A DNA stretch of 55,119 bases, from the NCBI GenBank assembly GCA_964535455.1, contig CAZHTZ010000002.1, positions 1 through 55,119 on the forward strand. Reading direction: 5' to 3'. Shown here piece after piece: positions 1-55,119 of the stretch. Within the stretch, counting starts at the first letter, position 1; each line of letters opens with the position of its first letter. Under the pieces are notes generated by a model. The model had not been told where the DNA came from and made no database searches. It worked only from the letters and a program-made list of their open reading frames with translations. The position numbers and the translations under genes were made by a program. The stretch is from an uncultured Caldilineales bacterium (GTDB lineage: Bacteria; Chloroflexota; Anaerolineae; J102).

Positions 1-1
1 C

Positions 2-742
2 GACGAGGACGCCTACGTGCACTACGTCGAGGGCTGCACCGCGCCGATCTACTCGTCCGACTCGCTGCACAGCGCGGTGGTCGAGATCGTCGTGAAGAAG
101 GGCGCCCGCTGCCGCTACACGACCATCCAGAACTGGTCGAACAACGTCTACAACCTGGTTACCAAACGCGCCGTGGCCTACGAGAACGCCACCATGGAAT
201 GGATCGATGGCAATCTCGGCTCCAAGGTGACGATGAAGTATCCGGCGGTTTACATGTTGGGCGAACGCGCCCATGGTGAAGTGCTGTCCATCGCCTTCGC
301 CGGCAAGGGCCAGCATCAGGATGCAGGCGGCAAGGTCGTCCACGGCGCGCCCAACACTTCATCGAAGATCATCTCCAAGTCCATCAGCAAGGACGGCGGC
401 CGCGCCAGCTACCGGGGCCTGCTCAAGGTCTCCAAGGGCGCCAAGAACTCCAAGTCCACCGTTGTGTGCGACGCCCTGATCCTGGACGAGCACTCCCGCT
501 CCGATACATATCCCTACATCGAGATCGATGAGGATGCGGTCGAGGTAGGCCACGAGGCCTCGGTGAGCAAGATCGGCGAGGAGCAGCTCTTCTATCTGAA
601 GAGCCGCGGTATCAGCGAAGAAGAGGCAGCGAGCATGATCGTGGGCGGCTTCATCGAGCCGCTTGTGAAGGAACTGCCCATGGAATACGCGGTCGAGATG
701 AACCGCCTGATCCAGTTGCAGATGGAAGGAAGCATTGGCTAG
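2..742 (+). CDS. sufB: Fe-S cluster assembly protein SufB, C-terminal part (5' end cut by window edge)
   Basis: Frame is open from the window edge. The translation ...[51 protein letters not shown]...[20 protein letters not shown]... reads as the conserved SufB C-terminal half. It is followed by sufD, sufS and sufU. Confidence 0.9.
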
Positions 743-794
743 TAGGGGCGACCGGCCGGTCGCCCCTACTACTTGCCACCTGCCACCATGGAGA

Positions 795-2153
795 ATGACC
801 GTGACCGTCAAAACACTTACACCCTTCGGGCTTGAGCCCGTCAGGGCGAAGCCTGATACTATCTCGCTCTCTGCCGTTGCGGCGATCAGCGAAAGCTTCA
901 ATGAACCGGAATGGCTGCGCCAGACTCGCGGCGCTGCCTGGGAAACCTTCGAGGCCACCCCCTGGCCGGACTACACCGAGGAAACCTGGCGGCGCACGCG
1001 CCTGACAGGCTTCAAGCTGGGCCACTACCACCTCGTCACCTCGCCGGTGGCCCGAGTGGCCACCCGTGACGAGCTGGGACGCAGACTTAGTGGCGAGCTC
1101 AAAAAGATCGACAGCGCCGGCGCTCTGGTCTTCAAGGACGGCAGCCTGTTGTACGCCGAACTGGACGAGACGCTGGCTGCAAAAGGCGTGATCCTCACCG
1201 ACTTACGCACGGCGCTGGTCACACACGAGGAACTGATGCGCGCCTACCTCGGCGCCCAGGTGCTGGCGAGCGATAACAAGTTGGCTTCCCTGCACTACGC
1301 TCTCTGGCAGAACGGAACGTTCCTCTACGTGCCTCGCAACGTAAGCGTGGAAAAACCCTTCCAGGTGCTCATCCAGTTCAGCGGCGGCGGCAAGGCCGCT
1401 TTCCACCATAGTCTGATCATCGGCGACGAGAACAGCGAGCTCACCATCGTCGAAGACTACTCGGGCGCGCGTGGGGGCATGGTCGACACCGCCATTGAGC
1501 TTTATCCGCTGGCGGCCTCCCGGCTGCATTACCTGCACCTGCAAAACCTGGACACCTCAACCTGGAACTTCTCCAACATGCGCTCCGGCGCCCAACGCGA
1601 TGCGCTCTACCGCCACCTGCAGGCGTCGTGGGGCAGCCGCCTGAGCAAGGTCTGGATCGACCTGAACATGGAGGAGCCGGGCTGCCACGGCGAGCTGCTG
1701 GGTCTGTACTTCCCACAGGGTCGCCAGCACATCGACCACCACACCAACCAGATCCACAAACGACCCCGCGGCACCAGCGACCTGCTGTTCAAGGGTGCGC
1801 TCGATGAAGCCAGCCGCTCGGTTTATCAAGGCGTCATTCACGTCCTGCCGGGCGCCCAGAAGACCAATGCCTATCAGAAGAACGACAATCTCATCCTTGA
1901 CGAGCGCGCTCGGGCCGATTCCATCCCCGGCCTGGAGATTGAGGCCGACGATGTGCGCTGCACGCACGGCGCCACCAGTTCGAAGGTTCAGGATGAGTAT
2001 GTCTTCTACCTGATGGCGCGCGGTCTTACCCGTAGGACGGCCAAGCGCATGATCGTCCAGGGCTTCTTTGAAGAAGTACTGAACCGCGTGCCGGTCCCCG
2101 GTGTGCGCGCCAAGCTCGAGGCGGAGATCGCACGTCGCGTCGGCCTCGAGTAA
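795..2153 (+). CDS. sufD: Fe-S cluster assembly protein SufD
   Basis: ORF 735..2153. I prefer the ATG at 795 (MTVTVKTL...). The C-terminus ...IPGLEIEADDVRCTHGATSSKVQDEYVFYLMARGL... is SufB/SufD-family, and the gene sits directly after sufB. The exact start is uncertain. Confidence 0.85.
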   Translation: MTVTVKTLTPFGLEPVRAKPDTISLSAVAAISESFNEPEWLRQTRGAAWETFEATPWPDYTEETWRRTRLTGFKLGHYHLVTSPVARVATRDELGRRLSGELKKIDSAGALVFKDGSLLYAELDETLAAKGVILTDLRTALVTHEELMRAYLGAQVLASDNKLASLHYALWQNGTFLYVPRNVSVEKPFQVLIQFSGGGKAAFHHSLIIGDENSELTIVEDYSGARGGMVDTAIELYPLAASRLHYLHLQNLDTSTWNFSNMRSGAQRDALYRHLQASWGSRLSKVWIDLNMEEPGCHGELLGLYFPQGRQHIDHHTNQIHKRPRGTSDLLFKGALDEASRSVYQGVIHVLPGAQKTNAYQKNDNLILDERARADSIPGLEIEADDVRCTHGATSSKVQDEYVFYLMARGLTRRTAKRMIVQGFFEEVLNRVPVPGVRAKLEAEIARRVGLE

Positions 2154-2189
2154 AGGTTTAGAACCCCTGGCTTCGTACCTGACCTTTGC

Positions 2190-2219
2190 TTGGGGCACGG
2201 CGCTGGCGCCGTGCCCCAA
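2190..2219 (+). other. GC-rich perfect inverted repeat (about 14-bp arms) in the sufD-sufS spacer
   Basis: TTGGGGCACGGCGC tg GCGCCGTGCCCCAA read directly from the sequence. No T-run follows it. Confidence 0.5.
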
Positions 2220-2310
2220 CGTGATCCACGTCCCTATTATCTCGGAATTTCCTTGCCCGACTTCGCCGCGGTTCCGCACCTTTTCCGCCCCTTTGCCACG
2301 GTGTGATACG

Positions 2311-3570
2311 ATGAGCGTAATGTCCGTTACCCGAACACTGAGTCTCATACCCACCGTTGCCGCCCTCCGCAACGACTTCCCCATCCTGCAAAGGCAGGTT
2401 CATGGACTTCCTCTGATCTACCTGGACAACACGGCCTCAACACAGAAGCCGGTTCAGGTTCTGGACGCCATGGATCATTATTACCGGCGCCTCCATGCCA
2501 ACGTCCATCGTGGGGTGCACACCCTGAGCGAAGAAGCGACCACAGCCTACGAAAACGCCCGGCTGCACGTGGCACGGTTCATCAATGCTCCCAGTCCCAA
2601 AGAGGTGATCTTCACCCGCAACACCACGGAAAGCCTCAACCTGGTAGCTTATAGCTGGGGTCGGGCCAACCTGAAGCCGGGGGACGAAGTGCTCATCACC
2701 GAGATGGAGCACCACTCCAACATCGTGCCCTGGCAGCTTGTCTGCGAGATGACGGGAGCGACGCTGCGGTATGTGCCCATTACGCCCGGCGGCGAGTTGG
2801 ACGAGGACGCCCTGGCGCAGTTGCTCACGGAGCGCACGAAGGTGTTCGCTTTCACGGCGATGTCGAATGTCCTCGGCACAATCAATCCCGTGGCCGAGCT
2901 GGTTGCCCGGGCGCACGGGGTTGGGGCGATTGCCGTTGTGGATGGCGCCCAAAGCGTGCCCACGCTGGCCACCGATGTCCGGGCCCTTGACGCTGATTTC
3001 CTGGCTATCTCCGGCCACAAGATGCTGGGGCCCACCGGCATCGGCGTCCTCTACGGCAAGCGCAAGCTCCTTGAGGCAATGCCCCCCTTCTTGGGCGGCG
3101 GCGACATGATCCGCGAGGTGAAGATGAGCGGCAGCCGTTGGAATGAGCTGCCCTACAAGTTCGAAGCGGGCACGCCCGCCATCGCCGAGACCATTGGTCT
3201 GGGCGCGGCCGTGGACTATCTGGGCGGCGTGGGTATGGACTGGGTGTTCGAACATGAGCGCGAGCTGACGGCCTATGCCTGGAGCCGGCTGCAAGAGGTC
3301 GAGGGACTGCGCATCCTGGGTCCGGAGCCCAGCCGCCGCGGCGGCCTCCTGGCCTTTGTTCTGGGCGACATTCACCCCCACGACATCGCCGCCATCGTGG
3401 ATCAGGACGGAATCGCTGTGCGCGCCGGCCACCACTGCGCCCAGCCGATCCACGACCACTACGGCCTGCCGGCCACCACCCGGGCCAGTTTCTACATCTA
3501 TAATACCGAAGAAGAAGTCGACCGCCTGGTGTTGGCGCTTTACAAAGCCAAAGCCCTCTTCGACCTTTAG
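2311..3570 (+). CDS. sufS: Cysteine desulfurase SufS (class V aminotransferase)
   Basis: ATG at 2311 (MSVMSVTRTL...). Motifs seen are LIYLDNTASTQKP, HANVHRGVHTLS, ISGHKMLGPTGIGVLYG and RAGHHCAQP. It lies in suf operon context. Confidence 0.9.
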   Translation: MSVMSVTRTLSLIPTVAALRNDFPILQRQVHGLPLIYLDNTASTQKPVQVLDAMDHYYRRLHANVHRGVHTLSEEATTAYENARLHVARFINAPSPKEVIFTRNTTESLNLVAYSWGRANLKPGDEVLITEMEHHSNIVPWQLVCEMTGATLRYVPITPGGELDEDALAQLLTERTKVFAFTAMSNVLGTINPVAELVARAHGVGAIAVVDGAQSVPTLATDVRALDADFLAISGHKMLGPTGIGVLYGKRKLLEAMPPFLGGGDMIREVKMSGSRWNELPYKFEAGTPAIAETIGLGAAVDYLGGVGMDWVFEHERELTAYAWSRLQEVEGLRILGPEPSRRGGLLAFVLGDIHPHDIAAIVDQDGIAVRAGHHCAQPIHDHYGLPATTRASFYIYNTEEEVDRLVLALYKAKALFDL

Positions 3571-3658
3571 CGTTCACACGTTTACACGTTTACACGTTTA
3601 CACGTTTGCACGTTTGCACGTTTGCACGTTTGCACGTTCTAACGTTCTAACGCAATTA
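3571..3658 (+). repeat. Phased 8-nt tandem repeat (CACGTTTA/CACGTTTG/AACGTTCT) filling the sufS-sufU spacer
   Basis: CGTT cores at 3571, 3579, 3587, 3595, 3603, 3611, 3619, 3627, 3635 and 3643, an exact 8-nt period. A degenerate CGCAATT unit follows at 3651, just before the sufU ATG. Confidence 0.9.
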
Positions 3659-3663
3659 CCGCC

Positions 3664-4044
3664 ATGGACGACCTTTACCGCGAGAATATCATCGATCATT
3701 ACCGACACCCGCGCAATAAGGGTCATTTGGACGCGGCCGACATCCATTACCGCGATGTCAATCCTTTCTGCGGGGATGAGATCACCATCGAATTGAAGGT
3801 GGTGGACGGTCGCGTGGTAGAGGCTGCCTTTGATGGCAAGGGCTGCGCCATCAGCCAGGCATCAGCGTCCATGTTGACCGAAGAGATCCTGGGCAAAACC
3901 CTGGAAGAGCTCAAGCTGTTGGAGAAAGAAGACGTTCTCGAAATGCTCGGTATCCCCATGGGTCCGGTGCGTTTGAAATGCGCACTCCTGCCCCTCAAGG
4001 TGCTCAAGGCCGGCGTCTGGGGACTGGAAGAATGGCCGGAGTAA
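3664..4044 (+). CDS. sufU: SufU/IscU-like Fe-S scaffold / sulfur-acceptor protein
   Basis: MDDLYRENIIDHYRHPRNKGHL...NPFCGDEITIEL...GKGCAISQASASMLTE...RLKCALLPLK is typical of the NifU-N/SufU family, with three conserved Cys. Confidence 0.85.
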   Translation: MDDLYRENIIDHYRHPRNKGHLDAADIHYRDVNPFCGDEITIELKVVDGRVVEAAFDGKGCAISQASASMLTEEILGKTLEELKLLEKEDVLEMLGIPMGPVRLKCALLPLKVLKAGVWGLEEWPE

Positions 4045-4120
4045 CGTTACACGTTTGCACGTTTACACGTTGCACGTTTCTGAACGCAATTCGCAATTCG
4101 CAATTCGCATTTCGCAATTC
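4045..4120 (+). repeat. 7-8-nt tandem repeats (CGTTTRCA units, then five CGCAATT units) filling the sufU-Rieske spacer
   Basis: CGTT cores at 4045, 4052, 4060, 4068 and 4075. CGCAATT/CGCATTT units at 4085, 4092, 4099, 4106 and 4113. Confidence 0.85.
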
Positions 4121-4123
4121 CTA

Positions 4124-4441
4124 ATGGCTAAATTCAAAAAAGTTGCCAAACTAACGGAAGTTCCTCCCGGCGGGCGCAGGCTCGTCGAAGTGGATGGTTC
4201 TTTAGTTGCCCTCTTCAATGTCGACGGCGCCATCTGCGCTATCGAGGATGTCTGCACCCATGATGGCGGACCTTTGGCCGAGGGCGAAATCGTTCGCCCT
4301 GGCGTGATCGCCTGCCCTCGTCATGGCGCCGAGTTTAGCCTGTGCACAGGAGCAGCTCTGACACTGCCGGCGTTCGCACCTGCCCGGACCTTCGAGGTCA
4401 AAGTCGAGGGCGCTCACATCTACGTTCTGAGCGAATTCTAA
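4124..4441 (+). CDS. Rieske [2Fe-2S] ferredoxin-like protein
   Basis: ATG at 4124 (MAKFKKVAKL...). Rieske ligand motifs are CTHDGGPL and CPRHGAEF. Size is about 105 aa. Confidence 0.8.
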   Translation: MAKFKKVAKLTEVPPGGRRLVEVDGSLVALFNVDGAICAIEDVCTHDGGPLAEGEIVRPGVIACPRHGAEFSLCTGAALTLPAFAPARTFEVKVEGAHIYVLSEF

Positions 4442-4487
4442 CTGCACACAGCGAATTTAGCTGCACACACCCAGGAGGGTGATTCCA

Positions 4488-4796
4488 ATGCCCAATGTGA
4501 ATGATATTCGCGAAGTCCTGAAAGACGTACGGGATCCCGAGTTGATGCTAGACATCATCAACCTGGGCCTGGTCTATGAGATCACGCCCCGCGCCGGCGA
4601 CCGCATCGTCGACGTCGAGATGACGCTCACCAGCCCTGGCTGCCCTGCCGGACCCCAGATCCTCGCCGATGTGCACCGCGCCATCCTGCAGGGGTTCCCG
4701 GAGGTAGAGGACGTGAACGTCAAGCTCGTCTGGGTCCCGTTTTGGAACCCGGACATGATGAGCGAAGAAGCCAGGGACGAGCTGGGGATCTTCTAG
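4488..4796 (+). CDS. DUF59/MIP18-family Fe-S assembly protein (SufT-like)
   Basis: AGGAGG lies 8 nt upstream of the ATG at 4488. The translation MPNVNDIREVLKDVRDPELMLDIINLGLVYEI...TLTSPGCPAG is a DUF59 signature. Confidence 0.8.
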   Translation: MPNVNDIREVLKDVRDPELMLDIINLGLVYEITPRAGDRIVDVEMTLTSPGCPAGPQILADVHRAILQGFPEVEDVNVKLVWVPFWNPDMMSEEARDELGIF

Positions 4797-4806
4797 CGGT
4801 CACGCA

Positions 4807-4847
4807 AACGGCCGGACGTCTGCATGGCGTCCGGCCGTTGTTTTTGT
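4807..4847 (+). terminator. Rho-independent terminator closing the suf operon, between convergent suf and gcvPB
   Basis: 12-bp stem AACGGCCGGACG / CGTCCGGCCGTT with a 9-nt loop, followed by GTTTTTGT. Confidence 0.75.
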
Positions 4848-4873
4848 GGGGGTAGTGCGGCTCCGGCAGCGGC

Positions 4874-6340
4874 TTAGGCCGGGACAGATTCGGTATGGCG
4901 GGCGAGGACGGGTTGACGGGCGGCGCGCACTTCATCGAGTCGTCGCAGCGGCGCCGAATGCGGGGCGCTGTGCAGCAGCTCCGGATCAGTACGGGCCTCA
5001 CGAGCGATGTCTGTGAGGGCATCGACGAACGCGTCCAGAGTTTCCTTGGCCTCCGTTTCGGTCGGCTCGATCATGAGCGCTTCCGGCACGATCAGCGGGA
5101 AGTAGATCGTGGGCGGATGGTAGCCGAAGTCGATCAGACGCTTGGCGACGTCCAGAGTGTGCACACCCTCGGCGCCGGCAATCTTGCCCTGGGCCACCAC
5201 CTCGTGCATACAGAAGCGGTCGCCGTGCGGGATAGGATAGTCGCCGCGTTGTTTGAGCAATGCCTGGATGTAGTTAGCATTGAGTACGGCGTCTTCGCTG
5301 ATCGCTCGCAGCCCGACGGCGCCGTGCATGCGGATATAGACATACGCCCGCACGAGGGCGCCGAAGTTGCCGTGGAAGCTCTTGACCCGACCAATCGACT
5401 CCTCTGGCATGCCCCAGAAGAACTCGTCCTCGTCGTTCAGGCCCACAATCGGCCCTGGCAAGAACGGCTCCAGTTCTTCCACGACGCCCACGGGACCGGC
5501 GCCGGGACCACCGCCGCCGTGCGGGACGCTGAAGGTCTTGTGCAGATTGAAGTGCATGACGTCGATGCCTAGATCGGCAGGTCGCACGATGCCCATAATG
5601 GCGTTCAGGTTGGCGCCATCGCCGTAGACAAGACCACCGACGTCATGCACCATCTGGCAGATGGCGACGATGTTCTGCTCGAAGAGACCCAGCGTGTTGG
5701 GGTTGGTGATCATCATGCCAACCACATTGGCGCCGCGCCCGTCATCCAGGTGCGCCTTGAGGGCCCCGATGTCGACGTTGCCATCCGGCGCGCTGGGGAT
5801 TTCGATCACTTCCAGCCCGGCCATGGTCGTCGTCGCTGGATTCGTCCCGTGGGCTGAATCGGGCACCAAGATCTTGTACCGCTGTGTCTGCCCACGAGCC
5901 AACTGGGCCTTGCGCATGATCAGCACGCCGGTCAGCTCACCGTGCGCGCCAGCAGCCGGTTGCAGGGTGACTGCGGCGAAGCCCGTGATTGCAGCCAACA
6001 TCTCCTGCAGCTCGTACATCATCCCCATCGCCCCTTGCACCGTCTCGGCGTCCTGCAAGGGGTGCAGGTTGGCGAGGCCGGGCAGCCGGCACATGCGCTC
6101 ATTGACCTTGGGGTTGTACTTCATGGTGCAAGAGCCCAGTGGATACATGCCCTTGTCCACGGCGTAGTTCAACTGGCTCAGGCGCACGTAGTGGCGCACC
6201 ACTTCCGGCTCACCGATCTCTGGCAGAGCCAGCTCGCGGCGCAGGTATTCGGCGGGAAGCGGCGTTTCGGGCACGTCCGCATCGGGCATGTCCACACCGC
6301 GCCTGCCCGGCACGCTCAGGTCGTAGATGAACTTTTCCAT
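4874..6340 (-). CDS. gcvPB: Glycine dehydrogenase (decarboxylating) subunit 2
   Basis: [15 protein letters not shown]...[13 protein letters not shown]...[21 protein letters not shown] is typical GcvPB. Its ATG overlaps the gcvPA stop (TAATG). Confidence 0.92.
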
Positions 6341-7755
6341 TAGAACAGCACCTCCAGCGGGATGACGTCGTCCTGGGTGAGCTCGGCAAGTGCTGTCACC
6401 AGATCATCGATTTCGTCGCGAGTGTTCATCTCCGTCACGCAGACCAGCATGGCATGACCCAGGTGGGGATAGTCCTCACTGAGGTCGTAGCCGCCGATGA
6501 TGCCATATTCCTCGAGCAGGAAGCTGTTGACCTCCGACACGGGGCGCGGGCAGCGCACGACAAACTCCTTGAAGAATGGCTTGGCGGACCCAGAGTACTG
6601 GGCGTCCGACCCAGAGTACTGGGCCACCTCATAGCCTTCGATCTCGGCGATTTGACCGGCGGCGTAGTGCGCCTTGTGCCAGCACAACTCGGCGGCCTTG
6701 CGCAGCCCCTGCTTGCCCATCACCGCCAGGTAGCTTGCGGCGGCCAAGGCGTTCAGGGCCTCATTTGTGCAGATGTTGCTGGTGGCCTTGCCCCGGCGGA
6801 TGTGCTGCTCCCGAGTGCTGAGAGTGAGCACGTAACCGCAAGCGCCGCTCGCATCGACGGTCTCGCCGACCAACCGGCCCGAACTGCGGCGCAGAAGCTC
6901 CTCCTGAAAGGCGAAGATGCCCAGATAGGGACCTCCGAAATTCAGGCTGTTGCCGAGAGATTGGCCTTCCGCCATCACGATGTCGGCGCCGTATTCTCCG
7001 GGGGGAGAGAAAAGCCCAAGAGCGATCGGATCGGTGGCAACTGCCAGCAAGGCGCCGCAGGCGTGGACTGCCTCGGCCAGATCCCGCAGTTCGGCAGGGC
7101 TGTGTAGCTGGCCAAGAAAATCGGGATTCTGCACGACGACCAGGGCGGTGTCATCGTCGCACAGTCGCTGTAAGGCGTGGAAGTCGGTGTCTTGTTGGTC
7201 ATCGCCGGTGATGTTCAAGCCCATGCCCTGTGTATACGTCCGCGCCACATCGCGGTACATGGGATGGACGGTTGGTGACATCAGAACCCTGCGGCGCTTG
7301 AGTCGGTACTGGTTGACGCCCATGATCACGGCCTCGGCCACGGCGGCGGCGCCGTCATAGTGCGAGGCATTGGCGGCGTACATCCCGGTCAACGCCGAGA
7401 CCATGCTCTGGTACTCGAACGTAGCCTGGAGCGTGCCCTGGCTGATCTCGGGCTGGTAGGGTGTGTAGGCCGTATAAAACTCGTTACGGCTGATGACCAT
7501 GTCGACGACCGACGGGATGAAGTGGCGGTAGGCGCCCGCGCCCAGGAAACAGGCGTACTCGCCCGGCTGGACGTTCTCGTCCGCCAGGCTCTGCATCTCC
7601 CGCACGATCTCCATCTCCGTCAGCGGTTCCGGCAGGTCCATCTCCGGGAAGCGATAGGCCTCCGGAATGTCGACAAACAGGTCGGCGACGTCCTTGATGC
7701 CGATGGTCGCCATCATCGCCTGCCTGTCAGCGTCGGTGTGTGGGTTGTATCGCAT
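6340..7755 (-). CDS. gcvPA: Glycine dehydrogenase (decarboxylating) subunit 1
   Basis: ATG at 7755 ([14 protein letters not shown]...), immediately after the gcvH stop. [15 protein letters not shown] and [16 protein letters not shown] are GcvPA signatures. Confidence 0.92.
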
Positions 7756-7756
7756 C

Positions 7757-8155
7757 TTAGCCGGCCGCCTCCTGCTCGGCGACAAAAGCCTCGTAGTCGG
7801 CCGCTGCCATCAGCTTGTCAAGCTCGGCCAGGGCCGATGGGCGAACCTTGTAGAACCAGGCGCCGTAGGGGTTGCTGTTGACGGCCTCGGGTTTGGCTGC
7901 CAGGTCGTCGTTGACGGCCACGACTTCGCCCGAAATCGGGCTGTAGACGTCTTCCGCTGCTTTCACCGACTCGACCACGGCTGCAGCTTTGGCCGCGCTG
8001 ACGGCGGCGCCGACGGGCGGCAGCTCGACGAACACGACGTCGGAAAGCGAGTGCTGGGCATAGTCGCTGATGCCGACGACGACCAGGTCGCCTTCGACCC
8101 GCGCCCACTCATGCGACTGGGCATAACGTGCATTGGAATCGAACTTGTAGGACAT
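7757..8155 (-). CDS. gcvH: Glycine cleavage system protein H
   Basis: MSYKFDSNARYAQSHEWARVEGD...VESVKAAEDVYSPISGEV contains the lipoyl-lysine region. AAGGAG precedes the ATG. Confidence 0.92.
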   Translation of the reverse strand: MSYKFDSNARYAQSHEWARVEGDLVVVGISDYAQHSLSDVVFVELPPVGAAVSAAKAAAVVESVKAAEDVYSPISGEVVAVNDDLAAKPEAVNSNPYGAWFYKVRPSALAELDKLMAAADYEAFVAEQEAAG

Positions 8156-8195
8156 AGATCACTCCTTCAAAGTGAGATGGTAACAAATAGAAAGG

Positions 8196-8343
8196 GTGTC
8201 ACGTGTCAAGTGTCACGTGTCACGCATTGGATATCACGTATCACGTATCACGTATTGCATGCAACGTGTGAACGTGCAACGTGTAAACGTGCAACGTGTG
8301 AACGTATGAACGTGCAACGTGTAAACGTGTAAACGTGCAACGC
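8196..8343 (-). repeat. 7-8-nt tandem repeats with an ACGT core filling the gcvT-gcvH spacer
   Basis: On the plus strand, ACG cores fall at 8264, 8272, 8279, 8287, 8294, 8302, 8310, 8317, 8325, 8333 and 8340. There are also three TCACGTA units at 8235-8255 and GTCACGTG units at 8198-8222. Read on the minus (gene) strand, the units are CACGTTTA / CACGTTGC, the same motif and orientation as in the suf spacers. Confidence 0.85.
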
Positions 8344-8344
8344 T

Positions 8345-9448
8345 TTATCTTCGATATGCCGGTGTGTAGAACGGTCGCTTGACGACCTTCGCCTTCTTGG
8401 GCTGGTCGCGAATGACGACGTCGACTTCGGAGCCAAGCTTGGCATTGGCTGCGGGCACATAGGCCAGCGCCAGAAACGCATCCAGGGTGGGCGCTTTCAT
8501 GCCGGTCGTCACCCAACCCACAACCTGTCCATCGATCGCCACAGGATAGTGCTCGCGGGGAACGCCGCGGTCGACCAGCTCCAGCCCCACCAGGACGAGC
8601 TGCGAACCTTCGAGCTTGGTCTTGAGGACGGCCTCGCGGCCGATCCATGAGCCCTTGTTCCAGTCGCACACCCAGGCCAGGCGAGCGCCCACCGGCTCGA
8701 CGCCGGCCGCGATCTCGTGGCCGTACAACGGCAGGCATGCTTCGAACCGTAACGAGTCGCGAGCAGCCAGACCACATGCCATCAATCCCTCCGGAGCGCC
8801 AGCCTCAAGCAGGCTTTCCCACATGGCCACCGCGTGTTCTTCGGGGAAGAAGATCTCGTAGCCGTACTCGCCGGTGTAGCCGGTAGCGCCGATGAGGGTG
8901 TCGATGCCCGCCACCTGTATCTGCGCCGCCGTGTGGAAAGCCACCTGACCGAGATCGTGGCTGGTGAGCTTCTGCATGATGGCCTGGGCTTTGGGACCCT
9001 GCAGCGCCAACATGCAGGTCGGGTCGGAGACGTCGACGATATCGACGTCAAACCCGGTCGCATGAGTGTCCAGCCAGAACAAGTCCTTGTGCCGGTTGGA
9101 GGCGTTGACGACGACGAACCATTGGTCCGGTAGGCGATAGATGAAGATGTCGTCCACGAATGTGCCGTCGGCATAGCATAGGAAGCTGTACTCTGCGGCC
9201 CAGACTTCCATTTCGCTGATGTCGCGTGGCTGCACGTACTGCAGGAAGGCCTCGGCATCGGGCCCGGTGACCTGCAGTTGGCCCATGTGGTCGATGTCGA
9301 AGAGGCCGGCAGCCGTGCGCACGGCGTGGTGTTCGGCCAGCGGTCCGGTCGGATACTGCACCGGCAGTTCGTAGCCGGCAAAGGGCACCATACGCCCCCC
9401 CATGGCCACATGGCGGTCGTATAAGGGTGTGCGGTTGAGTTCGGTCAT
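8345..9448 (-). CDS. gcvT: Aminomethyltransferase (glycine cleavage system T protein)
   Basis: ATG at 9448 ([32 protein letters not shown]...). This is the canonical GcvT N-terminus. Confidence 0.92.
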
Positions 9449-9503
9449 GGAGTCCTTCGGTAGAAGCAGATGGCGGGTTGCAGGCAGCAGGTGCGGCAGC
9501 GGC

Positions 9504-9541
9504 AAATAAAAAGAGCCACAGTCATCGCTAGACCTGGCTCT
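9504..9541 (-). terminator. Intrinsic terminator in the glycine riboswitch expression platform
   Basis: On the minus strand: AGAGCCA (16-nt loop) TGGCTCT followed by TTTTATTT. The 5' arm overlaps the 3' end of aptamer 2. Confidence 0.6.
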
Positions 9542-9544
9542 TGT

Positions 9545-9757
9545 CTCTGTCCTGGAACCTGAGAGATTGGGCCGGAAGGCAACTCCGGCCGACTACCCCT
9601 TCGGTGCGGGCGCGCATCCTTGCCGCGCCCAACTCTCCAGAGTGCTGTCGGCATGCGATCCTTTTGCCTGAGAGTTTGGCGGGCCGGCGCCGAACCGGAC
9701 CGCTTGCCCCTTCGGCGTTCGATGCCAGGGCTTGCCCTCGCACCGACTCTCTCTCAC
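9545..9757 (-). promoter_or_regulatory. Tandem glycine riboswitch (two aptamers) upstream of gcvT
   Basis: Aptamer 1, read on the minus strand: GAGAGAGAGUCGGUG...ACGCCGAAGGGGCAAGCGG...AAACUCUCAGGCAAAAGGAUCG. Aptamer 2: CUCUGGAGAGUUGGGCG...GCACCGAAGGGGUAGUCGG...AAUCUCUCAGGUUCCAGGACAGAG. These contain the conserved GGAGAG / CCGAAGGGG / CUCUCAGG..AGGAC elements, in the classical position before gcvT. Confidence 0.85.
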
Positions 9758-9858
9758 ATGCCTCAATCAGCGGGTATGGTATTTGTGAACCCCTAGTTTA
9801 CATCGTTTCCACCAGATGCGCCAATTGGCCGCGACGCCCTGCCCACGCATACAATGGT

Positions 9859-9916
9859 TGCACGTTTGCACGTTTGCACGTTCGCACGTTCGCACGTTGG
9901 ACCGTTGTACGTTGGC
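9859..9916 (+). repeat. 8-nt tandem repeat (GCACGTTT / GCACGTTC) in the divergent riboswitch / glycosyltransferase intergenic region
   Basis: CGTT cores at 9863, 9871, 9879, 9887, 9895, 9903 and 9910. Confidence 0.85.
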
Positions 9917-9948
9917 AACCCTGCCGACTCCAGCCAACCGGTCGACCT

Positions 9949-10008
9949 CGCAACCCCTCACCCTTCCCTCGCAACCCCTCACCCTTCCCTCGCAACCCCT
10001 CACCCTCC
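9949..10008 (+). repeat. 21-bp tandem repeat CGCAACCCCTCACCCTTCCCT (2 full copies plus a partial one)
   Basis: Units at 9949-9969 and 9970-9990, with a partial unit from 9991. The repeat ends about 28 nt before the glycosyltransferase ATG. Confidence 0.9.
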
Positions 10009-10035
10009 ACCCGCATCTCTCCTCTCGCCCCTCCC

Positions 10036-11154
10036 ATGCTCATCGGCATCGACGCTTCCCGGGCTCTGCGCGCCCAACGCACCGGCACCGAGCGCTACAG
10101 TCTGGAGCTGATCAACGCCCTGCACGACCTGGCAGGCCAGCACCGCTTCCAGCTCTACGTGCCGCGCATCCCCTCGACCGCCGACCTGTTCCGGCCGGAT
10201 GCCGAGTTTGTCGTCATTCCGGGCGAGCGCCTGTGGACCCACACCCGGCTCGGCCCGTACACCCGACGGCGCCCACCGGACGTCCTTTTCGTCCCGGCGC
10301 ACGTGCTGCCGATCATGGGTCCCCCGCGCACAGTGGTCACCGTTCACGATGCCGGCTACGAACGCTTCCCGGAGGCGCATCCCTACCGCCAGTGGTATTA
10401 CCTGCAGTGGAGCACGCGACGCCATACCCGCAAGGCGACTCGTCTCATCGCCGACTCCCAGGCCACCAAGGACGACCTGGTGTACTTCTACGGCGCCGAC
10501 CCCGAACGTATCCGCGTCGTCCATCTGGCCCCGGACCCCGATCTGGCGCCCGAGCGCGACCCTGCCCGCCTCAACCGCGTCCGTTCCTCCTATGGGCTGC
10601 CGCCCGATGCCGAGTACATTCTCCACATCGGCACCCTACAGCCGCGCAAGAACCTGGCACGCCTGATTGAGGCATTCAGCCTGGTACGCCGTCGCCTGCC
10701 CGACCGTAAGCTGTACCTGGTGCTTGCGGGCAGTCCGGGTTACGGTAGTCAATCACTATACGAAAAGGCAAGAATATCCGGCCACCAGGAGTACATCCGC
10801 TTCACCGGCTTTGCCAGGGTGCACGACATCCCTGGTTTGTACAGCGGCGCCGCCTGCTACGCCTTTCCCTCCCTCAGCGAGGGCTTTGGCTTTCCGGCGC
10901 TCGAGGCCCAGACCTGCGAAACCCCACTGGTGTGCGCCCGCAGCTCCTCCCTGCCCGAAGTGGCGGGCGATGGCGCCCTCTATTTCGACCCGCTCGATGT
11001 AGAAGACATGGCAGAAGCGCTTTTACGGGTGCTGACTGACGCTGATCTGACGACCGATCTTGTCGACCGGGGCCGCGCCAACCTGGCGCGTTTCTCGTGG
11101 GCCAAAACGGCGCGGGAAACCCTGGCTGTCCTGGAGATGGCGGCCGCGGACTGA
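10036..11154 (+). CDS. Glycosyltransferase family 1 (GT4-like)
   Basis: ATG at 10036 (MLIGIDASRALRAQRTGTERYS...). The C-terminal part ...FPSLSEGFGFPALEAQTCETPLVCARSSSLPEV is the GT1 EX7E region. The longer ORF from 9541 would cross the riboswitch and the repeats. Confidence 0.85.
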   Translation: MLIGIDASRALRAQRTGTERYSLELINALHDLAGQHRFQLYVPRIPSTADLFRPDAEFVVIPGERLWTHTRLGPYTRRRPPDVLFVPAHVLPIMGPPRTVVTVHDAGYERFPEAHPYRQWYYLQWSTRRHTRKATRLIADSQATKDDLVYFYGADPERIRVVHLAPDPDLAPERDPARLNRVRSSYGLPPDAEYILHIGTLQPRKNLARLIEAFSLVRRRLPDRKLYLVLAGSPGYGSQSLYEKARISGHQEYIRFTGFARVHDIPGLYSGAACYAFPSLSEGFGFPALEAQTCETPLVCARSSSLPEVAGDGALYFDPLDVEDMAEALLRVLTDADLTTDLVDRGRANLARFSWAKTARETLAVLEMAAAD

Positions 11155-11158
11155 GGGG

Positions 11159-11181
11159 AGAAAAAGCCGGGAAACCGGCTT
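11159..11181 (-). terminator. Small hairpin between convergent genes (possible terminator of the lipoprotein gene)
   Basis: Stem AAGCCGG, loop GAAA, stem CCGGCTT. On the minus strand it is followed by TTTCTCC, a short T-run. Confidence 0.4.
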
Positions 11182-11195
11182 CCCACTCTCCTGGT

Positions 11196-11705
11196 CTACC
11201 CCGGCTCCAGGTTATAAGTCAGGGCTGTGATCTGCCAACGCCCATCCTGGCGGCGTAACACCCACCGGTCACCCCCAGGTGAGACCTCATTGCCAATGCG
11301 CGTCGTCGATCGCGCCGTCGCCTGGTCGCCTGTGACTTGAATCTGGACATCGCCCGGTTCAGCGTACTGCGGGTTGCCTGGAAACACCACCACCATGTAG
11401 CGGTCCAGGACGGCGTCGATGCCGCGCCACACGGCATCGTCGTTGGCATCGGCAGGCGTATGGTGCGCATCCGTCACCGTACTGTCCTCCGCCCAAAGCT
11501 GCGCCAGACGTTCGATGTCCTTGGCCACCACCGCCTCGCTCTCGGACCGCAGCAGTCGCAGGATCGCCTCGCGCTCGTCCGTAGGAGCGGTGGGTTCCGG
11601 ACGGCCTGGGGTCGATGCCGTCGCCGCCTGCGGTTCCCGCGCCTGTCCGGTGCACGCGCCTAGCAGGAACAGGAGAAGCACCGCTGTTTCAATGACAAGT
11701 CTCAT
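11196..11705 (-). CDS. Putative lipoprotein with an NTF2-like (SnoaL/DUF4440-like) domain
   Basis: ATG at 11705 gives MRLVIETAVLLLFLLGAC, a signal peptide plus lipobox. The remainder (EAILRLLRSESEAVVAKDIERLAQLWAEDSTV...WVLRRQDGRWQITAL) has an NTF2-fold pattern. The function is not established. Confidence 0.55.
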   Translation of the reverse strand: MRLVIETAVLLLFLLGACTGQAREPQAATASTPGRPEPTAPTDEREAILRLLRSESEAVVAKDIERLAQLWAEDSTVTDAHHTPADANDDAVWRGIDAVLDRYMVVVFPGNPQYAEPGDVQIQVTGDQATARSTTRIGNEVSPGGDRWVLRRQDGRWQITALTYNLEPG

Positions 11706-12034
11706 CCATCGCCTCCGCGCTGAGGATACTGGCGCCTTGAGAGTCGTGTCAAATAGCCCGACCTCCGGGAGGCGCTGAGCAAACTTCCCGCCCAAGCAAT
11801 GCCTGCGCAGTGGCTCCCGGAGGTCGCCCGCATGCGGCCCACGCAGCCTTCGTGTAAGTGACCGATGTCTCGTCGTTGGTGTTGCCAAGCACAGTCATGG
11901 CTTCCACCTCACCGATCTCCAAGCATCGCAGAGCCTCACAGTCCGGTGGTTATCGCCGCCAGGGTACCACGACCCCTCTGCGGGTTTAACTGTGCGATCA
12001 GTTTAGTGAGAATCAGGATGCGCATTTGCCAACC

Positions 12035-12910
12035 CTACAGGGATAACAACGCCAGTAGGGCAGCGTGTGCATAGCCAAGGGCGGGTCGCAAACGACCTTG
12101 GCGCAACTTCCAGCGGGCAATGTTCAGCCCCCACCCGACGAGATTGCGCCGGGCCAGGCTCCGCACTCGGGCACTGACGGGGGCACGAGGGTAGCGGGCG
12201 AACGCCAGCGCAAGCGCCAATCGTAGTTCCAGGATCTCCTGCCCCTGACCGGTGAAGCGGGAAGTCTCTTGTCTGGCGTGGATGCGCTTACCGACCAGCG
12301 GTTCGTCCAGGTAGCCCACATCGTAGCGTCCAGCGATGCGCATCCACATTTCCATATCAAGGGTGTAGTGTAAGCCCGTGTCGAAGCCACCCAACTCCTT
12401 GTAGCAGGCAGCTCGCACCATCACCGTGGGGCAGGAAACGAAGTTCCTGTGCAAAGCCATGTTCTCGAAAAAGGCTTGGCCGGTCTGCACCTGATCCTGG
12501 CACGGCTGCAATGCCCAGTGGCCCCCGATGACCCGGTGATTTGCATCGATCCGTTTGATGTTGGAGTGGACCATCCCCACGGTGGGATGAGCAGCCAGCA
12601 GATCAACCTTGGCCTGCAGATTACCCGGGTACATGATGTCGTCCTGGTGGAAGATGGCCACGTAGTCACCCTGCGCCAGATCAAAGCACTTGTTCCAGTT
12701 ACCGGCGAGGCCGAGATTTGTTTCGTTGCGCACATAGGACATCCGCTCGTCAGTGAAGGCGCCTATTGTCTCTGTGACTGGCTCTTGCGAACAGTCGTCT
12801 ACCACTAGAAGCTCGAAGTCGGTATAGCTTTGTGTAAGAACACTTGCAATGGCAGGTCTCAGGAAGTCGCCAGGGTCGTAAATAGGGATGCAAACGCTGA
12901 CTTTGGGCAC
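12035..12910 (-). CDS. Glycosyltransferase family 2
   Basis: GTG start at 12910. MPKVSVCIPIYDPGDFLRPAIASVLTQSYTDFELLVVDDCS...IFHQDDI carries the GT2 DxD-type signatures. Confidence 0.85.
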   Translation of the reverse strand: MPKVSVCIPIYDPGDFLRPAIASVLTQSYTDFELLVVDDCSQEPVTETIGAFTDERMSYVRNETNLGLAGNWNKCFDLAQGDYVAIFHQDDIMYPGNLQAKVDLLAAHPTVGMVHSNIKRIDANHRVIGGHWALQPCQDQVQTGQAFFENMALHRNFVSCPTVMVRAACYKELGGFDTGLHYTLDMEMWMRIAGRYDVGYLDEPLVGKRIHARQETSRFTGQGQEILELRLALALAFARYPRAPVSARVRSLARRNLVGWGLNIARWKLRQGRLRPALGYAHAALLALLSL

Positions 12911-13111
12911 GTGGCCTACCTTCAGAGTACGTTGACTTCACCACCGGACAGCTTGCGGTATACGCCTGTCAGGGTTAGTCCTTGCGCCGCACGCCTGGGT
13001 TGAATGGTTTCATTGTATGACATGAGCAACTCTCCACGCTTGAATAGTACACTAAATTCAGCGGGGAGGTTGTCGCAGCCATCATTGAGACACAGGGTTA
13101 CACCTGTTTTT

Positions 13112-13166
13112 GTAGTGGCGACTTCAGTCGCTTGAGCGGCAAAGCAACGACTAAAGTCGTTACTAC
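13112..13166. repeat. Compound inverted repeat whose two arms are each themselves a small palindrome
   Basis: Arm 1 is GTAGTGGCGACTTCAGTCGCT (13112-13132). Arm 2 is AACGACTAAAGTCGTTACTAC (13146-13166). The reverse complement of arm 2 matches arm 1 at 17 of 21 positions. Confidence 0.4.
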
Positions 13167-13327
13167 GGGTGGCCGAACGCCGGTGCATCGCAGCGCTATT
13201 GGCCCGCCAGGTCGTCAGACCCGGCTGGAACAGAGTCCCCGTGGTGACTGCGCAAAAACGTGAACCGCACCCGCGCAGCCGCGCCCCTTGCCCGTCAGAT
13301 GCACCTGTGATAGCCTCTTGAGTTGCC

Positions 13328-14545
13328 ATGGCACATTCACGCCCCTTTGCTCTGGTCTCGGTAGTGTTCGCCGTTGTACTCTTGCTGCTCAGCGCCTGGC
13401 AAGCAATAGACCGCCCGGCCAGCGCCCTGGCGCCAGATCTCGCGCACCCTCACATCGCTCTGCAGCCGGTGGTGTCAGGTCTGGCGAACCCGGTCCAGAT
13501 CACGAATGCCGGGGATGGCAGCGGCCGCCTTTTCGTGGTCGAACAGCGGGGAAGTATCCGCATCATCGAAGATGGAGAGCTGATGGAGACGCCCTTTCTG
13601 GACATCCATGACCGCGTCGGCTGCTGCGACGAGCGAGGGCTGCTCAGTGTGGCCTTTCCGGCGAGCTTCGCCACATCAGGCTCATTTTACGTCAACTACA
13701 CAGACCTGGCGGGTGACACGGTCATCGCACGTTTCCAGGCGCCTGCGGGCACGCCTGATAGTGCCGACCCGGAAAGCGGCAAAGTGCTGTTGACCATTTC
13801 TCAACCGTATTCCAATCACAACGGCGGCCAGATCGCGTTCAGCCCGCGTGATGGCTATCTGTACGTCGGCATGGGTGACGGCGGCGACGCCGGCGACCCC
13901 CAGAACAATGGCCAGAGTCCCGATTCTCTGCTTGGCAAGATGCTGCGCATCGACGTCGAAGGCGGCGCTGCGTCCTACGCTGTGCCACCCAGCAACCATT
14001 TCACCCAGACCGCCGCCTACCGCGGAGAGATTTGGGCCATGGGGCTGCGCAATCCCTGGCGTTTCAGTTTTGATCGGGAAACCGGAGACTTGTACATCGG
14101 CGACGTCGGCCAGTACACCTGGGAGGAAGTGGACTTCCAGCCTGCGGCCAGCGCTGGCGGCGAGAACTACGGGTGGCGCCGGATGGAAGGAACGCACTGC
14201 TTCAAGCCGGCGGACTGTGATCCAAGCGGCCTCACGCTGCCCGTCACCGAATATGGACATGGGCTGGGCTGCGCTGTCACGGGCGGCTATGTCTATCGGG
14301 GCCAAGAGGCAGTCGACCTGCGAGGGTGGTATCTCTACGGCGACTACTGCAGCGGTCGCATCTGGGGCCTGAAGCAGAACGAATCGGGCTGGCAGAGCGA
14401 GGAACTGCTGCGGCCGCCGATCCTTATCAGCAGCTTTGGCGAGGACGAAGCCGGAGAACTGTACGTGGCCGACCATCGCGGTGGCGTCGTTTATCAGGTC
14501 ACGCTACGCTACGAACAGTGGCTGCCTGCCATCCTGTGGACGTGA
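13328..14545 (+). CDS. PQQ-dependent sugar dehydrogenase (soluble glucose/sorbosone dehydrogenase family), secreted
   Basis: N-terminal signal/TM segment. GRLFVVEQRGSIRIIEDG, ERGLLSVAF, SNHNGGQIAFSPRDGYLYVGMGDGG and WAMGLRNPWRFSFD are typical of the GSDH beta-propeller. Confidence 0.85.
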   Translation: MAHSRPFALVSVVFAVVLLLLSAWQAIDRPASALAPDLAHPHIALQPVVSGLANPVQITNAGDGSGRLFVVEQRGSIRIIEDGELMETPFLDIHDRVGCCDERGLLSVAFPASFATSGSFYVNYTDLAGDTVIARFQAPAGTPDSADPESGKVLLTISQPYSNHNGGQIAFSPRDGYLYVGMGDGGDAGDPQNNGQSPDSLLGKMLRIDVEGGAASYAVPPSNHFTQTAAYRGEIWAMGLRNPWRFSFDRETGDLYIGDVGQYTWEEVDFQPAASAGGENYGWRRMEGTHCFKPADCDPSGLTLPVTEYGHGLGCAVTGGYVYRGQEAVDLRGWYLYGDYCSGRIWGLKQNESGWQSEELLRPPILISSFGEDEAGELYVADHRGGVVYQVTLRYEQWLPAILWT

Positions 14546-14549
14546 TGCC

Positions 14550-15368
14550 ATGACTCCGGGCACCTTTGCCGAGGCTATTGCGGCAACACCTATCGATCTG
14601 GCCCTGGCGGCGCTGCTCTACGCACGCGAGATCGCCTACCCTGACTTGCAGACATCAGCGTACCAGGAACGGATCGAGCAACTGGCAGTGCAGGCCGCGC
14701 AACGCGTAGGCACAGGTGGACCTGCTGAACAGGCTGAGGCGCTGGGGCTTTTCCTTTTCGGTGAAGTAGGTTTTGAGGGAAACGTCGATGCCTACTACGA
14801 CCCTGCCAACAGCTATCTTAATAGGGTCCTGGATCGCCGCCTTGGCATTCCCATCACGCTCTCCGTGATCTACATGGCTGTTGCAGAGCAACTGGGCCTG
14901 GTGGTGCATGGCGTCGGTCTGCCCGGTCATTTCCTCGTGGGTGTAGAGACTGGCGTCACCACCGCCTACTTCGACCCCTTCCATGGCGGCATGCGCCGCA
15001 GCAGCGCCGAATGCGCCCGGTTGGTGACCCAGGCCACCCACTATCAGGGACCATTCGAGGAGCGTTGGTTGCAGCCAATCTCCACAAAGGCCATTCTGAC
15101 CAGAATGTTGAACAACCTGGTCAATGCCCATACTCAGCGGCAGGAGTGGCTGCAGGCGATAGGGGCGGTCGAGCATTTGCAGGTTGTCGAGCCTGACGAG
15201 CCCACACACGTGCGCGATCTGGGACTGCTGCTCTCCCAGGAACACCAGTACCGGCGGGCCTGTGAAGTGCTCGAAACCTACCTGCGCCTTAACCCCAGCG
15301 CCGCCGATGCTGCTTCCGTCCGCCAACGCATTGTCGACTTGAAGGGACGACTGGCCCGGCTGAACTGA
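14550..15368 (+). CDS. SirB1-like transglutaminase-like/TPR protein
   Basis: ATG at 14550 (MTPGTFAEAI...). ...YYDPANSYLNRVLDRRLGIPITLSVIYMAVAEQLGL...GLPGHFLV... followed by a TPR-like tail. Confidence 0.7.
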   Translation: MTPGTFAEAIAATPIDLALAALLYAREIAYPDLQTSAYQERIEQLAVQAAQRVGTGGPAEQAEALGLFLFGEVGFEGNVDAYYDPANSYLNRVLDRRLGIPITLSVIYMAVAEQLGLVVHGVGLPGHFLVGVETGVTTAYFDPFHGGMRRSSAECARLVTQATHYQGPFEERWLQPISTKAILTRMLNNLVNAHTQRQEWLQAIGAVEHLQVVEPDEPTHVRDLGLLLSQEHQYRRACEVLETYLRLNPSAADAASVRQRIVDLKGRLARLN

Positions 15369-15419
15369 AGCCTCCATGCCGACCCACCTGTATCTCAGTT
15401 CCCATTCCGAGGAGCAAGC

Positions 15420-16559
15420 ATGAAGCTTCGCACCCATCACACCATCTTCCTGGCGGCCGCGCTTGTCGTAAGTGCCTGCGCTGTTCCCCCCGCACCACCT
15501 CCCTCCGCCACCGCTGTACCGCAGCCGACGCCTGGCCCCACCGCCTCCGCCACATCTGCTCCAGGCGCTGCGGCGACGCCTGCGGCGGTTGCCAGTGGCG
15601 TGGCTCTTCCCCCCGCCTCCGTTCGCTCCTTTCGAAGCAAGGGCGCTTTCAAACTGGAGACGACGCCATCTTCGGGGCAGCCTGCTGAACAGCGTCTCGG
15701 CTTTGATGCCAACTGGAAACGTGCAAGCAATCCCGAGGGCTTTGACCTCGAAGTCCACATGACGGGTCTGCAAGCCATGGATTCAGTCTCGGGCGATCCC
15801 AGCAACATGTCAGTGCTCATGGTAGGAGACAAGGTCTACGCCGATTTCGGCGACAATAAGTGGCTTTCGAATACCCGCGACCAGGCGCCCCTGGACCAGC
15901 TTCCGTACTTCTTCGCCAATCCCGAGGCCATTGTGCCGCCTTTGGACGGGTTGAGACAGGCTGGAACGGAAACGGTGAACGGCGTCGAGGCCATCCATTA
16001 CACCTTCGACGACTCGAGTGTGTTCGATAGGTTCTTTGCCGCCGTGGACGCCGCCGCGAAAGGCAGCGTCAGCTCGACGCACGGCGACATCTGGGTCGCC
16101 GCCGACGGCGCCTACCTGCTGAAAATGGCCTTCACCGCCACCGTGGACGACAAGCCGGTCAAGGATGCCTCCGGAGCCACCGTGCCGGGCAAGGAGACTC
16201 TTGACTGGAGCTACGAGCGCTACGATCTGAACGCCGATTTCGAGATCGCGCCGCCCGGGGCTGCCAAGCCGCCTGTGACGGTTCATCTCCCCGGATTCGA
16301 CCCAGGTTCGCTGCAACTTCCCCCTCACTCAGAGGCCAGGGCGCTTTCGGGCACGATGGTCATGCTTGTGAGCCAGATACCCCCGGCCGAAGCGAAGGCC
16401 TTCTTCAGCCAACAATTCGCCGATCTGGGCTGGCAAGAGCAGGGTGGGAATCCACCTACCTGGACGAAAGACAACCTGCGGCTTACACTTGTGGTCAACG
16501 GTCCCGAAAACGGACCGGCGCGTTCAGCGCTCACCGTTGACGCTGTGGGAAAGAAGTGA
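15420..16559 (+). CDS. Hypothetical lipoprotein with a Pro/Ala-rich linker
   Basis: GGAG lies 7 nt before the ATG. MKLRTHHTIFLAAALVVSAC is a signal peptide plus lipobox. I recognise no family. Confidence 0.6.
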   Translation: MKLRTHHTIFLAAALVVSACAVPPAPPPSATAVPQPTPGPTASATSAPGAAATPAAVASGVALPPASVRSFRSKGAFKLETTPSSGQPAEQRLGFDANWKRASNPEGFDLEVHMTGLQAMDSVSGDPSNMSVLMVGDKVYADFGDNKWLSNTRDQAPLDQLPYFFANPEAIVPPLDGLRQAGTETVNGVEAIHYTFDDSSVFDRFFAAVDAAAKGSVSSTHGDIWVAADGAYLLKMAFTATVDDKPVKDASGATVPGKETLDWSYERYDLNADFEIAPPGAAKPPVTVHLPGFDPGSLQLPPHSEARALSGTMVMLVSQIPPAEAKAFFSQQFADLGWQEQGGNPPTWTKDNLRLTLVVNGPENGPARSALTVDAVGKK

Positions 16560-16566
16560 CGCCGCT

Positions 16567-17199
16567 ATGCTGACACACCGCATCCATCTACCAGAACAGC
16601 CGGAAGACGGCATGCCCCTACTGGTACTCTTGCACGGTCGCGGCGCCGACGAGACGGATCTCCTGGCGCTGGCGCCCCACCTGCCGCCTGTGCTCCTGGT
16701 GGCGCCGCGTGCACCCTTCCGGGCGGCGCCGTGGGGCTATGGGCCAGGCTATGCCTGGTATCGTTTCCTGGGCGACGTCCGTCCCGACCCTGATCACTAC
16801 CAGCGCTCGCTCGACGAGCTTGAAGACTTGCTCGCGGCGCTTCCTGGCGCCCTACCGGTGCAGCCGGGACCGCTCTTCCTGGGCGGTTTTAGCCAGGGGG
16901 GCACCGTGAGCCTCGGCTATGCGCTCAGCCATCCCGGTCGCGCGCACACCGTCCTCAATCTCTCTGGCTTCCTGGCCGATCACCCGGCGGTCAAGGTGAC
17001 CCCTGACACGGTAGGGAGCGCACGCTTCTATTGGCCGCACGGCCTGCTCGACAGATCGGTGCCGCACGCCTACGCCCAGCAGGGCCGAAGCCAACTTCTG
17101 GCCGCGGGCGCATTCCTGGCGGCGCCCGACTACAACATCGACCATTCCCTCATCCGTGAGGAATTGGAGGACATCGCCGAACTGATTCGCACCGTCTGA
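16567..17199 (+). CDS. Alpha/beta hydrolase (phospholipase/carboxylesterase family)
   Basis: ATG at 16567. PLLVLLHGRGADETDLLAL is present, and the nucleophile elbow is GGFSQGG. Confidence 0.75.
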   Translation: MLTHRIHLPEQPEDGMPLLVLLHGRGADETDLLALAPHLPPVLLVAPRAPFRAAPWGYGPGYAWYRFLGDVRPDPDHYQRSLDELEDLLAALPGALPVQPGPLFLGGFSQGGTVSLGYALSHPGRAHTVLNLSGFLADHPAVKVTPDTVGSARFYWPHGLLDRSVPHAYAQQGRSQLLAAGAFLAAPDYNIDHSLIREELEDIAELIRTV

Positions 17200-17247
17200 A
17201 TCTGCGCCAGCACTGCCGATCCGTCTCCCCGCTCAACCTGGAATCCT

Positions 17248-18372
17248 ATGCTAAAGGTCCGCCCTCTCGACACGTCCGGACGCCAGGACGTCAAGGCCTG
17301 GATCACCCTGCCCTATCGACTCTACGCCAACGATCCGCTTTGGGTGCCGCAAATGGTCGATGAGGCGAAGATGCAGACGAGCCGCAGCAAGAATCCGTTT
17401 TTCCTTCACTCCGACGCCGATTTTCTCGTCGCCGAGCAGGACGGCGAAGTGGTAGCCCGGCTGGCAATACTGGAGCACAAGCGCTTCAATGCCCTGCGCA
17501 GCACCCACCATGGCTTTTTCTACCTGTTCGAGAGCGTCGAGAACTTCGACGTCGCCGAAGCGTTGTTCAAAACAGCCTTTGAGTGGTGTCGCCAACGCGG
17601 TCTGGACACCATCGTAGGTCCCAAGGGGTTCTTGACCGCTGACGGCATGGGCATGCTGGTCGAAGGCTTTCACCGCCGCCCCGCCATCGGCATTGCCTAT
17701 AACCCGCCTTACTATCATGACTTCCTGCAGCGACTCGGATTCGAGCGCGAAACCGACTTCATGTCCGGGTACGTCAACATCCTGGGCTACGAAATGCCTG
17801 TGCGGATCCTGCGTCTCTCTGACAAGGCCAAGGAACGCTACGGCTATACAGTCACGACCTTTAACAGCAAGAGCGAACTCAAAGCCATGGTGCCGCAGGT
17901 CATTGAAACCTACAACGCCGCCTTCGTAGACAATTGGGAGTTCGTTCCGGTCACACCGGAGGAAGGCGAGGTCGTTGGCCGGCGGCTCCTCGACATCATC
18001 GACCCCAAGATGATCAAGCTGGTGTGCAAAGATGACAAGATCATCGGCTTCGTTCTCGTCTACCCCGATATCTCGGCTGCCATCCAACGCACGGGCGGCC
18101 GACTGTGGCCGTTTGGCTTCATCCATTTCCTGCGCGAGTTCAAGCGCACGGAATGGTGCAACGCCAACGGTGCGGGTGTGCTTGAACAGTACCGTGGCCG
18201 GGGCGTCGATGCACTGGTGGCGACTGAGCTCTACAAGACCTTCAAGGGCGGCTCGTTCAAATATGCCGAGATGGTCCAGGTCGATGAAGGCAACGGCAAG
18301 ATGCAGGCAGAGATGGCGGCTCTTGGCGTCAAGTGGGACAAGCGGCACCGCATTTTCCATCGTCGCTTGTAA
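17248..18372 (+). CDS. GNAT-like acyltransferase-family protein (function unknown)
   Basis: The pattern ...FLVAEQDGEVVARLAILEH...GFFYLFESVENFDVAEALFKTAFEWCRQRGLDTIVGPKGF...YNPPYYHDFLQRLGFE resembles a widespread family of about 370 aa annotated as GNAT. Not verified. Confidence 0.5.
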   Translation: MLKVRPLDTSGRQDVKAWITLPYRLYANDPLWVPQMVDEAKMQTSRSKNPFFLHSDADFLVAEQDGEVVARLAILEHKRFNALRSTHHGFFYLFESVENFDVAEALFKTAFEWCRQRGLDTIVGPKGFLTADGMGMLVEGFHRRPAIGIAYNPPYYHDFLQRLGFERETDFMSGYVNILGYEMPVRILRLSDKAKERYGYTVTTFNSKSELKAMVPQVIETYNAAFVDNWEFVPVTPEEGEVVGRRLLDIIDPKMIKLVCKDDKIIGFVLVYPDISAAIQRTGGRLWPFGFIHFLREFKRTEWCNANGAGVLEQYRGRGVDALVATELYKTFKGGSFKYAEMVQVDEGNGKMQAEMAALGVKWDKRHRIFHRRL

Positions 18373-18514
18373 ACGCCTTGCCTTCCGCCTTTACAGGCCA
18401 GGCCGACCGTGAACGCCAAGCAGCAAGATAGGCATCCAGGCTGGCCTGAGCAGCGCCGATTCTGAAAGCACAACTTGTCACAAAGACGAACCCTACCGAT
18501 AGAGAGGAATACAG

Positions 18515-19815
18515 ATGCCGACCGTCGCCCTCGAGATCGCCATTATCCTCGCCCTCATCGCCCTCAATGGCATGCTTGCCATGTCCGAGATCGCCGTCGT
18601 CTCGGCCCGGCGAGCCCGCCTGCGGGAGAAGGCCTCGACGGGCAGCCGCGGCGCCAGAAGTGCACTGGCATTGGCGGAGAACCCCGGCCCTTTTCTATCT
18701 ACCGTGCAGGTCGGTATCACTCTCGTCGGCATTCTGACCGGCGCACTAGGCGGGGCCACACTGGCTTCTGAGCTGGCGCTGCTCTTTGCAGGTAACCCCG
18801 CTCTGGCGCCCTATGCCGAGGCCCTCTCCATCGTCGTCGTCGTCGCTGCAATCACCTTCCTCTCCCTTGTTCTGGGTGAGCTGGCGCCCAAGCGCATCGG
18901 TCTGGGCCATGCCGAGGCCGTCGCGGTGCGCGTCGCCCCCATCATGCAGCGTTTGGCGCGGCTTGGCTCCCCCCTTGTGCGGCTCCTCACCTTCTCCAGC
19001 GATGTGGTCCTACGTCTCCTTCGTATTCGACCCTCCGAAGAGCCTTCCGTCACCGATGAAGAAGTCAAGACCATGGTCAGACAGGGTGCGGTTGAAGGCG
19101 TTTTCGAGCCCGTCGAGGGCGACATGGTCTCGCGCCTCTTCCGCTTGAGCGACCAGCGCGCCTACGACCTCATGACCCCGAGGGTCGAGATCACCTGGCT
19201 CGATCTCGACGAGTCAGGCGCCGATCACGCTCTCACCTTGCTCAGAACAGGCCATACACAGTACCCGGTGGCGCACGGCCAGCTCGATCACGTGGCCGGC
19301 GTGGTGCGCTCTCGCGACCTCCTGGCGCAGTGCCTGAGCGGTGAGCCGCTGGACATCGCCGCGGCGCTCCTGCCCCCGCTTCTGATCCCTGAATCGGTGC
19401 CGGCCCTCGACCTGCTGCAGCACATGCGTCGCGAACAGACCGGGATGGCGCTTGTGATCGACGAGTACGGCGGCATCGAGGGGATGGTGACGCTGACCGA
19501 CCTGCTGGAGGCCCTGGTCGGGGACATCGCCACCCAGGAGACCGGCCCAGACGCCATCGTCCGTCGTGGGGACGGAAGCTGGCTGGTCGATGGCCGGATC
19601 ACCGTCGACGATCTGAAGGAACTTCTGGAACGCCGTAAGCTGCCCGAAGAGGATGAGCGACGCTACACTACCGTTGCCGGGTTCATGCTGGCCATGTTGG
19701 GGCGGGTTCCGGCCACGGGAGAGTCCTTCAGTTGGGAAGGCTATCGCTTCGAAGTCGTGGACATGGACGGGGTGAGAGTCGATCGAGTCTTGATCACGCC
19801 ACCCCCTCCTGCGGT

Positions 19816-19819
<4 letters not shown>
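18515..19819 (+). CDS. Hemolysin-family / CNNM protein (DUF21 - CBS pair - CorC_HlyC)
   Basis: N-terminal membrane domain with ...[19 protein letters not shown]..., a central CBS region, and a C-terminal ...[19 protein letters not shown] transporter-associated domain. Confidence 0.85.
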
Positions 19820-21681
<1,862 letters not shown>

Positions 21682-21691
21682 GGGTTGCCTA

Positions 21692-21737
21692 TCTGAAAAA
21701 CGGAAAAACAAAGACCTCGGCAAACGGCCCGAGGTCT
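21692..21737 (-). terminator. Intrinsic-terminator-like hairpin immediately upstream of typA
   Basis: On the minus strand: AGACCTCGG (8-nt loop) CCGAGGTCT followed by TTGTTTTTCCGTTTTT. It ends about 10 nt before the typA ATG. Confidence 0.6.
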
Positions 21738-21809
21738 CTTGCAACCCCCATTCTAGCGAAGAAACCTGTAGGACACAAACCGGCTCCTTTGTTTGAAAAC
21801 AACCGGCCG

Positions 21810-22589
21810 CTACGGGCGATCCTCTCCTTCTATTCGGCTGCCGGGTAACCACTCGTAACCGAACGCTGTCATCAAGGCCGGATCAAGGTAGCGGTTGATG
21901 AAGTCGATAGAGCGAGTCGTCAAATTCGCCTTCCAGCGTTCATACAAGTAGGTGTCCTGGTACGACTGGAAGTCTCTTCCGGCCTCCCCCTTTGTCGACG
22001 ACGTGACGTTCCGGAAGGGCCCATCGTGCATTGCCAGATCGCAGGCTGCGGTTGCCCCTCGCAGTGTGGCCTCCGGATCGGCCAGCAGGTCCTCGTACTT
22101 CAGGTTGGCGCAGGGTGCGTCGCCGCCTGCCAGGGCCAGATACGAGGCATTCTTGACGTTCCACAAGGCCACTGGGTGCGGAAAAACCCCGGTGTGACGC
22201 TCGCGGCCCACCGTTTGCCACGGCGTCTCCAGGAACGCCTCGAACGTTGGCTCCGTCCCTTGCTGGTGATAGGGGTTGCGGTGCAGTGAGAGCAACCATG
22301 AATAGGGGTTCTTGGTCAGTGTAATGACGGCCAGCCGCTTGGCCCACGCCCCCTTGCGCTCCAGCACCTGCGGCGATGGCGCCACCGCGTGCTTCCAACC
22401 CAGGTTGCGCGACCACGTGAGCCGGAAGTAAACATCGCGCCACCCCTCTCCCTCGCCGAGCAGCCGGCGCAGCCACGGCGGCGTGGAACCCGGCAGCACC
22501 GTTGCGTCCAGGTTCAGGGCGGCGAGCCGCTCGAGGTAGTTCGTACCGGTGTTGCGCTCACCGTAGAGCTTGAGGAGGGTCCGGGTCAT
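21810..22589 (-). CDS. Sulfotransferase-like protein (tentative)
   Basis: ATG at 22589 ([22 protein letters not shown]...). GERNTGTNY resembles the PAPS 5'-phosphosulfate loop. [12 protein letters not shown] resembles the 3'-phosphate motif. Assigned by pattern only. Confidence 0.4.
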
Positions 22590-22608
22590 GGCCCACGCTG
22601 CGGGCGGT

Positions 22609-24543
22609 TCAGTCCTGGCCCCAGGTCGCCGCAAGGACGCTTAAGGAAAGAAGACGATCCGCCGGCACATCTCGCAGTTCCTGCCGTTGGCCATCGGGCC
22701 AGCGCACGACCAGGCTGTCGACGACTGCGGCAGGCCCCAGGCCAAAGTAAAGACGGTAGTGCCCCTGCGAGAAGTGGCTGCCGTCGGCCCAACCAGTGCC
22801 CTGCAACTGCTGGCCTTGAGGGGTCGTGAGGGTCACGGTGGCGCCCACCGCCTCGCGATTGCCGGGCGGCCCCGTCAAGACAATTTCGAGCCAGTGGTTG
22901 TCGTTGGCGACAGTGTTCCGGTAGTAGTGCGTGCTCCAGTTTCCACCTTCATCTTGCCCTGTGATCTGGTGTGAAGTGATGGTCTGTAATGAACTGATGA
23001 CATCGCGACGACCGTCGTTGTCGGCATCGAACCAGAGACTGCGCACCTGGCGGGCCGGCGTCACCGCCTCTTCGGCAAAGGACTGCTCCAGAACAAAGCG
23101 ACCGGGCGCCGCCTGCCGGTACAAACCCTGGGGGGGGACGTGCAGGTCGAGCCGGCCATCGTTGTCATAGTCGACCCAGTTGGCGGTGAGCCCCGCCGCA
23201 GGAAGGCCCACATCCGCCAGCCGGACGGCGGCGAACCCGTCGCCGGTGTTGTGGTAGAGGGCGTTCTCAGCCCCAGACGCCGCGAACACGTCCGGCTTTC
23301 CGTCGCCGTCGTAGTCACCGACGGCGAGCTTCTGCACCCAGGGTTGCGCGTCTGCCACCGCCTGGCGCTCGAAGCTATTGCCAGCGTTGCGGTACACGGC
23401 CACCCCATCGGTCCCTGACCAGAACAGGTCGGTCTGGCCATCGCCGTCGGCATCGAACCAGGCAAAGACGCCGTCGGCAGCGATAGCGACACCCAACGCG
23501 GCTGCCTTCTCCACAAAGCGGCCATCTTCCTGGCGGATCCAAAGCTGGTTGGGCGCTTCCCTCGCGCACGTGATGTAGACATCCAGCCGGTTGTCGGCGT
23601 TCACATCCGCCAGACCCACCTGCCGGGCCGGGCACCCCTGCTTGCTCAAGCCCAGATCGGACGCAGCCGCACGGCGGAAGCTGCCGTCTGCCTGGAAGAA
23701 CACCTCGTCGCCAGCCGTCGCTTCCTCCTGGCTGGCGGCCAGACCCAGATTGGCGCCGCGAACGACCAGGAGGTCCGGGCGACCGTCGCCGTCGAGGTCG
23801 GTCCAGGCCAACCCGTGGCGATCCTTGAGCCGCAGCGGGAATACTCTGCCGGCCGGGCTCAGGCGATCCCGGCCCACAAACACCCGCTGCAGGTCGGTAG
23901 GGGCGGCCAGCGTGACCGTGATCGGGGAGCCGACGCGCGGCGCCGGCTGCGGCTCGACGATGAGGTCACCCTGCCCGTTCGCCCTGAAGTCGAGCAGGGT
24001 GCGGTCGAGGCCGTCGCCGCCAGTGAGCGTCTGCGTGACGACCTCGAACCCGCTGATGGCAGTGACGGTGATGGGGGTCAGGAACTCGATTTGGCCGCGG
24101 AAAGTGTCATCCGCAACCGGCTTCTGGGCGTGCAACACCAACTGCGAATCGCGCCAGAAGACGTAAAGACCATCGGTCTCGAAGTCGGGCTGTTCGGCGG
24201 AGTCCTCAAGCCCTGGAAAGTCGGGCGACTGGCTGAGTCCCCAGGAAACCAGGTTGTTAGGACCAAAGCCGCCGTGACCGTCTCCAAGCAGAAAGCTCTG
24301 TCTGGCACTGTGATTCGAGGTCACCAGATCAAGCGCACCATCGCCGTCGATGTCGGTCGTTACCAGGTCGAAAAGGTGAAAGTCATCCAGAGTCAGGTCG
24401 CGGGCTGCGAAGGGGACGGCAGTTGCCGGCGGCTCGGGCTGGACACGGTATAGGATCAGGCCGAGGAAGATCGCCGTGAGCACGACGATCAGCGACGCAC
24501 CCACGATCAGCGCCGGCCGGTTATTGTTTGCGCCCATGCCCAT
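22609..24543 (-). CDS. CRTAC1-family protein (FG-GAP/VCBS repeats plus an ASPIC/UnbV C-terminal domain), membrane anchored
   Basis: N-terminal TM helix. Repeated ...DxDGDGxxDL... FG-GAP motifs. The C-terminus WLEIVLTGPPGNREAVGATVTL...YFGLG...VVRWPDG is ASPIC/UnbV-like. Confidence 0.75.
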   Translation of the reverse strand: MGMGANNNRPALIVGASLIVVLTAIFLGLILYRVQPEPPATAVPFAARDLTLDDFHLFDLVTTDIDGDGALDLVTSNHSARQSFLLGDGHGGFGPNNLVSWGLSQSPDFPGLEDSAEQPDFETDGLYVFWRDSQLVLHAQKPVADDTFRGQIEFLTPITVTAISGFEVVTQTLTGGDGLDRTLLDFRANGQGDLIVEPQPAPRVGSPITVTLAAPTDLQRVFVGRDRLSPAGRVFPLRLKDRHGLAWTDLDGDGRPDLLVVRGANLGLAASQEEATAGDEVFFQADGSFRRAAASDLGLSKQGCPARQVGLADVNADNRLDVYITCAREAPNQLWIRQEDGRFVEKAAALGVAIAADGVFAWFDADGDGQTDLFWSGTDGVAVYRNAGNSFERQAVADAQPWVQKLAVGDYDGDGKPDVFAASGAENALYHNTGDGFAAVRLADVGLPAAGLTANWVDYDNDGRLDLHVPPQGLYRQAAPGRFVLEQSFAEEAVTPARQVRSLWFDADNDGRRDVISSLQTITSHQITGQDEGGNWSTHYYRNTVANDNHWLEIVLTGPPGNREAVGATVTLTTPQGQQLQGTGWADGSHFSQGHYRLYFGLGPAAVVDSLVVRWPDGQRQELRDVPADRLLSLSVLAATWGQD

Positions 24544-24861
24544 CGACCTTTTAGAAGCTGTTTGACAAGTGAAGGCTGGCGGTCAGCTGGTGGTATAGGT
24601 TGCGGTTGTGAACACTCAACTGTACCCCACTTCAAACAGCTTCTTAGCTCCTGGTCCAGTTTTCGGGGCCAACTATAAGGATAGCTACGACGGGCCGCAC
24701 CCCAGGCGCAGTGTGTCCCACAAAGATACGAGACTACGTGAAACGCACGCATCATGGAAGAAGAAGGTAACAGCAGCAAGAACACAAGGCTGTGATAGGA
24801 TGGTGGTAGCAACGATCCGGCGCGTCCATATTCTCCATTCCACATGATCTGAGGAGGAAGT

Positions 24862-25044
24862 ATGTCATCACAGCATTCAGACAAAGGTCCATGCAGGAAC
24901 TGCAATGGTAATGGTCAGACCGCCTGCAAGAACTGCGGAGGAACCGGGCGCCTGAGTAGCGATCCAAAGTATCAGTGTGCCTACTGCAAGGGCAGTGGAC
25001 GGCAGACGTGTCTTTACTGCAAAGGAAGCGGCAGACAACAATAG
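24862..25044 (+). CDS. Small stand-alone DnaJ-type cysteine-rich zinc-finger protein (4 x CxxCxGxG)
   Basis: GAGGAGGA lies 4 nt before the ATG. The four repeats are CRNCNGNG, CKNCGGTG, CAYCKGSG and CLYCKGSG within 60 aa. Confidence 0.6.
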   Translation: MSSQHSDKGPCRNCNGNGQTACKNCGGTGRLSSDPKYQCAYCKGSGRQTCLYCKGSGRQQ

Positions 25045-25141
25045 CTGGGCGCTTGGCTGCGTTGTCAAGACCACGTCCGCAAGGTTACTTGTACGGGCCG
25101 GACTACTTACCTTCATACGTGACGTCATCGACGTCAGGCAA

Positions 25142-27310
25142 CTACCGAAACCGGCGGCCGGATGTCGCTGTCGCGTCCGCCTTCGACCCATTCGATGTCT
25201 CCAGCCAACCCACCAGGCCCTTGACATCGAACAGCCGCTCGGCGAGAAAACGGGCTTCCAGGCTACTGGGCAGGAGGGGTTGGAATTTGCTGAGCCGACC
25301 GCGTGGTAGGGTTTCGACCAAGCGGGCGACGCGGTCCGGTGAGAAGAAATCGGGGTCTCGGACCTGATCGAGGGCCTGACGGAGACCAGTCTTATCGATG
25401 ATCGTGCCAGACGCTGGCTTGATGGTGAGCGACAGTCCATCGCCGCTGACCTCGCAGGCCAGAACAAGGGCCAGGGCGCGCCCCAAGAGGAGGTTGATGC
25501 GGTCGCCAGCGAAGGTGAACAGGGTCCACTCGCGATCGGTCTTACGAAATGATAGGTCAGGTTCGGCGACGATGTCACGCCACGTTCGGCGCAGTGCCTC
25601 CAGGCGCGCATGGGCTCGATTGGTCAAGAACGGGTAGCGGTCTTCAGACCGAAGGACCGAGCGCATTTCGCTTGCCACCTCGCGGCCGAGAATTCCACCT
25701 CCGCCGCCCCATCTCGGCACTGCCCCCTTGGGAGCGGGAATGGCCATGATCTGGGCCTGTTCCAGATCCACAGATTGGGCTTGCCAAGCGCGACCCGCCA
25801 GCACAAATACGAAACCGTGTTCACCGCCGATTTGTTGTACAAACCAGGCCTCCAAGGTGCCGATCACGCGCCGATCGGGTCCGATGACGGTGATCTCTTC
25901 TGGGGTCTCGAACACGGAGTAGAGGTCAAGGAAGTTCTTGCGGCCGAACCGCTTCTCGCCCTCGCTGCCAAGCACAAACAGCCCGTCGGCTCGTGCCAAC
26001 ACGCCGATACCCGTCAGGTGGTTCAAGAGATCGTCCATTTCGGTGACGGAGATGCCGGCGAAAGGCCGGGCGGTCTCGGCGATCTCGAGCACTTGGCTCC
26101 GGCGGACCCCATAGAACTGCAATGCCTGTGCCAGCACCTGATGGGCAAGCACGTGCACGGCGTAGCTGCTAGGAGCGATCGGTTCAATCCATCCCCGCCG
26201 GGCCAGATTGACGAGCGCCACTGCCCGCAGCAGAGCCATCTCATCGCCACAGAAGAAGTTCATTTCTGCCTGCGCACCCGGCCGGCGACCTGTGCGTCCG
26301 AGACGCTGCATGAAGGAAGAAACTGTCCCGGGCGCGTCCAGTTGCAGGACCGCATCAAGATCGCCAATGTCGATGCCCAGCTCCAGGGTGCTGGTACAGA
26401 CGATGCACTGGCTCCCGCCGCTCTGCGAAAACGCCTCTTCAGCTTCCTCGCGCAGTTCGCGACCGACCGAGGAATGATGCACAAACGTCATAGCGGTCTC
26501 CGCACCCAGGGCTTGTTTGACGCCTTCTGCCAGTCGCCGACCCTCGACGAAAAAGAGGGTCTTGCGACCGCGAGCCAGCGGCGCCACCTGCCGCGCCAGT
26601 TCAGCTTCGTCGTCGTGGACATCAATGCGAATCAAGCGCGAAACGGGCTGACCGGGGGGGTCGACCACCACAGACTGGCGGCGGCTGGAACCCTGCATCC
26701 AGCGGCCAATGACCGCCGGATCACCCACAGTGGCCGAGAGGCCGATACGCTGCACATCATAAGGCGAATAGCGCTGCAGTCGTTCCAGAACAGCCATGAG
26801 ATGGGCGCCGCGGTCGCCGGCGGCAAAGTTGTGGACCTCGTCGATAACTGCAAAGCGAAGGCCCGCGAACAGTCGCTCCTTGTCGATCTTCGATGAGATG
26901 AGCATCACTTCCAGAGATTCGGGGGTGATAAGGAGGACGTGGGTAGGGTCAGCCAGAAAGGCCTTGCGCGCTGACTGGCCGACGTCACCATGCCACTTGA
27001 ATGCCGAGGCTCCGACCAGGCCTGCGAGCCGGATGAGTCGTGGCTCCTGATTGTTGAGCAGCGCCCGCAATGGCGAGACGTACAAAGCCGTGACAGGGGC
27101 GAGCTGGTCACGATAGAGGATGTCGAGGATGGGGAAGAATGCCGCTTCGGTCTTACCACCCGCTGTGGGGGCCAGGACGACGGAATTGTGTCCAGCCAAG
27201 ACGGAGTGAATCGTCTCCTCCTGAACGGGACGCAGCGATGACCAGCCCAGCGTGTGGGTAATCCCATCGCGCAGACGAGGGTTCAGGCGAAAGAAGGCAT
27301 CCTGAGGCAT
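25142..27310 (-). CDS. brxHI: Lhr-like DEAD/DEAH-box helicase (BrxHI-like)
   Basis: LRPVQEETIHSVLAGHNSVVLAPTAGGKTEAAFFPIL is the Walker A region, VIDEVH is the DEAH-type box, and TSTLELGIDIG and QRLGRTGRR are helicase motifs V and VI. The ATG overlaps the stop of the preceding BrxD-like gene (TAATG). Confidence 0.8.
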   Translation of the reverse strand: MPQDAFFRLNPRLRDGITHTLGWSSLRPVQEETIHSVLAGHNSVVLAPTAGGKTEAAFFPILDILYRDQLAPVTALYVSPLRALLNNQEPRLIRLAGLVGASAFKWHGDVGQSARKAFLADPTHVLLITPESLEVMLISSKIDKERLFAGLRFAVIDEVHNFAAGDRGAHLMAVLERLQRYSPYDVQRIGLSATVGDPAVIGRWMQGSSRRQSVVVDPPGQPVSRLIRIDVHDDEAELARQVAPLARGRKTLFFVEGRRLAEGVKQALGAETAMTFVHHSSVGRELREEAEEAFSQSGGSQCIVCTSTLELGIDIGDLDAVLQLDAPGTVSSFMQRLGRTGRRPGAQAEMNFFCGDEMALLRAVALVNLARRGWIEPIAPSSYAVHVLAHQVLAQALQFYGVRRSQVLEIAETARPFAGISVTEMDDLLNHLTGIGVLARADGLFVLGSEGEKRFGRKNFLDLYSVFETPEEITVIGPDRRVIGTLEAWFVQQIGGEHGFVFVLAGRAWQAQSVDLEQAQIMAIPAPKGAVPRWGGGGGILGREVASEMRSVLRSEDRYPFLTNRAHARLEALRRTWRDIVAEPDLSFRKTDREWTLFTFAGDRINLLLGRALALVLACEVSGDGLSLTIKPASGTIIDKTGLRQALDQVRDPDFFSPDRVARLVETLPRGRLSKFQPLLPSSLEARFLAERLFDVKGLVGWLETSNGSKADATATSGRRFR

Positions 27311-28638
27311 TAGAATGAGAGGGGTTCGATGGTCTCCTGCTCGGCAGGTGCGAGTTCGGCCGCCGTGTCGCGATCGAACTCGTACTCCGCATTCGGATCA
27401 TAGGCCGGGTGCAGGCGCACTTTGTCCAATACGTTCACGAAATCACGCAGGAATTGCCTTGGCACCACATCGACGCGGCCTCCGAACTTGCTAGTGACCT
27501 CAGCGATCATGAACTGGATCGTGGCAGGGCTGACCCTCACTCGATCCACCGGCGTGTAAGCGACATCGTAAATGCGAAGCACTTTCTCAGCTGCAGCCAG
27601 GAGTTTCGTGACATCGAACTTGGGGAGAACGATCTGCGGCAACTCCGGATTGGGAAAGGGATCATCCGGATTGGCCAGCCTGATACGGTCGTGCAGCGGG
27701 GGTAGGGACGGTACACCCTGGCGGTCCTCGAAGAAGCCGGGCGTACCGGTGAAGAGCAGGTAGGTGAACGGGAAGCTCCCGTGATCGACGGCGTCGACAA
27801 GTTGGCGAAGAGTACCGAGACTCTGCTCGCGTTGAGGTCCACGCAAGCGCTGTATGGTCTCTACCTCGTCGAACGCGATCACTAGGCCTGTGAAGCCTCC
27901 CTTGCGTGCGATCAGGTTAATGGCTCGCAAGAAATCCAGCGCCACGGCGTTGTCGATCTCACCGCGGATATTGACCTGGCGCTTCACCTGGGCGCTGATC
28001 TGCTGCTCCCCGGAGAGCCATCCTAACAAGGCCTGGGCAGTGGCATAATCGCCGGCCACCTGGGCGCGATAGTAGCCGCGAATGACGGCGCTGAAAGCAG
28101 AATGGATGAGCGCTACCTCACCTAGCTCGCTCTCGACCTGGGTCTCAACCCGGTCGGCCAATTCAGTGTCATCCTCCGCATACCCATCCAGTTCGATGGC
28201 TTTCTCTTCAATCCCGTAGAGCCAACGGTCGAGCAGCGCCTTGAGCGCGCCCTCGGCCTGACCGCGTGTGCGCAGGTTCGTGATGATGCGGTGGTAGATT
28301 GCTTCGAGCTTGTACAGGGGGGTGTCGGTGGACACGACCACATAGCTGACGACAAATCCCTGTGTCAATGCCTCCTCCAGAGCCAGTGCGCTGAGGAAGG
28401 TCTTTCCGGCGCCGTAAGCGCCGCGAACGAATTTGAAGTCTCCCCGGCCAGTGGCAACATGCCGAAGCTGCTCGGAGATCGTCTGCACTTCCCGGTCCAG
28501 GCCCACTGCCAGGTAGTCCAGGCCAGACTGGGGCACCGTGCCCCGGCGCAAGGCATTGATGATGTCGCGCGCAGTCGGCTGCGAAAGGCGGCGATAGTCA
28601 GATTTCAACTCGTGTTCCATCCCCAGGTCGGCGGTCAC
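27310..28638 (-). CDS. brxD: BrxD-like ATPase (DUF2791-like)
   Basis: GTG start at 28638 preceded by AGGAGG. ...ARDIINALRRGTVPQSGLDYLAVGLDREV...FKFVRGAYGAGKTFLS... matches the N-terminal logic and P-loop of BREX BrxD as I recall it. It sits between the pglZ and helicase genes. Confidence 0.75.
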   Translation of the reverse strand: MTADLGMEHELKSDYRRLSQPTARDIINALRRGTVPQSGLDYLAVGLDREVQTISEQLRHVATGRGDFKFVRGAYGAGKTFLSALALEEALTQGFVVSYVVVSTDTPLYKLEAIYHRIITNLRTRGQAEGALKALLDRWLYGIEEKAIELDGYAEDDTELADRVETQVESELGEVALIHSAFSAVIRGYYRAQVAGDYATAQALLGWLSGEQQISAQVKRQVNIRGEIDNAVALDFLRAINLIARKGGFTGLVIAFDEVETIQRLRGPQREQSLGTLRQLVDAVDHGSFPFTYLLFTGTPGFFEDRQGVPSLPPLHDRIRLANPDDPFPNPELPQIVLPKFDVTKLLAAAEKVLRIYDVAYTPVDRVRVSPATIQFMIAEVTSKFGGRVDVVPRQFLRDFVNVLDKVRLHPAYDPNAEYEFDRDTAAELAPAEQETIEPLSF

Positions 28639-28647
28639 ATGCTCCTC

Positions 28648-28800
28648 CTATGAAGACAGTAGCTCATCGCGAAACCGATAGATGGCGCCGTGCGGCCCGT
28701 TGCCCTTGTCTTCGATGTAATCCAGACCATGGCTGGCCAGTTTCTCCCGCAGGGCCGCCAGTAGACCGGCAATTCGCCGCGTTCCAAGATCACGGCGCAA
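28648..28800 (-). CDS. Possible small winged-helix-like ORF (no canonical ATG/GTG; TTG start assumed) between pglZ and brxD
   Basis: A 67-codon stop-free stretch lies in the pglZ frame directly after the pglZ TAA. It has protein-like composition: ARLLQALAHRGEASEDELRRDLGTRRIAGLLAALREKLASHGLDYIEDKGNGPHGAIYRFRDELLSS. Its TAG overlaps the AGGAGG of brxD. Confidence 0.3.
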   Translation of the reverse strand: MRRDLGTRRIAGLLAALREKLASHGLDYIEDKGNGPHGAIYRFRDELLSS

Positions 28801-28851
28801 CTCGTCTTCGCTGGCCTCGCCGCGGTGCGCAAGTGCCTGCAGCAGGCGCGC

Positions 28852-31185
28852 TTAGGACGGCTCCAGGGAAAACGGGAGTTTCACGCGCACGGCATTGCCG
28901 GTGCGGAGTGTCAGCACCATCCCAACGAGACCGGACGCCTCCGTTTCAACGTCCTGAGCGGTCACAGGCAGGCCGGCTGGCAGTTCCCCCGTCGCCGGTG
29001 GTTGGCGGGTGAGCATGACACACGGCACCACAACCTCCTCCAAAGCTACGCCTCCATGGTAGCCGCGACGCGGGTTCTGGCCGAAGTAAGCGCCACTGGT
29101 TGCCAGCAGCGCCACACGTTGGCCGTCCTGGACGCGCACGATGTTGGCGTCGCTGGAGGCCACCGCATCTTCGGGCAGCAGCCCGCCAGAAGCAAGCGGG
29201 GCAAAGCGTTCCCCACCCCCCGGCACCTGGGGGCCCCGGCGCAGTTTCTTGTCGCGGTGCCAGGTATGGCCATGGTCCGCCGTTATCAGCACCGCCCAGT
29301 CGGCCTGCAATGCAGTCTGAACGGCGCGGTTAAGAGGGTCGAGATCCTGCAGTTCAGGCAACTTGACGTTCGTCGTGCTGTTCTTGAGGTCGTCATCGAT
29401 GGCGTTGATGATGAGCGCGATACAGTCCAACGACGCAAACTGCAGCTCCTGTAACAGCTGCTCCGGTTCGAGATTGCCCTTGCTGTAGAGGTGCACCTTT
29501 CGTCCGTGTAACGCCTTGGCCAGCGCCTGGACCTCACCGGTGCGGGCTTTCTGCTCATACGTCTCGTCGTCGTCGAGCCGGTCTGTAGGCATGTTGTCCA
29601 GAAATAGGGCGCGACGCGAGACAGAGGTGACCGACGGAAGCAGAGCAAGAGCACTGCGCACGTGGGCAGGATACGCAGGGGTCTTGGCGCTGGCCCACTG
29701 TCGCATCATGTACCAGAAGTCGGGATAGCTCATGCCATCCACAACGATCAGAAGTACCCTTCGTCCCTCCTCCAAGAGGGGACGCACGATCCAACGCAGG
29801 ATATGGTGGACGCCAAAAGCGCCATCGTGATAGTGCAGGGAGGTTTCATAACTGGCGAGATAGCGCGTGGCAAAGGCCCGGTTGAGTCCGTTGCGCCAAT
29901 CCCAGTGGTCCTTGAGCACCTGGCTGATGGCAGCTCTCAGTCCCGCACCCTGGCCGTGGTAGCGCATCAGCTCAAGAGCGGCAAGATCGAGCACTGAGCC
30001 ATATTGGGCATACCAGCCAGCCCACGCTGAGACTGCGCCTTGGTCCGGAGCCTTGCGCAGCAAGGCGACTGCGTCGGCCTGCTGCCGGCGCCCACTCACC
30101 GCCGTCGTCAACGTCTCCAGTACGTCCAGGCGGTCCACATAGTCCCCGGCAAAGAGATGACCACGCATCTGTTGAAGTCGTTCCGGGGGTGGGAGATGTC
30201 CTGCCGCAACGCCCTCTGCCAGGCGGTCGATCTCGGCGACAAGAGTCGTCGGAAACCAGCGCACGTAGCTGCCAGGCGGCAGGACAGCGACCAGATCGCG
30301 CTCGGCATCCTCGACGACGGCGCGCATCTGCGGCCGCGGAAGCAGTTCCAGCGCGGCGACGGCCAGGTCCATCACGCCGGACATGGCTTCGGCTTCCGGA
30401 ATCTGTCGTGCGCCGACCAACTTCGCACGCAAGGAGGTGAGGCTACCCCAGTTCGGCGCCAGACGAACATCACGTTCGGCAGCCATCATCAGTCCCGTGC
30501 GCACCAGTGTTGCAGCGCGGCCTGCTTCTTCAGAAGCCCAGACCAACGTGTCGGCATGTAGTGGTAACGCAGCGCGCAGATGGGCCTCCAGGATGGCAAG
30601 CTCCAAGGCGCTGGGAGGGGAACCCCCGTGCAACTGGGCCACGATCAGGTCGGCCAGGAGCTGCGGCGAAGTACGCCCAAGGAGTGTGATGCCAAACGCG
30701 GCCTTCAGGAGAAGAGCCTCCAGGTCATTGTGCGAGATGGCCCAGTTGAGGGCGCCGGCCTGCACAACCTGTCGTACGAGGAAGTCAAGATGGCGCTCCA
30801 CGGTAGTGCGCCATTCCGAGTGATCCACTTCGGGAGGCCACTCACGCCCCGTCAGGGCCTGAAGATAGGCGCGCAACCCCAGGCGGAAAACGGTCCTCCC
30901 GTGCAAGCGGGCGCGAACGTCCAGCGGCGCCTGTGCCGTGACGCCGCTCGCCAGTAACCAGATCACGCGACCGCCGGGAGCCTGACAAAGGGCGCGGCGC
31001 AGGACCAGCTCGGAGTCCGTCAGCACTTGCCACCAGATGGCGCCCTGGAAGGTGACGGGGGTGACCGCATCCGTGATCGGCGGTGTATGCTGCCCCCAAT
31101 CCACTTCCAGAGCCAACACCCCGGCCACCGGCTCACCGATGCCGCCCAGATAGTGTTGCAGGGCTGAACTCAGCGTGTCAGCCAT
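28852..31185 (-). CDS. pglZ: PglZ-domain (alkaline-phosphatase-fold) BREX protein
   Basis: ...RVLLIVVDGMSYPDFWYMM...LITADHGHTWH... has a PglZ/alkaline-phosphatase-like core. Its ATG overlaps the stop of the upstream ATPase gene by 8 nt. Confidence 0.8.
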   Translation of the reverse strand: MADTLSSALQHYLGGIGEPVAGVLALEVDWGQHTPPITDAVTPVTFQGAIWWQVLTDSELVLRRALCQAPGGRVIWLLASGVTAQAPLDVRARLHGRTVFRLGLRAYLQALTGREWPPEVDHSEWRTTVERHLDFLVRQVVQAGALNWAISHNDLEALLLKAAFGITLLGRTSPQLLADLIVAQLHGGSPPSALELAILEAHLRAALPLHADTLVWASEEAGRAATLVRTGLMMAAERDVRLAPNWGSLTSLRAKLVGARQIPEAEAMSGVMDLAVAALELLPRPQMRAVVEDAERDLVAVLPPGSYVRWFPTTLVAEIDRLAEGVAAGHLPPPERLQQMRGHLFAGDYVDRLDVLETLTTAVSGRRQQADAVALLRKAPDQGAVSAWAGWYAQYGSVLDLAALELMRYHGQGAGLRAAISQVLKDHWDWRNGLNRAFATRYLASYETSLHYHDGAFGVHHILRWIVRPLLEEGRRVLLIVVDGMSYPDFWYMMRQWASAKTPAYPAHVRSALALLPSVTSVSRRALFLDNMPTDRLDDDETYEQKARTGEVQALAKALHGRKVHLYSKGNLEPEQLLQELQFASLDCIALIINAIDDDLKNSTTNVKLPELQDLDPLNRAVQTALQADWAVLITADHGHTWHRDKKLRRGPQVPGGGERFAPLASGGLLPEDAVASSDANIVRVQDGQRVALLATSGAYFGQNPRRGYHGGVALEEVVVPCVMLTRQPPATGELPAGLPVTAQDVETEASGLVGMVLTLRTGNAVRVKLPFSLEPS

Positions 31186-34100
31186 CGCCGCGCACCTGCG
31201 TGATCTCGATGCGAACCACGATATCCGATTTCGCCTCGTCGATTGCTACCCCGTCTTGCTCCAGGAGCGAGGCTATGGCGCTTCCCCACGTTTCTGCGTT
31301 CAGTTCACTGGTCTTGTCGTCGATGTCGATCTGGACTGACTTCACCCGTAAGGAGCTTCGGACCTCGCGCAGCGCCTTTCCATCGGGCTCAGGGACGTAC
31401 CGCTGCGGGTCGCGTGATATGCCAGGCGCCTTCAGGGCGGCGTCGATGATTTTGTTGGCGCTCACCCGCCAGGTAGCAACGTGGCTGGCAAGGTCGGCCT
31501 TGGCAGCGGGAGACGCCAAGAAACTGGCAAGTTCGCTGAGGGCGGAGGCAGCGTCAGGGCTGCCGCCAGAGGCCAGAGTGGCGATGCGCCCGATCGTGTC
31601 GGTGGCCAGATTCTCAAGGATGGCCTTGGTAGCCTGCCGTTGGCTGATCCCATGGATGGCTGTGTCACGGGTAACAGTGTCACTTGTGACGGCGGTGGTC
31701 GGAGCCCAGGTCAACAGGGAACGCAGGCCCTCGTAAGCATCCAAATCGCTCTTGAGCGCAAGCGCGTTTAGATCCAGAGCCGCATCCAGCTCAACAAGGC
31801 GAGCTGCGCCTGTTGTGGCGCCGACCATCGTGAGAGCTTCCATCAAACGCTTGTGGGCGGCCTGCAAGTCGGATCGAGCAGTGTTGGCCGCGGCGTTGAG
31901 TTGCCGCCAAAGTTGATCTTGGGCTGCCACCGTCAACTCCACTGCTGGTGGCGTCACCTGCCATGCCACTTTCGCCAGCTCCCTGACATTCGCCCATTCG
32001 TGCGCCTGCAGTCGTTCCCCCCGCTCCAAGATGAGGCCGTCGAGCCTTCCATAATCCAGATCGGCGATGGGCACACCATTGCGCAGGGCGCGGTAGCCTC
32101 GACCGCGGATCAGGTAGAGAAGGAAGGTGTCGCTGAGATCGCGGTTGAACCCGAATGCTTCCGTCAGGCCCCGCCGCACCTTGTCCGCCTCAACGCGTTT
32201 GCCGACCGCCAGTTCCTCCAGCTTGCTGAGATAGCGCGATTGCAGGCGCAGGGTCCAGTTGGCCGCGCCCTTCTCGGCCAGTTCCAACGGTTCACCCAGT
32301 CGATCCAGCAAGATATCCAGATCGGTATTGCGGGGCCTGGCGCCGCCGCCCAGGGCTGCCGGCACCAGGAATTCATCCAACAGCCGGCGCAGCGCCCGCT
32401 GGTTGGCTTCGGTAGCGAAGCGGGGGTGAAACGGGTAGAGGCGGTCGCAGACGGCATCGGCGATCCGATCCAGGACACCGCCCACCGTCTCAGCATCCAT
32501 TGACGGCGTGATGGCGGGGTCAAGGAAACGCACCTCGGCGCCTTGGCCGCGGTAGACCTCCTCCAGGCGCTTGCGCAGCGCAGTGGCCTTGCTGCCTTTC
32601 TGGCCGATGAGCTTGCTTTCCAGGGCCTGGCGCTGGCTGCGACCATAGTCCTCCAGATATAAGTCGGGGTTGCCCTCGATTTCGAGCAACCTGGCGTACT
32701 CGTCCAGGTCGCGCTGATCGTCGGGTGAGAACTCCGCCGGCAGCCAGAACCCGATGGGAACGCGTGGCAAACGGTCGCCCGCGCGCTGAATCGTCTGCTG
32801 GTCGTCGGCGCGGGTGTGTCCGGCATCGGCATCGAAAGGGTAGTCCACGAAGAGCGTGAATTCGTCGCCGTTATCGATCTTCATGTCGTTGATCGGGAGA
32901 TCGGCGACGTTGGCGAAGCGAACGCGGCCGCGACGGCGACAACCACGCCAGACTCGCTCGTAGTTTGGGATCTCGGCGTTCTGGATAGGACACTCCATCA
33001 CCTGTCTCATCAGGCCGACAAAGGCGTCCAGGCGTTGGCGCCAGTTGACCTGGACGCGTTTGAGGACGTCGAAAAGCTGCGCGCCCTCGGCCAGGGTGAT
33101 ACTGACAACGCCCAGGGCGGGGTTGGTGGGGTTGAGTGTGAAGAGCACCAGCTCGCTGCGATTGTCTAGGTCGGCTAGGATCTGGGCAAGGGCCTGATAG
33201 GAGCCGAAGGGTGTGCGGCCGCGCAGATCCTGGTAGTTGAGATGCAGGATGCGCTCCACGGTCACGGCGTCGCGCATGGTCTTGGACAGGCCGCATAGGA
33301 GCACCGTCTTGACGATCAGTTCCGAACGACGCGCCTGTTCGCTGTCACCGTACAGTTCCACGATGATGGGCTGCAGCCGCCCGTAGTAGGTCTGGCGCAC
33401 AGCCTCCAACTCAGCATTGCGCGACCCGCCGGTCAGACCATCGGGCAAGAAGACAGCGTCGAATAGAGAGGCGTAGGGGACCAGACTACCGATAGGCAGG
33501 TCAGGATGCCGGATAATCAAGAGCTCATACAGCAGGCGGATAGCGGCGCGCTCGCGGCTGAGACGGGCGCTGACATCGATCAAGGTGCGGATCAGGGCCG
33601 GGTGGAAGGGGTAGACCTGCCTGAAAGCGTTGGGCGTGAAGTCATTGAGCAGGGTGGCGCGTACCTCGGGAGAAAGCCCATCCAGCGTCGTGCTGATCGT
33701 CTGAGCTAAGGGGGACGCCATGCCCTGACGAACTCGCAGGACACGCTCCTGGACGATGGGCGCCAGTTCGGTGTCGGCCAGCTCGGTGGTCTCGGGGAAG
33801 CGATCCTTGTGATGCTCCAGCGCTTCAAACACTTGCTGCTGGCTGGAGTCATCGGGCACCGTCTCGGCAATGTTGCGCTGTTTGGCAACAATGACCCAGA
33901 GCGGAACTGCACGGTCAAGAGCGGAGTTGTCAGCCAGCGCCACCAGGTCGTTGAACTCTTCCTGATAGGCGCGCCCACTCTTCCCTGTGAGGTAGAGAAT
34001 CAACTCGTCCACCAGGAAGACGATGCCGGCGAAGCCCTGGTCCTTCGCATGGCGAGAAAGCGCTGCCATGCCGTCAGAGAATTTGTCAGGGTAGAGCGCG

Positions 34101-34759
34101 GTGCGTTCGGCGCGGCCAGCACCGCCGTAGGTCAAGATCTCAGCAGCCAGCTCATCACGTTCCTCCTGCGACCCAGCAGCCATGTGGTCGAAACGTCGAC
34201 GCGCGAGTCCGGTTGACCCTTCGAACCGGGTGTAGACTACCTCGCCGTAACGATCAGCATCTGCGCGCAACGATGCAATGACCTTGTCGGCATCGCTGAA
34301 CTCGCAAGGTGGATACCCCATCCGCATCAGTTGTGCATTAGCGGCGTTGTAGCAGGCAGATTGGAAACCGCTCTGCCCCAACATATACACCGGCACCACG
34401 AGGATGGGGCGAGCGGTCAACGTGTCACGATGTTCCGCGGCCACCGCCTGGATGGCCGGGTGGTCCGTCGTCCAGATGGCCGGGTGGCCGCGGAGGATGA
34501 GGCCAAGAATCGCCATGAAGTGCGACTTGCCGGAACCGAAAGAGCCGTGCAGGTAGTGCCCTTCGCCCGCCTCATGGCGATCGCAACTGGCGACAATCCG
34601 ATCCACCAGCCGCGCCATCTCAGCGGCCATCCGCTCGGTCAGAACGTAGTCGCGGATGTTCTCCGCCAGCGTGTGCTCGTCATCGAAATCTTGAATCTTG
34701 ACGATGCAGCTCGGAATGGCTTGGGGTAGATCAAAGACGTCAAGAATGGTAAGATTCAT
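31178..34759 (-). CDS. pglY: PglY/BrxC-like large P-loop ATPase (DUF499-type)
   Basis: 1193 aa. The N-terminus ...IRDYVLTERMAAEMARLVDRI...GHYLHGSFGSGKSHFMAILGLIL follows the BrxC/PglY pattern. It lies directly upstream of pglZ. Confidence 0.8.
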   Translation of the reverse strand: MNLTILDVFDLPQAIPSCIVKIQDFDDEHTLAENIRDYVLTERMAAEMARLVDRIVASCDRHEAGEGHYLHGSFGSGKSHFMAILGLILRGHPAIWTTDHPAIQAVAAEHRDTLTARPILVVPVYMLGQSGFQSACYNAANAQLMRMGYPPCEFSDADKVIASLRADADRYGEVVYTRFEGSTGLARRRFDHMAAGSQEERDELAAEILTYGGAGRAERTALYPDKFSDGMAALSRHAKDQGFAGIVFLVDELILYLTGKSGRAYQEEFNDLVALADNSALDRAVPLWVIVAKQRNIAETVPDDSSQQQVFEALEHHKDRFPETTELADTELAPIVQERVLRVRQGMASPLAQTISTTLDGLSPEVRATLLNDFTPNAFRQVYPFHPALIRTLIDVSARLSRERAAIRLLYELLIIRHPDLPIGSLVPYASLFDAVFLPDGLTGGSRNAELEAVRQTYYGRLQPIIVELYGDSEQARRSELIVKTVLLCGLSKTMRDAVTVERILHLNYQDLRGRTPFGSYQALAQILADLDNRSELVLFTLNPTNPALGVVSITLAEGAQLFDVLKRVQVNWRQRLDAFVGLMRQVMECPIQNAEIPNYERVWRGCRRRGRVRFANVADLPINDMKIDNGDEFTLFVDYPFDADAGHTRADDQQTIQRAGDRLPRVPIGFWLPAEFSPDDQRDLDEYARLLEIEGNPDLYLEDYGRSQRQALESKLIGQKGSKATALRKRLEEVYRGQGAEVRFLDPAITPSMDAETVGGVLDRIADAVCDRLYPFHPRFATEANQRALRRLLDEFLVPAALGGGARPRNTDLDILLDRLGEPLELAEKGAANWTLRLQSRYLSKLEELAVGKRVEADKVRRGLTEAFGFNRDLSDTFLLYLIRGRGYRALRNGVPIADLDYGRLDGLILERGERLQAHEWANVRELAKVAWQVTPPAVELTVAAQDQLWRQLNAAANTARSDLQAAHKRLMEALTMVGATTGAARLVELDAALDLNALALKSDLDAYEGLRSLLTWAPTTAVTSDTVTRDTAIHGISQRQATKAILENLATDTIGRIATLASGGSPDAASALSELASFLASPAAKADLASHVATWRVSANKIIDAALKAPGISRDPQRYVPEPDGKALREVRSSLRVKSVQIDIDDKTSELNAETWGSAIASLLEQDGVAIDEAKSDIVVRIEITQVRGDG

Positions 34760-34825
34760 AGTTGCGTCACCCCGACAATAGTGAATCCGAAGGCTACCTG
34801 AATTGCACGGATCATAGCGTTAGCG

Positions 34826-36544
34826 CTACCTTCGTTTGATATCGATGAAGAGCCGGCTTTGATCACACTCCGCCTGGCTTCTGATGTCGACCATAACAAG
34901 AACGAATGAGCCGCGAGAAAGCTGTATATTGTAGTCGCGGGTGGTATCGGTATTGTTCCCAGCCGAAATGGAAAAGTCACCAAGTGAAGATGGTGCTCCC
35001 CCTGCCTGGCCAACATATGTTCCGACCCAGATCCCGTCACCGCAAGAGGTATCGACCTTGTGCGCGCGGACTTGGATGGTGACAGCACCATCGTAGGTAC
35101 TGTCCCAGCGATAGGCCACGCGACCTGCCTGCCCTGGATGCACGTTCCCATTCTCACAGATGCGTACGTAGTCCTCAATAGGCGACCGATAGCAGTCAAT
35201 TCCGTTATAGGGCACCCGTCTGTCAAAGGCTGCGAAATGGCCCGAGTTCCGCCCCTGTTCAAGTTGATAGGTCCAACCATTCTCCCCTTGATTCAGAAGA
35301 GCACCGCGATTTGTTGCAATGGCCTGTGGTGGCGCCGGCGTGGAAGTTGGCGGGATCGGGGGGCGTGCGATCTTGGCTACGCAGTCGGTGCAGCCGCTTT
35401 CGTCAACATACTCGGAATGGACCCAACCTGAGGGATTGGCGATCTTCCACCACATGGTACCGTCTGAGGCGGTATTCCATCCCACGATTGTGACGACAAC
35501 CCCTTGTGAAAGGGTGGCAATTAGGGGCTGATATTCAACGCCAGGGCCCGATCGAACACGCAGATTGTCGCTGGCAACACGTCCTGTGGCTGGCTGTGTT
35601 CGATTGGCCTCCTCAGTGGCTGTCGCCCATTTGCTGAGCTGTGCCACAGCTGTGCTCGTTGCCAGCACCTGAATCGTTGCCTCGGCTGATACCGTGGCTT
35701 GTCGGCTGACTTCTGCGAGTGCGGTTCTTGTCGCTTCAGAACTACGCAGTGCGTCCGCCGTAGCCCTTGCTTGGCTGGTCTCTAAGGCGACTGCAGTGCT
35801 CGTTGCCGATTGGTTCCCTTGTGCTTCCACGGTAGTTGCGGCCTGGATGGTCTGTTCAGCCATCACGGTGTTGGTTGCCGATTCGTTCCGATATGCCACA
35901 TCTGTGGCTTCTTTGTCTTGGAGTGCAGCAGCGGTGGCCGTCAGACGCTGGACTTGTGCCGCGCTCGCAGTAGCCGTTCCGTGCTCACGTGCAACTACCT
36001 GCGCGGTGGCGGTGACCTGTTGGCTCATTACTGCGGCAGCTGTGCTTGTTGCCCGCTCAGACTGGGCAGCCAGAGCAACTTCCGTTGACCGTTGTGTGCG
36101 GAATGTATCCCACTGATTCACTCCTGCACGAGCCAAGAACACCAATGAGGCAAATGTCACCAGGATGGCAACGGCCATGACTGAGCGACTGATAAGGAGC
36201 TGATACTGGTAGATGGACTTACCAGGGCCGTGCAAAAGAGGCGCATTGACATGACTTCCGCACCTGGCACAGTACTGCTCAAAGACCCAAAGGTTACTGC
36301 CGCACTCTGGACAGAGCCTTCTCGGTATGCCACTAACCTGCGGATGAAGTGAGTTCACGGCTCCGCGCAAGAATGCCAGGGAGTAGTTCGTATGCCCTGT
36401 GCACTTTGACTTCAGACACCTCTTGCCAATCTCCGTCCAACAAGACCAATGATACGCGCGGCGACACTGCGGACAGAAAACAACGCTATCCGAATCGTTG
36501 ATTGTCTTACCACATTTTGGACACGGGAGTTGATGCTTGCTCAT
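34826..36544 (-). CDS. Hypothetical: RING-like Zn finger + zinc ribbon + TM helix + ATxTA-type degenerate repeats + SH3b + C-terminal beta-rich domain
   Basis: aa 8-48: CPKCG...CPQCRRAYHWSCW...GKRCLKSKC. aa 78-96: CPECG...CARCG. aa 116-138 is hydrophobic. aa ~150-320 holds about 13 [ES]ATxTA-like repeats. aa ~322-380: LRVRSGPGVEYQPL...GWVHSEYV is SH3b-like. Confidence 0.7.
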   Translation of the reverse strand: MSKHQLPCPKCGKTINDSDSVVFCPQCRRAYHWSCWTEIGKRCLKSKCTGHTNYSLAFLRGAVNSLHPQVSGIPRRLCPECGSNLWVFEQYCARCGSHVNAPLLHGPGKSIYQYQLLISRSVMAVAILVTFASLVFLARAGVNQWDTFRTQRSTEVALAAQSERATSTAAAVMSQQVTATAQVVAREHGTATASAAQVQRLTATAAALQDKEATDVAYRNESATNTVMAEQTIQAATTVEAQGNQSATSTAVALETSQARATADALRSSEATRTALAEVSRQATVSAEATIQVLATSTAVAQLSKWATATEEANRTQPATGRVASDNLRVRSGPGVEYQPLIATLSQGVVVTIVGWNTASDGTMWWKIANPSGWVHSEYVDESGCTDCVAKIARPPIPPTSTPAPPQAIATNRGALLNQGENGWTYQLEQGRNSGHFAAFDRRVPYNGIDCYRSPIEDYVRICENGNVHPGQAGRVAYRWDSTYDGAVTIQVRAHKVDTSCGDGIWVGTYVGQAGGAPSSLGDFSISAGNNTDTTRDYNIQLSRGSFVLVMVDIRSQAECDQSRLFIDIKRR

Positions 36545-36587
36545 CGTCGTGTTGCCTTGCCTGGCAAAATGACAGACCCAGACCCTA

Positions 36588-38858
36588 TCACCTGCTAGCC
36601 TTCCCTGTGGTTCGCTCCCAGAGATCCGAGTAGCGCCACCGGCAGCCGAACTTTACGCACTTCTGGCCTACTCCTATCCAGCATCTCGTGTGATAGGGAC
36701 GTTTGCACTTTGGACACAACACGTACTCATCTTGCTCCCCAAGTTCAACTCCGCAGCTCACACAGGGAAGAGAAAGGGCTGTGTGTTCGGAGCGGGCAGC
36801 TATCAGGGCATGGTGGCCCTCCAGTGTTGGCGGTTTTGCATTCCGTCTTTGATACTCAGTCTCCAGTCGCTTGACTACGGGCCAGACCGCATGGTTCTTG
36901 TACAGCGACGTCAGGATACTGAGCTCTTGCTTCGACAGATTCTCGATAGGGGTTTCCGAGACCACTAGCAATTCGGCGACCGCCTGCAAGTACTTTTGGC
37001 GATTGAGCATGCAATCGGGGACATACATGAACAAATCGACGAAGTACCTAAGTTGGGCAGATCGGGTCAAGCTCAAGAGCACCTCTTTCTCATCAACGCC
37101 AAACTGCTGACCCAGACTGAGCAGCTCGCGTGTTGTCTCGGACGCTTCAGACTGTTCCGAAATCGCCAGAAACATGGAAAGTACCTGCTCGACTGACTCA
37201 CGGCTCAGTGACGGGAGACCTGCCATCCCAACTGCAGAAGCCAATACTCGAATCAAGCGGGGAAGATGCGTGCTTGATGGCTTGCTTAGCAGGAGTTGAA
37301 CCAGGAGAACAACAAACCTCTCATAGCCGGGTCGAGAAGAACGTGACACCGCGACCAGTTCAGTTACGACATTACGCGTATCGTCTTGCTCAAGATATCT
37401 CACCGACTCGCTCAACTCAACCAGTGACGGATGCCGTTCGGACAACTCCCGCAGCGCGTCTGGATTGGGAATGCGACCCTGCCGGACCAGCCTGCTAACG
37501 ATTTCGTACAAGCTCTGTGGCTTGTTGGCATCACAAACTTGCAGGAACTGGTCTAGTTGAATCGTGCCAGAGACCAACCAGGTGTCGGCGCGAACCACAT
37601 GTTCATCGTGAGCGAAACGCATTGCTTCCAACAAGGGTAGGATGAAACCACTCCATAGTTCACGACGAGAAGCATCGTGGCGTCTCAAAAGGGCATCGCA
37701 TAGGTCCAGCACAAGATTGGGCTGTGTTCGCCAGTACTGCGGAAGCACATGCAAGGCAAGGTCCGCAGTCTGTTCGCTTCTCTGCAGTGCATCAGCCAAA
37801 TGGTCAATGTAATTGGTCAGTATCTGTTCTTCAGTTGCACGCTCACCCAACCACACGGCCACCTGTTCCACTATCGCTTGTCTGCTCGCCGGTTGATCCT
37901 CCCGACTCCAGAGTGCCCGTATTAGAAGGTCACAGTCAAGCTTGCCGAGGGAATTCGACAGTTTGGATACCAGGCCAATTGCAGATCTGTCCCACAAGGC
38001 AGCGGCAAGGTCATCCTTGAGTCTCCTCCACTGTGCACCGCTATGAACTGGAAGCTCAGACAAGACCTCGATAAGACGGGCCAATTCCGCTCTGTCAGAG
38101 CATGCTTCACACAGCATATAGATTTGGGAGGCATAGCCAGGAATCTGGTAGCCCGCAAAAGGCTCTGGCTGAAAGGCTATCTCATTCTGTCCAGACTCGG
38201 ACGCATGACAAAAGCACACTCGAAAGGGGTCTTCTTTCGTGGGAGTGACATTGGTTACAAAGCCGACCCTTGACCTCAGAGACTGCGGCACCAGCAGGTG
38301 AACCGCCCGAAGCACTGCTGCATCCTGGGCAACGTCTCCACTGGTTGCGACCGACACCATGCTGTCTTGGCCCACAAGCGAGTCCAGTATTCCGTATACT
38401 AGTGTCCTGTATGATTGCAGGGTAGCCCACAACAGCGTTGAATCATCTGATGTGTCAGTTCGGAACAGATCGGCTTCGGCCAGCTCATGTAGCGTTGCGT
38501 ACACTTGTCCGAGCGGCAAGCTCGCTGACCAGAATCTGGACCCATGATCGGAAAAGGCCTTCGAATCCCAGACCACATAGTATTCTTGAGTGAAGTCGCC
38601 TCCTCCGGATTGCGGCTGTGCGCTTGTCTCAAACTCCATGAAGAATACAGTGCTGTCATCCGCACTTAGGGCAAAGACCTGACCGGGCGCCCGATTAGTT
38701 GGCAGTCTCAATTGTGACATCACGCGATGTCGGAGCGTCTCGGCTTGCGGTGCGTCAATGCCACGACTATGAGCTACGATCGTGTATCCCACGGAGGGTG
38801 AGCCGATGAGTTGACCCCAAACAAACACAACAGGGGCTGGCACTTTTTCTGCGCTCAT
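36588..38858 (-). CDS. Hypothetical 756-aa protein: N-terminal alpha/beta region, long helical middle, C-terminal RING-like Zn finger
   Basis: The ORF has a weak SD (GGATGG), and its ATG lies 9 nt after the GTPase gene stop. The C-terminus is CVSCG...CPKCKRPYHTRCW...GQKCVKFGC. I recognise no named family with confidence. Confidence 0.7.
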   Translation of the reverse strand: MSAEKVPAPVVFVWGQLIGSPSVGYTIVAHSRGIDAPQAETLRHRVMSQLRLPTNRAPGQVFALSADDSTVFFMEFETSAQPQSGGGDFTQEYYVVWDSKAFSDHGSRFWSASLPLGQVYATLHELAEADLFRTDTSDDSTLLWATLQSYRTLVYGILDSLVGQDSMVSVATSGDVAQDAAVLRAVHLLVPQSLRSRVGFVTNVTPTKEDPFRVCFCHASESGQNEIAFQPEPFAGYQIPGYASQIYMLCEACSDRAELARLIEVLSELPVHSGAQWRRLKDDLAAALWDRSAIGLVSKLSNSLGKLDCDLLIRALWSREDQPASRQAIVEQVAVWLGERATEEQILTNYIDHLADALQRSEQTADLALHVLPQYWRTQPNLVLDLCDALLRRHDASRRELWSGFILPLLEAMRFAHDEHVVRADTWLVSGTIQLDQFLQVCDANKPQSLYEIVSRLVRQGRIPNPDALRELSERHPSLVELSESVRYLEQDDTRNVVTELVAVSRSSRPGYERFVVLLVQLLLSKPSSTHLPRLIRVLASAVGMAGLPSLSRESVEQVLSMFLAISEQSEASETTRELLSLGQQFGVDEKEVLLSLTRSAQLRYFVDLFMYVPDCMLNRQKYLQAVAELLVVSETPIENLSKQELSILTSLYKNHAVWPVVKRLETEYQRRNAKPPTLEGHHALIAARSEHTALSLPCVSCGVELGEQDEYVLCPKCKRPYHTRCWIGVGQKCVKFGCRWRYSDLWERTTGKASR

Positions 38859-38867
38859 GCGTCCATC

Positions 38868-39701
38868 CTATGTCACTTTGGAAAGCAGCCAGTTCAAGGG
38901 ATCAAATACACCGATAGGCACAATGTCTTTTGTAACCAGCTTCGCGTTGGGATCATCGGGACCGTTGGAAAGGAGATTGGATTTCGTGCGGCTCTTGTCG
39001 GTGAAACCCAACGCTGATGTAGAAAAGAACTCCACTCTGTCCAAGACGCAGAAGCTTTCGATGGTTCGCTCCACCTGCTTGCCCAGGAGGTTGAGCGCAT
39101 AGTCTTGCGGCTCGTTGAAGTGGGGAGAGTGTTCAGGGTGATCCATTTTGGTCAAGACAAACGCCATGTACTTGTCGATGCGCCCCTTGCCTTGGTTGTG
39201 CGTCTGAAAAATGCGACTCAGAGTCCTGAAGATCATCTGACGGTAGCTGCGCGCGTTCTCACCGGAACCGTATAGCGTGCCTGCCTGGATCGCGACAGGA
39301 TCCAAAAGCCACATGATGCCTTCGCAGCCACTGAGATACTCGATCATGCTGAAGAGTCCGTGCTCAGGATTGGCGTACATCTCACCAGAAGCATCGGGCA
39401 TTTCCAGGACGAACTCCTTCTGTCGCCATCCTCCCGGTTTCTGTAGAGCGAACCGATGTATAAAGGGCTTCACAACGGGCGTGCGCTCGGTGGGCTTTCC
39501 AAGTTCGAACAACTGCTTAGTGACGGCTTCCAGATAGTCAGATGTTTCCTTCACTGCTGGCAGGATGGTCCAACCGTAGCTATCACAGTACGAGTTGATC
39601 ATTGCCAAAAGGGTTGTCTTTCCACTCTGAGGTGGCCCCCAGATAGCGAGACTGAGAACAGGTTTTCGGTTTGAATTGCCGAAGAGGCTTGAGAGTGACA
39701 T
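38868..39701 (-). CDS. TRAFAC-class small GTPase-like P-loop protein
   Basis: GGAGGAG lies 5 nt before the ATG. G1 is GPPQSGKT (aa 22-29), G3 is LEMPDASGE, G4 is LTKMD (a TKxD variant) and G5 is FSTSA. Confidence 0.75.
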   Translation of the reverse strand: MSLSSLFGNSNRKPVLSLAIWGPPQSGKTTLLAMINSYCDSYGWTILPAVKETSDYLEAVTKQLFELGKPTERTPVVKPFIHRFALQKPGGWRQKEFVLEMPDASGEMYANPEHGLFSMIEYLSGCEGIMWLLDPVAIQAGTLYGSGENARSYRQMIFRTLSRIFQTHNQGKGRIDKYMAFVLTKMDHPEHSPHFNEPQDYALNLLGKQVERTIESFCVLDRVEFFSTSALGFTDKSRTKSNLLSNGPDDPNAKLVTKDIVPIGVFDPLNWLLSKVT

Positions 39702-39814
39702 GATTTCTCCTCCATTCAGTATCGTGACATTGGTTTGCGCATTGTCGACCCTTGGTGCGCTTTTGGCATCCTGGCATTGGGGCCCGGTTCTCTGACTTGC
39801 TGAGAGTCACCCGG

Positions 39815-40456
39815 TTATGGAAGCTTCTGCCGAAGAGTCTTGCGCTGCCTGGCTGAACCAGGGAGTTCAGATAGCGAGTACATCAGTGCAGAGACAATGA
39901 GCATCGCCAAGAGGAGCGCAATGTTCTCAAAAAGCGTGCGAGTGGAAAGAGGAACTCGCATGATGACGAATACAAAGACCAACAGCACCCCATGCCAGAT
40001 CGTACTTGCTCCCAATGGGACAGCGAACCAACCGTGATCGGTAGGTTTGCTGATGAAGCGCAGGATTCCAAAGGCAATCAGCTCAACCATCAGGATTGCC
40101 CAGAATCCTACGTAGACCGCTGGCGAATAGTCGCCCAGAGTAAGAATCAAGGCGACGCACGCATATGATATGGCAGCAAGAAACGCATACACGTAGGCAT
40201 AGAACCGCATGACCGCCCTTGAAGAGTCGAGTTTCATACCTCTTGCTCCCAGCAAAAGCAGGCCAATAGCTGCCACAAAGAGAGTGCCAAGGATAAGAAA
40301 CCGTTCCCAAAGCTGGGCGGTTTGGCCGACGAAGATCACTCCTGCCGCGAGCACGGCAAGTCCAATTGAGTCGGCCAGAAGACCGACAACTCCTGCAACG
40401 GAGAGAGGGCTGCCGAAAACGATCTCTCTCCTGTTGGGCTTCGCTTTGTCGTTCAT
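39815..40456 (-). CDS. Hypothetical polytopic membrane protein (about 6 predicted TM segments)
   Basis: AAGGAGGAG precedes the ATG. The 213 aa are almost entirely hydrophobic stretches, with short basic N- and C-terminal tails. Confidence 0.7.
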   Translation of the reverse strand: MNDKAKPNRREIVFGSPLSVAGVVGLLADSIGLAVLAAGVIFVGQTAQLWERFLILGTLFVAAIGLLLLGARGMKLDSSRAVMRFYAYVYAFLAAISYACVALILTLGDYSPAVYVGFWAILMVELIAFGILRFISKPTDHGWFAVPLGASTIWHGVLLVFVFVIMRVPLSTRTLFENIALLLAMLIVSALMYSLSELPGSARQRKTLRQKLP

Positions 40457-40532
40457 TTTGGCTCCTCCTTTTCATAGTCGCGTGGATGACCTTGTGTACA
40501 TCCAAACATAATACGTCGATACAGACGGACTC

Positions 40533-43500
40533 TCAGATCTCCCACCTCATTTGCTCCGCCGTCTCGCCTTTCTTCTTCCGCCCCCGACCTCCAGGCCGCC
40601 GGGCATCTTCCTCTTGCAGCACGACTTTCACCCCCAACGCCTCCTCACCCACGCCCGGAACACCGGCCTCCCCGCGGGCAAAGGCATCGCGGTACGGCTG
40701 GCAGTAACAGGTCGTCGTCAGGCTGATGCCACAAATGCCGGCGATGGCCTCGAACTCAGCCCGATCAGAGGGGGGCAGATCCTTGAGGTCCGGCAGCAGA
40801 TCGCGCAGGGCCGCGCGCAGGCCGCACTGCCGCCAGCGCACATCCCAACCAGAGCGTTGGGCACGGTCGAGTAAGTGGGCCTGGGCATCGGCGCGCTGCG
40901 CAGCATCCCAGCCGGCCCAGCCAAACCAGGGACCGCCCGACTCTGGCGCGTTGCCGTTCCCGCGCGACACATCAAACTCGGCATAATAGATGAAGCGCTC
41001 GCGCGGGATGTTCAGCTTGCCGCGCAGCCGCCAGGCAGTGGCGTCGGCGAAGTCCTCGCGAGAGTATTGGGGTACCGGCGGAGGGCGGTCGTCGTTCGTC
41101 CTTCGTCGTTCGACCAGCGCCGCGTAAAGCTTGCGCAGCCCCGATGCCTTCAGGTAGTGCTCCGGGCGGTTGGGGACGGCATTGGCCCGGATGACCTTGC
41201 GTAGTTCCTCCTCAATGTCGAAGGTGGGCGTGCCGGTCAGCACTTCCAGGGCCGCGTTGACACGTTCATCCTGCCCCATGGGGCGCGCCCACTCAGCCAG
41301 GCTGAGAGGCCGGCCCGCCTGCTCCAACGCCCATTCCAGCTTTTCGGCCAGCCACCAAGCCGCGGCCTCTCGGAACTCCTTGTCGTAGTCGGGCGGAACC
41401 CAGCGACGCTTGTAGAGCGGGTCTTCGAGCAAGGCGATGTCAGGGTTGCCATGGATAAGAGCGATGCGCGCGTCGGCCAGGGGGCGCAGATAGTCAGGCA
41501 GCGGCGCGGGCTGATAGTCGGGAGGCCAGTCGCCAGTATAGCCCTTGCCGGCCAGCTCGAAGGGGCGCTGGCCCAACTCCAGCCGGGCATCCTTGTACTG
41601 CAACGGCGACAGGTAGTCCTCGGCCAGCGGCGCCTTCTTGATCAGGCCGTACATCTCGTAGGCCAGCCAATCCATCTCCTCCTGTAGGAAGATCATGCGG
41701 CCGCGAATGTTATGGCGAAGGGCAGTCAACTGCTCCCGAGCCGTGCGTAGCTCGCGGGTGGTTGCGAATGGAGGCGGCAGCTTGGGATGCGGCGACACGT
41801 AGCCGTCAAGGGCGCGATTCCAGGCATGGTAGGCTTCACCGACGCGCTCAAACAGCTTGCTTGTGGAGAGAGCGGGCAGCTCACCAGAAAGTCCGGTCAC
41901 CTCACCAGCAAGCACGTTCAGATGGAGATGACCGGAGGACAAAGACCGCACGGGAAAAACGAAATCGAGAACATGTTTTGCGTCAAATACGTAGTTGTCC
42001 CTCACACGGTCATTACCGGGCTTCTTGTTGAAGCACTTGCGTTTCAGATAGAAGCAATGCAGGTTCGTGTTTAGCAGAGCAAGGAAGAGCTCGGCACTAT
42101 ACTCACCGTTCTGCTTGGGGATCACACGGATGACGGTATTCTTCGCAACTGCCTCGGCACTCACCGTACAGAAGTGGTTATGGGTAGTTATGATCGGATA
42201 TGCCAAGGTTGGAACCCCAGATCGTCTTGACCAGCTAATCATTGCATACTCGTACCAGTTCATACCTCTTTCCACGATGCTCTTTCCAAACCACTGCCTG
42301 CCCTCGAGATACGACTTGTATGGTAGCAAATAACGCAAAACGCTTTGGTATCGACGTATGTCGATTGGCTTGCGCTCCACATAAGGAAACAGCGAGTAGT
42401 GTCCGCGATCGAAACTCCAGTCACGAATATCCTCACCGATGACCATTTCTCGCAGCAGTTCTGTTGGCAGATGTAGTCTCCTCGCAGAGTCGGACGAGAG
42501 GGTGTAAAGGTTGTCAGCGATTATGACGATATCACATCCGACAAAACTGACCAGTTGTCCAACTGGTACGGATGCGGAGGAGAGGATTCGCTGGTAGCAC
42601 CGGTTCTCTTCCCCTCCAAACTGCCATGGATGAATGGCCATCTGATCGCGCGTACGCGAAGTGACGTCAACATACTCGTCGACGTAGCCAACGCCAGCTC
42701 TGAAACCACATAACACGCTTTGCCACACCTCCCCTTGCGCGGCGTCGGCCGGGGTCCTGGGCTCACCCTTCAGGTTGGATAGCACAAGCAACGCGTCCGT
42801 TGATGGTGGCCGATTGAGAGCATAGAGAATCAATGTTGGCGTACTGTGGTTAGGAACATGGGCGCCGCTCAGGTCGATCACTGCCTGTAGATCATACTTG
42901 GGTAGCACATCTTCTATCAGCTTGCTGCCGAACTGCCGACGGGCGAAAGCGTTGGAATTAATCAGCCCCACGCGTCCACCGTCCGTCGCGAGATTGAGAA
43001 AACGTTCGGTGAACGGTGCCGAAAGCCCAAACTTGCTATGGGCCGAAACGTATTGCGTACGGTACAGGTCGCGCTTCATTGCATCCTGCGCCACGATGTA
43101 GGGCGGGTTGCCAACCACCACGTGATAGCGTCGCCTCAACACCGGCAGGGCACGCTCGATAGCCTCAGGCTGGCCCAATGCACGCGCTGCCGCAGTACCG
43201 GCCTGCACCCCGCCTGCCAGCAGCTTCTCGTAGGGAATCAGGCTGTCAATGGTGACGATGTTGAAGCGCAGGTCGCGGAAGTCTCGCATCGACGCGGGGT
43301 GGGCGTAGTCACTGGCAGCCAGGACCAGTCGAAAGCGGGTCAGCGCAGTGGCGTAAGGATTTATGTCGCAGCCAAACAGGTGCTTCTCGATGATGGCGCG
43401 GGCGATCTGCGTGCGCTCGGCCGCAGTCATCTGCTCGCGCGTCTTACCGGCCGCGGACTCGTATCGAGCCACGAACATCCAGAACGCATCGACTTCGAAG

Positions 43501-44201
43501 TGGCCGCTGCCGCAGGTGGGATCCATGAGCGTCACCTCACGGAAGTCCATCTCCTCGAAGCGTTTGAGCAGCGTGTTCTCCAGGATGAACTGGGCGATAA
43601 AGTCGGGGGTTTGCAGCAGGGCGTAGCGCTCGCGAATCTCGGGGTCCAGTTCCTGGTACAAATCCCCAATGAAACGTGTCTGGAACCCGGCGTCGCCTCG
43701 AGCAGTGTCGGACCGAAAATCGAAACGCAGCCAGCCGGAGTGATCGGCGTCCTGCCGCCGCCAGACATCATCCAGGAAGCGCTGCACCAGGTCATCGGCC
43801 GGGAGTGCCAGGTCGTAGTCGTTCGGCTCGAACAGGTCGGGAAGCAGGTGGGCGGCATCCCAGAAACAGAACTGAACATACCTTGCCGCGCCCAGGTTGC
43901 GGGTCAACTGCTGCCACATGCGCTGGCCATCGACGCTGCGCAGACGGGTCGCACCCAGGAGGTCGCGGTCCTCCAGCACGCGCAAGAACAGGATCCGCAG
44001 GATGAACTGGATGGCGGCCTGCCGGCACCAACGATCGAGCCAGACGGTCAACGGTTCGTCGGTGCCTTCGCTGTTGTAGATGCGCTCCACACGGCGCGTC
44101 AGGCGCGGCGAAGCCTCGATGCGGTGGCGGATGCTTTCGGCCACCAGCATGCGCCAGCGTTGCAGGAGGAGGCGAAGTTCGAGGTAGCGATCGAGTTCCA
44201 T
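40533..44201 (-). CDS. pglX: PglX-type N6-adenine DNA methyltransferase (BREX)
   Basis: 1222 aa. The SAM-binding region is LMDPTCGSGHF and the catalytic motif is VVGNPPYIV. The size and position are typical of BREX PglX. Confidence 0.85.
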   Translation of the reverse strand: MELDRYLELRLLLQRWRMLVAESIRHRIEASPRLTRRVERIYNSEGTDEPLTVWLDRWCRQAAIQFILRILFLRVLEDRDLLGATRLRSVDGQRMWQQLTRNLGAARYVQFCFWDAAHLLPDLFEPNDYDLALPADDLVQRFLDDVWRRQDADHSGWLRFDFRSDTARGDAGFQTRFIGDLYQELDPEIRERYALLQTPDFIAQFILENTLLKRFEEMDFREVTLMDPTCGSGHFEVDAFWMFVARYESAAGKTREQMTAAERTQIARAIIEKHLFGCDINPYATALTRFRLVLAASDYAHPASMRDFRDLRFNIVTIDSLIPYEKLLAGGVQAGTAAARALGQPEAIERALPVLRRRYHVVVGNPPYIVAQDAMKRDLYRTQYVSAHSKFGLSAPFTERFLNLATDGGRVGLINSNAFARRQFGSKLIEDVLPKYDLQAVIDLSGAHVPNHSTPTLILYALNRPPSTDALLVLSNLKGEPRTPADAAQGEVWQSVLCGFRAGVGYVDEYVDVTSRTRDQMAIHPWQFGGEENRCYQRILSSASVPVGQLVSFVGCDIVIIADNLYTLSSDSARRLHLPTELLREMVIGEDIRDWSFDRGHYSLFPYVERKPIDIRRYQSVLRYLLPYKSYLEGRQWFGKSIVERGMNWYEYAMISWSRRSGVPTLAYPIITTHNHFCTVSAEAVAKNTVIRVIPKQNGEYSAELFLALLNTNLHCFYLKRKCFNKKPGNDRVRDNYVFDAKHVLDFVFPVRSLSSGHLHLNVLAGEVTGLSGELPALSTSKLFERVGEAYHAWNRALDGYVSPHPKLPPPFATTRELRTAREQLTALRHNIRGRMIFLQEEMDWLAYEMYGLIKKAPLAEDYLSPLQYKDARLELGQRPFELAGKGYTGDWPPDYQPAPLPDYLRPLADARIALIHGNPDIALLEDPLYKRRWVPPDYDKEFREAAAWWLAEKLEWALEQAGRPLSLAEWARPMGQDERVNAALEVLTGTPTFDIEEELRKVIRANAVPNRPEHYLKASGLRKLYAALVERRRTNDDRPPPVPQYSREDFADATAWRLRGKLNIPRERFIYYAEFDVSRGNGNAPESGGPWFGWAGWDAAQRADAQAHLLDRAQRSGWDVRWRQCGLRAALRDLLPDLKDLPPSDRAEFEAIAGICGISLTTTCYCQPYRDAFARGEAGVPGVGEEALGVKVVLQEEDARRPGGRGRKKKGETAEQMRWEI

Positions 44202-44203
44202 GG

Positions 44204-44755
44204 TTAGAGGAGCCGATCCTGGACCACTGGCGGCGGCCCCGGATGGTGCTCAGAAGGAGGCGGGACGACCTCGTAAGCCGGCGAACCAGCGCCGGTTTGA
44301 GGCAGCGTGCCATGGATCAGCAGCGTCTGCCCTTGCAGCCGGCCACCGGCGGCGATCACGCAGAGGCCGGCCTCGGTAGCGTCATAGAAAGCCGTGGCCA
44401 CGTCAATGCCGTAGCGTACCGCCAGGTTGACGTTGCCGACCACCAGCGGCTGCCGGCGATTGATACGGACGGTAACGCCACGCAGCCAGTTCTTGGCCAG
44501 GCGCTGCCCGATGGCGAGGGTTCCACGCCTCTCCAATGCCACATGCTCATTCCAGTCGTCTGCTTCCATCGCCGCAAGCAGCCCGCAATCGAAGTCCACG
44601 TAGTGAGCGCCGAGCGCTTGCGCCAGGGCGGGTGCATCGCGGTGCGCGCTCTCCAGGGGCAAGGCTACAAGCACCAGGTTGCGACCATTAAGCTGACCGG
44701 CGCGCTCACAGAGAAACTCGATCAATTGGGTCATTGTCACACGGCTCTCTGTCAC
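44204..44755 (-). CDS. Hypothetical protein, tightly coupled upstream of pglX
   Basis: GTG at 44755 with GAGGA 6 nt upstream (an alternative ATG is at 44734). Its stop lies 2 nt before the pglX ATG. No recognisable motif. Its position is analogous to brxB. Confidence 0.6.
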   Translation of the reverse strand: MTESRVTMTQLIEFLCERAGQLNGRNLVLVALPLESAHRDAPALAQALGAHYVDFDCGLLAAMEADDWNEHVALERRGTLAIGQRLAKNWLRGVTVRINRRQPLVVGNVNLAVRYGIDVATAFYDATEAGLCVIAAGGRLQGQTLLIHGTLPQTGAGSPAYEVVPPPSEHHPGPPPVVQDRLL

Positions 44756-44799
44756 GAGGCGTCCTCACACGGCAGTTGGCGTCAATTGGCTGTATCTAC

Positions 44800-45639
44800 T
44801 CAGGAAATGATTGCGGCGACGATTTTTGATATCGCATCGGGCCCGGCCAGCGTCACCTGCTTTTCCGAACCGAAGAAGTTGGTCACAACAAGACCTGCGG
44901 CCTCCGCCTCCTCTACGGCGTAGCGCGCAAACGCCGGCGTTGTGCCATAACCGACGCGCGTCCAGGAGGTTCCCGTAACGTAGTCCAGCGATCGGGAGGT
45001 CCACCCGCGCTCGTTGAACTCCGTCGCCAGCGAGAACCAGAAGGCGCGGACATCCGGTTCATAGAAGCGGGCAAAGAACCGCTTGGCGATGCGGTCGCCG
45101 GGCACGGCACGCGCCTCAAGCAGGCCGAACTTTGTCAGGTGAGCGGTGATGTGATTGCGGGTCTTCTCAGCCGTGCTTGGCGTTGACGTGGTGAGCCGGC
45201 CAGCCAAAAAAGCGGTCCAGTCCTCCACCGTGATCTCGCCCTCTTGGGCCTTGCCCAGGCCGCGGGTGCTCGACTCGGCCCTGGGCAGCACGAGGTCACG
45301 CAGTGCCTCCCAGACGAGGGATGTGGACCGCAGGTATTGGCCCAGCAACAGATCCCTTCGCAGCCGTGCAGGCAGGCCCTCGTTCCGCAACAGGATCAGA
45401 AGCGGCGTCACGACAATGCAGTCGCCCTCTACCACGAGAAACTTGGCCTGCACAGCGTGAACGATCTCCTGGCGTCGTTTAAGTGACGCTTGCGAGAGGC
45501 GCATCCGCGCCTCCTGGCGCCAGGCAGCTACGCCGGGATACTCTCGCGTGAGAGCCACCAGCGTAAGTGCTTCGTCGATGTCGATGGACTTCGTCAGCGG
45601 GCCGTAGCGACCCACGACAGCGGTTGCGGTCACAGCCAC
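44800..45639 (-). CDS. Hypothetical protein (weak BrxA/DUF1819-like impression)
   Basis: GTG start overlapping the upstream gene's stop. The segment ...VEDWTAFLAGRLTTSTPSTAEKTRNHITAHLTKFGLLE... recalls the C-terminal part of BrxA-like proteins. Unverified. Confidence 0.55.
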   Translation of the reverse strand: MAVTATAVVGRYGPLTKSIDIDEALTLVALTREYPGVAAWRQEARMRLSQASLKRRQEIVHAVQAKFLVVEGDCIVVTPLLILLRNEGLPARLRRDLLLGQYLRSTSLVWEALRDLVLPRAESSTRGLGKAQEGEITVEDWTAFLAGRLTTSTPSTAEKTRNHITAHLTKFGLLEARAVPGDRIAKRFFARFYEPDVRAFWFSLATEFNERGWTSRSLDYVTGTSWTRVGYGTTPAFARYAVEEAEAAGLVVTNFFGSEKQVTLAGPDAISKIVAAIIS

Positions 45640-46439
45640 AGGGGTTGGCGTCCTTCTTTGTGCAGGAGACGCAGATCACGATGAGCATGGCGGGAGCTCA
45701 GGCCCACGATTTCGTGGTGGCTCGCACCGGACTTGAGCGTGGCGGTCAGATCAGTGTCGTCAAGCCGGATCGGCAGCTCAGTATTCGGCGGCGCGTCCAA
45801 TCCCCAGGCAATTAACCCGGCAAAAAGCATCTCCAGCGGCGATTCACAGACGATAGTGAAGTTGTCCCAGAAATAGAGCTCGGCGCCGGGCCGGCTGCAC
45901 AGCGCATAAGCCACCCAGCCACCCGTGCCCGGTAACTCCAACCAACGCTCGTGGCGGGCCGGAAGCGGAAGACCAGCCAAGGCTTCATCAGACGGCAGAT
46001 CCACACCTAAGACGCCGGCCTGCGCTCGCAGATAGGCATCGCGCGGTTGCTCGGCAAAGGTAGGTGCCTTCTCTATCCACCCCGCCACCTCGGCGGGCGG
46101 CAGGTGCAATAGACCCCACTCCGGCCAGTCGGGCCACCAGTGCTCCGGTGCGAAGGGCACAGGCATGCCGGCGCCAGCATCTTGGATGGCCAGTGCAGCC
46201 AGGTCGGCGGCGGTCAACTCGTTGCGAAAGGTGGACCACACGGCAGGTCCTTCGCCAGTGAAGCGCAAAGGCACACGACCCTCAACTTCGGCTCGAACCA
46301 AGGCGCGCAGACTGGCCTGGACGAACAGATCAACTTCATAGGACTGAGTAGTGGCGGTCGATGGCATCGTGGCGTTGCCGGAAATGCCCAACGTCTTGTG
46401 GACTGCTTTGTCGTGCTCTTGTCTTTGCCCAGGCTGCAT
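45630..46439 (-). CDS. Hypothetical protein, first gene of the island operon
   Basis: ORF 45630..46439 (an alternative ATG is at 46367). It contains ...WLELPGTGGWVAYAL...ELYFWD..., a faint Rossmann/SAM-MTase motif I/II-like pattern. No confident family. Confidence 0.5.
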   Translation of the reverse strand: MQPGQRQEHDKAVHKTLGISGNATMPSTATTQSYEVDLFVQASLRALVRAEVEGRVPLRFTGEGPAVWSTFRNELTAADLAALAIQDAGAGMPVPFAPEHWWPDWPEWGLLHLPPAEVAGWIEKAPTFAEQPRDAYLRAQAGVLGVDLPSDEALAGLPLPARHERWLELPGTGGWVAYALCSRPGAELYFWDNFTIVCESPLEMLFAGLIAWGLDAPPNTELPIRLDDTDLTATLKSGASHHEIVGLSSRHAHRDLRLLHKEGRQPLWL

Positions 46440-46677
46440 CGCGGCGCCTTTTCCAGAACCACCGGGCGGCCAGTATCAGCAGCGGGCCTTACAGTTGGAC
46501 AAGCATAGCGCAACCTGGGGTGGAGGTCTAGATTGGGCACGGCTGTCACGATGGGGCCGGCCAGGCGCTCGATGATCCTGGCAGAAGAGTGGTCGTCCGA
46601 ATGCTGTCCCACCCTGTCTGCACGGCGAACTCACCACCATGCCAGCTTTGTACGTGCCCAAATACGAAAACTGGTAC

Positions 46678-46706
46678 TTGACAAGATAACAAAATTGTGA
46701 TAAAAA
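46678..46706 (+). promoter_or_regulatory. Sigma-70-like promoter candidate upstream of the toxin-antitoxin locus
   Basis: TTGACA (46678-46683), a 17-nt spacer ending in TGTGA, then TAAAAA (46701-46706). It lies in an AT-rich stretch. Confidence 0.35.
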
Positions 46707-46851
46707 GGAAGCAACGTCACGTCCGTTGGCGAGCGTCGCCGGTGAGGCGGACAAGCCTTAACAATGTAATAGGAAAGCCTATGGCCAAACCAGTTACCTG
46801 TTGTGTCCTATTTTCAAGAAACGACCAATCACGGTTCAAATAGGAGGCGCC

Positions 46852-46926
46852 ATGACCAATCCATTCCCAGCTACTAGAGCGTTCCCGTATGTGTCTTTGA
46901 AACACGATTGTGAAGCGATAGTATGA
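46852..46926 (+). CDS. 24-codon upstream mini-ORF translationally coupled to the toxin gene
   Basis: AGGAGG lies 5 nt before the ATG at 46852. The peptide is MTNPFPATRAFPYVSLKHDCEAIV. Its TGA overlaps the toxin ATG (ATGA at 46923-46926). The toxin gene has no SD of its own. Confidence 0.35.
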   Translation: MTNPFPATRAFPYVSLKHDCEAIV

Positions 46927-47312
46927 GCGGGCAAACGTCACGGCAGCAATGGAGCCTGTATTTCTACGAGACTGATGGAGGGGCAAGTCCAGTTACGGAT
47001 TTCCTCGAAGGCCTCACCAAAGCAGAGTGGGCACAATGCCTCAAGCACCTCGACACGATTCAGAAGTTGCTCACTGAGCATCAGGGACGTCTCGGGGAAC
47101 CCCAGGCAAGCCACCTGCAAGGCGATCTCTGGGAGTTTCGTTTTTCGATAGCGCGCAAGAAGATCAGAATTCTCTACTTCGTAGCAGCACCGGGAGAAGT
47201 CATCCTCCTGCACGCTTTTATGAAAAAGACTCAAAAAACGCCCCCAAAGGAGATTGACACAGCCTTCAATCGTATGAATAGGCACCAAAGCACGAACAAG
47301 AGCAATAGCTAA
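46923..47312 (+). CDS. Type II toxin, RelE/HigB superfamily (Gp49-like)
   Basis: ...WSLYFYETDGGASPVTDFLEGL...LQGDLWEFRFSIARKKIRILYFVAAPGEVILLHAFMKKTQKTPPKEID is typical of the Gp49/HigB-like addiction-module killer. An HTH gene follows. Confidence 0.8.
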   Translation: MSGQTSRQQWSLYFYETDGGASPVTDFLEGLTKAEWAQCLKHLDTIQKLLTEHQGRLGEPQASHLQGDLWEFRFSIARKKIRILYFVAAPGEVILLHAFMKKTQKTPPKEIDTAFNRMNRHQSTNKSNS

Positions 47313-47384
47313 GCTGTCGCTAATGGGTACGTTTTTTTAGTGTATTTTCTGGGAAGAGAAAACCACTTTTGATTTTACCGGTGT

Positions 47385-47420
47385 CTGCCAGGGAAGCGGT
47401 AAGAACCGTTTCCCTGGCAG
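47385..47420 (+). other. 16-bp stem hairpin in the toxin-antitoxin spacer
   Basis: CTGCCAGGGAAGCGGT, loop aaga, ACCGTTTCCCTGGCAG, with one G-T pair. No T-run follows. Confidence 0.5.
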
Positions 47421-47498
47421 CAATCCTAGTTATCACTTTCTTGCACCTCGAAGCGGACGTTTTTCCTCGAGGCTAGCGTTTACTCACTCACCTATTTT

Positions 47499-47789
47499 AT
47501 GACCCTAAGATTCGACGACTACCTGTCTGCGAAGCTTGAAGATGTGGACTTCGCCGCCGCCTTCCAAGCTCTCGAAACGCGCTTTGCTGTAGCGAGGCAA
47601 ATCATTGACTTGCGTCAACGCTTGGGTTTGACGCAGGCTGATCTGGCTGCACGCACGGGCACGAGACAGTCCGGCATTTCTCGTCTCGAAAACGCCACAT
47701 CGTTGCCAACCTTGAGCTTTCTCAGTCGAGTCGCTGATGCTTTGGACGCCGATATCGAGGTTCGATTGGTTCTCAGAGAACGACTCTAA
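47499..47789 (+). CDS. XRE-family HTH antitoxin (HigA-like)
   Basis: ...LRQRLGLTQADLAARTGTRQSGISRLENA... is a classical Cro/C1 HTH. It is 96 aa and lies downstream of the toxin. Confidence 0.8.
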   Translation: MTLRFDDYLSAKLEDVDFAAAFQALETRFAVARQIIDLRQRLGLTQADLAARTGTRQSGISRLENATSLPTLSFLSRVADALDADIEVRLVLRERL

Positions 47790-48127
47790 GTCACCGTTGT
47801 CAGGGCGATTCAACGGTTCGATAGCGTCCTTGCATTCACTTCGATGTGGCTCCTCAACGCTAGCGAGTGCGCAGGCAGCCGTTGAAAGCGAGACGAGAAA
47901 CCGGGACCATAGGCTAACATCAGTTTGCTAAGTAAGTTGTAAGCCCGGACATACCTTAGCACATCCGGGCTCGGGGAAAGCCGCAAGCGACCGAAGGCCG
48001 CAGGCAGTGGGGAATCTGGCGCAATGCCAGAGATCGTCCTGGACAGTCCCGTTCCGTTGATTCGGCTGATGCTGCGCCGTTTGGCCCGTGACTGACCTTT
48101 TCAAACAGCTTCTTTGCGACCACCGTG

Positions 48128-48784
48128 CTAGAGCAGCCCCAGTTGCTGCGCCCACAGAGCCGCCTGGGTGCGGTCGCGGGCGCCGATCTTCCCCAAAAGA
48201 TTGGTTCCGTAGTTCTTGACAGTGCCCTCGGCCAGATACAGCCGTTCGGCGATTTCGCGGTTGCTTAGCCCTTCGGCAACCAGGCGGAGCACGTCCAGCT
48301 CCCGGTCAGATAGAGGCTCCGGCAGTCCGGAGGCAGACGGTCGCGTGGGCGCACCAAGTCGCGCAAACTCGGCCACCACCTTACGGGTGACAGAGGGGTC
48401 AATCAGCGCACCTCCCGCCGCCACGGTGCGGATGGCGTCGGCTAGCTCGCCGCTGGAAACTGCTTTCAACAGGTAGCCCTGGGCGCCGGCGCGCAGCCCC
48501 TCGAACACGTACTCGTCGTCATCAAAGGTAGTCAGAATGATCACGCGTGCTTCAGGCCAGGTCTGGCGGATGCGGCGGGTCGCCTCGACCCCATCCATGA
48601 CCGGCATGCGCACGTCCATGAGCACAACGTCAGGCGTACACTCGGCATAGGCCGTGATCGCAGCCTGGCCGTCCCCTGCCTCACCCACCACGTCCAGGTC
48701 AGGTTCCAGCTCGAGCAGGGTGCGCAAGCCGTCGCGCATGAGGCGCTGGTCGTCGACGACCAGGATGCCGAGCTTAGGCGTCAT
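48128..48784 (-). CDS. NarL/FixJ-family response regulator (REC + LuxR HTH)
   Basis: ILVVDDQRLMRDGL...VVLMDVRMPVMDG is the receiver domain. LSDRELDVLRLVAEGLSNREIAERLYLAEGTVKNY is the LuxR-type HTH. Confidence 0.9.
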   Translation of the reverse strand: MTPKLGILVVDDQRLMRDGLRTLLELEPDLDVVGEAGDGQAAITAYAECTPDVVLMDVRMPVMDGVEATRRIRQTWPEARVIILTTFDDDEYVFEGLRAGAQGYLLKAVSSGELADAIRTVAAGGALIDPSVTRKVVAEFARLGAPTRPSASGLPEPLSDRELDVLRLVAEGLSNREIAERLYLAEGTVKNYGTNLLGKIGARDRTQAALWAQQLGLL

Positions 48785-49979
48785 CGCCGTCTTCCAGAGA
48801 CAGGGGCAGTTGCAGGGTCAACTCGGCGCCCCCACCCGACCGCGGCGCCAGAGACAGAGTGCCGCCGAGCTGGTTCGCCCGTTCCTCCAGCCCGCGTAGA
48901 CCGAAACCCTGGTACCGCACGTCCACAGGCAGTCCGGCGCCGTTGTCGCACACTTGCAGGATAACCAAGCCGTTCTGCCGCCCCAGTTGCACCCACACCT
49001 GGTCGGCGTCAGCGTGGCGTTGGACGTTGGTCAACCCCTCCTGCATCGCACGGTAGAGCGCCAGCCGCTGCGGATCCGGCAAGCGCGGCGCCGGCTCGAC
49101 GATGTCAAGATGAACGGCAATGCCGGTGGCCTCCTGAAACGCTCTTGCCAGGCGTTGCAGCGCCGTGGGCAGCGAGAGATCGACCTCGACCGGCGCCCGC
49201 AGGGTGGCAACCGTGCAGCGCAGATCCCCCAGCGCCTCCAGCACCTGCTCGTGCACGGTGCCCACCATCGCCGCCGCCCGGTCGGCGTCACGGGCGATCA
49301 AGCGTTGGGCGCCCTCAAGCTGTACTGCGGCCACTGTAAGTCGATGACCCAGGGTGTCGTGCATCTCCCGCGCCAGGCGATTGCGTTCCTCTGCCACGGC
49401 CAGCTCCTCGACTCGGCCGGCGTAGTCCTGGAGCTGGAGGTTAGCCGCCTGCAGCTCCAGGAGCAGTTTCTGGCTTTCGGCCTGGGCGGCCTGGGCACGG
49501 GCCGTGACGGTGGCAAACGATGCGAAGAAGTAATAACCGCCGGCGTAGATAAGCGACGTGATCAGGCCGAGGAAACCATCGGTGATGTAGAGCACCACGG
49601 CGGTGATCAGGGCAAAGGAAACGATGTAGGCGAGCCAGACGCGCTGCCGGAAGAGCATCGGCACGGTGCCGCTCAGCACGAAAAACAGCAGGGCGTAGAA
49701 GCCGTACAGCGGCGGGATCAGCATCAGCGCCACGATCAGGACTACTTGCAGCAGAATGAAGACATGCCGCAGCCATGGCCGCCGTGCCCACCAGGTGTTG
49801 ATCTGGGCGATCACGCTCACACCGAGCAGGATCAGCATCAGGCTCAGGGCGATCCACCGTTCCGGACGCTGCTCGCCGAAGTAGAAGCTCACTGCCAGCA
49901 GAGAGACACTGAGGATAACGAGGAAACCGCCCATTTCGGGCAGGCGGCTCTTTAGAAAGGCGCGGAAGTGGGCAAGCAT
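48774..49979 (-). CDS. Membrane sensor histidine kinase (HisKA_3 / NarL-partner type)
   Basis: ATG at 49979 (MLAHFRAF...). About 5 TM segments, the H-box EERNRLAREMHDTLGHRLT, and a HATPase region ...QVCDNGAG...GFGLRGLEERA. It overlaps the regulator gene by 11 nt. Confidence 0.85.
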   Translation of the reverse strand: MLAHFRAFLKSRLPEMGGFLVILSVSLLAVSFYFGEQRPERWIALSLMLILLGVSVIAQINTWWARRPWLRHVFILLQVVLIVALMLIPPLYGFYALLFFVLSGTVPMLFRQRVWLAYIVSFALITAVVLYITDGFLGLITSLIYAGGYYFFASFATVTARAQAAQAESQKLLLELQAANLQLQDYAGRVEELAVAEERNRLAREMHDTLGHRLTVAAVQLEGAQRLIARDADRAAAMVGTVHEQVLEALGDLRCTVATLRAPVEVDLSLPTALQRLARAFQEATGIAVHLDIVEPAPRLPDPQRLALYRAMQEGLTNVQRHADADQVWVQLGRQNGLVILQVCDNGAGLPVDVRYQGFGLRGLEERANQLGGTLSLAPRSGGGAELTLQLPLSLEDGDDA

Positions 49980-50129
49980 TTTTCTCGGCCGAGCCAAGGC
50001 GAAGGTTCTGTTGGACGCTGTCTTATGTTTGTCCGCGGCTGCATCATAATGCGTTCGGGAAGGAGGAACAAGAACGAGGGCGCAGCGTCTGCTCAGGAGC
50101 GAAGGCGCCAGACCCACGCAGTCCAGTAG

Positions 50130-50651
50130 CTACTCATAGCGAAACCTCCACAAGCCGATGCTCAAGTAGACCGCACCGAAGAGGAGCAAGAGCGCGGCGC
50201 TGGGCAGGACGGCCGCCAGGCCCAGACCGCGCACAATGATGTCTTGAAATCCCTGCATCGCCCAATAGGTTGGGGTGAGCCGGGCGAGCTGCTGCATCCA
50301 CGCCGGAACGATTTCAATCGGCCACCAGGCGCCGCCAAGGGCGGCCACAGTGTACATGAGGATGTTGGCGAGAGCATTGGCCTGTGCGTAGGTGCGGGCG
50401 ATGCCGGCAATAAGCATGCCCAGGCTGGTAATACTGAAGGCGAAGCTGAGCACCATGACCAGCAATGCCACCGGCGCCTGGCCCCACGGCACCCCGAACA
50501 AGAGGGCGCCGGCCCCGATGAGAATGGCGGCCTGCACCAGGCCGGCGACGTAGATGCCGCCGAGCTTGCCGAACATGATCGCGGCCTTGCGCATGGGCAT
50601 GACCAGCAGCCGGCGCAGCGTGCCTTTTGGATAGTCGGTTGACTTCCACAA
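50130..50651 (-). pseudogene. ABC-2-type transporter permease, C-terminal remnant (N-terminus and partner ATPase missing)
   Basis: ...GTLRRLLVMPMRKAAIMFGK... plus four TM segments corresponds to the C-terminal two-thirds of an ABC-2 permease. The only start is a TTG. The upstream frame is closed 5 codons earlier. A short fragment that may belong to the permease (..VGIAATFQGVLTVSAIVE) lies in another frame up to 50718. Confidence 0.6.
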
Positions 50652-50775
50652 TGGCGGACACGGTCAGCACTCCTTGAAAGGTTGCAGCTATGCCTACAGT
50701 ATCGACAGGCGGGGTCATGTCGAGCAGTGCCAGAAGTCACGGCCGGGGTCACGTGACCGCGGACACAGCAGGCGA

Positions 50776-50804
50776 TTGACAAGGCTTGACGCGTGCGCTA
50801 GTAT
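50776..50804 (+). promoter_or_regulatory. Near-consensus sigma-70-like promoter for the UBP zinc-finger gene
   Basis: TTGACA (50776-50781), a 17-nt spacer, then TAGTAT (50799-50804), about 54 nt before the ATG. The 12-bp palindrome GGTCACGTGACC lies at 50747-50758, just upstream. Confidence 0.45.
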
Positions 50805-50857
50805 GCGCCTCGACCTGCCAGGAACTCCACGCCTTCAACCACCATCAAGGAAGATCC

Positions 50858-51109
50858 ATGAGCTGCACTCACCTCGACCAGATACACGACGTCACCCCGA
50901 GCGCCAAAGGCTGCGAAGACTGCCTGAGGATCGGAGGCACCTGGGTCCACCTGCGGATGTGCCTGACATGCGGTCACGCCGGCTGTTGCGATCACTCGCC
51001 CAACCGTCACGCCACCAAACACTACCACGCCACTGGCCACCCAATCGTCCGCTCCCTTGAAGAAGGCGAAACCTGGCGCTGGTGTTATGTCGACCAAGAA
51101 TTGGTGTAG
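50858..51109 (+). CDS. UBP-type zinc-finger protein
   Basis: MSCTHLDQIHDVTPSAKGCEDCLRIGGTWVHLRMCLTCGHAGCCDHSPNRHATKHYHATGHP is a zf-UBP pattern. Confidence 0.8.
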   Translation: MSCTHLDQIHDVTPSAKGCEDCLRIGGTWVHLRMCLTCGHAGCCDHSPNRHATKHYHATGHPIVRSLEEGETWRWCYVDQELV

Positions 51110-51151
51110 TACGCCAGGGTGGCGTCCAGGCTGAGTCGCTGCAGCACCAGC

Positions 51152-51667
51152 CTACTTGGTCGAAGACAGTACCAGATCGAAGCTTGCACTCGTCGCCCCC
51201 TGGCTCGGATAGTGTTGGGTGACCAGTGTTTGGTAACCGGGCGCCGTCACGCGTACGTGAATGTGCGGCGGGCGACCGCTGTACGGCGGCGGGCCGTGGC
51301 TTCTGAAGCGGTAAGCGCCATCCTCACCGGCAAACAGCGCAGCCCGAAAAGCATCGCTGTACTGTCCGTCTGGCCCTGCCAGCCAGAGCTCGATTTGGGC
51401 GCCGGGAAGGGGCAGGCAGTCAACGGCTGACCGCACCACGCCACTGAGAACGTAGCCCTGCCCGACGCTGTCGCGAACCGGGGCGCCCGGCACGTAGAAG
51501 GGACCGAGGGCATCTTCCTGGGTGGGAGAACAGGCGATGGGTGTCTGACCATGTACGGCCGCGGTGGACGCGGCCGGAGTAGGCGGCGCCGGAGGCCGAC
51601 AGGCCGTGAACAGGCAGCCGGTCACCACGAACAGTGCCAGTGCCAAGAAACGCATGGGTCGGGTCAT
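51152..51667 (-). CDS. Secreted/lipoprotein intradiol ring-cleavage dioxygenase-like protein
   Basis: The ATG at 51667 overlaps the upstream stop (ATGA). MTRPMRFLALALFVVTGC is a lipobox. ...LGPFYVPGAP...GAQIELW...GRPPHIHVRV is an intradiol-dioxygenase-like core. Confidence 0.7.
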   Translation of the reverse strand: MTRPMRFLALALFVVTGCLFTACRPPAPPTPAASTAAVHGQTPIACSPTQEDALGPFYVPGAPVRDSVGQGYVLSGVVRSAVDCLPLPGAQIELWLAGPDGQYSDAFRAALFAGEDGAYRFRSHGPPPYSGRPPHIHVRVTAPGYQTLVTQHYPSQGATSASFDLVLSSTK

Positions 51668-52101
51668 GGCCTCCTCCAAATCGTGCCGTCTTCTTCGATC
51701 CGCAGGCGCTCACCGGTCCGCAAGCTGGCGAAGTCGCTGCCGGCCAGCGCCAGCACGGGTAGGACGCGTCCATACATCACCTCGGCGACAACGGAGGCCA
51801 GGGCGAAAAAGGAATCGATGCCTGTAGTCAGGATGGCGGCAGGAGCGGTGCCCGCACGCACGGCTTCCAGCAGAACGGCAGTCGTGGTCGATGACCCGCG
51901 GGTGAAGGGCACCGCCAGGACGCGGCCCGCCGCGACCTGGCCCACAAGCGGGTGCCGGCGATCGATGATCTCGCCCGTGCGGTAGTCGTAGCCGCCCCAG
52001 AACGACAGCGGCTCGGTGGTCGCCAGGACGACGCCCTCAGCCGCACCGCGGATAATCGGCTGCGCCCGCAAGACAGGCTGTGACGTCACCTCGACGCCCA
52101 T
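51664..52101 (-). CDS. Aconitase X swivel-domain protein (DUF126)
   Basis: ...GAAEGVVLATTEPLSFWGGYDYRTGEIIDRRHPLVGQVAAGRVLAVPFTRGSSTTTAVLLEAVRAGTAPAAIL is a DUF126 pattern. It overlaps the large-subunit gene. Confidence 0.8.
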   Translation of the reverse strand: MGVEVTSQPVLRAQPIIRGAAEGVVLATTEPLSFWGGYDYRTGEIIDRRHPLVGQVAAGRVLAVPFTRGSSTTTAVLLEAVRAGTAPAAILTTGIDSFFALASVVAEVMYGRVLPVLALAGSDFASLRTGERLRIEEDGTIWRRP

Positions 52102-53369
52102 ACGCCCTCCTCAACCACCACGCGGCCTGCTGCCGCAGAGCGCACGCAGTCGGTCAGGCTTCCGAACGTCACCTGCACGTCGAGCATGCCAGGTGCATAA
52201 TAGGCGTACTTGGCGGAGTTCGTCATCAGGGTCTTGATATTGGCTGGGAGCATGGGCGTCGCCAGGATGCACGTATCTACCGTAACACTGCCGCCGAAGG
52301 CTTCCAGCGTCGACAGGTAGCCCGCCTGCCGGGCCAGCAGCGCCATCGCCCGGCTAGAAGTGACCAGGAAGCGCACGTCCGGATGTACCTTCTGATCAGC
52401 CACCAAAGGCGCCAGTTGCCGGAACTCAGCCAGCGAGAAGTGCGGACTGCCCAGCACCACCATGTCAAGCCGCTCACCGCCGGCCGTGGTCAGCTCAGCA
52501 CGGGCAGTCCGCAAATCATCCATCGTGATATCGAGAGTCTGATAGGATGTGCGGCCCTGGAAGGCTGACACCAGATCGGACGCTTCCGGTGTGACGCCAA
52601 CGATGTGAAAGAGCGCCACCGTCCCCGACGAGGCCGCCGCCGCACCCAGGGCCTTGAGTTGGTCTTCCGTGGGTCTGGCATGCAGCCCGTCGAGCACCGG
52701 GATGCGGTCCTGGGCGATCTTACTCATCAGGTGACCGAGCACGGGGTAGAAGGAGTCATCGCACTGCACGGTCGTGGGGACCTCGACCAGCCGGAGCAGA
52801 AGGTCGCCTGCCCGGTTCTCTGTGAGGTGCAGGCCCACCGCCGGCACGCGGCCGGTAATGGCGCAGCAGACGTCCAGCAAATCGGGGTAGCGCTCAGTGC
52901 GGGCGCCCAGCACGGAGTTGGCAAAGACGATGGCGTTGGATTCACCCCAGGCCACCTGCTGGCCGAAGGCCGGCCTGGAATCCGTCTGGTAGGGCGCACA
53001 GGTCCAGGTGGGCTCTGTCCCCATGCTCTGATAGGCGACCATTTGCCTGTAAGCGTTGGCCGCCCAATCTGGCGGCACCGGCCACTCCTGCCAGTGTTGT
53101 TCGTCCAGCCCGCTGACATTGAGGGTGGTGGGCACGGCGACGCGCGCACCCAGACTGGCCAGCCGCTCGGCGAATTCGAGCCCAGCCTCGCCGATGTAGA
53201 TGGTGCTGTCGATGTGGGCGGCGCTGATGTCGATCAGATGGGCGGCACTGTTGACTTCCGCCATGCGCACCACGATCTGCATTGCCATCTGCACGGCCGG
53301 GCCATGCGCGCCATCTAGCTTGGCGCGGTCAGCGCCGGTCAGGTGAAGGGCCAAGGGTCCTCGGAACAA
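52086..53369 (-). CDS. Aconitase X catalytic-domain protein (DUF521)
   Basis: TTG start at 53369 (alternative at 53354). ...HLTGADRAKLDGAHGPAVQMAMQIVVRMAEV...ISAAHIDS...TWTCAPYQ... is a DUF521 pattern. The start is uncertain. Confidence 0.8.
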   Translation of the reverse strand: MFRGPLALHLTGADRAKLDGAHGPAVQMAMQIVVRMAEVNSAAHLIDISAAHIDSTIYIGEAGLEFAERLASLGARVAVPTTLNVSGLDEQHWQEWPVPPDWAANAYRQMVAYQSMGTEPTWTCAPYQTDSRPAFGQQVAWGESNAIVFANSVLGARTERYPDLLDVCCAITGRVPAVGLHLTENRAGDLLLRLVEVPTTVQCDDSFYPVLGHLMSKIAQDRIPVLDGLHARPTEDQLKALGAAAASSGTVALFHIVGVTPEASDLVSAFQGRTSYQTLDITMDDLRTARAELTTAGGERLDMVVLGSPHFSLAEFRQLAPLVADQKVHPDVRFLVTSSRAMALLARQAGYLSTLEAFGGSVTVDTCILATPMLPANIKTLMTNSAKYAYYAPGMLDVQVTFGSLTDCVRSAAAGRVVVEEGVWASR

Positions 53370-53391
53370 AACAAGTCACCACCACGCGCCC

Positions 53392-53460
53392 CGAAAACAA
53401 AAAAACACCCTCCCCGATAATACTGGCAGATGCCAGCATTCTCTCGCCCATCGGGGAGGG
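53392..53460 (-). terminator. Strong intrinsic terminator between the formyltransferase gene and the acnX genes
   Basis: On the minus strand: CCCTCCCCGAT ... ATCGGGGAGGG, an 11-bp stem enclosing an inner CTGGCA tc TGCCAG hairpin. It is followed by TGTTTTTTTGTTTTC. Confidence 0.65.
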
Positions 53461-53558
53461 ATGCCAGGCGGGGCTGCCTGGCACGGGCGGGGCGCCCGTC
53501 CGCAAAGGATTATAGGTCTTGTCGTTGCCAACACCAAGAATGCGCCTCCCGACCGCCG

Positions 53559-54494
53559 TCACTGCGCGCCCGGCGCCAGCAGGAAATCCACGACGCCCGA
53601 CTCAAAACGCACGCGCACGGTCTGTCCCCGTCGTTGATACGGCTCGTCGAGTGTCCCCCGCGGGTCGAGGGCGAAGGCCGACTCCACCCACGTGCGGCGG
53701 CCGTCCAGGTCCAGCCAGAAGGGCGCCATGTCCGCAGCACCACGGGCGAAGCTGAAGGCGTGACGGGCCGTCCAGGTCGTGGGAATACCGCGATCCTCCT
53801 CGGCCGGGAAAGGCTGGTAGCTGGCGCCTTCGGCCGGCTGGGGATGCCGGGGCAAAGAAGGCGCGGCCAAAGCCGCCACCAGCAGACGGGCGCATGCCTC
53901 CGCCGCCACACGTTCGACCTCCAGACCAGAAGCGCCTTCGGGATAGGCGACTGGCGCCTGGGCGACGATGTCACCGGTATCAATCCCTTCGTTCATGTAG
54001 TGTACCGTGACGCCCGTTGCGGTCTCACCGGCACGAAGCTGCCAGAAAAGCGGGGCCGGACCGCGATAAGCCGGAAGCAGCGACGGATGCAGGTTCAAAC
54101 AGCCCAGCTCCGGCAGCGCCAGCCAGCCCGCAGGCAAGATCCGGGGAAAGCAGGCAACACAGATCAGGTCAGGACGAAGGGAGGCGACCGCGGCCAGCGC
54201 GGCTTCATCCGACAGCCGGCCCACTTCCAAAACCGGGATGCCCTGCTTCCAGGCCTCGTGGCGCATGTCGGGCCGCACCGGACTGGCCAGCAGTGGCAGC
54301 TCACCGCCCGCTGTCTCCGGGGGGACCCAACGCGTGTTGGCGCCGGGAAGGACCACGGCTGCCACCTGGCGCCCCGCTTCCAGCAACGCCCGCAGCGGGA
54401 TCAGCGAGAAGACGCCGCCCATCCCCAAGTAGACGATGCGGAGGGCGCGGCCACGTTTGTCCAGGATTGACAAGACGGGGTAAGGTTGTATCAT
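53559..54494 (-). CDS. Formyltransferase-family protein (methionyl-tRNA formyltransferase-like)
   Basis: ...ACFPRILPAGWLALPELGCLNLHPSLLPAYRGPAPLFWQLRAGETATGVTVHYMNEGIDTGDIV is the formyl-transferase catalytic core. The N-terminus is atypical for housekeeping Fmt. Confidence 0.7.
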   Translation of the reverse strand: MIQPYPVLSILDKRGRALRIVYLGMGGVFSLIPLRALLEAGRQVAAVVLPGANTRWVPPETAGGELPLLASPVRPDMRHEAWKQGIPVLEVGRLSDEAALAAVASLRPDLICVACFPRILPAGWLALPELGCLNLHPSLLPAYRGPAPLFWQLRAGETATGVTVHYMNEGIDTGDIVAQAPVAYPEGASGLEVERVAAEACARLLVAALAAPSLPRHPQPAEGASYQPFPAEEDRGIPTTWTARHAFSFARGAADMAPFWLDLDGRRTWVESAFALDPRGTLDEPYQRRGQTVRVRFESGVVDFLLAPGAQ

Positions 54495-54531
54495 CAGGTC
54501 ACATCAGCCACACAGAGGTTCAGAAACGATT

Positions 54532-54846
54532 ATGACACGAATGGTGCAGTGCGTGAAGCTGGGGCGATTGCTGCCAGGCCTGGCGGCGCCGCCGTCCAAG
54601 GATGAGCTGGGCCAGCGGATCTTCGAGAACATCTCGCAGGAAGCCTGGAACATGTGGCTGCAGCAGGCCACCATCCTCATCAACCACTACGGGCTGAATA
54701 CCGTGGATCCCGACGCTGTTGCCTTCCTCAAGGCGCAGATGGAGGAGTTCTTTTTCAGCGAGGGAGCGGCCATGCCCGAAGGCTGGACGCCGCAAAGCAC
54801 GCCCGCCAAGGGCGGCGGCAAAGGCGGCGGCCCCCGAGGTAAATGA
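54532..54846 (+). CDS. yggX: Fe(2+)-trafficking / oxidative-damage protection protein YggX
   Basis: MTRMVQCVKLGRLLPGL...LGQRIFENISQEAWNMWLQQATILINHYGLN...FLKAQMEEFFF is a YggX family pattern. Confidence 0.85.
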   Translation: MTRMVQCVKLGRLLPGLAAPPSKDELGQRIFENISQEAWNMWLQQATILINHYGLNTVDPDAVAFLKAQMEEFFFSEGAAMPEGWTPQSTPAKGGGKGGGPRGK

Positions 54847-55025
54847 TTAAGGAAGTCACCCTCCTGGCCGAGCGGGCGTCAGCAAGCAGTGCACCTCCGG
54901 CGGAAGCGTTCGCCATTATTGCTCGTCTTGCCTATGCGAAAGCGGGGCGTCCGGCGCTGGCGCTGCCGGAACCCACGACCGCATTGCCGGCGCCGCCCCG
55001 GCTTACGGAAGACTGGTTCTGCTGA
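54843..55025 (+). CDS. Hypothetical 60-aa ORF coupled (ATGA) to the yggX stop
   Basis: ATG at 54843 overlaps the yggX TGA. The ORF is Ala/Pro-rich and ends ...TEDWFC. The hairpin CCGGCCA ggt TGGCCGG lies about 14 nt after its stop. No family recognised. Confidence 0.25.
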   Translation: MIKEVTLLAERASASSAPPAEAFAIIARLAYAKAGRPALALPEPTTALPAPPRLTEDWFC

Positions 55026-55119
55026 AGCGAACCCACAACCGGCCAGGTTGGCCGGATCGCTAGCGGGTCGTTTGGTCCGACATTTGCCATTACAGGCGCC
55101 CGCCGCCTACGGTTGAAAC

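Follow-up and report, generated by a model that had tools for sequence, protein, structure and literature searches.

Of the conflict systems that computation has predicted in prokaryotes, the DO-GTPase/GAP1 systems form one of the larger classes, with about 1,150 carrier organisms and predictions that rest on comparative genomics only (Kaur, Burroughs, Iyer and Aravind, eLife 2020; PMC7159879). The literature searched contained no experiment on a DO-GTPase system. Two paralogous GTPases occur in 38% of these systems, and fusions of the GTPase to Zn ribbons (60%) or transmembrane (TM) segments (13%) are frequent without being obligatory (PMC7159879). BREX loci with extra defense modules embedded in them are a documented pattern (PMC8565348, PMC12839542); the described modules, BrxU/GmrSD, PARIS-like OLD-TOPRIM, Shedu, HEPN and Schlafen, are all nuclease- or RNase-based.

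Here we describe a cassette in which these two themes meet. The window, a 55,119-nucleotide stretch of DNA from an uncultured Caldilineales bacterium analyzed over its whole length, is chromosomal because it encodes Suf, a split glycine-cleavage P protein and BipA; no tRNA genes were found in it. Four minus-strand ORFs with ATG starts occupy positions 34,826 to 40,456 in a BREX type 2 locus, where pglX and pglY flank them. Both flanks named by an earlier, sequence-only reading were recovered, namely the methyltransferase PglX upstream (40,533–44,201, minus strand; BREX_2_MTaseX 646.7 bits, PADLOC 2e-225) and the ATPase PglY/BrxC downstream (31,178–34,759, minus strand; PADLOC BrxC 4e-118, NCBIfam PglY). 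They are followed by PglZ (28,852–31,185; PADLOC 1.5e-39), BrxD (27,310–28,638; 7e-141) and BrxHI (25,142–27,310; 2e-228). The four co-directional genes lie at the coordinates first reported, and recomputed spacers from pglX through the cassette to pglY are again 76, 113, 9, 43 and 66 nt. We favor, with slightly better than even confidence, the view that a self-contained conflict module associated with the membrane was acquired here by horizontal transfer, that it most likely acts against phages, and that it works on DO-GTPase/GAP1 logic. A defense function is proposed through guilt by association: the defense neighbors of the cassette are BREX-2 here and an Mrr endonuclease in a related locus (L003). 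PADLOC-DB v2.0.0 lent no support to the proposal of a defense module, as it holds no family for any of the four proteins at E ≤ 0.01 and gave no defense-system match.

The composition of the cassette sets it apart from its surroundings. GC content in 1-kb windows is 0.52–0.58 over 34.5–40.5 kb versus 0.62–0.66 on both sides, and GC3 per gene is 0.565–0.644 in the four cassette genes versus 0.68–0.82 in 17 other genes of the window. The sister locus L001 is likewise foreign in composition, and contigs carrying relatives have 43–53% GC. The suggestion of separate acquisition, made from hand counts on single lines, is thus supported, and composition is not uniform in windowed analysis. We found no direct or inverted repeats flanking the cassette as insertion scars, and promoter and terminator counts showed no excess over shuffles. 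Codons 400–800 of pglX have GC as low as the cassette, so low GC is not peculiar to it. A prophage origin was considered and rejected: the sole PHROGs match better than E 1e-4 is the SH3b region of gene 4, and three further matches (E 3e-4 to 9e-3) all map to the Zn fingers or the SH3b of that gene product.

Homologs of the GTPase occur on 11 metagenomic contigs (L001–L011), and the order of 6-TM protein, GTPase, large protein and Zn-finger/TM protein is constant in every contig long enough, which answers the question of co-occurrence raised at the outset. Same-order homologs on independent contigs, together with pN/pS ratios of 0.18–0.43 per gene against the closest relative (pN 0.15–0.27, pS 0.60–0.83), establish that the ORFs are real genes and not chance. 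Purifying selection acts on all four. The family is small, with 9 GTPase clusters and 4 large-protein clusters among 1.84 billion representatives. An exhaustive HMMER search of those representatives with the large protein returned the 4 family clusters and one distant protein, P0015; matches to HEAT-repeat proteins and spidroins in that search were rejected as compositional noise. Neither a single GTPase nor a 9-sequence GTPase alignment found a relative among 185,579 GTDB species genomes, the same alignment found none in JGI metagenome contigs or IMG/VR, and an alignment of the large protein found none in metagenome contigs. Spread is extremely patchy, at only about 7 lineages among billions of proteins.

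Its position raises the alternative that the cassette is an accessory of BREX type 2, a sensor or regulator that modulates BREX or replaces PglW and has no function of its own. Several features would suit this reading: the cassette lies inside the operon, co-directional with it, at 66–76 nt from the BREX genes and with no terminator-like sites in the spacers; no PglW was found in the window; and the pglX–cassette junction is common to two lineages. However, in L001 and L002, where pglY is missing and pglX survives as a frameshifted relic, the four cassette genes remain intact and under purifying selection, and we take this intact cassette beside a decayed BREX locus as an argument for autonomy. 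BREX proteins had no match in the visible flanks of L003–L011, although most relatives' contigs are too short for judging neighborhoods. PglW is in any case missing from about 20% of type 2 loci, BREX loci with a GTPase or membrane module are nowhere mentioned in a survey of approximately 21,500 assemblies, and the composition of the cassette is unlike that of the BREX genes. The BREX models of PADLOC and NCBIfam matched none of the four cassette proteins, whereas the flanking genes all matched strongly. The evidence therefore leans against a BREX-modulating role, given an intact cassette where BREX has decayed and BREX-free flanks elsewhere, and we consider the accessory reading quite unlikely. 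Like the described BREX-embedded modules, the cassette is a self-contained unit that lies nested between core genes, reads in the same direction as they do and probably forms a second layer; unlike them, it has no nuclease and joins a GTPase to membrane proteins, in a type 2 locus.

Gene 2 (38,868–39,701, minus strand) encodes a soluble 277-aa protein whose Pfam matches and G motifs identify it as a TRAFAC GTPase of the DO-GTPase family. The TRAFAC assignment made by eye holds, with the motifs intact: G1 is GPPQSGKT (nt 39,615–39,638) and includes the Walker A lysine K28 as predicted, followed by T53, E100-x2-D103-x2-G106-E107, T184-K-M-D187 and SA(L)G. GPPQSGKT, T53, E100..D103-x-x-G106-E107 and TKMD are invariant across the family alignment. 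For the Walker B glutamate, whose exact position is not given in the text of Kaur et al., E100 and E107 are both invariant. The GTPase in the window scores just under the Pfam cut-off of 27 for DO-GTPase2 (24.8 bits) and 23.6 bits for DO-GTPase1. DO-GTPase2 (PF19993) is nevertheless matched by all nine family members (best E 3.3e-8; precomputed in the database for six of them), and DO-GTPase1 (PF19975) by five of the nine. Judged on these profile matches, the protein is a member of the DO-GTPase family that Kaur et al. defined (PMC7159879). A sequence search of the PDB with the GTPase profile returned P-loop noise only (E ≥ 0.12). It is a single GTPase gene with no fused Zn ribbon or TM segment, both of which are found on neighboring products.

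The 756-aa product of gene 3 (36,588–38,858, minus strand) is encoded directly downstream of the GTPase, in the position of GAP1, with a spacer of 9 nt here and 9–17 nt in relatives. ORF analysis, Pfam, hhalign and AlphaFold2 point to three parts: an N-terminal alpha/beta GAP1-like module (residues ~1–300, nt 37,959–38,858), an alpha-solenoid (residues ~240–675) seen in a confident AlphaFold2 model, and a C-terminal C4HC3 finger (residues 697–741, nt 36,636–36,770) that scores 31.3 bits against Prok-RING_1 (PF14446; cut-off 29.1). GAP1-M (PF20014) matched three of six family members (E 0.075, 0.052 and 6e-4) and the family consensus (E 0.043), in every case sub-threshold, below the 24-bit cut-off, and at residues ~157–226. 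GAP1-N1, GAP1-N2 and GAP1-C gave no Pfam match up to E 1 in members or consensus. Residues 11–299 are homologous to the 844-aa P0015, with an hhalign probability of 97.9% and 25% identity over 300 residues. We accordingly describe the protein only as GAP1-like, a label that reflects its position and weak similarity. In the AlphaFold2 model residues 1–137 fall below pLDDT 50, and neither adding P0015 nor folding residues 1–312 alone improved them. Foldseek of the model against the PDB gave generic HEAT/ARM/TPR alpha-solenoid matches only (best E 2.4e-3).

Gene 4 (34,826–36,544, minus strand) encodes a 572-aa bitopic protein, delineated from its ORF, Pfam matches, and TM and cysteine positions. 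From the N-terminus it comprises a C4HC3 Prok-RING_1 finger (residues 5–49, nt 36,398–36,532; 34.4 bits, cut-off 29.1), a C4 Zn ribbon recognized by its cysteine positions (residues 75–100, nt 36,245–36,322), a TM helix (residues 122–140, nt 36,125–36,181), a length-variable stalk of A/T/Q-rich repeats (residues ~145–325, nt 35,570–36,112), an SH3b domain (residues 326–381, nt 35,402–35,569; SH3_3 30.2 bits, above cut-off) and a Cys-rich, beta-rich C-terminal domain (residues ~400–572, nt 34,829–35,347). The eight-ligand C-terminal finger of gene 3 and the Zn finger, TM helix, repeats and SH3b of gene 4 were all anticipated by the sequence-only reading. The SH3b region resembles the wall-binding region of a phage amidase (phrog_1794, E 8e-6). 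Across lineages the N-terminus of the protein is conserved, and repeat number and C-terminal domain vary.

The fingers of genes 3 and 4 are 44% identical without gaps and share the spacing C-x2-C-x12-C-x2-C-x4-H-x2-C-x7-C-x4-C, with all eight Zn ligands of a binuclear treble clef invariant across lineages in both; by sequence they are a paralogous pair. That both score above the Prok-RING_1 cut-off with eight invariant ligands could suggest a prokaryotic ubiquitin-like, E3-type modification module in which the two RING-like fingers act as ligases. Yet no Ubl, E1, E2 or JAB was detected in the cassette, in the other scanned ORFs of the window or in related loci, the ligand order C4HC3 is PHD-like, and paralogous fingers on adjacent products are better suited to homotypic docking. 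We regard ligase activity as very improbable.

Gene 1 (39,815–40,456, minus strand) encodes a 213-aa integral membrane protein with about six TM helices as judged by its ORF, hydropathy and loop charges. Both ends are K/R-rich, so its topology is probably N-in/C-in. It contains no known domain, with no match in Pfam, PADLOC, NCBIfam or PHROGs, and the gene immediately preceding the GTPase in L001–L004, L007 and L009–L011 encodes a homolog (39–70% identity). No toxic or enzymatic effector domain was recognizable in any of the four proteins, and fn3 and GASH had no match in these proteins or their homologs.

Compared with GAP1-N2-type systems (PMC7159879), the cassette is alike in pairing a DO-GTPase family member with a large partner encoded immediately downstream, in lying close to the membrane, with Zn ribbons and TM segments and with an SH3b that binds peptidoglycan on the far side of the TM helix, in combining a constant core with a variable, repeat-containing, non-enzymatic part, and in its mobile, patchy distribution. 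It differs in having one GTPase and not two, and in carrying on separate proteins what such systems usually fuse to their GTPases, namely the TM segments, Zn fingers and SH3b. In addition, its large partner has no detectable GAP1-N2 or GAP1-C and ends in a RING, an FNIII-repeat protein is missing, as are tubulin, HSP70 and kinase themes, and a dedicated 6-TM protein and the paralogous pair of Prok-RING fingers are added. GAP1-N1-type systems (PMC7159879) share the DO-GTPase with a downstream protein in the GAP1 position, and their effectors are sometimes membrane proteins (SLATT), a further likeness; unlike them, the cassette lacks a GASH protein, a GAAD or EAD adaptor, a second GTPase and any calcineurin, TIR, PNPase or peptidase effector.

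More distant likenesses come from an operon (L012) in which P0015 is encoded downstream of a bona fide DO-GTPase2 protein that scores 33.5 bits and is 27% identical to the GTPase of the cassette, and from plasmid DO-GTPase arrays (Stanieria pSTA7437.02 and Nostoc linckia plasmid3) whose GTPases are 24–25% identical over 87–93% of the query. The motif LLxP..R is common to the gene 3 family and the Stanieria GTPase partner and is all that the latter shares with gene 3. In contrast to the cassette, the L012 operon and the plasmid arrays have other accessory genes and no homolog of the 6-TM or RING/TM/SH3b protein. A plasmid tblastn search for canonical GAP1 systems recovered only cyanobacterial DO-GTPase arrays, whose partners carry no Pfam GAP1 domains. 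The cassette is thus a new architecture of a described, if predicted, class: the absence of FNIII and GASH partners sets it apart as a variant, and the fit of its proteins to the named families DO-GTPase, Prok-RING_1 and SH3_3 means that it is not wholly undescribed. The sequence-only reading, which could place none of the four proteins in a named defense family, went somewhat too far in calling the module undescribed. Its hunch of a GTPase-centered conflict system is borne out by the Pfam DO-GTPase2 and DO-GTPase1 matches of the GTPase family and by the GAP1-like position and weak similarity of the partner.

A different function would be envelope signaling or morphogenesis, in which a small GTPase switch coupled to a peptidoglycan-binding sensor came by chance to be inserted in a defense locus. 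The combination of a GTPase switch with SH3b and TM proteins recalls polarity or cell-wall regulators, the cassette has neither a toxin nor a nuclease domain and no match in PADLOC, and Kaur et al. linked GAP1-N2 systems to tubulin/HSP70-type assemblies (PMC7159879). Against this, rarity (absence from the species genomes searched and presence in a handful of lineages), foreign composition, a variable ectodomain, and BREX and Mrr neighbors are the marks of mobile conflict genes and not of housekeeping. We consider a non-defense module unlikely.

Based on these comparisons, we propose how a DO-GTPase conflict module of this kind might work. The gene 4 ectodomain, with its fast-evolving stalk, SH3b and Cys-rich beta domain, would be displayed in the cell wall and may sense what happens at the envelope, for instance when a phage adsorbs or injects or when the wall is degraded. 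Its cytoplasmic RING-like finger and Zn ribbon could then dock onto the C-terminal RING of gene 3, as the paired, co-conserved paralogous fingers suggest. The N-terminal, GAP1-like part of gene 3 would in turn govern which nucleotide the DO-GTPase switch carries, a step suggested by conserved adjacency and by the retention of both partners together in a distant system. Most speculatively, activated GTPase might act on the 6-TM protein of gene 1, the only remaining candidate effector, perturbing the membrane and aborting infection. Insertion between pglX and pglY would predate the split between this genome and L001/L002, and the cassette would be carried in BREX as an additional defense layer rather than as a BREX subunit. 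In its fullest form the proposal is of a third DO-GTPase system type, an autonomous trans-envelope phage sensor that signals through a RING pair to a GAP1-like scaffold and GTPase switch and on to a 6-TM effector that aborts infection, captured by a PglW-less BREX-2 locus as a non-nuclease backup; this we put forward tentatively, as a possibility that may well prove wrong.

The cassette is compact, with four genes in 5.6 kb, and offers K28 and the Zn-ligand cysteines as loss-of-function handles. Lying in a known defense operon and kept where that operon decays, it is a tractable entry to questions about GTPase switches: whether they serve phage defense, how an envelope signal reaches a cytoplasmic switch, and what RING-like fingers do without ubiquitin machinery. 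With it, the catalog of BREX-nested modules would reach beyond nucleases.

The ORF list confirmed a cassette of four minus-strand genes, each with an ATG start, between pglX and pglY: a 213-aa six-TM protein (gene 1, 39815-40456), a 277-aa GTPase (gene 2, 38868-39701), a 756-aa large protein (gene 3, 36588-38858) and a 572-aa Zn-finger/TM protein (gene 4, 34826-36544). The ORF coordinates also reproduced the spacers of 76, 113, 9, 43 and 66 nt reported in the sequence-only reading. On one flank, PglX is a BREX type 2 methyltransferase (NCBIfam BREX_2_MTaseX, 646.7 bits; PADLOC PglX, 2e-225), and on the other PglY/BrxC (PADLOC, 4e-118) is followed downstream by PglZ, BrxD and BrxHI. The window yielded no PglW, a protein that, according to a recent BREX survey, is missing from about 20% of type 2 loci. 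The same reading had found the cassette lower in GC than its BREX flanks and taken this to suggest separate acquisition, and both claims hold: GC over 34.5-40.5 kb is 0.52-0.58 in 1-kb windows compared to 0.62-0.66 on either side, and the cassette genes have GC3 values of 0.565-0.644 compared to 0.68-0.82 in 17 other window genes, with the caveat that pglX codons 400-800 are equally GC-poor.

That pglX segment (41800-43000, codons ~400-800) has a GC of 0.51-0.55 and a GC3 of about 0.60, compared to 0.62-0.67 and 0.74-0.81 in the remainder of the gene, as if the target-recognition region had been exchanged by recombination, an event distinct from the cassette insertion. Directly upstream of pglX, at the expected PglW site, lie three co-directional ORFs of 183, 279 and 269 aa (44204-46439, minus strand) with host-like GC and no matches in Pfam, NCBIfam, PADLOC or PHROGs; these might be split or alternative stand-ins for the BrxA/BrxB-like half of PglW. 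A GC-poor patch (0.50-0.52 at 46.5-48 kb) holds a toxin-antitoxin-like pair (46923-47312 and 47499-47789, plus strand), in which the 129-aa member matches PADLOC NsnC over the C-terminal part of that model (6e-12) and the 96-aa member is of the XRE HTH type (HTH_VI, 1e-9). We also observed a 537-aa GT4 glycosyltransferase (9541-11154, plus strand) that additionally matches Pfam 'GT4-conflict' (PF20706, 35 bits) and lies 24 kb off the BREX locus amid housekeeping genes (Suf, glycine cleavage).

DO-GTPases, members of the TRAFAC class that carry a glutamate at Walker B and are followed by a partner protein, GAP1, form the core of predicted 'GTPase-centric' conflict systems (Kaur et al. 2020, PMC7159879). 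The motifs of the gene 2 GTPase are complete and invariant in its family: GPPQSGKT (K28), T53, E100-x2-D103-x2-G106-E107 and T184-K-M-D187. While the window protein scores 24.8 bits against Pfam DO-GTPase2, just below the cut-off of 27 (DO-GTPase1, 23.6 bits), all nine GTPase family members match DO-GTPase2 (best E 3.3e-8), bearing out a likeness to GTPase-centred conflict systems that had been suggested from the sequence.

The family is extremely rare. Besides its own, just eight 90%-identity clusters of the GTPase exist in a collection of 5.8 billion proteins (51-75% identity), and when 1.84 billion representatives were searched exhaustively with HMMER, the large protein yielded no more than four clusters. 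Alignment scans with the GTPase found no relative in 185,579 GTDB species genomes, the JGI metagenome set or IMG/VR, nor did a large-protein alignment scan of metagenome contigs. We retrieved 11 contigs carrying GTPase homologues for gene-order comparison and found that the order six-TM protein, GTPase, large protein, Zn-finger/TM protein was identical on every contig long enough, making the four genes conserved neighbours. Identities of the window proteins to these relatives (tblastn against the homologue contigs) were 39-70% for gene 1, 51-75% for gene 2, 26-53% for gene 3 and 37-56% for gene 4. Against the closest relative, L001, pN was 0.15-0.27 and pS 0.60-0.83 across all four genes, indicating purifying selection on each.

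Gene 3 starts 9 nt downstream of the GTPase, the position of GAP1. Sub-threshold GAP1-M matches recur at residues ~157-226 in three of six family members (E 6e-4 to 0.075) and in the consensus (0.043); Pfam detected no GAP1-N1, GAP1-N2 or GAP1-C in the family. The sole informative distant match from the exhaustive search, P0015 (844 aa), lends independent support: it aligns with gene 3 residues 11-299 (hhalign probability 97.9%), and its gene directly follows that of a GTPase, 27% identical to gene 2, which scores above the DO-GTPase2 cut-off (33.5 bits). As P0015 likewise adjoins a DO-GTPase2, the GTPase and the N-terminal 300-residue module of gene 3, which we term GAP1-like, are a conserved pair. 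AlphaFold2 gave a confident alpha-solenoid at residues ~240-675 and no usable model of residues 1-137, with or without P0015; Foldseek matches to gene 3 were limited to generic HEAT/ARM/TPR.

The distant DO-GTPase2/P0015 pair lies at the end of an array of about ten genes in one orientation (L012, 1457-12535), which also encodes an AAA ATPase and a Fer4_12 protein, with a DUF87/ResIII protein, a C39-like peptidase and Ser/Thr kinases on the opposite strand; this locus may be a further undescribed DO-GTPase system type. DO-GTPase systems are nearly absent from cyanobacteria according to Kaur et al. 2020 (PMC7159879). Two cyanobacterial plasmids carry DO-GTPase genes: on Stanieria pSTA7437.02 (95172-99377) a single one has a dynamin-family and an NB-ARC gene as neighbours, and Nostoc linckia NIES-25 plasmid3 (44761-49347) carries three tandem paralogues; in each case a large protein without a Pfam domain follows. 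The 992-aa Stanieria partner has only an 'LLxP..R' motif in common with the gene 3 N-terminal region.

The gene 3 C-terminus is a Prok-RING_1 finger (Pfam, 31.3 bits; cut-off 29.1), and a second (34.4 bits) opens gene 4, followed by a C4 Zn ribbon, a single TM helix (residues 122-140), an A/T/Q-rich repeat stalk whose length varies among lineages, an SH3b domain (30.2 bits) with a further match to the wall-binding region of phage amidases, and a Cys-rich, beta-rich C-terminal domain swapped for something different in L003. The gene 4 protein is bitopic, and its wall-facing part, which includes SH3b, is variable. Both fingers are spaced C-x2-C-x12-C-x2-C-x4-H-x2-C-x7-C-x4-C and are 44% identical without gaps, every ligand being invariant in both proteins. 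Such RING-like fingers might act as E3 ligases, but this is unlikely as no Ubl, E1, E2 or JAB genes occur in the cassette, the other scanned window genes or related loci. Gene 1 has approximately six TM helices with K/R-rich termini and no family matches in Pfam, PADLOC, NCBIfam or PHROGs.

In the sister lineage (L001/L002) the cassette is arranged as in the window and adjoins a frameshifted remnant of the 3' part of pglX (residues 1045-1118 and 1185-1210, two frames, 72-75% nucleotide identity), indicating that the pglX-cassette junction is ancestral to both lineages. Uroporphyrinogen decarboxylase genes lie upstream of the cassette there, no pglY lies downstream, and cassette GC in L001 is 0.50-0.57 compared to 0.60-0.65 in the flanks. 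BREX was later lost in this lineage while the cassette remained intact and constrained. The L001 position corresponding to pglY holds a 185-aa ORF (9579-10136) with only a weak PHROGs portal match (E 0.0064), no meaningful family and no similarity to any window sequence. No BREX protein matched on any of L003-L011; in L003 the cassette is followed by genes for an Mrr-type endonuclease and a metallophosphatase. An intact cassette beside decayed pglX, together with these BREX-free contigs, argues that it is autonomous cargo rather than a BREX subunit. Auxiliary modules nested in BREX loci are well documented, those described being nuclease- or RNase-based (PMC8565348, PMC12839542), and nowhere does the largest BREX survey speak of a module built on a GTPase or on membrane proteins.

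PADLOC-DB v2 gave no match for any of the four proteins. Among described systems the GAP1-N2-type DO-GTPase system comes closest; it has rapidly evolving repeats and a membrane role, and TM segments, Zn fingers and SH3b are usually fused to its GTPases (Kaur et al. 2020, PMC7159879). The cassette has the same themes but distributes them across separate genes, has a single GTPase and lacks the defining FNIII protein; compared to the GAP1-N1 type it lacks the GASH protein. Unlike both, it has no detectable GAP1-N or GAP1-C and adds the RING pair and a dedicated six-TM protein. On these grounds it is a variant of the predicted DO-GTPase systems that belongs to neither described subtype, so that the earlier label 'undescribed' holds only in part, the general kind having already been predicted. 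We found no experimental work on any DO-GTPase system in the literature searched, and a defence function is suggested through guilt by association.

We propose that the gene 4 ectodomain would sense an envelope event and its cytoplasmic finger would dock onto that of gene 3, whose GAP1-like module would set the nucleotide state of the switch; the GTPase would then act on the six-TM gene 1 protein, the sole candidate effector and the weakest step of the proposal. This scheme follows the logic proposed by Kaur et al. (PMC7159879), that of a sensor, a constant adaptor, an NTP switch and an effector. On balance, we lean slightly towards the cassette being a self-contained, membrane-associated conflict module of DO-GTPase/GAP1 logic, horizontally acquired and most likely anti-phage.
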